This document shows, piece after piece, positions 1-35,600 of a stretch of 35,600 nt of DNA. Made by a program: the position numbers and the translations under genes. The first letter of the stretch is position 1, and every line of letters begins with the position of its first letter. The notes under the pieces are model-generated. The model saw only the letters and a program-made list of their open reading frames with translations. It did no database searches and was not told the origin of the DNA. This stretch comes from an uncultured Fastidiosipila sp. (lineage in GTDB: Bacteria > Bacillota > Clostridia > Saccharofermentanales > Fastidiosipilaceae), in the NCBI GenBank assembly GCA_964548975.1, contig CAZJTS010000001.1, positions 1 through 35,600 on the forward strand, written 5' to 3'.

Positions 1-1583
1 AACTCGACGATGCGGGGGGATTTGTAGGAGGAGATGCGGGCGCGGGCGTACTTGCGGATGTCGACGGCGAGTTCGCGGGAGGGTTCGTAGCCGGGTTTGA
101 GGATGACGGTGGCCTTGATCGCCTGGCCTCTGTGGTCGTCGGGAACGCCGGTGACGGCGACTTCGAGGACGGCGGGGTGGCCGAGGACGACGCTCTCGAC
201 TTCGAAAGGCCCGACGCGGAAACCGGAGGTCTTGATCATATCGTCGAGGCGGCCGATGTACCAGAAGTAGCCGTCTTCGTCCATGGTGGCTTCGTCGTGG
301 GTGTGGTAGTAGCCGTTATACCAGACGGATTCAGTGAGTTCGTCGGCATGGGTGTAGCCCTGATACAGGCCGATCGGCTGGTCGGGGCCACGGTCGGCGC
401 GGATACAGATTTCGCCGGTTTCGCCGGGGCCGACTTCTTCGCCGGCTTCGTTCAGGAGAACGACCGGGTAGGTGCCGGTGGGCCTGCCCATGGAGCCGGG
501 CTTGGCTTTCATCCAGTAGTAGGTGGCGCAGCTGAGAACGGTTTCGGTCTGGCCAAAGCCTTCCTTGAGCTCCAGTCCGGTCTGGCGGAGGCAGTCATTA
601 AAGACTTCGGCGGGCAGAGCTTCACCGGCGACGGTGAGGTTTTGCAGGGAACTGAGGTTATACCGCGTCAGGTCTTCCTGGAGGAGATAGCGGTAGGTAG
701 TGGGCGGGGCGCAGAAGGTGGTGATGTGGTCTTCAGCCATGTGCTCCAGCATACGGCCGGGGTTGAAGATGTTGAAGTCGTAGACGTAGATGCCGGCCTC
801 CATCAGCCATTGACCATAGATTTTGCCCCAGACGGATTTCGCCCAGCCGCTGTCCGACACGGTAAAGTGGAGCCCGTTTGGATCGACTTTTTGCCAGTAT
901 TTGGCCGTCGGAATATGGGCAATCGGGTAGCGATAGTTGTGGGAAACCATCTTCGGCTGGCCCTCGGTTCCGGAGGTAAAATAGAGCAGCATAGTGTCGT
1001 CTGCGGCGGGGAGGTCGTCAGGCCGCTGAAAAGGCGCAGCGGCAATAAGACCGAGGTCGAAGTCCTGCCAGCCGTGTTTCGAGCCCATGACCATGACTTT
1101 CTTGACGGGCTTTTCATATTCATCAACAGCTTCGTCGACGTGGTCGCTGACCTCGCCGATCTCCGTGCAGATGATGGCAGAAATGTCGGCGATGCGCAGG
1201 CGGTAGAGGATATCGGACGCACGCAGTTGAAAGGTGGCGGGAATGCAGATCGCGCCGATTTTGTGGAGCCCCAGGATGGCGAACCAGAACTGATAGTGCC
1301 GACGCAGAATAAGCATGACCCGGTCGTTCTTGCCGATGCCGATGCTCCGGAAGTAGGAGGCGGCCTTATCACTGCCATGTTTAAGATCCTGGAAAGTGAG
1401 GTCAACCTTGCCACCGCGATCATCAGTCCAGCGCATCGCCCGCCGGTGTGGCGTCTCGGTGCCGAGGCGATCGATCACGTCATAAGCGAAGTTGAAATCA
1501 TCCGGACAGTGAAGCGAGAACGCTTCGACTTCACCTGCTGAGTCAAGAGTTTCAGTCAGGTAATCTTTGTATATATTTAACAT
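1..1583 (-). CDS. AMP-forming acyl-CoA synthetase / AMP-binding-family ligase (partial; the C-terminal end lies beyond the window start)
   Basis: Absent from the supplied track because there is no stop in the window. My minus-strand translation from ATG 1583-1581 (SD GGGAGG at 1595-1590, 6-nt spacer) reads MLNIYKDYLTETLDSAGEVEAFSLHCPDDFNFAYDVIDRLG... and stays open to position 1. It contains the AMP-binding motifs LLYFTSGTEGQPKMV, GYYHTHDEA and GRLDDMIKTSGFRVGPFEVES. The + ORF 132..1541 is its antisense shadow. Confidence 0.9.
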   Translation of the reverse strand, partial: MLNIYKDYLTETLDSAGEVEAFSLHCPDDFNFAYDVIDRLGTETPHRRAMRWTDDRGGKVDLTFQDLKHGSDKAASYFRSIGIGKNDRVMLILRRHYQFWFAILGLHKIGAICIPATFQLRASDILYRLRIADISAIICTEIGEVSDHVDEAVDEYEKPVKKVMVMGSKHGWQDFDLGLIAAAPFQRPDDLPAADDTMLLYFTSGTEGQPKMVSHNYRYPIAHIPTAKYWQKVDPNGLHFTVSDSGWAKSVWGKIYGQWLMEAGIYVYDFNIFNPGRMLEHMAEDHITTFCAPPTTYRYLLQEDLTRYNLSSLQNLTVAGEALPAEVFNDCLRQTGLELKEGFGQTETVLSCATYYWMKAKPGSMGRPTGTYPVVLLNEAGEEVGPGETGEICIRADRGPDQPIGLYQGYTHADELTESVWYNGYYHTHDEATMDEDGYFWYIGRLDDMIKTSGFRVGPFEVESVVLGHPAVLEVAVTGVPDDHRGQAIKATVILKPGYEPSRELAVDIRKYARARISSYKSPRIVE

Positions 1584-1627
1584 ATGGGTCCTCCCGTTTT
1601 TGTGCTGGATAACGTAGGTGTGCCGCC

Positions 1628-1656
1628 ATAATACCACGCATCACAGCACCTGACGA
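1628..1656 (-). promoter_or_regulatory. Candidate sigma-A promoter for the acyl-CoA synthetase gene (extended -10)
   Basis: The minus strand reads TCGTCA - 17 nt - TATTAT, with TGn immediately upstream of the -10 (cgTGgTATTAT). It lies about 45 nt upstream of ATG 1583. Motif match only. Confidence 0.4.
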
Positions 1657-1703
1657 TAACGGATGGTGAACTTTTCAGAAATTATTTTGACTATCAAAGC
1701 ATT

Positions 1704-4286
1704 TTAGATCCAGCGCTTGAACCTCCGTATATAGAAGCGTTTCATCAGCTGTGCGGCTGTGAAGTAACCGGCCAAAAGCAAGATCAGCCAAGGCACAAAA
1801 CTGAGCGGCAACACCTGCATATCGATCGCCACCGCCGCCCGGGTGAAGCCGATCACCAGCCCAACAACGGCAATGAGCAGCGTTGATAAAAGCAGCGGAA
1901 AAGCCGGCCAACTCTGAACGAAAGGCGTCCTCGCCGTCCGAATGACATGGATAACCAGCACCTGCGAGAGCGTGCCGAAAACAAACCAGCCCGCATGGAA
2001 CAGAGGCGCCGAGACTGAAGCCCCGATCGCATGCCACAGCACCAGGAAGCAGAAGATGTCGAAGATAGAACTCAATGGCCCCATCGTAAACATAAACGAC
2101 TTGATTGAGCCGGTTTCCCAGCGCCGCGGCTCCCGCAGATAGCTTTCATCCATCCGGTCGAAGGGCATACCCATCTGCGAAAAATCGCTTAGCAGATTCT
2201 GGGTCAGAATCTGGACCGGCAGCAGCGGCAAGAACGGCAGGAAGACGCTGGCGATCAGCACCGAGATCATATTACCGAGGTTGCCGGACGTCGCCATCTT
2301 AATGTATTTACTGATGTTGCCGAACGTGACCCGCCCCTCAATTACCCCTTCCTCCAGCACCATGAGGTCCTTCTCGAGCAGGATGATGTCCGCGGTTTCT
2401 TTCGCGATGTCGACAGCGGAATCGACGGAAATTCCCACGTCCGCCTGGCGCAGCGCCGGCGCGTCGTTGATGCCGTCGCCCATGTAGCCCACGGTGTGGC
2501 CGAGATTCTGGAGCGCGATCACCACGCGCTCCTTCTGGATGGGCGAGAGTTTGGCGAAGAGATCGCAGCTTTCGACGGCTTTGGCCAAAGCCCGGTCATC
2601 CATAGCCTCCACCTGAGTACCGCTCAGCACGGTATGTGTTTTCACGCCCACCTTGGCGCAGACCTTAATTGCCACACCCTCAGAATCGCCGGTGAGCACG
2701 ATGGTCCGAACGCCATGGTCGGAGAGCGCCCGAATGGCCCGCTCGGCGCTTTCTTTGGGCGGATCCAGAAATCCGACGAACCCGATCAGGACCATATCGC
2801 TCTCGTCCTCGACACTGAAAACACTGCTGTCCGGCACTTCATTCTTCTGTGCCACAGCAATAATGCGCAGACCCTCGCGGTTATGCTGCTCATAGACCTC
2901 CAGCGCCTGCCGCCGGGTATCCTCATCGATAGGCAAAACTTCGCCCTGCAGCTCGATATAAGACGAAATAGCCAGGATTTCTTCGACAGCGCCCTTGGTA
3001 ATCAATTGGCGCTTGCCGCTCCGGTCTTCCACCACCACACTCATCCGCCGCCTAACGAAGTCGAAGGGAATTTCATCCACGCTTTCATAGCGGCCAAGCA
3101 TCTCATTCAACCCATAACTCTCCGCGCGGTTCATGATCGCGACATCGATGAGGTTCTTGAGACCGGTCTGAAAATAACTGTTGAGGTAAGCGTGGCGGAG
3201 CACGCGCGTGTCGTCCTCGCCTTTCACATTCATGTATTTTTCGAGGATAATTTTATCCTCGGTGAGGGTCCCCGTTTTATCGGTGCAGAGAATATCCATC
3301 TCCCCGAAGGCCTGAATCGAGCCGAGGGTACGGACGATGACCTTTCTTTTGGCCATATTCACCGCCCCGATGGCCAAAGTCGAGGTCATAATCACCGGCA
3401 ACAACTGCGGCGTGAGCCCGACAGCGATACTGATCGCGAACAGCAGCGAGTTCGGCCAGTCGCCCTTCGTAATGCCATTGATCAGGAAGACCGCCGGAAC
3501 CATCACAATCATCATACGCACCAGGAGCTTGCTGACCGCATTCACGCCGCGTTCGAAACTGCTTTCGGCGCGGTCGCCGGACAGCGTTTGCGCCATCGAG
3601 CCGAAGTAGGTGTCGTTTCCGGTGGCTAAAGCCAGGGCCGTCGCACTCCCGCTGACGATATTGGTGCCCATCAGGCCGATATTCTCCAGATCGGTAATAG
3701 AACCTTCGGACGTCTTTAATGCACTGAATTTCTCCACCGGCTGGGACTCCCCGGTCAGGGCGGATTGAGCGACGAAGGTGTCTTTGGCCGTTAAAAAACG
3801 GACATCAGCAGGCACCATGTCGCCCGCGGACAGCTTAACGAGATCGCCCGGGACAACCTCGTCCAGGGGAATCTCCACCTCGATGCTGTCCCGCCGGACG
3901 TGCGCCCGATTCGACACCATATCGGACAGCCGGGCGGCAGCTTCGTTCGAGCGCTCACCTTGAATGAACGCCACAGTACTGGAAATCAGCACAAGAACGA
4001 TAATAATGATGACCGTCAGATAATCGGGGCGCGACGCCATCACGACATCGGTGACGTAAGTAATCACTGCGATGATCAGCAGAATAATGTTAAACGGATT
4101 GATCAGGGCCTGGCGGAAGCGGTGCCAGGCGGTATGCTTTTTGCCGATTGTTATGACATTTGGGCCGGCTGTCTCGAGAAGCTCTATCGCCTGCTCGGAG
4201 GTGAGGCCTGTCGGGCTTGTGTTGAGCTCGGCGAAAACCTTCTCAGGCTGTAACAGCGCAAGGCTGCGAAGTCTCGTTTCTTTCAT
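1704..4286 (-). CDS. mgtA: Magnesium-translocating P-type ATPase (MgtA/MgtB type)
   Basis: 860-aa ORF with P-type ATPase hallmarks: actuator motif LTGES, phosphorylation site CTDKTGTLT, hinge MGDGINDAPALRQADVGISV and about 10 predicted TM helices. The N-terminal LTSEQAIELLETAGPN and the overall length fit the MgtA subfamily. Confidence 0.9.
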   Translation of the reverse strand: MKETRLRSLALLQPEKVFAELNTSPTGLTSEQAIELLETAGPNVITIGKKHTAWHRFRQALINPFNIILLIIAVITYVTDVVMASRPDYLTVIIIIVLVLISSTVAFIQGERSNEAAARLSDMVSNRAHVRRDSIEVEIPLDEVVPGDLVKLSAGDMVPADVRFLTAKDTFVAQSALTGESQPVEKFSALKTSEGSITDLENIGLMGTNIVSGSATALALATGNDTYFGSMAQTLSGDRAESSFERGVNAVSKLLVRMMIVMVPAVFLINGITKGDWPNSLLFAISIAVGLTPQLLPVIMTSTLAIGAVNMAKRKVIVRTLGSIQAFGEMDILCTDKTGTLTEDKIILEKYMNVKGEDDTRVLRHAYLNSYFQTGLKNLIDVAIMNRAESYGLNEMLGRYESVDEIPFDFVRRRMSVVVEDRSGKRQLITKGAVEEILAISSYIELQGEVLPIDEDTRRQALEVYEQHNREGLRIIAVAQKNEVPDSSVFSVEDESDMVLIGFVGFLDPPKESAERAIRALSDHGVRTIVLTGDSEGVAIKVCAKVGVKTHTVLSGTQVEAMDDRALAKAVESCDLFAKLSPIQKERVVIALQNLGHTVGYMGDGINDAPALRQADVGISVDSAVDIAKETADIILLEKDLMVLEEGVIEGRVTFGNISKYIKMATSGNLGNMISVLIASVFLPFLPLLPVQILTQNLLSDFSQMGMPFDRMDESYLREPRRWETGSIKSFMFTMGPLSSIFDIFCFLVLWHAIGASVSAPLFHAGWFVFGTLSQVLVIHVIRTARTPFVQSWPAFPLLLSTLLIAVVGLVIGFTRAAVAIDMQVLPLSFVPWLILLLAGYFTAAQLMKRFYIRRFKRWI

Positions 4287-4466
4287 AAGGGTGTTTCCTT
4301 TCTGGGTAAATGCACCCGTTAAATCAGCCTGTCGGTGAAAGGGCTCCGGTTGTGTCCCATCTGAGGACTCGCTGGAGATAAGAAGGGATTCTTCGAGTGC
4401 GGGGTTTCAATTGTTCTCGATAAGGTTCAGATTCCAACTTATCACTTCCTCTCTTAGGCAAAGTCG
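4287..4466 (-). promoter_or_regulatory. Long (~180 nt) structured 5' leader of mgtA; riboswitch or attenuator candidate, class unresolved
   Basis: This is the distance from the predicted promoter to ATG 4286. Several mutually exclusive helices can be drawn, for example GAGAGGAAG/CUUCUUAUCUC, GAUAAG/CUUAUC and AAGAA/UUCUU. A GGGUG...CACCC pairing brackets the SD (AAAGGAAA). No hairpin followed by a U-tract is present. Confidence 0.4.
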
Positions 4467-4472
4467 TTGTCG

Positions 4473-4501
4473 ATTATAATCGACCGGCGGACTTGTGTCC
4501 G
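4473..4501 (-). promoter_or_regulatory. Candidate sigma-A promoter for mgtA
   Basis: The minus strand reads CGGACA - 17 nt - TATAAT. The -10 lies inside the perfect 16-bp palindrome GTCGATTATAATCGAC (4469-4484). Confidence 0.45.
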
Positions 4502-4549
4502 CTCAGACGACAGCCTATGATAGCAGTAGAATGATTCGCATGAGGTGAG

Positions 4550-5422
4550 ATGATGTTTGCAACACTTTTTTCGTCCAAAAAACTCCCCATGCGGATTTTT
4601 TATGTCTTTCTGGGCAGCTTCCTGATGGCGCTATCCATGAACCTCTTCATCGCGACCGGCGGTCTCCTGCCGGGTGGTTTCGTGGGACTCTCCATTCTGA
4701 TTCAGCGGATCTTTGCCCAGTATCTGGATATTCAGATTCCCTATACCGCCATCAACCTTACGCTGAATATTCTCCCGGCCGCCTACGCCTTCTTCCGCAT
4801 CGGTCGGCGTTTCGTCTACCTGTCCTTCTTCTCCGTTGCAGTCAGCAGTTTCCTGATTGATTTACTGCCCGTTTACACCGTTACCAACGACATGGTGCTG
4901 ACCACCGTGTTCGCAGGGTTCCTCAACGGCATCGGCCTGATCATCATCCTCAATGCCAACGCCAGTGCGGGTGGAACGGATTTCATTGCAATCGCGGTTT
5001 CCAATTTACATAACGTTGCAACCTGGAACTACGTGATGGTTTTCAACGGTTTACTACTCGTTGCAAGCGGCCTGCTTTTTGGCCTGGACAAAGCCCTATA
5101 TTCCATCATCTATCAGTACATCTCGACGCAACTGGTTACCAGCGGGCACCTTCGTTACCAACGCAAGACCGCCTTCATCATTACCAAAGCCACCGATGAT
5201 ATTACCAACGACATCATGGCGTTGACCGGACATGGAATTACCCTCTTCAAAGGCCAAGGCGCGTTCAGCGGTGAGGAGCGGCATCTGCTCTATATGGTGG
5301 TGGGCAGAAAGGATGTCCGCGCGATCAAAAACTACCTTCGTGACAATGCACCCGATGCGTTTATGAATGTCACGGATTCCGAGCAGCTTCGAGGCAGATT
5401 CAAGCTCGATCCAATGGACTAA
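4550..5422 (+). CDS. YitT-family membrane protein (YitT membrane domain plus C-terminal DUF2179-like domain)
   Basis: The N-terminal part is a polytopic membrane region (LGSFLMALSMNLFIATGGLLPGGFVGLSILIQ). The soluble C-terminal part (ITLFKGQGAFSGEERHLLYMVVGRKDVRAIKNYL) is typical of the family. SD GAGGTG at 4542-4547 favours the second ATG (4553) as the true start. Confidence 0.8.
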   Translation: MMFATLFSSKKLPMRIFYVFLGSFLMALSMNLFIATGGLLPGGFVGLSILIQRIFAQYLDIQIPYTAINLTLNILPAAYAFFRIGRRFVYLSFFSVAVSSFLIDLLPVYTVTNDMVLTTVFAGFLNGIGLIIILNANASAGGTDFIAIAVSNLHNVATWNYVMVFNGLLLVASGLLFGLDKALYSIIYQYISTQLVTSGHLRYQRKTAFIITKATDDITNDIMALTGHGITLFKGQGAFSGEERHLLYMVVGRKDVRAIKNYLRDNAPDAFMNVTDSEQLRGRFKLDPMD

Positions 5423-5518
5423 AAAAATAATTTACAAAAACGTCACTTAAGGCTTGTCTTTTATGTTAAGAGCGTGTTAAACTACGTGTTCAAATCGATA
5501 CAAGGTGAGCAATAAGTT

Positions 5519-7501
5519 ATGAAAGTGAATAGTACATTCAATAGCGCCTATCTCCTCTGTACGATACTCTATAGCGAAATCTTTTTTCATGCCCTAGTCT
5601 ACCGTACCTTTAGTTTAAGTCTGTTTACAGTCCTCTTCTCGGTTATTTCCGGGCTCCTAATCTACCTGATCCTCCGCCTTCTGCCGTCCCGTCACCGCTT
5701 CCGAACCACCATCGTTCTGCTGGTTCTAATGTGGATCGTCTATGTTTCGCAGTTTCTTTATTACAGCCTCTTCAAGCAGCTTTATACGATCTATTCCCTG
5801 ACGAACGGCGCTCAGGTTGCTGAGTTCTGGCGCGACATTCTGAATCTCATCCTACGTAACAGCTTCTGGATCCTGATTTTCAGCGTCCCGCTTCTCATCT
5901 ATCTGCTGATCAATCAGCTGTTGGCCAAAGTCCGGCCGGCCAAGCCGACCCGCCGCCTGCTGAGCCTCACGCTCCTCATCCCCGCCACAGTCATCTGGCT
6001 CCTGACCACCAATGCTATTTCGGCTCGGACGGAGGGCACGCCATCGATTCAGGCGTTGTATCAGTTCGAGAATGAGCCTTTACTCGCGGCCAAAAACTTT
6101 GGCCTGCTCACCGCCATGCGCCTCGATCTCTACCACATGCTCATGCCGCCGGAAGCTGACCTCTCCACACCGCCGGTTCAGATTCCGGTTGTTACAACAA
6201 CCACGCCCTCAAAGCCAGAGCATGTCGACACCGCTGAAACCCAACCATCCGTGTCACCCACGCCGGTGCCGGAACCCCAGATATTGAACATCGACTTCGA
6301 CCGCCTGATCGCCGAAACAAACGATCCGACCCTCGAAGGCATGCATAAATATTTTCAGAATATTCGCCCCACGACGACCAATCCCTACAGCGGCCGCTAC
6401 AAGGACTACAATCTGATCTTTATCACCGCTGAAGCCTATTCGCGCTTCTCGCCCGATCCCGTCCTCACACCAACCCTCTGGAAACTCCAGGAAGAAGGCA
6501 TGAAGTTCACCAATTTCTATAATCCTGTTTGGGGCGTCTCCACACTGGACGGGGAGTACGTCGGGCTGACCGGCCTGATCCCGAAAAGCGGCGTCTGGAG
6601 CCTCTTCCGCTCCTCCACAAACGACATGCGCTTCAGTTACGGCAACCGCTTGCGCGAATTCGGCTACCAAACCCAAGCGTACCACAACCACACCTACACT
6701 TATTACAATAGAGACCAGTCCCACCCGAACCTCGGCTACGACTACATGGGAGTTGGTAACGGCCTCAATATTAAGCCCACCTGGCCCGGTTCCGACATCG
6801 AGCTGATGACCGAGACGATGGACCGCTACATGGATCAGCCGAAGTTCCACACCTATTACCTGACCGTCAGCGGCCACATGGGTTATCGCTTCATCGACAA
6901 CGCCATGGCCACGAAGAACCGTGACCTCGTTGCCGACCTCCCCTACCACACTGAGGAGGCCAAAGGCTACATGGCCACACAGATCGAGTTCGACCGGGCC
7001 ATGGAGCTCCTGCTCTCCACCCTGAAGGCCAAAGGCATCGCCGACAAAACCCTCATCGTCGTCAATGCGGACCACTATCCCTATGGCCTCCCCCAGGAGT
7101 CGATCGACGAACTCGCCGGCGAAAAGGTGGACCCCGTCTTCGAGATCTACCGCGGCTCGCTCCTCCTTTACGTCGACGGCATGAAGCCTGAAACCATCGA
7201 CAAGGTCAGCTACAGCGTCGACGTCCTGCCGACCATCTATAACCTCCTCGGCATCCCCTACGATTCTCGTCTCTTCGCCGGTCGCGACATTTTCTCCGAC
7301 GAGCCGGGCCTGGCGATTTTCAAGGATCGCTCCTGGATCTCCGATCAAGGGCGCTTCAATGCGGCCAAAGCCCAGTTCACCCCCAACCCGGGTGTCACCG
7401 TGAGCAGCGACTATGTCGAACAGATGAACCGTCTGGTCGAGCAGCGTTTCCAATATTCGCGGTTGATTCTGGAAGAGGATTATTATCGGTGTTTGGATTG
7501 A
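5519..7501 (+). CDS. LTA synthase (LtaS)-family / sulfatase-superfamily membrane protein
   Basis: Five N-terminal TM helices are followed by a Pro/Thr-rich linker (PPVQIPVVTTTTPSKPEHVDTAETQPSVSPTPVPEPQ). The extracellular domain (YNLIFITAEAYS..., HYPYG) fits the alkaline-phosphatase/sulfatase fold. SD AAGGTGAG at 5502-5509. Confidence 0.75.
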   Translation: MKVNSTFNSAYLLCTILYSEIFFHALVYRTFSLSLFTVLFSVISGLLIYLILRLLPSRHRFRTTIVLLVLMWIVYVSQFLYYSLFKQLYTIYSLTNGAQVAEFWRDILNLILRNSFWILIFSVPLLIYLLINQLLAKVRPAKPTRRLLSLTLLIPATVIWLLTTNAISARTEGTPSIQALYQFENEPLLAAKNFGLLTAMRLDLYHMLMPPEADLSTPPVQIPVVTTTTPSKPEHVDTAETQPSVSPTPVPEPQILNIDFDRLIAETNDPTLEGMHKYFQNIRPTTTNPYSGRYKDYNLIFITAEAYSRFSPDPVLTPTLWKLQEEGMKFTNFYNPVWGVSTLDGEYVGLTGLIPKSGVWSLFRSSTNDMRFSYGNRLREFGYQTQAYHNHTYTYYNRDQSHPNLGYDYMGVGNGLNIKPTWPGSDIELMTETMDRYMDQPKFHTYYLTVSGHMGYRFIDNAMATKNRDLVADLPYHTEEAKGYMATQIEFDRAMELLLSTLKAKGIADKTLIVVNADHYPYGLPQESIDELAGEKVDPVFEIYRGSLLLYVDGMKPETIDKVSYSVDVLPTIYNLLGIPYDSRLFAGRDIFSDEPGLAIFKDRSWISDQGRFNAAKAQFTPNPGVTVSSDYVEQMNRLVEQRFQYSRLILEEDYYRCLD

Positions 7502-7636
7502 GGATTCGAAAATGAAGAAGGTGACCCCAGGGGCAAAGGATTCTTGGCTTTCGCCTACTCCCACTTGGGAACCCAGCCTTATTCCTTCACAAGTCACCTC
7601 GGAAACATTATAGCAGTACTGAGATGAAACGAAATA

Positions 7637-7668
7637 AAAGCCTGCAAACCACTACGCTTACAGGCTTT
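7637..7668. terminator. Rho-independent terminator hairpin, strongest on the minus strand (downstream of tRNA-Arg); may also stop the LtaS-family transcript
   Basis: AAAGCCTG (7637-7644) pairs with CAGGCTTT (7661-7668) across a 16-nt loop. On the minus strand the hairpin is followed by UUUUAUUU. On the plus strand it is followed by AUUCU, which is weaker. Confidence 0.6.
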
Positions 7669-7672
7669 ATTC

Positions 7673-7747
7673 TGGTGCCCCAGACAAGAATCGAACTCGT
7701 ATGTGCAGCTCCGGAAACTGCCGCCTTATCCATTAGGCCACTGGGGC
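7673..7747 (-). tRNA. tRNA-Arg(CCG): tRNA-Arg, anticodon CCG, CCA end encoded
   Basis: The reverse complement is GCCCCAGTGGCCTAATGGATAAGGCGGCAGTTTCCGGAGCTGCACATACGAGTTCGATTCTTGTCTGGGGCACCA (75 nt) and folds as a cloverleaf. The acceptor stem is GCCCCAG/CTGGGGC and the D arm is GCCT/AGGC. The anticodon stem is GCAGT/GCTGC with loop TTCCGGA (anticodon CCG). The T arm is ACGAG/CTTGT with loop TTCGATT. Confidence 0.95.
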
Positions 7748-7970
7748 GAGGACACGGATAGTAGTATACCGATTTTTTGGACAAAATTCTACAGCCCTTT
7801 TAGTCTGAGTAGATCTGTTCTATAATGCGCATAAGAGATTCCTTCTTTCTGTTTTGCGCTAATTACTGATAAGATAGGAATCTCGTTTTTTTATGTCCCG
7901 CCTAAATTTCAACCTAGACTACTGAAAATTCTACGCCAATTTTTTGGCCGCATCTCCACCCACCCAATAA

Positions 7971-8384
7971 CTATTCGCTACCAACCTGCAGCCGCTCGGA
8001 CACCGAACGTTTCCCGAAATACCCGGACAGCAGAAGGATCAGTGCGATGCAGGCGAGAATGCCGTCGAGTGCGCCTGCCGGGAGGAGGAAAACCAGGAGA
8101 ATCATACTGACAATACAGTTGATCAGCGAAAGGACGAATCCCCACATGCGGTCTTTGAGCAGCGCGGCGGCGCCGATGATGCGGGTGACGCCGAAGACCA
8201 GGCCGGAAACGAGAAGTAGTTCCATGTTTTCGCTGAAGAAGGGTACGACGAATTTATAACGCACGATTGAGTCGGCTGTATTCTCGGCATTGACTATGCC
8301 GCTTAGGGCAAAGAGGATCGGAGCGATTTCCATCGCGAAGCCCTGAATAAGGATTATGGTTGCTCCCCATTTCACTTTGTTCAT
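7971..8384 (-). CDS. Small integral membrane protein (about 4 TM), function unknown
   Basis: 137-aa ORF made of hydrophobic helices (ATIILIQGFAMEIAPILFAL, LLLVSGLVFGVTRIIGAAALL, GFVLSLINCIVSMILLVFLL, LDGILACIALILLLSGYF). SD GGAGG lies upstream of ATG 8384. It is divergent from the MarR gene. I recognise no family. Confidence 0.6.
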   Translation of the reverse strand: MNKVKWGATIILIQGFAMEIAPILFALSGIVNAENTADSIVRYKFVVPFFSENMELLLVSGLVFGVTRIIGAAALLKDRMWGFVLSLINCIVSMILLVFLLPAGALDGILACIALILLLSGYFGKRSVSERLQVGSE

Positions 8385-8543
8385 ACAAACCTCCGTAAGC
8401 TGACACTGAATGCGCTGAATTTATCCTCAGAATAGCACGAATCGGCCGCGAGCGATCTATGTATTCGACAGGGGGCGAGGCTAATGGTAGGCTTTCATAA
8501 TAGTTGCACGCGCAACGATCACCCGAGAAAGAGTTAAACAGAC

Positions 8544-9002
8544 ATGGAGCGCATACAAAAGTATCTGAATAGGGTTTATCGAGCGGCGGTTTTGGATCGC
8601 TCGGCTGCCTTTGCCAAGGAGGGACTTCCGGGCTGGCAGGTGAGTTATATCCTGCAGACGTGTCGGACGCCCGGTCTGACCCAGGATGAGCTTGCGACAA
8701 GGCTTTATGTGAACAAAAGCTCGGTGACGAGGCAGGTAGCTCAGATGATTGCGGAGGGTTTTCTCACTCGCGAAACGGATCCGGCGGATCGGCGCTGTAA
8801 GAGGCTTTTCCCGACGGCAAAGGCGGAGGCGCTCTACCCCAGGGTGATCGCCTATCTGGAGGACTGGAATGAGGCGTTGACCTCGGAGCTCGAGCCCGCA
8901 GATCAGGAGCGTTTGGTGGTTTTGCTCCGGCATTTGGCCAAAACCGCGACCGCCCGCGTAAACCAAAAGGATCTGGCGAGCCTGCTGGATGATATAGATT
9001 GA
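8544..9002 (+). CDS. MarR-family transcriptional regulator
   Basis: It has a winged-helix core, LTQDELATRLYVNKSSVTRQVAQMIAEGFLTRETDPADRRCKRLFPTAKAE. It sits immediately upstream of the ABC exporter pair, with only a 9-nt gap. Confidence 0.9.
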   Translation: MERIQKYLNRVYRAAVLDRSAAFAKEGLPGWQVSYILQTCRTPGLTQDELATRLYVNKSSVTRQVAQMIAEGFLTRETDPADRRCKRLFPTAKAEALYPRVIAYLEDWNEALTSELEPADQERLVVLLRHLAKTATARVNQKDLASLLDDID

Positions 9003-9011
9003 GGTAATAAG

Positions 9012-10775
9012 GTGACAGTTGGAAAATATGCATCGCCCCATATAGGCCGCATCTCAGGCAACGCGTTGGTCAAGATGACTGCAACGTTGTTGGAGGTTGT
9101 GTTGCCGGCGATTTTGGCCCATATCGTTGATCAAGTGGTGCCAATACGCGATCGGAACCTGATCATCTACTGGGGCATCCTGATGATCGTTTGTTCCGTT
9201 GCAGCCTGGGTTGGTAACGTCGTTGCCAACCGGATGGCAGCTCGAACGGCCTCGACGGTGATTCAGACGATGCGATCGAACCTGTTTGCGAGGGCGATGC
9301 AACTGTCGGCCAAGCAGATTGATAAGCTGACGATCTCATCGCTGGAATCCAGGCTTACTACCGATACCTATAACATGCACCGTTTCTTCGGGGCGACCCT
9401 GAGGATGGGGATCAGGTCGGTGATGCTGTTCATCGGTGGTGTGTTCTTTTGTTTCTGGTTGAGCTGGGAGCTCGCCTTGATTCTGCTACTCCTGGTGCCG
9501 CCGCTCTTCATGGCCATTCGCCTTATTCTGCGTAAAGGGCTGCCGCTTTTCCGAGAAGTGCATCGTTTGGCGGACGAAATGGTCCAGGTGATTCGCGAAA
9601 ATATTCAGGGCATAAAGGTGTCTAAAGCGCTTGATAAGACTGAGTACGAGCAGCAGCGTTTCGCGGAGAGTAATGATCGGGTAAAGAACGGTGAAATTGC
9701 CGCGAATTATCAGATGGCGAAGATGCGGCCGGTGGTCGATTCTATTCTCTACTCCGGGCTCGCGATCGTCCTGATCATCGGCGGGACCATGGCTCAGCAG
9801 GGTCAGGTGCAAGCCGGTACGATCATGGCGTTTATGTCCTATTTTATTCAGATTACGATGTCGCTTCTGGGCATGAACCGCATGTTCAACATTTACAACC
9901 GTGCCTCCGCCTCTTCTCAGCGGATCGAAGAAGTTCTGACCATGCCGATCGATCACAGCCAGGTCGTCAATCCCAGAGATGAAGTCGCCCTGCCGGAGAG
10001 CAGGGCGGATGTGCCCGAGGTGGAGTTCAGGGATGTCAGTTTCAGTTATGTGGGTAAGGCACAGAATGTGGCCGATATCTCCTTCTCGCTTTTTCCCGGC
10101 GAAACCCTGGGCATTATGGGCCCGACCGGCTCGGGTAAGAGCACCCTGATCAGGCTCCTCCACCGCCAGTACGACCCGACGAGCGGCAGTATCTACGTGC
10201 GCGGTGAGGATATCCGAAACCTGAACGACTCAGCACTACATACATTATTCGGTACGGTCTTTCAGAACGATTTCCTCTTCGGCGATACGGTGAGGAGCAA
10301 CATTGATTTTGGCCGTGGGCTGAGCGACGAACAGCTGCAGGCTGCGACCGAGAATGCTCAGGCGCAGGAATTCCTGGACGAGAAAGAAGGTGGCCTGGAC
10401 TTCAAACTGGCGTCTAAGGGCGTTAACCTGTCGGGCGGCCAAAAACAGCGGCTGTTGCTGAGCCGGGCTTTGGCCGGGGCACCGGACATCCTCATTCTCG
10501 ACGATTCTTCTTCAGCGCTAGATTTCCGCACGGATGCCAGACTCAGGCAGGCGATAAAGGAAAACTTCTCGGGCACAACCACAATTATTGTCGCTCAGCG
10601 CATCAGTTCGATCCGTCACGCGGAGAAAATTCTCTTCATGGACGGCGGACAGATGCTGGCCTATGGAACACACGAAGACCTGATGGCGAGCTGTGCGCCC
10701 TATCGCGAAATTGCCGCGATGCAGATGGGTGAACTCTCTGAAGATGGTCAGCAAGATAGAAACGACGAGGCATAA
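9012..10775 (+). CDS. ABC exporter half-transporter (TMD-NBD fusion) whose NBD contributes the degenerate site
   Basis: The protein has a 6-TM exporter domain followed by an NBD. The NBD carries Walker A GPTGSGKST, signature LSGGQ, Walker B ILILDD followed by S (no catalytic Glu), and switch region IVAQR (Gln instead of His). The start is GTG 9012 with SD GAGG at 9002-9005. Confidence 0.9.
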   Translation: MTVGKYASPHIGRISGNALVKMTATLLEVVLPAILAHIVDQVVPIRDRNLIIYWGILMIVCSVAAWVGNVVANRMAARTASTVIQTMRSNLFARAMQLSAKQIDKLTISSLESRLTTDTYNMHRFFGATLRMGIRSVMLFIGGVFFCFWLSWELALILLLLVPPLFMAIRLILRKGLPLFREVHRLADEMVQVIRENIQGIKVSKALDKTEYEQQRFAESNDRVKNGEIAANYQMAKMRPVVDSILYSGLAIVLIIGGTMAQQGQVQAGTIMAFMSYFIQITMSLLGMNRMFNIYNRASASSQRIEEVLTMPIDHSQVVNPRDEVALPESRADVPEVEFRDVSFSYVGKAQNVADISFSLFPGETLGIMGPTGSGKSTLIRLLHRQYDPTSGSIYVRGEDIRNLNDSALHTLFGTVFQNDFLFGDTVRSNIDFGRGLSDEQLQAATENAQAQEFLDEKEGGLDFKLASKGVNLSGGQKQRLLLSRALAGAPDILILDDSSSALDFRTDARLRQAIKENFSGTTTIIVAQRISSIRHAEKILFMDGGQMLAYGTHEDLMASCAPYREIAAMQMGELSEDGQQDRNDEA

Positions 10776-10777
10776 AT

Positions 10778-12556
10778 ATGGCTGAAACTATGGTCGTAGA
10801 AGAAAAACGGGATAAACCCAAAGACTACCGCAAAGTGATTCGCGGTCTGCTCCGCTATGTCCAGAAGGAATGGCCTACCTTGCTGCTGGTCTTCATTCTG
10901 GTCATCCTATCCAATATCATCATGCTCTTCGGTCCCAGGTTCAGCGGTTGGGCCGTTGACGCGCTGGCCGGCGGGCCCGGCAATGTGCAGATGAATCTGG
11001 TGATTCGTAACGCGCTTCTGATGCTCGGCTGTTATGTTTCCGCCTCGTTCCTGAACTTTATCATGGCGAGGCTCGGCGTCCGGGCCTCTCAGAATGTCAT
11101 CAGGGAAATGCGCCAGGATACCTTCGATAAGATCGTGGAACTGCCGCTGTCTTATATCGATACGCATCAGGCGGGTGATCTGGTGTCGCGTATTTCCTAT
11201 GACCTTGAGGTGGTGAGTGAGTCTCTCACCCATGACGTCGTGCAGATTGCGGCCAGCTTCCTGATGGTGACCGGCTCGCTGATTATGATGCTGTCGATTT
11301 CGCCTGCTTTGACGATCATCTTCCTCCTGATGGTGCCCGCCACCACGCTGTTCACGAAGTACCGCATCGGCAAGACGCGCCCCCTCTTCTCGGCCCGCTC
11401 ACGCAAGCTCGGCGAGATGAATGGTTACGTCGAGGAGATTCTCTCCGGCCAAAAAACAATTCGTGCCTATGACAAAGAACAGTTCTTTGCGGGCGAGTTC
11501 GACGAGATCAACGAAGACAGTATCGGGGCATATTACAAGGCGGATTATCAGGCTGCACTGAACGGCCCTTCCGTCATGCTGATTTCGAACCTGTCGCTGG
11601 CTTTCGTGTCGCTTTTCGGCGCTCTCCTCTACCTGAACGGGAACTTCGCGCTGGGTAATCTCTCGGCTTTCATTCTCTACTCACGCCGTTTTTCCGGCCC
11701 CATCAATGAAATGGCGAATATCGTGGCGGAGCTCCAGTCCGCCGCCTCCGCCGCGGAACGTGTGTTCACGCTCCTGGAAAACCCCTCTGAGCCGGCGGAT
11801 AAAGAGGATGCGGTGGTCTTGAAGGATATCGAGGGCGAAGTCGAATTCCGTAATGTCGATTTCTCCTATATCCCCGGCGTGCCGGTCATCAAGGACATGA
11901 ACCTCAAAGCCCGGAAAGGCAGCCTTACCGCCATCGTCGGTCCCACCGGCGCCGGGAAAACTACGATCATCAATCTCCTGATGCGCTTCTACGATCCGGA
12001 TCAGGGGCAGATCCTGATCGACGGCCACGCAACGGTGGATGTGACGCGCAAGAGTTTGCGCCGCTCTTTTGCGATGGTGCTCCAGGACAGCTGGCTCTTC
12101 AATGGCACGGTCCGCGAGAACATCGCCTACGGGAAGCCGGAGGCGACTTTGGCCGAGATACGCCGGGCGGCGGAGGCCGCACACATTGCGGACTTCATCG
12201 ATCAGCAGCCGGAGGGCTACGATGCCGAGATCCGTGACGGAGCATCGAACCTCTCGCAAGGTCAGCGCCAGCTGATGACGATCGCCCGCGCCATGTTGCT
12301 CGACACCCCGATGCTGATCCTGGACGAAGCCACATCCAATGTCGACAGCCGCACGGAGATTCAGATTCAGGATGCCATGAACCGCCTGATCGAGGGCCGC
12401 ACGTCCTTCGTTATCGCCCACCGCCTGTCCACGATCCAGAATGCGGACCATATTCTGCTGGTGAAAGACGGCCGCATCAAGGAACAGGGCACGCACACGG
12501 AGCTCCTCGCCCAGGGCGGCGAATACTATGATCTCTATCACTCACAGTTCGCCTAG
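10778..12556 (+). CDS. ABC exporter half-transporter (TMD-NBD fusion) with a consensus catalytic NBD and a degenerate signature motif
   Basis: Walker A GPTGAGKTT, Walker B MLILDEAT (catalytic Glu present), switch VIAHRLST, signature LSQGQ (degenerate). It starts 2 nt after the stop of the preceding gene. Confidence 0.9.
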   Translation: MAETMVVEEKRDKPKDYRKVIRGLLRYVQKEWPTLLLVFILVILSNIIMLFGPRFSGWAVDALAGGPGNVQMNLVIRNALLMLGCYVSASFLNFIMARLGVRASQNVIREMRQDTFDKIVELPLSYIDTHQAGDLVSRISYDLEVVSESLTHDVVQIAASFLMVTGSLIMMLSISPALTIIFLLMVPATTLFTKYRIGKTRPLFSARSRKLGEMNGYVEEILSGQKTIRAYDKEQFFAGEFDEINEDSIGAYYKADYQAALNGPSVMLISNLSLAFVSLFGALLYLNGNFALGNLSAFILYSRRFSGPINEMANIVAELQSAASAAERVFTLLENPSEPADKEDAVVLKDIEGEVEFRNVDFSYIPGVPVIKDMNLKARKGSLTAIVGPTGAGKTTIINLLMRFYDPDQGQILIDGHATVDVTRKSLRRSFAMVLQDSWLFNGTVRENIAYGKPEATLAEIRRAAEAAHIADFIDQQPEGYDAEIRDGASNLSQGQRQLMTIARAMLLDTPMLILDEATSNVDSRTEIQIQDAMNRLIEGRTSFVIAHRLSTIQNADHILLVKDGRIKEQGTHTELLAQGGEYYDLYHSQFA

Positions 12557-12667
12557 AAATTGTAAAGAGAGCGGCTCCCCCCTTGATTTAACCTCTCTTT
12601 AACATTACATTAACAAAGGAAATAATCATCCCTATCGCGCAACGCTTAAAAACCTTTTGGGGGAAGC

Positions 12668-14533
12668 ATGGAATTTTTTAATGTATTGGCGCTAATCGGC
12701 GGCCTGGCGATGTTCTTATACGGAATGGACCTGATGGGCGAGAGCCTGACCGTCGTCTCCGGCAATCGACTCGCCAAGATCCTGGAGAATTTAACTTCCA
12801 ATCCGCTCAAGGCCGTCCTCCTGGGCGCGGGGGTGACTGCTGTCATCCAGTCCTCGTCCGGTACCACGGTCATGGTCGTCGGCCTCGTCAACTCCGGCAT
12901 TATGAAGCTGAAGCAGGCGATCGCGATCATTATGGGCGCCAATATCGGCACCACGATCACCGCCTGGATACTCAGTCTTGCCGGGATCGAGAGTTCCAAT
13001 TTCTTCGTTAAGATGCTCAAGCCTACGTCCTTCGCCCCTATCCTGGCGATCATCGGCGTAGGTATTCTTTTGTTCTCGTCGGTTGAGCGCAAGCAGGCGG
13101 TGGCCAAAATCATGCTCGGCTTCTCCATCCTCATGTTCGGTATGGACACGATGAGTAACGCCATGAAGCCGCTCGCCGCAATGCCCGAATTCCAGGAGCT
13201 CTTCCTGAAATTCTCCAATCCGCTGCTCGGTGTCGTCGCCGGCGCTGTCCTCACTGCCGTTATCCAGAGTTCTTCGGCTTCCGTCGGTATCCTGCAGGCG
13301 CTCTGTGCGACCGGGATTGTCGGCATGTCGGCCGCGATCCCGATTATCATGGGCCAAAACATCGGCACCTGTATCACCGCCGGCCTCTCCTCGATCGGTG
13401 CGAAACGTAACGCCAAACGCGCCGCCCTGGGTCACCTCTCCTTCAACCTTATCGGTACTATATTATTCATGCTGGTCTTTTATGTCGGCAATGCAATCTT
13501 CCGTTTTCCGATCATGCAGCAGACCGCCACACCCGTCATGATCGCGATCGCCCACAGCATCTTCAACATCGTCACCACCGCCATTCTTATCAACTTCACC
13601 GGCTCCATCGAACGTCTGGTCAGAACGATCATCCCCGAAACCGAGGAGGAACGCTCCGAGGAAGTCAATGTTCTGGCGCTCCTCGAAGACCGCTTGCTGG
13701 ATACACCCAGCATCGCCTTGGAGCAGAGCACTAAGCTCTCGCTCGAGATGTTTGATCTGGCCAAAGACACCGTCTACGATGCCCTGGACCTTCTCGAGGA
13801 CTATTCACCCCAGAAGGTCAAGCGGATCAAGCGCTATGAGAAACGCATCGACAAATATCAGGACGCCCTCAGCAGTTATCTCCTGAAAATCGGTATGGAG
13901 CAGCTCGCGGAAGAGGGCAATCAGAACCTGACCATCATCCTGAACAGCATCAACAATATGGAACGCATGTCGGATCACTCGCTCAACATGGCGGCGTCGC
14001 TCAAAGGCATGCACGAGGAGGGCTGGAATTTCTCTGAGCAGGCGCAGGAAGAGCTCAAGGTTTATGCCAGGGCTTTAAGAGAAATTCTTACGCTCACACT
14101 GGATGCATACACCTCCAGACGCCGCACGGATGCCGAGCTCGTCGAACCCCTGGAAGAAGTCATCGACCGCATGCATGAAGTCCTGAAACTCAGACATATC
14201 GAACGCCTCCGCAACGGTCAATGCACCGTAGATCTGGGTATCGTGCTCACGGATGTCACGACCTCCATGGAGCGCATCGCGGACCACTGTTCCAACATCG
14301 CGGTTGCCGTTATCGAAATCCAACACGGCGCCTACGATCCTCACAAGTATCTGAAAAAGCTTAAGAAACAGAGCAACGTTGAGTTTCAGACCATGTACGA
14401 CAACTACCTGACGCGCTACACTTTGCCCGGCGATGAGGCCTTCGACGACCTGGATCCGGCGATTGAACCGGAGATCCCGCGTCTCTTGGAAGAGCCCGGT
14501 ACCGCCGGCGGCACAATGCCCTTGCCGCGTTAG
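12668..14533 (+). CDS. Na+/phosphate cotransporter-family protein with C-terminal PhoU-like repeats
   Basis: Duplicated Na/Pi cotransporter repeats are present (LLGAGVTAVIQSSSGTTVMVVGLV and VAGAVLTAVIQSSSASVGILQAL). A soluble helical C-terminal half follows, with two PhoU-like segments (NNMERMSDHSLNMA, TSMERIADHCSNIA). Confidence 0.88.
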   Translation: MEFFNVLALIGGLAMFLYGMDLMGESLTVVSGNRLAKILENLTSNPLKAVLLGAGVTAVIQSSSGTTVMVVGLVNSGIMKLKQAIAIIMGANIGTTITAWILSLAGIESSNFFVKMLKPTSFAPILAIIGVGILLFSSVERKQAVAKIMLGFSILMFGMDTMSNAMKPLAAMPEFQELFLKFSNPLLGVVAGAVLTAVIQSSSASVGILQALCATGIVGMSAAIPIIMGQNIGTCITAGLSSIGAKRNAKRAALGHLSFNLIGTILFMLVFYVGNAIFRFPIMQQTATPVMIAIAHSIFNIVTTAILINFTGSIERLVRTIIPETEEERSEEVNVLALLEDRLLDTPSIALEQSTKLSLEMFDLAKDTVYDALDLLEDYSPQKVKRIKRYEKRIDKYQDALSSYLLKIGMEQLAEEGNQNLTIILNSINNMERMSDHSLNMAASLKGMHEEGWNFSEQAQEELKVYARALREILTLTLDAYTSRRRTDAELVEPLEEVIDRMHEVLKLRHIERLRNGQCTVDLGIVLTDVTTSMERIADHCSNIAVAVIEIQHGAYDPHKYLKKLKKQSNVEFQTMYDNYLTRYTLPGDEAFDDLDPAIEPEIPRLLEEPGTAGGTMPLPR

Positions 14534-16503
14534 CTGAAGTTACTGTCCTGATTGTGGAACGAACCGAATAAATCACTAAAAAACTCACCGGACCAGATAT
14601 AGCGGAAAATCTCCGGGATGAGCTTAATGCGCTCACCCAACGAGAGATCGGGATCCCCGGTCCAGGCGTCGGCCTCCTCGGTAGGCTCAGGCGCTGGCGT
14701 CTCGGTCGCCGGCGCAGTCGGTTCCGGCGGCGGCGTTGGCGCTGCTGTACCATATTCCGGCAGATCAATCGTCGGCCGGGAAGGCGCTCCGGATGGCGTT
14801 GATTCAGTCGGTAATGGCTCCGTCACCACCGGCGGTGTCGGTGTCGGGCTCGCTTCCTCAGGTGCGAGACGGAAAGGTGCCGTACTGAACAGGCGAATCG
14901 TATCCGCCACCTGCCCCACGGTCTCAGAGTCGAAAATATCCGGCAAATCCGCCGCCGCCAGGGCTTCGCGGAAGGGGTACTCATCCTCTCCGAACGTCGT
15001 CAGCTTGAGGTAGCGGTCCACCGCCCCCCGCCAATCCTCGCGCATCTCCGGCAGCAAAGTCCCCGCTGCCATCGCCGACAGACTGTAACTCAAATAGTAA
15101 AAAGGCGCGTGATACATGTGCCAGAACATCCACCCGGTCGGCTCAGACTGCCCCAATCCGTAGCTCTGGCTGAGTTCCGTATACTTCTCGTTCAGGTACT
15201 GAACCGTGACCCCGGGTGTCGTGTAGGCATAGATCTCGAATTCGTTATAGAGGGCGCCGGTTAGTATCGCCCAGACGAGTTCCAGGAGCTGCGACATCGT
15301 CTGTTGATTCGCGTTTTTGCCGTAGATAGCCTCCGCATATGGGGTAAAGAGGAGCTCCAAACCTTGCGAATGAATCTCGGCCAGATCCACATTCGTATGC
15401 CCGAAAAACGCATTATCCCTCTCACGCACTGCTGTATTGAAGTGGCCGAACTCATGAATCAGGGTATTCAGATTCTGACCCGGTCCATAGTTGTAACCGA
15501 AGATCAGGGCAGAGTTATAGAACGGTAGAAAGATGGTGTAAGAGACTTGCTCGTTTTTGGCCGAATCACCCAGGACATAGAGCTCGTTCTCCACCATGTA
15601 ATTGTAGCTGTCCAGAAGCTCGGAGGAGATGCTGCCGAGGTAACTGCCCATGATGCTGACGGCGTCCTGCCCACTCGGATAGGTATAGTTCTGGATGGTC
15701 TGCCAATTGACCCGCATGGCCAAAGCAAAGTACAGCGGAGCAACCCGCTCTTTCACGTCCTCATAGTAGGCCTCGAGATCGGCGTCGGTGAAGTCTCTGC
15801 CGTAAGTTTCCGCCTGATTCATCGCATGATAATCTGCGTAGTCATCTTCTCGGGCAAATTCATTCCGCTTCTCGATCAGTTCGAGGTAGATCTCGCCTTT
15901 ACGCTCTGTCTCGTCGTCGAGCTTGTCGAATTCCTGCTCCAGTAGGGAAATTTCTTCCTGAATCTCCCGCTGACGCGCGGTCAAGCCGGTGCTTTCCCGG
16001 AGATCCTCGGCAGCCGCTTCGCCGATGACCTGATCGAACACTTGCCCGTGCGGGCCCTGCTGAACGGTCTGCAGATTCTCCAGCATAAGCGTAAACACAT
16101 CCGACATCAGGGTTTTCGTATAAGTCATCTCAGCGGCAACGTCTTCGTCCGTAACATCCTGTGAATACTGGAACTGGATAAACGACGATAATGTGTAGAT
16201 GTAGTCATATTCCTTGAGGAGCACATCCAGTGCTGCCTGAATATTCTCCGCTTCAGGGTCCGCTTCAACCTCGTCCAGGAAAGTCTCGATGACCTCCTCG
16301 AAACGGGCGATGTCGTAATGCTCGTAGTCGAGGTCCTGAAGCGAAAATTCCGGCGCTGTCCAGTCTTCGTAGATATTCGTCGTCACCGTCGGATAGGCTT
16401 CGGTCTGCAGAGGCTCCGGCACATAAGACCGGCTCGCGGTAGCGCCCAGCGTGACGGTCACGGCCAGGCCGAGTGCCATTAATTTGTTCCGAATTGCTCT
16501 CAT
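14530..16503 (-). CDS. Exported M3-family zinc oligoendopeptidase with a Pro/Thr-rich C-terminal extension
   Basis: N-terminal signal-like sequence MRAIRNKLMALGLAVTVTLGATA. The zinc site HEFGH is followed by the third-ligand block NVDLAEIHSQGLE, as in thimet/PepF-type M3 enzymes. The C-terminal roughly 110 aa include a PT-rich stretch (SPTPTPPVVTEPLPTESTPSGAPS...PPPEPTAPATETPAPEPTEE). Confidence 0.75.
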   Translation of the reverse strand: MRAIRNKLMALGLAVTVTLGATASRSYVPEPLQTEAYPTVTTNIYEDWTAPEFSLQDLDYEHYDIARFEEVIETFLDEVEADPEAENIQAALDVLLKEYDYIYTLSSFIQFQYSQDVTDEDVAAEMTYTKTLMSDVFTLMLENLQTVQQGPHGQVFDQVIGEAAAEDLRESTGLTARQREIQEEISLLEQEFDKLDDETERKGEIYLELIEKRNEFAREDDYADYHAMNQAETYGRDFTDADLEAYYEDVKERVAPLYFALAMRVNWQTIQNYTYPSGQDAVSIMGSYLGSISSELLDSYNYMVENELYVLGDSAKNEQVSYTIFLPFYNSALIFGYNYGPGQNLNTLIHEFGHFNTAVRERDNAFFGHTNVDLAEIHSQGLELLFTPYAEAIYGKNANQQTMSQLLELVWAILTGALYNEFEIYAYTTPGVTVQYLNEKYTELSQSYGLGQSEPTGWMFWHMYHAPFYYLSYSLSAMAAGTLLPEMREDWRGAVDRYLKLTTFGEDEYPFREALAAADLPDIFDSETVGQVADTIRLFSTAPFRLAPEEASPTPTPPVVTEPLPTESTPSGAPSRPTIDLPEYGTAAPTPPPEPTAPATETPAPEPTEEADAWTGDPDLSLGERIKLIPEIFRYIWSGEFFSDLFGSFHNQDSNFS

Positions 16504-16541
16504 AGTCTATCTCCTAGGGGTCTTACCCCTATTGTAACGGA

Positions 16542-18650
16542 TTACGGCAGCCGGCGGACACGCCAGTCTGCCTGACGCTCAGACAGGTTCGCAATCCGCT
16601 TATGGCAGGTAAAGAGCAGAATCTGCCTGCCCTGATTCGCGAGCGTACCCAGCAGAGCTAAGCCCTCACTCGTGCGTTTGTCGTCGTAATTCATGAAGAG
16701 GTCATCCAGGAGCAGCGGCAAAGTCTGGCCGGCGCTCAGATGATCCGTAAGCGCTAAACGAAACGCCAGCCACAGCTGATCTTCGGTCCCACTGCTGAAA
16801 TGCTCAGGGCTGTAGTAGTGGCCATGGAGCGAGTCTCGCATGCGGATCGTAAAATCGTCCTCAACATGCAGGGTGTCGTAGCGGCCGCGGGTCAGGCGTT
16901 TCAGGTAGATCCCGGCATTCTGGGCCAGCATAGGTAGGAGCGATTCTCGCAGCTCCAGGAGGCTCGCGGCCAGGGTTTCCTCGGCTAGAATCAGCGCCTT
17001 ATGGCGCTGCCTGAGGCCGTCCAGTCTTTCTCTGAGTTCCGCCAGCTCGGGGCTAAGCTCCTCGATCCGCACCGCAGGGGCCAAGGGCTGCCCGCTCACC
17101 GGATGGCGCAGCATGGCTTCCAATCGCACCCTTGTTTCGAAGAGCTCCCGGGCGGCCGACTCTTCGGCGGCTTTGGCCCGGCGATAAGCTTCCCTGGCCT
17201 GATCCGCCTGCCTATAATCCGCCTGCCCCGAGGGATCGAGCCCAAGGTCTGCCAGTAACGCCGCCTGCTCGTTCAGATGTCGGCCAAAATCCGGCCCCAG
17301 CGTTTCCCGCTCGGCCTCTGCGAGCGCTGACTGAAGCTGAATCTGTTTCGCTAAGCTCTTGTAATCCTCGTTAAGTTCACGGGTTCGGTTGAGAAAGGCC
17401 TGGGGGCTGTCGTCGCCCAGACCGAGTGTCTCTAGCTCGGCCAGGAAAGTGTGCCGGCGGATTTTCAGATCGGCCTCCTGCTTCGTTCGAGCCTGATGCT
17501 TGGCTGAAAGGAGCTTGCCGGCCAGTTGCTCACGGAACATGCTGAGCGTCACGCCCAGGGCGATGAGCACTACGGCCAGCGCCACCGCGGGTACAGCGAG
17601 ATTACTTAAGTAGAGCAGGAGCGCCGCTGCCAAAAGCAGAAGGATGCCGCCGCCTAATAACACTTTGCTGTAGAGTTTTTGGGTGTCTGTCGTATCTCGG
17701 GCGATCGCGGCAAGCCGCTCGCGCTTCTCCTCGAGCTCGCTGTCTGTCGCCAATAGGTTGTTGATCTTGGCTGTGCGTCCGGCGACATCCGAACCATAAG
17801 GGCTCAGGAGCTCCTCGAGTTGCGTCGCCTCCGCCACCATGGCTTCGAGTTGCCGTTGCGGTAACTCCGCCAGGCGCTGGCGCTCTTTGTCCTCCAGATA
17901 ATCGTGGAGGAGGACGTCTCGCCTCAGTGCTTCGATTCCGGAACTCGCCTCATCCTGGCGCTCGCGAAGTGTCTCCAGGTCCTCACTCAGGCGGGCAGAT
18001 TCATCGAGGAGCGTCTGAAGCTGGCGGATTTCCTCCGTGAGTTCAGCCTCTTTTTGTTCGAGCGTAGGAATTTCGCCTTTTTTGCCGCTGGCGGAGAGCA
18101 GTGCCAGGCGCGCTTTACGCAGGCGCTCCTCCACCTGAGCCGCAGTCACCTGCTGGTCGGGATTGACGAGAAAGTCTGATAAAGTCTCCCAGAGTTTTTG
18201 CTCAGTCTGAGGTGATTTCTCGAGGCCGGGCCCGCTACTCTCAACGGAGACACTGTTCCGGAACACCTCCCGGGACAGGCCGAACAGTTCGATGCCCGGT
18301 TGATCCGGGTCCTGGAGTTCCACCTTTCGGTTGTGGTCTAGATCCGTCAGGGTCACTTGGTCGAGCCCTTTTCTTTGGCCGAAGCTGCGGCTGAGTTCGT
18401 AAGATATGCCGTCGCGGATGAACCAGACGGTGCCGCCCATGGCCGAGCCGTCCCGCGGCTGATAGCGCTCTCTGAGGTTGTCCGGCCCGCGCCGTTCGCC
18501 GAGCCCATAGAACATCGCCCGGATGAAGGTCAGCAGGGTGGTTTTGCCGCGCTCATTGGGTCCGTAGAAGACGGTGGCACCGGCGCCGGTTTTGAGGGAA
18601 TAGTCTTTCAGCCCACCGAAGGCTTGGATGTAAAGTGCTCTGATCTCCAT
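16542..18650 (-). CDS. YhaN-like AAA/SMC-type ATPase (Rad50/SbcC-like head, coiled coil, central TM hairpin)
   Basis: The N-terminal Walker A is FYGPNERGKTTLL. The middle of the protein is long, Glu/Leu/Arg-rich coiled-coil sequence. It is interrupted by a hydrophobic segment, VLLGGGILLLLAAALLLYLSNLAVPAVALAVVLIALGVTL. The C-terminal part has the signature-like FSSGTEDQL and Walker B LPLLLDD. It starts 9 nt downstream of the SbcD-like gene. Confidence 0.75.
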   Translation of the reverse strand: MEIRALYIQAFGGLKDYSLKTGAGATVFYGPNERGKTTLLTFIRAMFYGLGERRGPDNLRERYQPRDGSAMGGTVWFIRDGISYELSRSFGQRKGLDQVTLTDLDHNRKVELQDPDQPGIELFGLSREVFRNSVSVESSGPGLEKSPQTEQKLWETLSDFLVNPDQQVTAAQVEERLRKARLALLSASGKKGEIPTLEQKEAELTEEIRQLQTLLDESARLSEDLETLRERQDEASSGIEALRRDVLLHDYLEDKERQRLAELPQRQLEAMVAEATQLEELLSPYGSDVAGRTAKINNLLATDSELEEKRERLAAIARDTTDTQKLYSKVLLGGGILLLLAAALLLYLSNLAVPAVALAVVLIALGVTLSMFREQLAGKLLSAKHQARTKQEADLKIRRHTFLAELETLGLGDDSPQAFLNRTRELNEDYKSLAKQIQLQSALAEAERETLGPDFGRHLNEQAALLADLGLDPSGQADYRQADQAREAYRRAKAAEESAARELFETRVRLEAMLRHPVSGQPLAPAVRIEELSPELAELRERLDGLRQRHKALILAEETLAASLLELRESLLPMLAQNAGIYLKRLTRGRYDTLHVEDDFTIRMRDSLHGHYYSPEHFSSGTEDQLWLAFRLALTDHLSAGQTLPLLLDDLFMNYDDKRTSEGLALLGTLANQGRQILLFTCHKRIANLSERQADWRVRRLP

Positions 18651-18659
18651 ACTTCTACC

Positions 18660-19751
18660 TCACACCTGATCGCTGCGGAAGGCATCAAGGCCGAGGCGGA
18701 GGGCTTCGGCAGCTAACCCATCATCAGAGCGGCTAAGTCGGCGGTAGAAGAGCCCGCGCAGAGAATCCTCCGCCCGGAGCCCCTCGTGGTCGATGTGCGG
18801 GGCCGTTCGATCCAAAAGTCCGCTCAGTTGATAACCCTCGTCTTTCAGCCTCTGGCTGAGCAGTTCGGTGTCCGGAACGTAGCTGCCGCCGTTTTCGCCG
18901 GTCAGGGTCAGGTACCAGATCGGGTCGGTTGAAGGGATCTGATTCAGGATTTCGGCGATCGCCTGTTCGTGGTCCAGGGGGGCGTTGAGGCTGACCTCGA
19001 GGTTACGGTATTCCGTGCGGGCCAAAGCCACGAATCTCGCCTCCTGCCAACGAGCGTCCTGGAACTCCAGCACGAAGCAGCCGCGGCTCCCCTCATCCAG
19101 GCGGTTCAAGCCCTGAGGCGTGCCGGCGTACGCGTAACGGCAGGCGCCGGCCACGCGGATGTTTCGGTCGGGCTGGTGGATATGGCCGAGAGCCACATAA
19201 TTAAAGGGACTCCGGGCGAGATCTGCAGCACTTAAATCATTGTAGAGCCCGCTGCCGGCGGGGAGCTCAGCATGGATGAGGGCCAGTGCCAAGGGGCAAT
19301 TGTCGAGCTCGCCCCGGGCTTTGGCCGATTCATAAGACTCGATCAGGGCCGGGAGGAGCTCTGTTCGCTGATATAGATTGCGAAAACCCGCGCCGCTAAC
19401 GGACACGCCCAGTTGCTCCAGGGCAATAGTCTCGGGATCGACGAGGATATGAATGTGCTCCGGCCAGGCTTGGCGGTAGGGCGAGAGGAGATCGGCAGGA
19501 TCGTGGTTGCCGGGGGTCAGGAAGATGGGAATCGAGAGGTCAGCGAGCAGAGTTCTAACGCGCGAAAGCTCCTCAGCGCTGATCTGCCCCTGTTCTAGAA
19601 TGTCGCCGGCCAGAAGCAGGAGATCCGCTTGGGTCTCGCGGCACAGCTCCAACAGCGACCTGAATACGTCGAATCGTTCCTCGCGTCGCGCCCGGTCCCT
19701 GCCTGCACCGAGGTGAAGATCTGCTGCGTGTATGACCCTGAGTTTTCCCAT
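18660..19751 (-). CDS. YhaO/SbcD-like calcineurin-type metallophosphoesterase (DNA repair exonuclease family)
   Basis: Metallophosphoesterase motifs are present: IHAADLHLG, LLLAGDILE, TPGNHD and ALGHIH. SD GGGAGG lies upstream of ATG 19751. Confidence 0.8.
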   Translation of the reverse strand: MGKLRVIHAADLHLGAGRDRARREERFDVFRSLLELCRETQADLLLLAGDILEQGQISAEELSRVRTLLADLSIPIFLTPGNHDPADLLSPYRQAWPEHIHILVDPETIALEQLGVSVSGAGFRNLYQRTELLPALIESYESAKARGELDNCPLALALIHAELPAGSGLYNDLSAADLARSPFNYVALGHIHQPDRNIRVAGACRYAYAGTPQGLNRLDEGSRGCFVLEFQDARWQEARFVALARTEYRNLEVSLNAPLDHEQAIAEILNQIPSTDPIWYLTLTGENGGSYVPDTELLSQRLKDEGYQLSGLLDRTAPHIDHEGLRAEDSLRGLFYRRLSRSDDGLAAEALRLGLDAFRSDQV

Positions 19752-19914
19752 AACGCCTCCCTTTCTTTCGTAATACTATAGCATGCGCCGGGGGGCGAAA
19801 GTGGGATATATCCGGGTCTTTTACGGTGCTAGTGGCAGGCCAGAGAAGCACGACACAGGTTTCTGACGGGCAGTTCCAGTATAATAGGGGAATGCAAAAT
19901 TAAGGGGGGTACCG

Positions 19915-21444
19915 ATGGAAAACGGTGTCATGTTTCAATCATTCGAATGGGAGATGGAATCTACGGGGGAGTTCTATAACGAACTGGCTGCCTTAGCGCC
20001 GGATCTCGCGCAGCGGGGTATTGATGCCGTTTGGCTTCCGCCGGTCTACAAGGCCACCTCCGTCTGGGACGTCGGCTACGGCGTTTACGATCTTTTCGAC
20101 CTGGGGGAGTTCGACCAGAAAGGGGACGTACGTACCAAATATGGGACGAAGGACCAGCTTTTGGCCTGCATCCAGGCGCTGAAAAACGAGAACATCGCCG
20201 TTTATATGGACGTCGTCCTGAACCACAAAGCCGGTGCAGACTACTCGGAAGTCTTCAAAGCCACTCCGGTGAACCAGGAAAACCGCCTCGAAGAAGTCGG
20301 CGACACCAGGGACATCGAAGCCTGGACAGGTTTCAACTTCCCCGGACGCCAGGGCAAATATTCAGAATTTGAGTGGTTCCATCAGCACTTCAACGGCGTG
20401 GACTTCGACCAGCGCAGCGGCGAAACCGGGATCTTCCGGGTGGAAGGCGAGAACAAAGGCTGGGCCTACGGCGTTTCCGGCGAAAAAGGTAATTTCGACT
20501 ATCTGATGTTCGCGGATATCGACCACAACCATCCGGATGTCCGCAACGAGCTTTTCGCCTGGGCTGACTGGTTCATCGCAGAGACCGGCTGCGACGGTTT
20601 CCGCATGGATGCGATCAAGCACATCGACGACCACTTCCTCGATGACTTCTCAGGCCACATCAAAGATAAGTATGGCCCCGAGTTCTACCTCTTCGGCGAA
20701 TACTGGTCCCCCCGCCTGGACAACGCCAGCGAATACCTCTACGAAGTCCGCTACAACATGGACATCTTCGACGTCGGGCTCCACTTCCACCTTGAGCAGG
20801 CCTCCTCGAACGAACACTACGACCTGCGAAAGATTTTCGATAACACCGTGGTCAAAGCCTATCCCGGAAATGCCGTCACCTTCGTGGACAACCACGACTC
20901 ACAACCCGGCCAATCACTGGAATCCTGGGTCGGCCGGCACTTCAAGGAGCGGGCCTATGCGCTCATCCTCCTGCGCAAAGACGGCTACCCCTGCATCTTC
21001 TCCGGGGACTATTACGGTATCCACGGCGGCCCTGTCCCCCAGGAAAATCTCCAGTACGACATCAATCGCCTGCTGGAAGTGCGCCACAATTTCGCCTACG
21101 GCGAGCAAACCGACTTTTTCCAACAGGAGCAGGCCATCGCCTGGACGCGCCACGGCGACGAAAACCACCCTGGCCTTCTCGCGGTTGTCATGTCGATGAA
21201 GGAAGAAACCTCCCTGCATCTGAGCTTCGGTCCTGACCATGCCGGCAGAGAGTTCCACGATTACCTGAACCGCTACCAGCACACCATTACTTTGGACGAA
21301 AACGGCGACGCCGACTTCCCCGTCCAAGGCGCCAGCCTCTCCTGCTGGATCACGGGCCTCGATGAAGAGCACCAGGATGATCTGATCTCCCTGAAGAGCA
21401 TCGAAGAGCGCAGCGCTGAGGAGCATTTGACGGCCGGGGAGTAG
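19915..21444 (+). CDS. Cytoplasmic GH13 alpha-amylase (no signal peptide)
   Basis: The GH13 conserved regions are present: DVVLNHK, GFRMDAIKHI, FGEYW and FVDNHDSQPGQ. The N-terminal NGVMFQSFEWEM and GIDAVWLPPVYKA resemble Bacillus licheniformis / E. coli AmyA-type enzymes. Confidence 0.92.
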   Translation: MENGVMFQSFEWEMESTGEFYNELAALAPDLAQRGIDAVWLPPVYKATSVWDVGYGVYDLFDLGEFDQKGDVRTKYGTKDQLLACIQALKNENIAVYMDVVLNHKAGADYSEVFKATPVNQENRLEEVGDTRDIEAWTGFNFPGRQGKYSEFEWFHQHFNGVDFDQRSGETGIFRVEGENKGWAYGVSGEKGNFDYLMFADIDHNHPDVRNELFAWADWFIAETGCDGFRMDAIKHIDDHFLDDFSGHIKDKYGPEFYLFGEYWSPRLDNASEYLYEVRYNMDIFDVGLHFHLEQASSNEHYDLRKIFDNTVVKAYPGNAVTFVDNHDSQPGQSLESWVGRHFKERAYALILLRKDGYPCIFSGDYYGIHGGPVPQENLQYDINRLLEVRHNFAYGEQTDFFQQEQAIAWTRHGDENHPGLLAVVMSMKEETSLHLSFGPDHAGREFHDYLNRYQHTITLDENGDADFPVQGASLSCWITGLDEEHQDDLISLKSIEERSAEEHLTAGE

Positions 21445-21486
21445 GTTTTGGGGCTGATCGGTTCGCCGCGTGGCAATTGAACAGGT

Positions 21487-21508
21487 TGTAGAGAGATTTT
21501 TCTCTACA
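21487..21508 (+). terminator. Stem-loop 43 nt downstream of the amylase stop (possible terminator, no U-tract)
   Basis: TGTAGAGA (21487-21494) pairs with TCTCTACA (21501-21508) across a 6-nt loop. It is flanked by the direct repeat ACAGGTTG. There is no downstream T-run, so function is uncertain. Confidence 0.3.
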
Positions 21509-21590
21509 GGTTGCTGCACTGCCAGCGGACGGCAACCGAACAGGCTGTCGGAGGCCAATCCAAAGCCCAATTCCAAGGAACCAAATCAAC

Positions 21591-21619
21591 TTGACCGCAT
21601 TCTACCTCGGGCTTACAAT
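21591..21619 (+). promoter_or_regulatory. Sigma-A-type promoter driving the cobalamin riboswitch operon
   Basis: TTGACC (21591-21596) - 17 nt - TACAAT (21614-21619). The predicted start site at about 21626-21627 falls immediately before the riboswitch P1 strand. Confidence 0.65.
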
Positions 21620-21627
21620 AAGCCCAT

Positions 21628-21804
21628 GGATTCGGGTGCTGTCCTTTAGCGGCGATTCGCTAGCGGACAGATAATAGGGAATACAGTGAAATTCTGTAAC
21701 AGCCCCCGCTACTGTGATCATGAAGTACTCACATAGGCCACTGTTCTAACGAATGGGAAGGCGTGACGTACCAGGCATGAAGTCAGGAAACCTGCCCTCG
21801 ATCC
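21628..21804 (+). promoter_or_regulatory. Cobalamin (B12) riboswitch
   Basis: The conserved core is read directly: AATAGGGAATACAGTGAAATTCTGTAACAGCCCCCGCTACTGTGA (21672-21716). Also present are AGGCCACTGTTCTAACGAATGGGAAGG (21735-21761) and the B12 box AGTCAGGAAACCTGCC (21781-21796). P1 can form between GGATTCGGG (21628-21636) and CCCTCGATCC (21795-21804). A P2-like hairpin is CTGTCC..TAGCG..CGCTA..GGACAG. Block-by-block it resembles the E. coli btuB leader as I recall it. Confidence 0.92.
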
Positions 21805-21864
21805 ACGATCAGTTATCTTTCGGTGGGAAAGATGGGCTCGAAGTTTCTCGATAGCACTTCGTAT

Positions 21865-21897
21865 CCCTTCCCGCCACCCGCAGGAGGGGATTTTTTT
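21865..21897 (+). terminator. Riboswitch expression platform: intrinsic terminator that also sequesters the SD
   Basis: CCCTTCC (21865-21871) pairs with GGAGGGG (21883-21889), giving 7 bp including one G-U, followed by A plus T7 (21891-21897). The 3' arm is the SD AGGAGG of the first gene. The upstream GGTGGGAAAG (21822-21831) can pair with the CCCTTCCCGCCACC region as an antiterminator. Confidence 0.7.
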
Positions 21898-22807
21898 GTT
21901 AGAGATATTACGATTATTTTGGCCAAAGAAAAGGTCTCGCGCCAAGCTCGGGCTCGCCCTTGCCCTCGCGCTGACTGTTTCTGCCTGTAGCCCCAATCCG
22001 CCGGCTGAAACAGCTGCGCCGATAGCAGAGACCACACAAGCGACGGAAACTTCGCAGGTTGTTGAAACAACGGATCCGATCGTCTCTGAAACAACTTCGG
22101 AAACTGAGGAGAGCTCCGCACCGACAGAGCCTTCAACAACCGTGAGCGAAGAGACGACGACGACCGAGGCCACGACTACTACACAGACGACGTCGACGAC
22201 CACAACTTCAACAACGCCGGCGCAAACTACGACCCGTGCGACCACAACCCGGCCGACAACTCAGCCACCGACGACTGTAACTACGACTACTTCGACGAGC
22301 ACTACAACCACAACCACTGAACCCACGACAACTCAGGCACCCACAACCACTGAACCCACGACAACCGCAGCACCCACCACAACCCCCGCGCCCACCACTG
22401 TCGAGCCCACGCCGGTTCCGGAAGTGGTCTATTTCACCATCGATTACACCGAATTGCTGAATGCGAGTGATCGGGTGAAGGAGATGCTCCGGGAGAAGCG
22501 CGTCTGGGACCTCATCCCGTCCGTGGGTTTGGAGCCCAACGCCTCGCCGATCAATTGGCAGGACGGCGATACCGTGCTGAGCTTGTCGATCCGGGCTTTT
22601 GATGCCTACCGAATTCCCCGGGAGCTGCAGAATTTCGGTTTCGGGACGTACATCCGGAGCATCAAAATGATCGAAGAAAAGGTCGCCGGCCCTTCGTCCG
22701 GCTGGACCTACGAAATCAACGGGGTGCAAATCCCGCTCGCATCAGATAGCAAACCCCTCCAGCCGGGTGACAGTCTGGTTTGGAAATATGTCGTACCCGA
22801 AAATTAA
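21896..22807 (+). CDS. Lipoprotein with a long Thr-rich stalk and a C-terminal DUF4430 (transcobalamin-like) domain
   Basis: TTG start, 8 nt after SD AGGAGG. The signal peptide carries the lipobox LTVSAC (Cys31, nt 21986-21988). A stalk of about 145 aa dominated by Thr/Pro/Glu/Ala follows. The C-terminal domain carries FGTYIRSI...GPSSGWTYEINGVQIPLASDSKPLQPGDSLVWKY, the characteristic DUF4430 pattern. Confidence 0.8.
   Translation: MLEILRLFWPKKRSRAKLGLALALALTVSACSPNPPAETAAPIAETTQATETSQVVETTDPIVSETTSETEESSAPTEPSTTVSEETTTTEATTTTQTTSTTTTSTTPAQTTTRATTTRPTTQPPTTVTTTTSTSTTTTTTEPTTTQAPTTTEPTTTAAPTTTPAPTTVEPTPVPEVVYFTIDYTELLNASDRVKEMLREKRVWDLIPSVGLEPNASPINWQDGDTVLSLSIRAFDAYRIPRELQNFGFGTYIRSIKMIEEKVAGPSSGWTYEINGVQIPLASDSKPLQPGDSLVWKYVVPEN
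22314..22379 (+). repeat. Imperfect 33-nt tandem duplication inside the Thr-rich stalk coding region
   Basis: Unit 1 (22314-22346) is CCACTGAACCCACGACAACTCAGGCACCCACAA. Unit 2 (22347-22379) is CCACTGAACCCACGACAACCGCAGCACCCACCA. By my count 28 of 33 nt are identical. The units encode TEPTTTQAPTT and TEPTTTAAPTT. Confidence 0.8.
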
Positions 22808-22828
22808 CAGGCGAAAGTAGGTAGTATT

Positions 22829-25141
22829 ATGCGAAGCAAACTTGGTGTCCGGCTCAGTAGCTGGCTGTTGGTGACTCTCTTTTGGCTCTTGCCGATAGCG
22901 CAGAGCCAGGCGACAGAAGTGCCGCAAACGGCTGCAGAAACGGTGACGATCCGGATTCTGAACGAAGTTGTTGAAGAAAGTGAAGGTGCTGCCTGGTCAG
23001 GCGCATTCCTCGAGGCGACGGAAGTCCCTTGGGCGGAAGATCTGACGGCCAAAGCCGCCATAGAGCAGCTCGCTCAACAGGAAGAATTTACCGTAGACTT
23101 CCAGGACACGGCTTCCGGCTCTATGCTTACGGGCGTGGCCGGTCTCGATTCCACTCTGGTCCCCGAAGGCGCCACCTACTCCGGCTGGGGTTATTCCGTA
23201 AATGACCTGACTCCTTTCGAAGCGCTGGATCAGAAAGTGCTGGCGGCCGGCGATCAGCTGACCTTCTACTTTCAGACCGGTTGGCCCTCAATACAGGTTT
23301 CAATCGCGAACACCACTTATCCTGATGGTGCCTGGACCGGCGAACTGGCCAAAGGCGACTTCTACTACAGCCTCCCTGAGCATAAGGACGTCACGGCGCG
23401 CGAAGTGCTGGACACTTTCGCAAGCTACAACCAGGTCACTTTGAACTATGAATCCTCGTCCTGGGGCGATTATCTGACCACAGTGAACGGGCTCTCGACC
23501 ACGGAAGAGATTCCGGGCGCCGAGTGGGCAAGCTGGATGGCCAAAGTCAACGGCGCGGACAGCACTGAAGGTCTGGACACCCAGATCTTGAATCCGGGTG
23601 ACAGCCTCGAGCTCTATTTCCATGTGAATTGGTTGCCTGAGCCGACGGAGCCGACCGAAGCACCGACCGATCCTACCGAAACCAGCCCGGACGACTTCGC
23701 TGAAGCGGAACTCAAGGAACTTTCTGCTTTTTGGCCCGAATTCCGGGGTTCTTCTGATCATATGGCGATCCGGGAAGCCGGCGCCCCTCGCACAGCTGAG
23801 GAGACAGAGGTTCTCTGGTCCAAAACCTTCGGTGATCCGGCGAGCTGGTCGGGATTCTCGGGTCAACCCATTATCGTCAATAGCGAGCTCTGGCTCATTC
23901 ACGGCACGACGCTGGAAGCGCTGAATCCTGAAACCGGTGAAAGCCTGCGGACCAAATCCCTGCCCGTGGGCCAGGGCTATGCCAGCACGGCACCGCTCTA
24001 CGCGGAAGGTAGGCTCTTCCTGCCTTTGGACGGCGGCACGGTGCTCGCGCTGAACGCTGAGACCTGGGAGACTTTGTGGCAGTATCAGGATCCGAATCGG
24101 GGTCAGGCGCAGTCGCCTTTGGCCTATCGGGATGGCATCCTCTACGCTTCCTTCATGAACAGCGGCTCTGAAGGTGCTCTGGTGGCGCTCAATGTCGCCG
24201 ACGGCAGCGCGAGTTGGCGTCAGACCCAGCCCGGCGGTTTCTACTGGGCGGGTATGCAGGTGACAGCCGATTACCTCTTGAGCGGCAGCGAGTCGGGCGA
24301 CATTCTGGTGTATGATCGCCTGACCGGGACTTTGTCCGACAGTCTGGCCACCGGCGCCCCCGTAAGAAGTAGCATTATTACAAACGGGTCAAACTACTAT
24401 GTTGTCAATAGCCAGGGCGAGCTCGTGCGCTGGCAACTGTCCGCTGCGGGCAAGATCGAGCAGGTCAACAGACTCTCTCTCGGTAGCCCGGTCACGGCAA
24501 CGCCGGTAATTCTGGACGGCAAGCTCTATGTCGGTTCCACCCAGGTGTATTATGTGATCGATGCGACAACTTTGGCCAAAATCCGGGAAATCACCCTCCC
24601 CGGCTATGCCCAGGGCTCCCCGCTCGTCGTCACCGGAAATGGAGTGACCTTCTATACCACCGTAAACAGCTTGCCCGGTGCACTTTATGCGTTCGGGCCT
24701 GAGAGCGTTGAAGCCGAGACCCTCTTCCTGCCCGAAGCGGAGGGCTTCGCGGTCTCGTCGCCGATCCTGAGCCAGAGTGGTGCGATCATTTACCGAAATG
24801 ACTCAGGGACAGTCTTTGCGCTGCGTCGGTCAGTTACTGCGCCGAGTGAGACAACAGAGACTACGACGACACAAGCGCCGACGGAAACGACAACAGTTGC
24901 AACGACAACAACCACCGTTGCAACAACACTTGCAACAACTACCAACCAAACTCAAGCAACAAACACCCCAACCGCAGAGCCCACGACCACACCTGAGTCT
25001 GTCCCTGCAACCGGTGAGGGCAATGTTGGTTGGTTGATTGGCATCAGTTTACTGGTCGTTGCAGCCATACTCGTGGTGGTTATGCTGATCGTCCGCCGCA
25101 AGGATCTGGACCGCACGGAGGATCCGCGGGAGGATGAATGA
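22829..25141 (+). CDS. Cell-wall-anchored surface protein: signal peptide, 2x DUF4430, PQQ-like beta-propeller, Thr-rich stalk and LPXTG-type (VPATG) sorting signal
   Basis: The signal peptide is MRSKLGVRLSSWLLVTLFWLLPIAQSQA. Two DUF4430-like modules end in SGWGYSVNDLTPFEALDQKVLAAGDQLTFYF and WASWMAKVNGADSTEGLDTQILNPGDSLELYF. A PT linker follows. Repeated propeller blades of the form G.L.ALN..TGE..W include TLEALNPETGESL, TVLALNAETWETLW, ALVALNVADGSASW and ILVYDRLTGTL. The Thr-rich stalk is TETTTTQAPTETTTVATTTTTVATTLATTT. VPATGE (25001-25018) is followed by a hydrophobic helix and the RRKD tail. Confidence 0.8.
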   Translation: MRSKLGVRLSSWLLVTLFWLLPIAQSQATEVPQTAAETVTIRILNEVVEESEGAAWSGAFLEATEVPWAEDLTAKAAIEQLAQQEEFTVDFQDTASGSMLTGVAGLDSTLVPEGATYSGWGYSVNDLTPFEALDQKVLAAGDQLTFYFQTGWPSIQVSIANTTYPDGAWTGELAKGDFYYSLPEHKDVTAREVLDTFASYNQVTLNYESSSWGDYLTTVNGLSTTEEIPGAEWASWMAKVNGADSTEGLDTQILNPGDSLELYFHVNWLPEPTEPTEAPTDPTETSPDDFAEAELKELSAFWPEFRGSSDHMAIREAGAPRTAEETEVLWSKTFGDPASWSGFSGQPIIVNSELWLIHGTTLEALNPETGESLRTKSLPVGQGYASTAPLYAEGRLFLPLDGGTVLALNAETWETLWQYQDPNRGQAQSPLAYRDGILYASFMNSGSEGALVALNVADGSASWRQTQPGGFYWAGMQVTADYLLSGSESGDILVYDRLTGTLSDSLATGAPVRSSIITNGSNYYVVNSQGELVRWQLSAAGKIEQVNRLSLGSPVTATPVILDGKLYVGSTQVYYVIDATTLAKIREITLPGYAQGSPLVVTGNGVTFYTTVNSLPGALYAFGPESVEAETLFLPEAEGFAVSSPILSQSGAIIYRNDSGTVFALRRSVTAPSETTETTTTQAPTETTTVATTTTTVATTLATTTNQTQATNTPTAEPTTTPESVPATGEGNVGWLIGISLLVVAAILVVVMLIVRRKDLDRTEDPREDE

Positions 25142-26025
25142 CGGATAGTTTTGCCAGACTGCACCCGGCCGGACAATTCGTCTATTATGCGATTGTCTTG
25201 GGTCTAAGTATGGTGTTGAGGCACCCGGCGACGGTTCTCATAGCGTGGCTGGGTGTCTGTTTGGCGCTATTGCCGCATATCGATGAGGGCAAGCGCTGGC
25301 GTACTTTTTTGTTACCATTCTTCTTTGCTATTCCGACAACCATTCTCAATGCGCTCTTTCGCCATTACGGCGTTCACGTTCTCTGGACCTTCCCGTCCGG
25401 CAACTGGCTGACGCTGGAGTCGATTCTGGACGGTGCCCAGGCCGGCCTCCGCCTCGGGGTCGTGATGCTCTGGTTCATTCATATGTATAAGTCGCTGGAA
25501 ACCGACCGGATTCTCTACCTCTTCTCACCGTTTCCGGTGTTTTCGTTGCTGCTGACCCTGACTCTGGGCTATCTGCCCCGCTTCTCTCGCGAAGCCGAGC
25601 AACTGGCCGCGGTCCAGAAAGTAGCGGACGGCGAAACGACGGCCCCACTCAAAGTGCGTTTCCGTCGACAGGCGGCGCTTTTGGCCTCGCTCAGCGGCTG
25701 GGCGTTGGAGAGCTCGATCGTCACAGCGGATGCCATGCAGGCCAGAGGTCTGGGGATCAGCGGCCGCAAAACCCGCTATCAGCTATACCGCTGGAGTGGC
25801 CGAGATAGCCGTTTCATGGGGATCGCGCTCGTGCTGACCGCTACAACGATCTGGCTCACGAGCCGGGGGCACCTTGATGCGGCCTTTCACCCCTTTCTCT
25901 ACCTGCCGCGCTGGAACAGCGGCGATCTTTTGGTGTTTATTCTGAGCAGTCTGCTCTTCTGTTTCGCATTTCTGATCAATCTGGGAGGGACCTTACGCTG
26001 GCATTACTCGCAACAGAACATCTGA
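25138..26025 (+). CDS. ecfT: ECF transporter transmembrane (T) component, EcfT/CbiQ family
   Basis: Polytopic membrane protein with cytoplasmic coupling-helix motifs (LPRFSREAEQL, ADAMQARGLG, the latter an Ala-Arg-Gly motif). Its ATG overlaps the upstream stop (ATGA at 25138-25141). It is followed by the ECF ATPase. Confidence 0.8.
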   Translation: MTDSFARLHPAGQFVYYAIVLGLSMVLRHPATVLIAWLGVCLALLPHIDEGKRWRTFLLPFFFAIPTTILNALFRHYGVHVLWTFPSGNWLTLESILDGAQAGLRLGVVMLWFIHMYKSLETDRILYLFSPFPVFSLLLTLTLGYLPRFSREAEQLAAVQKVADGETTAPLKVRFRRQAALLASLSGWALESSIVTADAMQARGLGISGRKTRYQLYRWSGRDSRFMGIALVLTATTIWLTSRGHLDAAFHPFLYLPRWNSGDLLVFILSSLLFCFAFLINLGGTLRWHYSQQNI

Positions 26026-27644
26026 CATTCGCTTACCCCGAGCAGCCCCCGCTCTGGCAAGACCTGACCTTCGAACTCCCTCGAGGCAGTTTCACCCTGC
26101 TCGCCGGCAGTGGCGGCAGCGGGAAGTCGACCCTGCTGAGGCACTTGATCCACAAGCTTGAACCCCACGGGCGCAAATCAGGCAAGATTCTTTTCGAAGG
26201 CACAAACTTAGCAGAAGTCCCTGCTGCAGACAGAGTACGCACGATCGCGTTCGTCATGCAAAATCCCGACGACCAGATAGTCTCGGACAGCGTTTGGCAT
26301 GAACTGGCTTTTGGCCTCGAGCAGCAGGGCATTGCTCCGGCAGAGATGCGCCTTCGGATCGCTGAAATGGCGAACTTCTTCGGCATGCAGACCTGGTTCA
26401 CCAGGAAATGCCGCGAGCTCTCCGGTGGCCAGAAGCAACTGCTGAATCTGGCTTCGGTACTTGTTTTGAAACCCGAGCTCCTGATCCTTGACGAGCCCTG
26501 CGCCCAGCTCGACCCGATAGCAGCGGACGAATTCGTCCACATGCTGCAACGTGTCAATCGCGAGCTCGGCGTCACCATTGTCCTGACCGACCACCGCCAG
26601 CAGCTCATCCTGCCCCTCGCAGACCGGGTGCTGCTCTTGGCGAACGGCAGCTTGCGAACTTTCCCTTCCGCGAAGGCTTACGCGAGCTTCTTGTTGGAGA
26701 CAAACTCGGCTTTGGCCAAAGCCCTGCCCGCCGCGGCCCGCATCAGCTATGTCGTGAATCCCGCCAGGCTGACCCTGGAACTCCGCACCGTTCGAGAATT
26801 GCTCAGAGAAGCATTTGCTAAAGCGCCTTGGGAAACCGAGGACCTCACTGAAACGACGCATGAGCCGGCAATCCTGGGCCATCTAAAAGAACTAAGCTTC
26901 GCCTACGGCAAGAACGCGCCCCTGGTGTTGGACCGCCTGTCACTGGCTATTCCTCGTCAGCGGATCTTGGCGATCCTGGGCGGGAACGGCAGCGGCAAGT
27001 CCACACTGATGCACACCATCGCCGGCCTGAACCGGGTACAGAGCGGCAAAATCCGCTGGACGAATGGCCGCCCGCGTATAGCGCTATTGCCGCAGAACGC
27101 CCGACTGCTGTTCACCGAGGAGACCGTGCTCGCCCAACTTGAGGCGGTCAGAGCGGCGCAGTCCTCGGAGGAACGCGCCAGAGTTCAGGACCTCCTCGCG
27201 ATCGACTCTGCCGAAGAATTACTGGACCGCCTCGGTCTTAAGGAACGTATGAATTACCACCCCGCCGACCTATCCGGCGGCGAGTTGCAGCGGGCTGCAC
27301 TGGCGGTGACGCTTTTACAAGGGGCGGAACTCCTGCTGCTGGACGAGCCGAGCAAAGGCCTGGATGCCGAAGCGGCCGCCCAATTGGCCGAGATCTTACA
27401 TCAGCTCTGCGAGCGCGGCATCACGATCGTCTTCGTGTCTCACGACCTGGATTTCTGTGCGGAACATGCCGACAGCTGTGCGCTGCTTTTCCAGGGAGAT
27501 ATCGTTGCGCTGGCTGTGCCTCGGCAGTTTTTCAGCGGCCATTATTTCTATACCACGGATGCTTCGAGAATCGCCCAGGGCTTCCTCGACGGCCAAATCA
27601 CGGTAGAGGAGGTCTGTGCCGCATGGCAGAACCGACACAGCTGA
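25998..27644 (+). CDS. Fused tandem ECF ATPase (EcfA-EcfA', YkoD-like duplicated NBD); the start codon is non-canonical and uncertain
   Basis: There are two NBDs. NBD1 has Walker A GSGGSGKST (26110-26136), signature LSGGQKQ and Walker B LLILDEP. NBD2 has GGNGSGKST, LSGGELQ and LLLLDEP. The track start (TTG 26145) lies downstream of the first Walker A. Between the in-frame stop at 25875-25877 and 26145 there is no ATG, GTG or TTG. The candidates are CTG 25998 (SD GGGAGG at 25983-25988) and CTG 26022 (CTGA overlap with the ecfT stop). Confidence 0.75.
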   Translation: MALLATEHLTFAYPEQPPLWQDLTFELPRGSFTLLAGSGGSGKSTLLRHLIHKLEPHGRKSGKILFEGTNLAEVPAADRVRTIAFVMQNPDDQIVSDSVWHELAFGLEQQGIAPAEMRLRIAEMANFFGMQTWFTRKCRELSGGQKQLLNLASVLVLKPELLILDEPCAQLDPIAADEFVHMLQRVNRELGVTIVLTDHRQQLILPLADRVLLLANGSLRTFPSAKAYASFLLETNSALAKALPAAARISYVVNPARLTLELRTVRELLREAFAKAPWETEDLTETTHEPAILGHLKELSFAYGKNAPLVLDRLSLAIPRQRILAILGGNGSGKSTLMHTIAGLNRVQSGKIRWTNGRPRIALLPQNARLLFTEETVLAQLEAVRAAQSSEERARVQDLLAIDSAEELLDRLGLKERMNYHPADLSGGELQRAALAVTLLQGAELLLLDEPSKGLDAEAAAQLAEILHQLCERGITIVFVSHDLDFCAEHADSCALLFQGDIVALAVPRQFFSGHYFYTTDASRIAQGFLDGQITVEEVCAAWQNRHS

Positions 27645-28363
27645 ATCGCTACGGCGTCCCGGTCCTCATCGGTCTGATTGTGACAACGTTGGTCTTGTGG
27701 TGGCGCTTCTTCCCGGAGCAGTACTTCCTGGCGATCACGCTCCTGCTGGGGGAATGTCTGCTTTTGTGGATCGTTTACCTGGAGAAAATCCGCCCGCAGG
27801 CGCGGGAGATCGCCCTGATGGCGGCATTGGCGACCCTGGGAATTGCAGGGCGGGCCCTGTTCTTCTTCGTTCCCCAGGTTAAGCCGACCGCAGCCATTGT
27901 CCTGATCAGCGGGCTGGTGCTCGGGCACGTGCCGGGCTTCACGGTCGGCTTGCTGACGATGTTCCTGTCGAACTTTCTCTTTGGCCAATCGATCAACACG
28001 CCCTTCCAGATGCTCGGCATGGGGCTGGTCGGCCTGATCGCCGGGCTCCTGGCCGGAAGGCGGACGCTTTCCGCTCTACAAACCGCAATTCTCGGCTTTA
28101 TCCTGACGTTTTTCGTCTACGGCCTGGCGGTCGATACCGGCAGTGTCCTCTTCCTCGCGCGCTGGCAGGGTGCGGTCGGGGTGTGGCCGGTCTATCTGGC
28201 GGGCATACCTTTCAATCTGGTGCATGCCGGAGCCACCGCGGTCTTCGCCCTTTTCCTCTACCCGTTCCTGACCCGGCAACTCAAACGCATCTGCCGGAAG
28301 TACGGGCTTTTCAGTCAGCGCAGTAGGAATACTGACCCAGAGCCCTCAGTACTGGAGCAATGA
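27623..28363 (+). CDS. ECF transporter S (substrate-capture) component-like membrane protein; corrinoid specificity is inferred from context only
   Basis: 246-aa all-helical membrane protein with S-component-like segments (REIALMAALATLGIAGRALFFFVPQVKPTAAIVLISGLVLGHVPGFTVGLLTMFLSNFLFG). It overlaps the 3' end of the ATPase gene by 22 nt. SD GAGGAGG at 27606-27612. Confidence 0.6.
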   Translation: MAEPTQLNRYGVPVLIGLIVTTLVLWWRFFPEQYFLAITLLLGECLLLWIVYLEKIRPQAREIALMAALATLGIAGRALFFFVPQVKPTAAIVLISGLVLGHVPGFTVGLLTMFLSNFLFGQSINTPFQMLGMGLVGLIAGLLAGRRTLSALQTAILGFILTFFVYGLAVDTGSVLFLARWQGAVGVWPVYLAGIPFNLVHAGATAVFALFLYPFLTRQLKRICRKYGLFSQRSRNTDPEPSVLEQ

Positions 28364-28372
28364 CAAGCAAAG

Positions 28373-28381
28373 TGATAAAAT
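28373..28381 (+). promoter_or_regulatory. Candidate extended -10 promoter element upstream of the MoxR gene
   Basis: TGaTAAAAT is seen, with TG at 28373-28374 and the -10 at 28376-28381. I see no convincing -35. It is followed directly by the inverted repeat TAGATTA-TC-TAATCTA (28386-28401). Confidence 0.3.
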
Positions 28382-28428
28382 AGTCTAGATTATCTAATCT
28401 ATCCATAACTAAGAAAGGAAACTTTCCC

Positions 28429-29376
28429 ATGGATCCACAACAGATTAAAACCGCAATTGACAAGATCCGCCGCAATGTCCAGAGTGTCGTGATCGGCCAG
28501 AATAAGGCTATCGAGCTTCTTATCGTCGCTCTGGTGAGCCGCGGACATGTACTGCTGGAGGACGTTCCCGGTATCGGTAAGACCACGTTGGCCTCGGCTT
28601 TGGCCAGATCATTGAATCTCGACTTCGGCCGTATCCAGTTCACCCCGGACGTTATGCCCTCCGACATTACCGGATTCAATATGTATAACCCCAAGGTGGG
28701 GGAATTCACCTTCCACCCCGGCGCGATCATGGCAAATCTCGTGCTGGCCGATGAGATCAACCGTTCCTCACCGAAAACCCAGTCCTCACTGCTCGAAGCG
28801 ATGCAGGACCGCCAGGTCACGGTGGACGGTGTCTCTTACAAACTCCCTGAACCCTTCATGGTCGTTGCGACCCAGAATGCGGTCGAGCAGATCGGCACCT
28901 ATCCCCTGCCCGAGGCGCAGCTGGACCGTTTCATGATCAAGTCGAATCTGCGCTATCCCTCCGCCGCTGAGGAGGTCGAGATTTACCAGATGCATGCCGG
29001 GCACTCGCCTTTGGCCGACATGGATGCCGTGATCTCCGCCAGCGAAGTCGTCAAGCTCCAGGAAGAAGCGATCGGCATCTATGTAGCGCCCGCCCTCTAC
29101 GATTACGTGGCGAAACTGGCCCAGGAAACCCGCCGTCACAAGCAGGTTCAGCTCGGCGTCAGTCCGCGTGGTGCCTTGATGCTTGTCCAGGCGGCCAAAG
29201 GCCGGGCCCTCATCGAAGGCCGCGACTACGTGTTGCCCGATGACATTCACTACCTGGCGCCTTACTGTATGGCCCACCGAATGATCCTCCATAGCGACAG
29301 CGAACTGGCCGGGGCATCAACCCTGCAGGTCATCGACCAGATTATCAAGAGCACGCCCGTACCGCGTCAGTCCTGA
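28429..29376 (+). CDS. MoxR-family AAA+ ATPase
   Basis: Walker A EDVPGIGKTTLA, Walker B LVLADEINRSSPKTQSSLLEAMQDRQVTVDG, and VVATQN sensor region. The size (315 aa) and layout are typical of MoxR (AAA_3) proteins. Confidence 0.9.
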   Translation: MDPQQIKTAIDKIRRNVQSVVIGQNKAIELLIVALVSRGHVLLEDVPGIGKTTLASALARSLNLDFGRIQFTPDVMPSDITGFNMYNPKVGEFTFHPGAIMANLVLADEINRSSPKTQSSLLEAMQDRQVTVDGVSYKLPEPFMVVATQNAVEQIGTYPLPEAQLDRFMIKSNLRYPSAAEEVEIYQMHAGHSPLADMDAVISASEVVKLQEEAIGIYVAPALYDYVAKLAQETRRHKQVQLGVSPRGALMLVQAAKGRALIEGRDYVLPDDIHYLAPYCMAHRMILHSDSELAGASTLQVIDQIIKSTPVPRQS

Positions 29377-29393
29377 GTAGATAAGGTACCGGC

Positions 29394-30905
29394 ATGAGTG
29401 GACGTTTCCTCCTCTATCTGATCCTGGTAGGGATCACTTACGCTATTTACAGTTTCACAGCTTATTCCCCTATGCTCTTTTTGCTGATTCTGTTGCTGGC
29501 GTTGCCTGTCTGCTCATTTATTCTTCTCTTTATCAGCCGCTTTTTCGTGCGTGTTGAGTTGACTTCGGCCAAAACCCAGGTCTACCGTCTGGAGCCCTTC
29601 GCACTGGCCCTCCGCATTCAGAATCGCGGCCCCTTTTTCTTTCCTTTGGTCAGAATCGAATTCAATCTCCCCCGCCGGGACGACCATCTGTTGCCTGAGA
29701 AAGACTGGCATGCCGGTATCGAAACCGCATCTGAGGATGTCCATTTCTTCAATGAATATCTGGGCTGGGAGGGTGAAGCACAGGCGGAACCGGATCTGGA
29801 GAAGAACCCGGAGAGTCGGGCCAGATCCGTGGATCGCCGAAAAACCTGGCGCCTCTACCCCACCCCCCACATGACTTATATACGCAAAATTCTGACCGCA
29901 GTAGTGCCGCAACGAAGTACCAGTTTCCAGGAAATCGTCATGTCTGCGCGTAATAAGGGCATTTATGCTGTCGGCACAGACTCGATCCTGCTCCAGGACC
30001 TCTTCGGTTTCTTCTATCTGCCTTTACCGAGAGCTTCACGCGTCGACAAGGCCAGCGGCATAGTCAATACGCTGGTCGAGATCGAGGTCCTGCCCAATCC
30101 TTTCCGTTGGCAATCGCCGGGTGCCGGTAAGCTCCGGGCTCCTGAAGAAGTGCTGATGAATACCCAGAATCTGAAAGTCTCTAATGAAGTGGATTCACTG
30201 GCCAATGTCCGTGACTTCGTCCCGGGCGACCGCATCAAGCAGATCCACTGGAAACTTTCCGCCCGCGGCGGCAAATGGCTCTCCCGTGAGTTCGAAGACC
30301 CCCGCCAGGGCGGTATTCTTTTCGTCATTGACCCGAAACTGCCTGATGATTGTATAAAACCCTTAAACTACAGCAATGAAGTGCCTGAGATCATGGCCTC
30401 GACGATGCGGGCTTTGTCCCGTACCGAAGGGCCGTTGAATCTCTTGATGGGCGACGACTACTTCACAGCGCCCGGCGAAGGACTTGAGCCCATTAGCTTC
30501 TACAGGGCGATGATGCTGTGGAAACCCCAGATCCGTCACGACGATTTCCGCCTCCGTTCTGCAGAAACAAAGCTGGCCTGTCAGGTGATGCAAAACCGCA
30601 TGGTCCTCTCCGATATGCTCCGCAAAGAAACCAAGAATAAACGCTACCGGGCGATCGTCATTATCACGGCCCGGATGAGCGAGCCCCTATCCAGCGAGAT
30701 CCGCCGCGTCCAGAAGCTCGGTAGCCAGGTCTTGCTGATCTTCCTACATAATGAAACCAAAGCGTATTTAGATGAGATGCTGAGGCCCTTAGCCGTAGCG
30801 AAAATCCGTCTCTTCCCCACGCGCCTTCAGTCCCTCATTCCTTATGCTGAGGTAGAAAAACATCCGGATCTTGCCGTCAGACCCGGCAGCAGGAGGAGCG
30901 GCTGA
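29394..30905 (+). CDS. DUF58-domain protein with two N-terminal TM helices
   Basis: The family-defining block VRDFVPGDRIKQIHWKLSARGGKWLSREFE is present. It sits in the canonical position right after MoxR. Confidence 0.85.
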   Translation: MSGRFLLYLILVGITYAIYSFTAYSPMLFLLILLLALPVCSFILLFISRFFVRVELTSAKTQVYRLEPFALALRIQNRGPFFFPLVRIEFNLPRRDDHLLPEKDWHAGIETASEDVHFFNEYLGWEGEAQAEPDLEKNPESRARSVDRRKTWRLYPTPHMTYIRKILTAVVPQRSTSFQEIVMSARNKGIYAVGTDSILLQDLFGFFYLPLPRASRVDKASGIVNTLVEIEVLPNPFRWQSPGAGKLRAPEEVLMNTQNLKVSNEVDSLANVRDFVPGDRIKQIHWKLSARGGKWLSREFEDPRQGGILFVIDPKLPDDCIKPLNYSNEVPEIMASTMRALSRTEGPLNLLMGDDYFTAPGEGLEPISFYRAMMLWKPQIRHDDFRLRSAETKLACQVMQNRMVLSDMLRKETKNKRYRAIVIITARMSEPLSSEIRRVQKLGSQVLLIFLHNETKAYLDEMLRPLAVAKIRLFPTRLQSLIPYAEVEKHPDLAVRPGSRRSG

Positions 30906-33547
30906 TGAGAGAAAGAACCTTCATGCCCAGAATCCGTAATCAAGTGCTTTTATTCGTAATGAGCTATATCTTTGCCTTCAGCTTAGCCATGCTCGCTACG
31001 GAAGTCTTCCGCCTGCCTGTCACAGCCGGTCAGAATCTGCTGGGCACCTTTGTCACGCTCTTCATCCTGACCGTTCTCTTCTTCAATCCGACCACGACCA
31101 TAGTGACATTTATCGTCGCAGGTCTGGGGGGACTGCTCTTACTCCTCACCCCGCTTCGCGAAAACGAGTGGGTCACCGAGCGGCTTGAGCCTTTAGGCGA
31201 ACGCCTGACTTTGGCCCTGGCACAGGGACAACGTTTCTTAGAGGAAGGTTTCTCCTACTTCAATTCCTTCTCAACTTCACTCACAGAAAGAGAGCAGGAC
31301 GCCTTTAAACTCCTTGCCTCTCTGATCCTCCTCATTACCACCATCCTGACTTTCCTCATGATCCAGAAACTCAGGACCTATTGGATCCCCCTCTTCCTGG
31401 TCATACTTCTGATTCCCTTAGCTATTTACTCGGGCAGCAATTTCGCGCTCGTCTGGCTGATCCCGCTGGCCCTCGTCAGCATCGCGATGATTCTCCTGAG
31501 CTCCGGTCACCTACTGGATCTTTTGCGCAAAAAGAACGGCATCAAGCACCTGCTGGCCGCAGGCGGTCAAATGGGCGTTGCAGTCATCCTGGCACTGGTC
31601 GTTGCATTCCTTGCAACGGGTTTCCTGAACTATCAGAAGATCTATTCTCCCTATTGGCAGGGTGTGGTCGATGACCTCGTTACGCTTCTACCCGAGTCAT
31701 TTCAGGCCCCGCTCTCCATCAGTCCCTTCTCCATCGGTGACGATGGCTATTATCCGCTTACCAACCGTTTAGGCGGTCCCGTTGTCCTCGAAGACAACGA
31801 GGTTGCAAGTGTCGTTGGTAACGTACCGGGTCTATTGAAAGTCCAGAGCTCAGACTTTTACGATGGTCAACGTTGGCAACGGCTTGTCAACAACCCCAAT
31901 TTCCGTTACTCATCGCCTTTCAACGGCGGTGCCGAAACCCTGGTTTTCAATCCGCTTGAACCGCCCGAGTTCTTCGATCTGCTGGATGGCGCTTCGGCTG
32001 AAGATGTCTACAATAACTATGACTATACCCTGACCCCCTTACGTCAGGGATCGCAGTTACTCTTCTTGAACGGCACCCCGACGAATCTGGTCTCTTCGCG
32101 AGAAGAAGCCATGCTCTTCTACTTCAATCAGGCAGGTGCCGTGTACGCACGAACAGTCTTCGATAACCAGCACGCTTACAGTGTCGAAAGCTATGATATC
32201 AATCCCAACCGTCTCGGCTTCGCCGCTACACCGGGCAGCGTATCTTTGTCAGAGCTGGACCGCGCAGCTGCGGAATTCCAAGCTGCCGGACTGACACTGC
32301 CGAACCACGACAATGCCTACGATAACTACCTGCAGGTTCCCGGCACCTCCGCCTATCAGCCCGGTGGGGTGGTATATGAAACCGCTCTTGAGCTGACCGA
32401 TGGTCTCCCGGGAAATTACGCAAAAGCAAAGTCGCTCCTCAGTTACTTCACCGAGAATCCCGAATTCTCTTACACACTGGAACCGACTGTACCGCCGGCC
32501 GATACGGATTTCGTCGCTTATTTCTTGAACACGAAGATCGGCTACTGTACCTATTACGCCACCGGCCTCACCATGCTGGCCCGCTTGAGCGGCATCCCGG
32601 CGCGTTACGTCGAAGGCTACGCCCTTACCTCAGAGAACTACGAAGAGTTGAGTCTGGGCGAAGAATCGATGCTCAACTCCGAAAATGCGCACGCCTGGAC
32701 CGAAGTCTATCTCGACGGCTTAGGTTGGGTCCCCCTCGATCCGACCCCGGGCGGCGTCCTCGGTGAAGGTTTTGAAGAACCCGAACCTACCCCGCCGGTC
32801 GAGCCTACAACTACCCCGACTACTACGGAAGAACCGACTACCACAACCGAAGAACCGACAACATCAACCAGTGAGGACGAGTTCGAGCCGACCACTTCAC
32901 CGACCACAATCGAACCGACCACCGCGGCTAAAGAGGATCGTCCTCCCAGTGAAATACTACGTATCCTGGGTAGAATTCTACTGGTCCTACTTCTGCTTGC
33001 CCTGCTGGTCTTCCTCGCCTGGTTCTACTATAAGAAGCGCGTCGAGCACTTCCAGAATATCCATAACCGCACCTGGCTTGAGGCCAAAATCCCGGACGGC
33101 AAGAAGCTTGCTAATTTCTACTGGAAAGAGCTGCTCAGTATCCAGAGACTCTCCTCCGAATACCTGCCGGGCACCAGCCTGACCGAGCACGAAATTGCCG
33201 ACACTTTGGACGCTGCCCAGCAAGAGAGTCCCGTAGAGCCTGAGGTTGTTGAACCGGCCCCTGAGACCGACCCGACTGAAGATCCGGAAGCGATCTATCG
33301 TCCGGAGCATCAGCCGCCGGTGAAGCCGGAATCCGCAGCCCCGGAAAGCAGCACTGATCTCGGCTTCTGGACACCTTTGGCCGGTATCGTGGCTGAAGCT
33401 CGTTATCGCGGTCAGGACATGCCGATCGAGCGACTGGCGCCTTTGGCCGACGCTTTCGACCGGGCGGAGACAGACCTCAGAAAAGAGCTCGGTGAAGCAG
33501 GCTACATCAGGAAGCGACTGCTCCCACCGACACAAGGTAAAATCTAG
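30905..33547 (+). CDS. Transglutaminase-like membrane protein (TgpA-like architecture)
   Basis: The ATG overlaps the DUF58 stop (TGATG at 30903-30907). A multi-TM N-terminus is followed by an extracytoplasmic domain. That domain carries a transglutaminase-core Cys/His/Asp triad context (GYCTYYATG, NAHAWTEVY, WVPLDPTP). A PT-rich linker, one further TM helix and an acidic cytoplasmic tail complete the protein. Confidence 0.85.
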   Translation: MRERTFMPRIRNQVLLFVMSYIFAFSLAMLATEVFRLPVTAGQNLLGTFVTLFILTVLFFNPTTTIVTFIVAGLGGLLLLLTPLRENEWVTERLEPLGERLTLALAQGQRFLEEGFSYFNSFSTSLTEREQDAFKLLASLILLITTILTFLMIQKLRTYWIPLFLVILLIPLAIYSGSNFALVWLIPLALVSIAMILLSSGHLLDLLRKKNGIKHLLAAGGQMGVAVILALVVAFLATGFLNYQKIYSPYWQGVVDDLVTLLPESFQAPLSISPFSIGDDGYYPLTNRLGGPVVLEDNEVASVVGNVPGLLKVQSSDFYDGQRWQRLVNNPNFRYSSPFNGGAETLVFNPLEPPEFFDLLDGASAEDVYNNYDYTLTPLRQGSQLLFLNGTPTNLVSSREEAMLFYFNQAGAVYARTVFDNQHAYSVESYDINPNRLGFAATPGSVSLSELDRAAAEFQAAGLTLPNHDNAYDNYLQVPGTSAYQPGGVVYETALELTDGLPGNYAKAKSLLSYFTENPEFSYTLEPTVPPADTDFVAYFLNTKIGYCTYYATGLTMLARLSGIPARYVEGYALTSENYEELSLGEESMLNSENAHAWTEVYLDGLGWVPLDPTPGGVLGEGFEEPEPTPPVEPTTTPTTTEEPTTTTEEPTTSTSEDEFEPTTSPTTIEPTTAAKEDRPPSEILRILGRILLVLLLLALLVFLAWFYYKKRVEHFQNIHNRTWLEAKIPDGKKLANFYWKELLSIQRLSSEYLPGTSLTEHEIADTLDAAQQESPVEPEVVEPAPETDPTEDPEAIYRPEHQPPVKPESAAPESSTDLGFWTPLAGIVAEARYRGQDMPIERLAPLADAFDRAETDLRKELGEAGYIRKRLLPPTQGKI

Positions 33548-33555
33548 TCAACCTG

Positions 33556-33586
33556 GGGCTTGTCCACTAAGACAAGCCCTTTATTT
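33556..33586 (+). terminator. Rho-independent terminator after the transglutaminase gene
   Basis: GGGCTTGTC (33556-33564) pairs with GACAAGCCC (33571-33579) across the loop CACTAA. It is followed by TTTATTT. Confidence 0.8.
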
Positions 33587-33609
33587 AACAGTTAACAAGG
33601 AGACAGACT

Positions 33610-34416
33610 ATGCAGTACTTCAAATTTGGGAACACTTACGAGATACCGGCCGTCGGCTGTGGCACCAACACTTTCGGCAAAGCCGAGGGCAAATACGACG
33701 GCGAAATCAACTTCGATACGACAGAAATAGAGTCTGCGATCAAGATCGGCTATCGGCATTTTGATACCGCGATTTCCTATAGGAATGAAGAAGTACTTGC
33801 TCTGGGCATCGAGAAGAGCGGTCTTCAGCGCCAGGACTTTTTCCTGGTCACGAAGATTCCCGGCAAGCCCGAATATATCCGGGACACCGAAGCCATTCAA
33901 GCGAGCGTCGAATCAAGCCTGGCCAAACTCAAGACCGACTACCTGGACCTCTATCTGATCCACCACCCCTGGGACGTCAAGAAAGAAATGACTCGTACCT
34001 GGCGAGTGCTCGAGGCCTATCACGGGCTCGGCGTACTGCGGTCAATTGGCGTGTCGAACTACACCGAGAAGCACCTCGCCCATCTCCTCAAGAAGGCCGA
34101 AATCAAGCCCGTCGTCAATCAGATCGAGTCCCACCCCGGCAACTGGAACCACCACCTCATCGCCTACTGTCAGGACAACGGCATCATTCCGGTGGCCTGG
34201 TCTCCCCTCAAAAATACCCGCGAGGTCAAAAAAGAGCTGAAAGACATCTGTGCCAAATACAACAAGACCCCTGCCCAGGTCATCCTGCGTTATCAGGTGG
34301 ATCGGGGTGTTGTCGTCATCCCGAAATCGCACAGTCCCGAACATCAGGAGGAAAACTTTGATATCTTCAATTTCACACTCACTGAGAAGGAACGCCAGCA
34401 GATCGGCAAGCTCTAA
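33610..34416 (+). CDS. Aldo/keto reductase (2,5-diketo-D-gluconate reductase-like subfamily)
   Basis: AKR hallmarks are present: IPAVGCGT, GYRHFDTAISYRNE, DYLDLYLIHHPW, IGVSNY and VVIPKS. SD AAGGAG lies upstream. Confidence 0.9.
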   Translation: MQYFKFGNTYEIPAVGCGTNTFGKAEGKYDGEINFDTTEIESAIKIGYRHFDTAISYRNEEVLALGIEKSGLQRQDFFLVTKIPGKPEYIRDTEAIQASVESSLAKLKTDYLDLYLIHHPWDVKKEMTRTWRVLEAYHGLGVLRSIGVSNYTEKHLAHLLKKAEIKPVVNQIESHPGNWNHHLIAYCQDNGIIPVAWSPLKNTREVKKELKDICAKYNKTPAQVILRYQVDRGVVVIPKSHSPEHQEENFDIFNFTLTEKERQQIGKL

Positions 34417-34427
34417 GGAGGACAGAT

Positions 34428-34613
34428 ATGCCCACAATTCTACTTAACAGGCTCATTCAATTAAGCGGCAATCGCATCCATCCCCTGGTCGGTGTCCTGA
34501 TCGCTATCGTCGCCATCGCTTTTTTAGGCCTGTTTATCAGCTATACAAATAAGTACCGCAGAACAGAGCGTAAACGCAAAAAAGAAGAAGAATCCAAAGG
34601 TCCCGAGCTCTAA
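34428..34613 (+). CDS. Small single-pass membrane protein with a Lys/Arg/Glu-rich tail, function unknown
   Basis: A strong SD (AAGGAGG) lies 6 nt upstream of the ATG, 11 nt after the AKR stop. One TM helix is predicted (LVGVLIAIVAIAFLGLFISY). A strong terminator follows. Confidence 0.55.
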   Translation: MPTILLNRLIQLSGNRIHPLVGVLIAIVAIAFLGLFISYTNKYRRTERKRKKEEESKGPEL

Positions 34614-34631
34614 CCCCCCCCCAAATAATGA

Positions 34632-34667
34632 AACACGGCCTCACAGGAGACCGTGTTTTTTGTTTTT
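34632..34667. terminator. Strong rho-independent terminator between convergent genes
   Basis: AACACGGCCTC (34632-34642) pairs with GAGACCGTGTT (34647-34657), 11 bp with one mismatch and the loop ACAG. It is followed by TTTTGTTTTT on the plus strand. Confidence 0.85.
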
Positions 34668-34681
34668 AACTAAATTCGCTA

Positions 34682-35056
34682 CTAGATAATATCTGTATCA
34701 GTACGGTGTACGACCTCAGGTCTGTTCGGTGCGACCAAACGCCCGATCAGCCAGCCGACCAGCGACCAGATCACAATTGCGATCAGAGATTCAGCTTCCA
34801 GGACACCGTTCTCTCCCAGTCCACCGAATTCCAGATCAGGGAAAATCGCCTGGAACGGCCACACGAGAGGATTCGTAATCATATAGATCAGATTCACGAA
34901 CACATTCGATTCATTTGCGCCGAAGAAACGGAAAATCAATCGCAGAATCAAAAGAATCACCACTATTGTCGTCAGTGTCATGATGAAACGTTTGACACCC
35001 TGTCTACCGCTCTCTGCACGAGTGACTGTTGTAGTGCTATTTACAGGATCTTGCAT
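34682..35056 (-). CDS. YggT-family-like small integral membrane protein
   Basis: The pattern ILRLIFRFF...NLIYMITNPLVWPFQAIFP...ESLIAIVIWSLVGW resembles YggT/YlmG proteins. The track start TTG 35062 sits only 2 nt from SD AGGAGG. ATG 35056 has an 8-nt spacer and is preferred. Confidence 0.55.
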   Translation of the reverse strand: MQDPVNSTTTVTRAESGRQGVKRFIMTLTTIVVILLILRLIFRFFGANESNVFVNLIYMITNPLVWPFQAIFPDLEFGGLGENGVLEAESLIAIVIWSLVGWLIGRLVAPNRPEVVHRTDTDII

Positions 35057-35174
35057 ATTCAATACCTCCTTGTAATCACGTGATCGTAATCACAAGTTAA
35101 TTTTGAGCCAAATCCCCTGCCTCCGCCGTGCATTACAGCTGAAACGCTGGATTATTCACAAGATGTTAAAAAAC

Positions 35175-35600
35175 CTAATATATGCCGCTAAACTTGTAAT
35201 AAAGGTCCTTCGCAAAGGAATCCGTCATCCCACAGATATAGTCATTGACCAGAAGTAAGCGCAGATAGAGTCTTTCGCCCTCATCCTTCCCCGCCGCTTC
35301 TCGCCAGTACAGTGCCCGATAATTGTCCGAGATCAAAGCCATCAACCTGCGATCAACCGGCTTTTGCGCCAGCTCGGTATCGTAATGAAGACAGGCCGGC
35401 ACGAACTTATCTAACAAGCCCCCGATAATCGCATCCGCCGCCACCTCCAGCTGAACAATCGACTGAGAACTGAAGACCGCGTCATAGGCAATATCCCCCA
35501 GGACATCCAGCAGCAGCCCCGCCAGATTATCATGGAAAAGATCATGCAGGTATCGTCCCTCCATAATGGCTTCATAGCGGTCACAGAAAGTCTCCGTCAC
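35175..35600 (-). CDS. dGTP triphosphohydrolase-like (HD-domain) protein, C-terminal part only (the N-terminus lies beyond the window end)
   Basis: The C-terminal block LLLVNDYICGMTDSFAKDLYYKFSGIY matches the conserved dGTPase-family tail (D-Y/F-I-x-GMTD). The ORF is open to the window edge, and the GTG at 35600 is an edge artefact. Confidence 0.7.
   Translation of the reverse strand: MTETFCDRYEAIMEGRYLHDLFHDNLAGLLLDVLGDIAYDAVFSSQSIVQLEVAADAIIGGLLDKFVPACLHYDTELAQKPVDRRLMALISDNYRALYWREAAGKDEGERLYLRLLLVNDYICGMTDSFAKDLYYKFSGIY

Follow-up and report, generated by a model that had tools for sequence, protein, structure and literature searches.

The five genes that follow a cobalamin riboswitch in the DNA of this Gram-positive Clostridia bacterium very probably form an operon for the scavenging and import of corrinoids (vitamin B12, cobamides or cobinamide). 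Within the window, by which we mean the whole 35,600-nt stretch that was analysed, these genes join two surface-tethered proteins carrying transcobalamin-like DUF4430 domains to an ECF importer. An earlier note on this DNA had proposed that the surface proteins capture corrinoids and hand them to the importer; because the parts were confirmed almost item by item, this capture-and-hand-off reading is well supported by inference. The sequence-level description given in that note (riboswitch, hairpin, gene order, junctions and domains) was correct except for the start of the ATPase gene. Of its functional interpretation, the parts and the fold stood; the idea proved not to be novel, and the likeness to BtuG and the direction of the relay were overstated.

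A riboswitch-controlled operon of five genes

The following features were located:

21591..21619, + strand: sigma-70-type promoter, TTGACC-17-TACAAT, 10/12 matches in a consensus scan
21617..21814, + strand: cobalamin riboswitch aptamer (RF00174), cmscan 104.3 bits, E 2.7e-25, full model 1-189
21814..21898, + strand: expression platform, a small hairpin (AUCUUUC..GAAAGAU) followed by an intrinsic terminator in the MFE fold
21896..22807, + strand: lipoprotein, 303 aa, TTG start
22829..25141, + strand: secreted wall-anchored protein, 770 aa
25138..26025, + strand: EcfT (CbiQ-like) transmembrane coupling subunit, 295 aa
25998..27644, + strand: fused EcfA-EcfA' ATPase, 548 aa, inferred CTG start
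27623..28363, + strand: CbrT-family ECF S component, 246 aa (family assigned by sequence similarity)

The cmscan search established that the proposed riboswitch is real, and orthologous riboswitches are present at loci L001, L003, L004, L005, L006 and L007, while a search of the orthologous locus L002 found none. The proposed promoter also holds up: four promoter-like matches occurred in 7.4 kb against 2.3 expected, a single match being without significance alone, and the same -35 and -10 hexamers keep their place ahead of the riboswitch in L001, L005 and L003, with differing spacers. In the MFE fold the terminator consists of AUCCCUUCC, an 11-nt loop and GGAGGGGAU, followed by U7 (about 21864-21897), and its 3' arm holds the SD for the lipoprotein gene, the first of the operon, which starts with TTG at 21896. 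L001, L005 and L006 keep the same design, in which the start codon comes after a terminator 3' arm with GGAGG and a U-run, bearing out the claim of a terminator that also sequesters the SD. On our own reading, GGUGGGAA may pair with UUCCCGCC as a candidate antiterminator. High intracellular corrinoid would permit the terminator, which would also bury the lipoprotein gene's ribosome-binding site; at low corrinoid, all five genes would be expressed.

These genes are tightly coupled on the + strand. The lipoprotein gene and the gene for the 770-aa protein are separated by 21 nt, the latter and the EcfT gene share an ATGA overlap at 25138, and the EcfA-A' and S-component genes overlap by 22 nt. 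The closest relatives are MAGs of Fastidiosipila and Oscillospiraceae, and orthologous loci keep the operon at protein identities of 37-49%.

An ECF importer with a CbrT-like S component

Sequence similarity places the S component within the CbrT B12 family. Searched singly against the PDB, it matched only 6FNP_A (CbrT, E 8e-8), and a profile of its orthologs found 6FNP_A at E 1.9e-21 with RibU next at 3.5e-4, a match ~17 orders of magnitude better than that to any other solved S component. The protein also matches Pfam ECF-ribofla_trS (E 1.7e-9) and carries a hydrophobic N-terminal extension of roughly 55 aa. The former description, an S-component-like protein, is thereby sharpened to a family named after CbrT, the S component specific for B12 in PDB 6FNP. 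CbrT binds cobalamin and cobinamide, both of which are transported by ECF-CbrT in an ATP-dependent manner (PMC5997447).

That the ECF module is a dedicated one was confirmed by the NCBIfam matches of EcfA-A' (ECF_ATPase_1, 2e-82, and ECF_ATPase_2, 1.6e-77, in two stretches each) and by a profile of EcfT orthologs, which matched the solved EcfT 5D3M_D at E 2.6e-13. EcfA-A' also contains two Pfam ABC_tran domains. As a single sequence, EcfT scored below threshold against Pfam CbiQ (E 0.31); its L001 ortholog matches CbiQ, and the ARG coupling-helix motif is found within MQARGLG. The EcfA-A' reading frame upstream of Walker A holds no ATG, GTG or TTG. We take CTG 25998, which is preceded by the SD GGGAGGG at 25983-25989, as the likely start because it is the only one that agrees with the TTG start of the L001 ortholog. 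The previously described overlap of the T and A genes exists; with this start it is 28 nt long and the product has 548 aa.

Two tethered proteins with transcobalamin-like domains

The lipoprotein begins with a signal peptide and the lipobox LTVSA-C31 (TVSAC), which is kept in four orthologs (L001, L002, L005 and L006), continues with a 144-aa stalk containing 45% Thr and ends in a DUF4430, or transcobalamin-beta-like, domain (aa 176-303; Pfam DUF4430 at aa 224-298, E 4.8e-10). In the 770-aa protein, a signal peptide (1-28) precedes two DUF4430 domains (about 37-150 and about 151-268), a P/E/T linker, a predicted 8-bladed, BamB-like propeller (about 296-667), a 55-aa stalk with 51% Thr (668-722) and a sorting signal of VPATGE, TM and RRK (724-770). 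The Pfam search recovered both DUF4430 domains of this protein (E 5.5e-14) together with PQQ_2, the BamB-type propeller match (E 1.1e-13), and Beta-prop_ACSF4, so that all three DUF4430 domains previously proposed are real. The sorting motif is kept in orthologs as [VLI]PxTGE, and both tethering signals are therefore present here and conserved, as had been claimed; no sortase gene lies within the window. Wall-display anchors vary by lineage between a sortase signal, SLH repeats and dockerin, which suggests that surface location is a conserved requirement.

The transcobalamin-like fold named in the earlier note was confirmed by structure comparison. With an AF2 model of the lipoprotein domain (pLDDT 96.6), Foldseek ranks 1-19 were occupied by the beta domains of transcobalamin (TC), intrinsic factor (IF) and haptocorrin and by the bacterial DUF4430 structure 3U7Z, and all folds ranking after these had E above 0.19. 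The match to TC-beta in 5NO0 reached E 6.7e-5 and TM 0.75, and that to 4KKI an rmsd of 2.0; over about 124 columns, rmsd to the mammalian domains ranged from 2.0 to 3.2 A. Searched against the PDB, a profile of 17 DUF4430 domains likewise matches TC2 beta, haptocorrin and IF, the sequence similarity to TC beta being marginal (E 0.005). The mammalian domains share the Pfam family DUF4430 with those of the operon but are only 12-14% identical to them. The operon also differs in encoding no alpha/alpha-toroid alpha domain and in having its domains in tandem or singly, fused to a propeller or a lipid anchor. Isolated TC beta domain binds both cobalamin (Cbl) and cobinamide (Cbi): it co-purifies with cobalamin and has been crystallised in complex with either CNCbl or Cbi (PMC5599065). 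The DUF4430 domains of the operon would bind corrinoid by the same face, for which residue conservation is no guide because most TC-ligand contacts run through the backbone.

In the AF2 model of the 770-aa protein (domain pLDDT 75-93), the propeller is predicted to be of the 8-bladed BamB/YxaL type, with Foldseek matches to BamB 3q7m (E 2e-17) and to 8-blade designs (TM 0.85-0.86). Its nearest sequence matches in the PDB are enzymes and BamB, and BtuG appeared neither among these matches nor among the top 50 Foldseek structural matches. The likeness is thus to scaffolding propellers (BamB, YxaL) and not to BtuG, and as its most likely role we propose a scaffold, a surface for docking or a second ligand 'jaw'.

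Once expressed, both binders would be displayed outside the membrane. The sortase-type signal would attach the 770-aa protein covalently to peptidoglycan, with the Thr-rich stalk holding it outward, and the lipoprotein would present its one DUF4430 domain on a ~144-residue Thr-rich tether. Captured corrinoid would reach the membrane-embedded, high-affinity CbrT homolog, and ATP hydrolysis by the EcfT/EcfA-A' module would drive it into the cell. Of the two-tier relay put forward earlier, the two tethered binders are present; a hand-off between them, and its direction, we infer. The lipoprotein gene is absent from the orthologous loci L003 and L007, and so this tier is dispensable in some relatives; in L006 the gene lies outside the riboswitch-controlled unit, and together these loci indicate that the two-tier layout is not obligatory.

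Relation to known systems and earlier predictions

The idea itself is not new. Burroughs, Balaji, Iyer & Aravind (2007) described bacterial transcobalamin-like SLBB surface proteins, noting signal peptides and anchors of the Gram-positive kind, a fusion to a beta-propeller in Clostridium and operons with a second paralogous SLBB protein and CbiO/CbiQ genes, and proposed that they scavenge B12 or B12 precursors (PMC1796856). Their account applies directly to this operon, whose architecture it had already set out and whose role in B12 scavenging it had predicted. It differs in being purely computational and in reading propeller-like accessory domains as wall-tethering modules, and the available text contains neither the word riboswitch nor a link to the later-defined CbrT. 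The layout has thus been a computational prediction since 2007; we found no B12 biochemistry on such a system, and no corrinoid binding or transport experiment on a bacterial DUF4430 protein, in the searchable literature.

Among experimentally studied importers, ECF-CbrT of Lactobacillus delbrueckii (characterised in 2018; PDB 6FNP; Santos et al. 2018, PMC5997447) has a homologous S component (profile E 1.9e-21), a homologous EcfT (E 2.6e-13) and ECF-type EcfA/A' ATPases, with cobalamin/cobinamide as the presumed substrate here. It is a group II system with a shared ECF module and separate EcfA and EcfA', and its cbrT sits in an nrdJ-cbrS-cbrT-pduO cluster. In contrast, the present operon has a dedicated, group I-like module with A and A' fused, B12 riboswitch control, an extended S component and two co-transcribed extracytoplasmic DUF4430 proteins. 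The Bacteroides BtuB-BtuG(-BtuH/BtuJ/BtuK) relay, to which the operon had been likened, shares a generic logic: B12-riboswitch loci, surface-tethered corrinoid binders placed before a membrane transporter, one beta-propeller component and tethering by lipid or wall. Its parts are unrelated, however. The propeller here is of a different, 8-bladed BamB-like type, the binders are beta-grasp SLBB domains and not DUF4465 or BtuH domains, and a single-membrane ECF system takes the place of the TonB-dependent outer-membrane transporter.

Recurrence of the layout and alternative explanations

The operon layout is common in gut Firmicutes. We surveyed the neighbourhoods of 35 propeller clusters (70% identity), mostly from human gut metagenomes, and found a B12 riboswitch in the locus of 22, of which 18 were confirmed with Rfam. 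A DUF4430 domain occurred in the same protein in 12/35 and in a neighbouring gene in 24/35, an EcfT-like gene in 14/35 and a CbrT-like S gene in 9/35. The combination of propeller, DUF4430, ECF and B12 riboswitch thus recurs across lineages in many independent loci, and in at least 9 clusters, as in this window, the binders share one riboswitch-controlled unit with T-AA'-S, to which they are either adjacent or translationally coupled.

That last arrangement bears on an unlikely alternative, in which ECF-CbrT imports corrinoids while the surface proteins form no relay: they would be a reservoir or a layer that sequesters corrinoids, to keep them from competitors or to buffer the supply, or would strip B12 from host or microbial carriers docked by the propeller. 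Propeller/DUF4430 wall proteins of 1000-3400 aa often have no ECF genes within 10 kb, CbrT is high-affinity by itself, ECF transporters normally do without a soluble binding protein, and BtuJ-type binders of Bacteroides have been described as reservoirs outside the cell (abstract of 10.1101/2025.07.01.662609). Against this stand the joint control of binders and importer and a membrane-tethered DUF4430 lipoprotein beside the transporter genes, the latter suiting delivery more than storage; the two can coexist. It is quite improbable that the propeller protein has nothing to do with corrinoids, being for instance an adhesin or enzyme kept in the operon through synteny or fusion history. Its fold is generic, its nearest solved relatives in sequence include enzymes, and Burroughs et al. 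suggested that such accessory domains tether the proteins to polysaccharide of the wall (PMC1796856); yet the subfamily is tightly linked to DUF4430 (87/161 collected proteins, 76 of them among the best 150 propeller relatives), and the clusters with B12 riboswitches include L008, L020 and L051, in which the riboswitch lies directly 5' of a propeller protein with no detectable DUF4430. A role in tethering only is hard to reconcile with the SLH, dockerin or sortase anchors that these proteins already carry.

Import of another tetrapyrrole, above all heme, by surface capture and ECF uptake is very unlikely. It has a precedent in L. sakei lsa1836-1840, the only related operon with genetics, a five-gene ECF and transcobalamin-like operon assigned to heme uptake. 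Its logic is the same: an S component, a fused A-A' and T are joined by two secreted proteins resembling transcobalamin (one TC-beta-like, one TC-alpha-like, or toroid). After deletion, 57Fe-heme accumulation at 5-40 uM hemin fell 5- to 8-fold, and overexpression raised it. However, that operon has no propeller, Thr stalks or sortase signal, and a riboswitch goes unmentioned; the effect was seen at micromolar heme only, in a study whose scope did not include cobalamin. Corrinoid import is favoured here by the high-scoring cobalamin riboswitch, as in the majority of related clusters, by the specific match of the S component to CbrT, and by the failure of hemin to compete with B12 for uptake by ECF-CbrT (PMC5997447).

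Operon structure and regulation

The operon lies on the forward strand and comprises a promoter, a cobalamin riboswitch and five genes.

Features of the operon and the matches on which each is based
21591-21619, +, promoter TTGACC-17-TACAAT, immediately 5' of the riboswitch (consensus match 10/12)
21617-21814, +, cobalamin riboswitch, RF00174 (104.3 bits, E 2.7e-25, model positions 1-189 of 189)
21896-22807, +, gene 1, lipoprotein with one DUF4430 domain (Pfam E 4.8e-10, 40.2 bits)
22829-25141, +, gene 2, predicted secreted, wall-anchored protein of 770 aa (Pfam, AF2, Foldseek)
25138-26025, +, gene 3, EcfT (ortholog profile against 5D3M_D, E 2.6e-13)
25998-27644, +, gene 4, fused EcfA-A' (ECF_ATPase_1 2e-82 / ECF_ATPase_2 1.6e-77, two stretches each)
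27623-28363, +, gene 5, CbrT-family S component (ortholog profile against 6FNP_A, E 1.9e-21)

The cobalamin riboswitch that an earlier note had read by eye was recovered by the covariance model across the full aptamer, against an Rfam gathering threshold of 31.5 bits. A consensus scan of the region gave 4 promoter matches where 2.3 were expected, and a single match means little; the promoter was accepted because identical -35 and -10 hexamers occupy the same place before the riboswitch, with diverged spacers, in the orthologous loci L001, L005 and L003. The RNA between the aptamer and gene 1 folds as a terminator hairpin, AUCCCUUCC-loop-GGAGGGGAU followed by U7. Its 3' arm is the Shine-Dalgarno sequence (SD) of gene 1 and the TTG start codon (21896) falls within the U-run, a layout conserved in three orthologous loci (L001, L005 and L006). 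Judged by this layout, the expression platform would couple the aptamer to the downstream gene, with a predicted response to ligand.

The gene junctions described previously were reproduced, namely the 21-nt gap, the ATGA overlap at 25138 and the 22-nt overlap of the A and S genes, as were the EcfA-A' fusion and the overlap of the T and A genes (28 nt); the start of the EcfA-A' gene had to be corrected. Its frame contains no ATG, GTG or TTG before the Walker A motif, and a frameshift or pseudogene was suspected as the ORF listing starts after that motif. We rejected this explanation because the reading frame is open, a strong SD (GGGAGGG, 25983-25989) ends 8 nt before CTG 25998, and the L001 ortholog starts with TTG at the position aligned to this CTG. 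The gene therefore appears to start at CTG 25998, which gives a 548-aa product and the 28-nt overlap with EcfT.

The 770-aa protein has few close homologs (37-49% identity), found in MAGs that bear the labels Fastidiosipila, Oscillospiraceae and 'Clostridiaceae'. The order kept in the orthologous loci is amylase, riboswitch, lipoprotein, propeller protein, T, AA', S, MoxR, DUF58 and transglutaminase. An orthologous riboswitch is present in L001, L003, L004, L005, L006 and L007; none was found in L002 (6800-8500), even at E <= 1. L003 and L007 are without the lipoprotein gene, and there the riboswitch abuts the SD of the propeller gene, which suggests translational control. In L006 (3290-3998) the DUF4430 lipoprotein gene is upstream of the riboswitch and hence outside its control. 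Downstream of the S gene, on the same strand and beyond a 65-nt gap in which no terminator could be recognised, lie genes for a MoxR AAA ATPase, a DUF58 protein and a transglutaminase-like protein (window 28429-33547). The same genes follow S in the orthologous loci that reach past it (L001, L003, L006, L007 and, with a longer gap, L005); the arrangement is probably conserved synteny, and co-transcription is possible.

The lipoprotein and the DUF4430 fold

The N-terminus of gene 1, MLEILRLFWPKKRSRAKLGLALALALTVSA-C31, has a basic n-region, a hydrophobic h-region and a lipobox, in agreement with the pattern applied here ([LVI][ASTVI][GAS]C plus a positive n-region and a hydrophobic h-region). 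A lipobox is found in four of four gene 1 orthologs (TGC, SGC, TGC and VAC). Cys31 is followed by a 144-residue stalk (45% Thr) and the C-terminal DUF4430 domain. In the public protein collection, gene 1 occurs only as a 127-aa protein (P0012) that starts inside the gene past the Thr-rich stalk; automatic gene calling therefore missed the lipoprotein signal and the stalk.

DUF4430 (PF14478) is found at the C-terminus of vertebrate transcobalamins (PMC4350170). The assignment of this domain to both surface proteins was upheld by Pfam, whose gathering threshold of 23.8 bits is exceeded by gene 1 and by gene 2 (E 5.5e-14, 52.8 bits, two stretches). A profile of 17 DUF4430 domains from the operon and its orthologs matched the beta domain of TC2 (E 0.005) and haptocorrin (E 0.03) among PDB sequences, and also intrinsic factor and the bacterial DUF4430 structure 3U7Z. 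When the AF2 model of the lipoprotein domain (pLDDT 96.6) was compared by Foldseek, ranks 1-19 consisted solely of beta domains of transcobalamin (TC), intrinsic factor and haptocorrin together with 3U7Z (5NO0, E 6.7e-5, TM 0.75; 4KKI, rmsd 2.0 A), and the next folds were MoaD/ThiS at E >0.19. The transcobalamin-like fold given in the earlier note is thus borne out by the model.

Most contacts of TC with its ligand run through the backbone. The human TC beta domain alone needs extensive washing to strip bound cobalamin and, in isolation, was crystallised with CNCbl and with cobinamide; the alpha domain was purified ligand-free (PMC5599065). Because the isolated TC beta domain holds cobalamin, a stand-alone beta-type domain is a credible corrinoid binder, and by analogy we infer the same for the bacterial domains. 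Our literature search found experimental corrinoid binding for animal proteins and the isolated TC beta domain, and none for a bacterial DUF4430 protein. Other contexts of DUF4430 are a fusion with a FecR domain (L032, a related metagenomic locus, 12445-14001, 519 aa) and, in the 202-aa collection protein P0015, a position behind an N-terminal membrane segment.

The ECF importer

The assignment of genes 3-5 to an ECF transporter held for the ATPases and the S component, and for EcfT it required a family profile. As a single sequence EcfT remained below the Pfam CbiQ threshold (E 0.31, end-to-end alignment); the profile built from eight orthologs matched a solved EcfT, and the ARG motif can be read directly from the sequence. 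The single S component sequence had as its sole match in the PDB the CbrT of the Lactobacillus delbrueckii B12 transporter (6FNP_A, E 8e-8), and the profile of its orthologs placed RibU (3.5e-4), 4HZU_S (1e-3) and 5D0Y (4.9) behind 6FNP_A. These matches indicate an EcfT subunit, two EcfA-type ATPase domains and an S component that belongs with CbrT and not with other S-component families. A CbiMNQO cobalt transporter was considered and rejected, there being no CbiM or CbiN and the S component being of CbrT type.

CbrT binds cobalamin (Cbl) and cobinamide (Cbi), and ECF-CbrT of L. delbrueckii, the sole member of the subfamily for which this is known, imports both in an ATP-driven manner (PMC5997447). 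Unlike L. delbrueckii CbrT (182 aa), the S component of the window has a conserved N-terminal extension of ~55 aa. The extension (aa 1-55, 27623-27790) is hydrophobic, carries a conserved FFPxQYFL motif and is common to the CbrT-like S components of the family; that the lipoprotein docks there is no more than a guess.

The wall protein and its propeller

Gene 2 begins with a signal peptide and two DUF4430 domains; a P/E/T linker connects these to a PQQ_2/BamB-type propeller (E 1.1e-13), which is followed by a 55-residue stalk (51% Thr) and a sorting signal. The C-terminus combines VPATGE, 23 hydrophobic residues (TM helix) and a basic RRK tail, consistent with a sortase-anchored (LPXTG-type) wall protein. 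VPATGE departs from the canonical L at position 1, and the match to the NCBIfam LPXTG family is weak (E 0.0067); in the orthologs the motif is conserved as [VLI]PxTGE (LPKTGE, VPETGE, ITQTGE and VP-TGE). No sortase was seen among the scanned ORFs of the window.

The AlphaFold model of gene 2 has a pLDDT of 75-93 in the domains and <50 in the stalks. Its propeller is most like the 8-bladed BamB, YxaL and 8-blade designs (Foldseek E ~1e-17, target TM <=0.86), and the best 50 matches also include tetrathionate hydrolase; as modelled, it resembles scaffolding propellers. The comparison with the Bacteroides propeller BtuG that the earlier note had proposed did not yield homology, with no BtuG among the PDB sequence matches (E <= 1) or the best 50 Foldseek matches. 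A PQQ-dependent dehydrogenase was likewise rejected (PF01011, 23.9 bits below a cut-off of 26.7; TIGR03075, 26.7 bits, far below a cut-off of 480), and what gene 2 has in common with these enzymes is the repeat/propeller scaffold only.

Relatives of the propeller in gut metagenomes

Word-indexed protein searches recovered few proteins: 9 with the full 770-aa protein as query, 5 with its stalk-free part and 4 with the DUF4430 profile. Part of the reason is that the candidate list fills up with Thr-rich low-complexity sequence. The family became visible through an exhaustive protein search and a metagenome scan. The former gave 420 representative proteins at E < 1e-30, most of which have the propeller alone in common (~35% identity, proteins of 600-3400 aa). 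A DUF4430-like domain was detected in 87 of the 161 proteins collected, with 76 of those 87 among the 150 best propeller relatives. Scanning metagenomes with the propeller alignment gave at least 482 relatives, mostly from the human gut, of which 80 loci were annotated with local HMMs that were checked against Pfam on L010, L032 and L056. Clustering the propellers at 70% identity left 35 clusters, window included.

Gene and riboswitch content of the 35 propeller clusters (lower bounds, because many contigs are short)
B12 riboswitch in locus, 22/35 (18 confirmed with Rfam)
DUF4430 in same protein, 12/35
DUF4430 in neighbouring gene, 24/35
EcfT-like gene in locus, 14/35
Fused EcfAA' in locus, 10/35
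CbrT-like S gene in locus, 9/35

The pairing of propeller, DUF4430 and ECF genes under B12 riboswitches thus recurs well beyond the window. The riboswitch of L027, an nhmmer match without Rfam confirmation at the gathering threshold, was counted as unconfirmed only. In L010 and L032 the domains are split differently, in the order riboswitch, propeller protein, DUF4430 protein, T, AA' and S. The propeller protein of the window has a sortase signal, those of L010 and L056 have SLH repeats and that of L008 has a dockerin; as these anchors occur in different loci, wall display appears to be the conserved property. The tight linkage of the propeller to B12 riboswitches extends to proteins without a detectable DUF4430 domain (L008, L020 and L051), which argues that the propeller is more than a spacer.

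The human-gut relatives with SLH repeats (L010 9929-12382, L056 6140-14539) are as long as 2800-3400 aa. Loci of the L056 group also encode a DUF4430 protein of 736 aa, transcribed divergently under a riboswitch on the opposite strand. Two divergent cobalamin riboswitches occur in L008 (1804-7342, Candidatus Apopatocola equi MAG). The first is followed by two small unknown ORFs, then by a propeller protein of 1214 aa with a C-terminal dockerin, and the second by a cohesin + Flg_new protein; the arrangement looks like a B12-regulated cohesin-dockerin surface display pair.

Proposed mechanism and alternatives

Gut communities are shaped by competition for B12 and other cobamides. To our knowledge, the extracellular machinery for capturing them has been worked out for Bacteroides only. 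ECF transporters are the textbook importers without soluble binding proteins. A 2026 review calls the extracellular cobamide binders of Gram-positive Firmicutes entirely uncharacterised (PMC13616437).

The set of parts, their regulatory layout and their repeated genetic linkage were observed directly, and the reading of the locus as a real, complete corrinoid capture and import operon is well supported, with the DUF4430 domains as putative binders. Under corrinoid limitation the operon would be read through, the wall-anchored protein and the lipoprotein would bind corrinoids via their DUF4430 domains, and the ligand would reach CbrT and be imported. Transfer in two tiers is plausible from the geometry (wall anchor and stalk; lipid anchor and 144-aa tether), and would not be obligatory because some relatives are without the lipoprotein tier.

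Heme as the substrate in place of corrinoids would be in line with the phenotypes of L. sakei Lsa1836-1840 deletion and overexpression at uM hemin, but it is at odds with the cobalamin riboswitch of the operon and the CbrT specificity of its S component, and we regard it as highly improbable; hemin does not compete in ECF-CbrT uptake (PMC5997447). It is also unlikely that the surface proteins form a reservoir or act in sequestration or piracy instead of passing corrinoids on to the importer. A propeller function unrelated to corrinoids is unlikely because of the co-occurrence statistics. Whether corrinoid capture involves the propeller as an active part, and not just as a spacer or wall tether, is a separate matter on which we lean tentatively against. 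If it does, the propeller could be a second 'jaw' over the DUF4430-held ligand, in place of the alpha/alpha-toroid domain of transcobalamin, or possibly a docking platform that strips corrinoid from foreign carriers or passes it to the lipoprotein and CbrT. Propeller + DUF4430 proteins would then amount to a Gram-positive equivalent of the Bacteroides BtuG/H/J relay, widespread and made of unrelated parts, feeding a transporter class normally thought to have no extracytoplasmic binding protein.

The capture idea itself is not new. In its passages on bacterial transcobalamin-like SLBB proteins, Burroughs et al. 2007 (PMC1796856) already describes their signal peptides and Gram-positive anchors, a fusion to a beta-propeller, paralogs encoded in the same operon and adjoining CbiO/CbiQ, and proposes that they scavenge B12 or B12 precursors and that animal transcobalamins are of bacterial origin. 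Because of that prediction, and because CbrT was predicted in 2009 (Rodionov et al., as cited in PMC5997447) and proven in 2018, the core inference of the earlier note is a rediscovery, sharpened by the riboswitch and the CbrT assignment. The window is a compact, complete example and adds no new principle; the most useful lead is the propeller family as a marker of surface proteins under B12-riboswitch control across gut Firmicutes. An ECF-CbrT with dedicated surface binders would qualify the binding-protein-free picture of ECF transporters. As human-gut metagenomes commonly contain propeller, DUF4430 and ECF genes combined under B12 riboswitches, one biochemical study would annotate many 'hypothetical' giant surface proteins, and would also test the descent of animal transcobalamins from these bacterial proteins.

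Remainder of the window

The remaining window (1704-19751) looks ordinary. It contains a tRNA (7676-7747, -), a P-type cation ATPase, a YitT-family protein, a sulfatase-family membrane protein, two ABC exporter genes, a Na/Pi cotransporter with PhoU, a weak M3 peptidase-like ORF, an SbcCD-like AAA_23/Metallophos pair and a GH13 alpha-amylase.

What the first reader, a model, noticed from the sequence alone, without database searches (positions are those of the whole stretch)
22829..25141. Unusual architecture: tandem transcobalamin-like domains fused to a beta-propeller and anchored by a VPATG sorting signal
Read from the translation, the order is as follows.
- A signal peptide ending AQSQA.
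- DUF4430 module 1 (GWGYSVND...GDQLTFYF).
- DUF4430 module 2 (WMAKVNG...GDSLELYF).
- A PT linker.
- About 370 aa of PQQ/BamB-like propeller blades.
- A Thr-rich stalk.
- VPATGE, a hydrophobic helix and an RRKD tail.
The sorting motif deviates from canonical LPXTG (V at position 1), which implies a matching sortase specificity. A beta-propeller combined with corrinoid-binding-like domains recalls Bacteroides BtuG. The resemblance looks convergent rather than homologous.
Basis: partly seen in the sequence, partly recalled or inferred. Interest (0 to 1): 0.75.

Follow-up and report, generated by a model that had tools for sequence, protein, structure and literature searches.

The report
Surface B12-capture protein of ECF importer
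This gene encodes a cell-surface protein with two transcobalamin-like domains and an eight-bladed propeller, sitting in a vitamin-B12-riboswitch-controlled operon next to a B12-type ECF importer, so it most likely captures corrinoids outside a Gram-positive cell; the design is widespread and was predicted in 2007, but nobody has tested it.

Summary
ORF 22829..25141 (770 aa) encodes, in order:
- a signal peptide;
- two DUF4430 modules;
- a Pro/Thr linker;
- an eight-bladed PQQ_2/BamB-like propeller;
- a Thr-rich stalk;
- VPATG, a hydrophobic helix and RRKD.

HMM, profile-versus-PDB and fold searches all confirm the domain assignments. The modules match the cobalamin-binding beta domain of transcobalamin, haptocorrin and intrinsic factor.

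- A cobalamin riboswitch (21617..21814, 104 bits) with a terminator hairpin heads the operon.
- The operon encodes a DUF4430 lipoprotein, this protein, EcfT, a fused ECF ATPase and an S component.
- The S component's only solved relative is the B12 transporter subunit CbrT.
- The same propeller + DUF4430 + ECF set recurs, fused or split, behind B12 riboswitches in other Clostridia.

The architecture is not unusual. Of the 156 proteins examined (the 150 best representatives plus earlier hits), 87 carry DUF4430 modules. Burroughs et al. (2007) described the fusion and predicted B12 scavenging.

VPATG is a relaxed xPxTG(D/E) signal: orthologues have LPKTG, VPETG and LVPTG. No sortase gene lies in the window.

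The propeller is not a BtuG homologue; the resemblance is functional analogy only.

Verdict: new member of a known, uncharacterised kind, and a good experimental candidate.

The parts
21591..21619 (+). Promoter-like site TTGACC-17 nt-TACAAT, ending where the riboswitch begins
   Evidence: Consensus scan, 10 of 12 matches, the best in the scanned region. This is a pattern match only.
21617..21814 (+). Cobalamin riboswitch aptamer (RF00174)
   Evidence: 104.3 bits against a gathering score of 31.5, E 2.7e-25, full-length model match. The same element lies upstream of the orthologous operons in L001, L003, L004, L009, L010, L011 and L012 at 100-107 bits.
21863..21897 (+). Expression platform: hairpin AUCCCUUCC..GGAGGGGAU followed by a U7 tract. 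Its 3' arm contains the Shine-Dalgarno GGAGGGG (21883..21889) of the first gene, and the U tract runs into the TTG start.
   Evidence: Read from the sequence. The hairpin is present in both the minimum-free-energy and centroid folds. Its role as an OFF-switch terminator and Shine-Dalgarno sequestrator is inferred.
21896..22807 (+). Lipoprotein: lipobox TVSA|C, a Thr/Pro-rich tether of about 170 aa, and one C-terminal DUF4430 domain
   Evidence: Pfam DUF4430 40.2 bits, residues 224-298. The lipobox and tether are read from the translation. The L010 orthologue has a conserved domain and a variable tether.
22829..22912 (+). Signal peptide of the 770-aa protein (residues 1-28, ...AQSQA|TE)
   Evidence: Read from the translation: basic n-region, hydrophobic core and an A-x-A-like end. 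No signal-peptide predictor was available.
22940..23278 (+). DUF4430 / transcobalamin-beta-like module 1 (residues 38-150)
23288..23626 (+). DUF4430 / transcobalamin-beta-like module 2 (residues 154-266). The model joins it to module 1 through one continuous 19-residue strand.
   Evidence: Pfam best stretch is residues 189-265.
23627..23773 (+). Acidic Pro/Thr/Glu linker (residues 267-315)
   Evidence: Translation. pLDDT is below 50 over residues 269-314.
23774..24832 (+). Eight-bladed PQQ_2/BamB-like beta-propeller (residues 316-668)
   Evidence: Pfam PQQ_2 51.9 bits. Foldseek matches to eight-bladed Cake8/Tako8, BamB and YxaL. PDB sequence hits are tetrathionate hydrolase and BamB.
24833..25000 (+). 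Thr-rich stalk (residues 669-724)
   Evidence: 28 Thr in the 58 residues 668-725. pLDDT is below 50.
25001..25141 (+). Sorting-signal-like tail: VPATG-E, a hydrophobic helix and RRKD, with an acidic end; includes the stop codon
   Evidence: Translation. TIGR01167 LPXTG_anchor scores 15.7 bits against a cut-off of 15.9. The orthologues score 21.9, 24.5 and 33.4 bits, and one scores 11.3.
25138..26025 (+). ECF transporter T component (EcfT/CbiQ-like). Its ATG overlaps the stop codon of the surface-protein gene (ATGA).
   Evidence: PDB hit to EcfT of L. delbrueckii, E 0.0021. The L001 orthologue carries Pfam CbiQ. The overlap is read from the coordinates.
25998..27644 (+). Fused double ECF ATPase (A-A'), apparently starting at CTG 25998, 8 nt after GGGAGG
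   Evidence: Two ABC_tran domains; ECF_ATPase_1 and ECF_ATPase_2 score 239 and 229 bits. The translation from 25998 aligns from residue 1 with the L001 orthologue at 60% identity. DNA read.
27623..28363 (+). ECF S component, CbrT-like
   Evidence: Pfam ECF-ribofla_trS 38.3 bits. The only PDB sequence hit at E<=10 is 6FNP chain A, E 8e-8. 6FNP is the ECF-CbrT vitamin B12 transporter (PMC5997447).

Best explanation
The 770-aa protein is an extracytoplasmic corrinoid-capture accessory of a dedicated ECF-CbrT-type vitamin B12 importer in a Gram-positive Clostridia bacterium. Its nearest relatives are MAGs labelled Fastidiosipila, Clostridiaceae and Oscillospiraceae.

Proposed mechanism:
1. When intracellular (adenosyl)cobalamin is low, the riboswitch lets transcription and translation proceed through the operon.
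2. The protein is exported. It is held at the cell surface on its Thr-rich stalk, either cross-linked to peptidoglycan by a sortase at VPAT|G or retained by its C-terminal helix.
3. Its two transcobalamin-beta-like modules bind cobalamin, cobamides or cobinamide.
4. A second DUF4430 domain sits on a roughly 170-residue flexible lipoprotein tether. It shuttles the ligand across the wall zone to the membrane-embedded S component.
5. The EcfT plus A-A' ATPase module powers import.
6. The eight-bladed propeller is a non-enzymatic partner. It may be a docking platform for the DUF4430 modules, the lipoprotein or the S component, or a second ligand-holding face. This would parallel the alpha domain of transcobalamin or the propellers of Bacteroides BtuG, BtuGH and BtuK.

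Shown here: the domain identities, the riboswitch, the operon content, and the recurrence of the propeller + DUF4430 + ECF set. Inferred: ligand binding, the relay order, the role of the propeller, and wall linkage.
For: - The cobalamin riboswitch lies directly upstream with a terminator/Shine-Dalgarno hairpin. It is conserved in five independent orthologous lineages.
- The surface-protein gene overlaps the EcfT start (ATGA). It is followed by the fused ATPase and an S component whose only solved relative is CbrT. ECF-CbrT transports cobalamin and cobinamide, and hemin does not compete (PMC5997447).
- Both modules are transcobalamin-beta-like by HMM, profile and fold. The isolated human transcobalamin beta domain binds Cbl and Cbi on its own (PMC5599065).
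- There is Rosetta-stone plus neighbourhood evidence. In L006/L007 a stand-alone propeller, ECF T-AA'-S and a separate DUF4430 gene follow an AdoCbl-II riboswitch. In L015 a large propeller protein, a DUF4430 protein and the ECF genes follow two cobalamin riboswitches. In L005 an alpha-toroid (Prenyltrans-like) protein, a DUF4430 protein and a DUF4430-propeller fusion are adjacent.
- Of the 156 proteins examined from this propeller subfamily, 87 carry DUF4430 modules.
- Burroughs et al. 2007 reached the same B12-scavenging prediction for this clade from its operons with CbiO/CbiQ and the lack of B12 biosynthesis genes.
Against: - No bacterial DUF4430 protein has been shown to bind a corrinoid. 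Only 8 papers in the library mention the domain, and none is functional for bacteria. 3U7Z was deposited as a 'putative metal binding protein'.
- The related L. sakei Lsa1836-1840 system was argued to import heme (bioRxiv 864751).
- ECF-CbrT works in proteoliposomes without any accessory protein, so the accessories are not mechanistically required.
- The orthologous operon in L002 has no detectable riboswitch, even at E<=1.
- The propeller has no assigned ligand.
- The full-length model is only moderately confident (pLDDT 63, 4 sequences). It gives no reliable inter-domain geometry.
Confidence: 0.7

Rival explanations
1. Same locus, different cargo. The system scavenges heme or another tetrapyrrole or metal chelate rather than corrinoids, as was proposed for the transcobalamin-like Lsa1839/1840 plus ECF operon of L. 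sakei.
For: The L. sakei study linked a homologous gene set to heme uptake. An ECF heme importer exists in S. lugdunensis (title and abstract). 3U7Z was deposited as a metal-binding protein.
Against: Cobalamin riboswitches control this operon and most of its relatives. The S component's only solved relative is CbrT, for which hemin did not compete. The modules match the Cbl-binding domain of three animal B12 carriers.
Confidence: 0.07
2. The protein binds corrinoids but does not feed the transporter. It would act as a surface sink or store that withholds cobamides from competitors. Alternatively, it would strip B12 from host or microbial carrier proteins, with the propeller as the carrier-binding part.
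For: - Three DUF4430 domains per operon and very acidic ectodomains (pI about 4-4.5).
- Bacteroides BtuG-family binders have femtomolar to picomolar affinities that suit sequestration (review).
- The family uses many kinds of anchor, including SLH and dockerin, which place it far from the membrane.
Against: The gene is tightly coupled translationally to EcfT (ATGA overlap). The ECF genes are consistently adjacent to it. Sequestration and delivery are not mutually exclusive.
Confidence: 0.13
3. The C-terminus is not a sortase signal. The protein would stay in the membrane as a C-terminally anchored type I protein, with the Thr-rich stalk as a spacer. VPATG would be incidental.
For: - TIGR01167 scores 15.7 bits, just under its 15.9 cut-off, and one orthologue scores 11.3.
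- No sortase gene is in the window.
- Of the 156 family members examined, 41 end in a hydrophobic helix plus basic residues with no xxxTG motif.
- The second motif position is not conserved: ITQTG and LVPTG occur in orthologues.
Against: - T-G-E is invariant at the same alignment position in the four aligned orthologues. The tails read in L010-L012 show the same TGE followed by a helix and RR(K/R).
- The closest orthologues carry LPKTG (33.4 bits) and VPATG/VPETG (21.9 and 24.5 bits) above the cut-off.
- In the wider family, 43 of 156 members have xxxTG + helix + basic tail, and 27 of those have D or E after the G. This matches the (S/P)PXTG-D substrates of C. difficile SrtB.
Confidence: 0.3
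4. It is a generic adhesin or enzyme (BamB-like assembly factor or PQQ dehydrogenase) unrelated to B12, and its position in the operon is fortuitous.
For: Public annotations call family members 'outer membrane protein assembly factor BamB' or 'PQQ-binding-like beta-propeller repeat protein'. Burroughs et al. suggested that accessory domains might tether these proteins to polysaccharide.
Against: - BamB equivalog models score far below their cut-offs (37.5 against 285; 26.7 against 423).
- The PQQ dehydrogenase models also fall short (26.7 against 480; Pfam PQQ 23.9 against 26.7).
- The relatives are Clostridia MAGs, which are typically Gram-positive and would have no outer membrane for a BamB.
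- The fusion to DUF4430 and the riboswitch/ECF context recur across distant lineages.
Confidence: 0.03

Closest known systems
Bacterial transcobalamin-like SLBB (DUF4430, PF14478) surface proteins in CbiO/CbiQ operons, including the beta-propeller fusion noted in Clostridium (Burroughs, Balaji, Iyer and Aravind 2007, PMC1796856)
   Same: [quoted passage not shown]
   Different: - That work was purely computational and did not cite the riboswitch (no occurrence of the word).
- It did not specify the tandem modules or the sortase-type tail.
- It suggested that the accessory domains tether the protein to polysaccharide, rather than taking part in ligand handling.
Transcobalamin / haptocorrin / intrinsic factor, beta domain
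   Same: The fold and a detectable sequence profile match. The isolated beta domain binds Cbl and Cbi.
   Different: - The animal carriers pair one beta domain with an alpha6/alpha6 toroid that sandwiches the ligand.
- This operon has no alpha-toroid protein. It has three beta-like domains and a propeller instead.
- An alpha-toroid gene does occur in the relative L005.
ECF-CbrT vitamin B12 transporter of Lactobacillus delbrueckii (PDB 6FNP; Santos et al. 2018)
   Same: The S component is the only solved relative (E 8e-8). EcfT and two ATPase domains are present. The cargo class is implied by the riboswitch.
   Different: - L. delbrueckii CbrT uses a shared ECF module and has no extracytoplasmic accessory protein.
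- Here the T and A-A' genes are dedicated and lie in the operon, the ATPases are fused, and two surface DUF4430 proteins are co-encoded.
Bacteroides thetaiotaomicron extracellular cobamide relay: BtuG, BtuGH, BtuK, BtuH, BtuJ (review PMC13616437)
   Same: Several surface-exposed B12 binders are encoded next to the transporter. BtuGH fuses a small B12-binding domain N-terminal to a beta-propeller, which is the same domain logic as here.
   Different: - BtuG, BtuGH and BtuK propellers are seven-bladed. This one is a PQQ_2-type eight-bladed fold with no BtuG sequence or top fold hits.
- The small domain there is BtuH, not DUF4430.
- Those proteins are outer-membrane lipoproteins that cap a TonB-dependent BtuB. 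Here there is no outer membrane, the tail is C-terminal and sortase-like, and the transporter is of the ECF type.
Clostridial (S/P)PXTG sortase substrates (C. difficile SrtB; PMC4155245)
   Same: An xPxTG motif followed by an acidic residue, a hydrophobic helix and a basic tail, with a non-Leu residue at position 1.
   Different: Val at position 1 was not among the tested C. difficile motifs. The cognate sortase of this organism is unknown.

Membership tests
DUF4430 / transcobalamin-like SLBB clade (PF14478) | HMM match above the curated cut-off | tested here: met
   52.8 bits against 23.8, two stretches. An independent 30-module profile hits haptocorrin, transcobalamin, intrinsic factor and 3U7Z.
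DUF4430 / transcobalamin-like SLBB clade (PF14478) | Beta-grasp fold of the transcobalamin beta domain | tested here: met
   AF2 model of the two modules has pLDDT 84. The top 18 Foldseek hits are the transcobalamin beta domain, transcobalamin, 3U7Z, haptocorrin and intrinsic factor (E from 8e-6 to 2e-4; TM-score on target 0.68-0.74).
DUF4430 / transcobalamin-like SLBB clade (PF14478) | Binds a corrinoid | not testable with these tools
PQQ_2 / BamB-like eight-bladed beta-propeller (PF13360) | HMM match above the cut-off and an eight-bladed fold | tested here: met
   51.9 bits against 27.6. The best fold matches are eight-bladed Cake8/Tako8 (TM-score on target 0.86) and BamB/YxaL. About 30 strands lie between residues 326 and 667.
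BamB (outer membrane protein assembly factor) proper | Equivalog-level match | tested here: not met
   TIGR03300 scores 37.5 against 285.2, and NF008351 scores 26.7 against 423.
BamB (outer membrane protein assembly factor) proper | Gram-negative BAM context | tested here: not met
   The relatives are Clostridia MAGs, which are typically Gram-positive, and the gene sits in an ECF transporter operon rather than a BAM context.
PQQ-dependent dehydrogenase | Family-level match to the PQQ enzyme models | tested here: not met
   TIGR03075 scores 26.7 against 480. Pfam PQQ scores 23.9 against 26.7.
BtuG family (Bacteroidota surface B12 binder) | Seven-bladed propeller homologous to BtuG | tested here: not met
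   The fold is eight-bladed PQQ-like. No BtuG chain appears among PDB sequence hits at E<=1 or in the top 50 fold hits. The seven-bladed definition comes from the review.
BtuG family (Bacteroidota surface B12 binder) | N-terminal lipoprotein that caps a TonB-dependent BtuB | tested here: not met
   The protein has a cleavable signal peptide ending AQSQA with no lipobox, a C-terminal anchor, and ECF neighbours rather than a BtuB.
BtuG family (Bacteroidota surface B12 binder) | B12 bound on one propeller face | not testable with these tools
   No ligand modelling or binding assay was available.
Sortase-anchored (LPXTG-type) wall protein | N-terminal signal peptide | tested here: met
   Read from the translation. 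No signal-peptide predictor was available.
Sortase-anchored (LPXTG-type) wall protein | C-terminal hydrophobic segment and basic tail | tested here: met
   Read from the translation. AF2 places a helix at residues 733-761.
Sortase-anchored (LPXTG-type) wall protein | LPXTG-type pentapeptide recognised by the curated anchor model | tested here: inconclusive
   The motif is VPATG. TIGR01167 scores 15.7 against a cut-off of 15.9. The orthologues score 33.4 (LPKTG), 24.5 (VPETG), 21.9 (VPATG) and 11.3 (LVPTG).
Sortase-anchored (LPXTG-type) wall protein | Cognate sortase in the genome and covalent wall linkage | not testable with these tools
   No sortase domain occurs in any large ORF of the 35.6-kb window. 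The rest of the genome is not available.
ECF-CbrT-type B12 importer (operon level) | S component related to CbrT, plus EcfT and two ATPase domains | tested here: met
   6FNP chain A is the only PDB hit of the S component (E 8e-8). EcfT hit at E 0.0021. ECF_ATPase_1 and ECF_ATPase_2 score 239 and 229 bits over two ABC domains, below the equivalog cut-offs of 315 and 330 because the ATPases are fused and divergent.
ECF-CbrT-type B12 importer (operon level) | Regulation by cobalamin | tested here: met
   RF00174 at 104 bits upstream, with a terminator hairpin. Ligand response itself was not tested.

The most novel reading that the evidence does not exclude
ECF transporters are textbook examples of importers that need no soluble binding protein. 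In Gram-positive Clostridia, this one may be fed by a wall-spanning relay. The steps would run from a surface-anchored (DUF4430)2-propeller protein, to a DUF4430 lipoprotein on a long tether, to CbrT. In this reading the eight-bladed propeller is itself a corrinoid-holding or hand-off lid that docks on the S component. It would then be a convergent counterpart of the seven-bladed BtuG/BtuK/BtuGH propellers of Bacteroides.
Probability: 0.2. Interest if true: 0.8.

Novelty: new member of a known kind. Interest (0 to 1): 0.5.

Why it matters
Corrinoids are a contested resource in gut and digester communities. The surface capture machinery is well described only for Bacteroidota. A 2026 review states that extracellular capture in Gram-positive bacteria 'remains entirely uncharacterized'.

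This locus is a compact and well-delimited candidate for that missing machinery. It contains a riboswitch, two surface proteins with three transcobalamin-like domains, a propeller and a dedicated CbrT-type ECF importer.

Testing it would answer three questions:
- whether bacterial DUF4430 domains really bind cobamides, and with what selectivity;
- what the ubiquitous fused propeller does;
- whether ECF transporters can use extracytoplasmic accessory binders.

The work also corrects current annotations of family members, such as 'BamB' and 'PQQ-binding-like repeat protein'.

Tried and rejected
Searches that led nowhere:
- The single-protein scan of GTDB genomes found no relative.
- The six-sequence alignment A1 was too divergent to seed a scan. 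The four-sequence alignment A2 worked.
- The word-indexed homology search with the full protein returned only 9 hits. This falsely suggested rarity.
- The same tool with the two-module fragment returned nothing, not even the protein itself. The exhaustive HMM search corrected this.
- Single-sequence phmmer of the two modules against the PDB gave only noise. A 30-module profile was needed.
- A relaxed Rfam search of L002 found no riboswitch.
- Literature searches for a functional study of bacterial DUF4430, or of Gram-positive surface B12 binders, found none.

Readings considered and rejected:
- BtuG homology: wrong blade number and no sequence or top fold hits.
- A true BamB or a PQQ dehydrogenase: scores far below the cut-offs.
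- A frameshifted ATPase pseudogene: the reading frame is open and aligns from a CTG at the orthologous start.
- Reading anything into the conserved loop motifs of the propeller: they follow the ordinary PQQ-repeat pattern.
- The antisense and alternative-frame ORFs across the Thr-rich regions: these are by-products of the repetitive ACN codons.


Full report
**1. Observation**

ORF 22829..25141 (+) encodes 770 residues.
- signal peptide, residues 1-28, ending AQSQA;
- DUF4430 module 1, residues 38-150;
- module 2, residues 154-266;
- an acidic Pro/Thr/Glu linker, residues 267-315;
- a propeller, residues 316-668;
- a stalk with 28 Thr in 58 residues;
- VPATG followed by E, a hydrophobic helix and RRKD.

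Pfam gives DUF4430 at 52.8 bits over two stretches (cut-off 23.8). It gives PQQ_2 at 51.9 bits (cut-off 27.6). All ectodomains are acidic (pI 4.0-4.5) and contain no cysteine.

**2. Module identities, tested independently**

DUF4430 modules:
- A profile of 30 DUF4430-like modules from this protein, its operon partner and family members hits haptocorrin (4KKI, E 2.8e-6). It also hits the human transcobalamin beta domain (5NO0, 6.4e-6), intrinsic factor and the R. gnavus DUF4430 structure 3U7Z.
- An AlphaFold2 model of the two modules has pLDDT 84 and pTM 0.70. One continuous strand bridges the modules.
- Its top 18 Foldseek PDB hits are exclusively transcobalamin, its beta domain, haptocorrin, intrinsic factor and 3U7Z. 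Only after these come tandem ubiquitin-like folds.

Propeller:
- The full-length model is weaker (pLDDT 63), but the propeller lies at 70-90.
- It matches eight-bladed propellers: Cake8/Tako8 (TM-score on target 0.86), BamB, Bacillus YxaL and tetrathionate hydrolase.
- It is not a real BamB or a PQQ dehydrogenase. The equivalog models score 37.5 against 285 and 26.7 against 480.

**3. Context, which decides the function**

Upstream elements:
- Rfam finds a full-length cobalamin riboswitch at 21617..21814 (104 bits, E 2.7e-25).
- A promoter-like site precedes it at 21591..21619.
- A hairpin plus U7 follows at 21863..21897. Its 3' arm holds the Shine-Dalgarno sequence of the first gene.

The genes that follow:
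- 21896..22807: a lipoprotein with lipobox VSAC, a Thr/Pro tether of about 170 residues, and one DUF4430 domain.
- 22829..25141: the 770-aa protein.
- 25138..26025: EcfT. Its ATG overlaps the preceding stop codon. It gives a PDB EcfT hit at E 0.0021, and its L001 orthologue carries Pfam CbiQ.
- 25998..27644: a fused double ECF ATPase.
- 27623..28363: an S component. Its only PDB hit at E<=10 is 6FNP chain A (E 8e-8). 6FNP is ECF-CbrT, the vitamin B12 and cobinamide transporter of L. delbrueckii, for which hemin does not compete (PMC5997447).

**4. Relatives**

The nearest homologues (37-49% identity) come from uncultured Clostridia. GTDB record titles name Fastidiosipila, Clostridiaceae and Oscillospiraceae.
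- They keep the same operon.
- They keep the riboswitch in L001, L003, L004, L009, L010, L011 and L012.
- L002 does not have the riboswitch, even at E<=1.

More distant loci carry the same parts unfused:
- L006/L007: an AdoCbl-II riboswitch, a stand-alone propeller, ECF T-AA'-S and a separate DUF4430 gene.
- L015: two cobalamin riboswitches, a 1248-aa propeller protein, a DUF4430 protein and the ECF genes.
- L005: an alpha-toroid (Prenyltrans-like) protein, a DUF4430 protein and a DUF4430-propeller fusion.
- L013: a riboswitch upstream of a dockerin-bearing propeller protein.

The fusion therefore reports a functional link among propeller, DUF4430 and the ECF importer.

**5. How common it is**

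The first, word-indexed search suggested rarity, with only 9 hits. The exhaustive profile search corrected this.
- It finds 26,658 proteins at E<=0.001 and 1137 representatives at E<=1e-30.
- Of the 156 proteins held after that search, 87 contain one to four DUF4430-like modules by a locally built HMM.
- Pfam found both domains in 10 of 10 checked, with DUF4430 above its cut-off in 9.
- Anchors vary. Of the 156, 43 have xxxTG + helix + basic tail, 21 have SLH-like tails and 41 have a helix plus basic tail only. Dockerin also occurs.
- Public names are 'DUF4430 domain-containing protein', 'PQQ-binding-like beta-propeller repeat protein' or, wrongly, 'BamB'.

**6. Sorting signal**

- At the aligned position the orthologues carry LPKTG, VPATG (also in L010), VPETG, LVPTG/IVPTG and ITQTG. 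Each is followed by E, a helix and RR(K/R).
- The LPXTG_anchor model scores 15.7 bits here against a cut-off of 15.9. The orthologues score 33.4, 24.5, 21.9 and 11.3.
- In the wider family, position 1 is A, V, T, S, L, M or N. The residue after G is D or E in 27 of 43 cases.
- This matches the (S/P)PXTG-D substrates that C. difficile SrtB cleaves between T and G (PMC4155245).
- V at position 1 is therefore one value of a relaxed position, not a mark of a special sortase.
- No sortase gene lies in the window, so wall linkage remains an inference. My estimate is about 0.65-0.7 that the protein is sortase-processed.

**7. Mechanism**

The best-supported reading is a riboswitch-controlled, low-B12-induced corrinoid acquisition system.
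- The surface protein captures corrinoids with its transcobalamin-beta-like modules.
- The tethered lipoprotein domain relays them.
- The CbrT-like ECF transporter imports them.

The isolated human transcobalamin beta domain retains Cbl and binds Cbi without the alpha domain (PMC5599065). This makes stand-alone beta-like binders plausible.

The propeller's role is the least certain step. It is non-enzymatic by all tests. It is genetically tied to DUF4430 and the ECF genes even when encoded separately. It could be a docking scaffold or a second ligand face.

Evidence against the model:
- There are no binding data for any bacterial DUF4430 protein.
- A related L. sakei system was ascribed to heme.
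- ECF-CbrT works without accessory proteins in vitro.
- L002 lacks the riboswitch.

**8. Comparison with known systems**

- Burroughs et al. 2007 defined the transcobalamin-like SLBB clade. They listed a beta-propeller fusion in Clostridium and noted paralogous extracellular SLBB proteins in operons with CbiO/CbiQ. They predicted scavenging of B12 or its precursors. This protein is a member of that predicted but untested kind.
- Functionally it parallels the Bacteroides relay. In BtuGH, a small B12-binding domain precedes a propeller.
- It fails every BtuG membership feature that could be tested: blade number, sequence similarity, lipoprotein anchor and a BtuB partner.

**9. Verdict**

The corrinoid link and the convergence with BtuG hold. 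'Unusual' and the sortase-specificity inference do not hold as stated.
- Novelty: new member of a known kind.
- Interest: 0.5. The locus is an excellent experimental entry point to Gram-positive extracellular corrinoid capture, which a 2026 review calls entirely uncharacterised. However, neither the architecture nor the predicted role is new.

Noticed in passing
window 25984..26000: The fused ECF ATPase gene has no ATG, GTG or TTG at the orthologous start. The open frame begins at CTG 25998, 8 nt after GGGAGG, and overlaps the EcfT gene by 28 nt, exactly as in L001, where the codon is TTG. The translation from 25998 aligns from residue 1 at 60% identity. This is either a rare CTG start or a base error. 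The mechanical ORF list starts the gene 49 codons too late, at 26145.
   Followed up: yes
window 28429..33580: MoxR-type AAA+ ATPase (28429..29376), a DUF58 protein (29394..30905) and a transglutaminase-like membrane protein (30905..33547) follow the S gene after a 65-nt gap. No terminator-like site appears until 33555..33580. The same trio follows the ECF genes in L001, L003/L004, L010, L011 and L012. A transglutaminase gene also sits next to the DUF4430 genes in L005. They may be co-transcribed under the B12 riboswitch. The reason is unknown.
   Followed up: partly
window 21896..22807: The first operon gene encodes a lipoprotein with a Thr/Pro-rich tether of about 170 residues before its single DUF4430 domain. 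Tether length and composition vary between orthologues while the domain is conserved (38% identity overall with L010). L003/L012 lack this gene altogether.
   Followed up: partly
L002 8958..9128: The orthologous operon of P0003 (40% identity, same upstream alpha-amylase synteny as the window) has only a 171-nt leader and no detectable cobalamin riboswitch, even at E<=1.
   Followed up: yes
L015 3986..4198 and 5207..5418: Two cobalamin riboswitches lie in one locus. The first precedes small ORFs (DUF2292 and HNH_repeat hits). The second precedes a 1248-aa Big_9/Cadherin-like/propeller protein, a 443-aa DUF4430 protein and the ECF T-AA'-S genes.
   Followed up: no
L013 2227..7339: In Candidatus Apopatocola equi a cobalamin riboswitch lies upstream of a 1244-aa PQQ_2 propeller protein that ends in a type I dockerin. 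This suggests cellulosome-style display of a member of this family.
   Followed up: no
L005 2756..6121: An alpha-alpha toroid (Prenyltrans/SQHop_cyclase-like) protein, a 200-aa DUF4430 protein and a DUF4430-propeller protein are adjacent. Both halves of a transcobalamin-like binder are thus present together with the propeller fusion.
   Followed up: partly
window 21718..22729 and 24777..25176, alternative frames: Several ORFs of 60-175 aa on the opposite strand or in other frames cover the Thr-rich coding stretches. They are by-products of the repetitive ACN-rich sequence, not genes.
   Followed up: no
window 7676..7747 (-): A tRNA gene (59 bits). Elsewhere in the window are a P-type cation ATPase, a YitT-family protein, a sulfatase-family protein, two ABC exporter genes, a Na/Pi cotransporter fused to PhoU domains, an M3-like peptidase, an SbcCD-like pair, an alpha-amylase and an aldo/keto reductase. 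ORF 132..1541 (469 aa) has no Pfam match.
   Followed up: no
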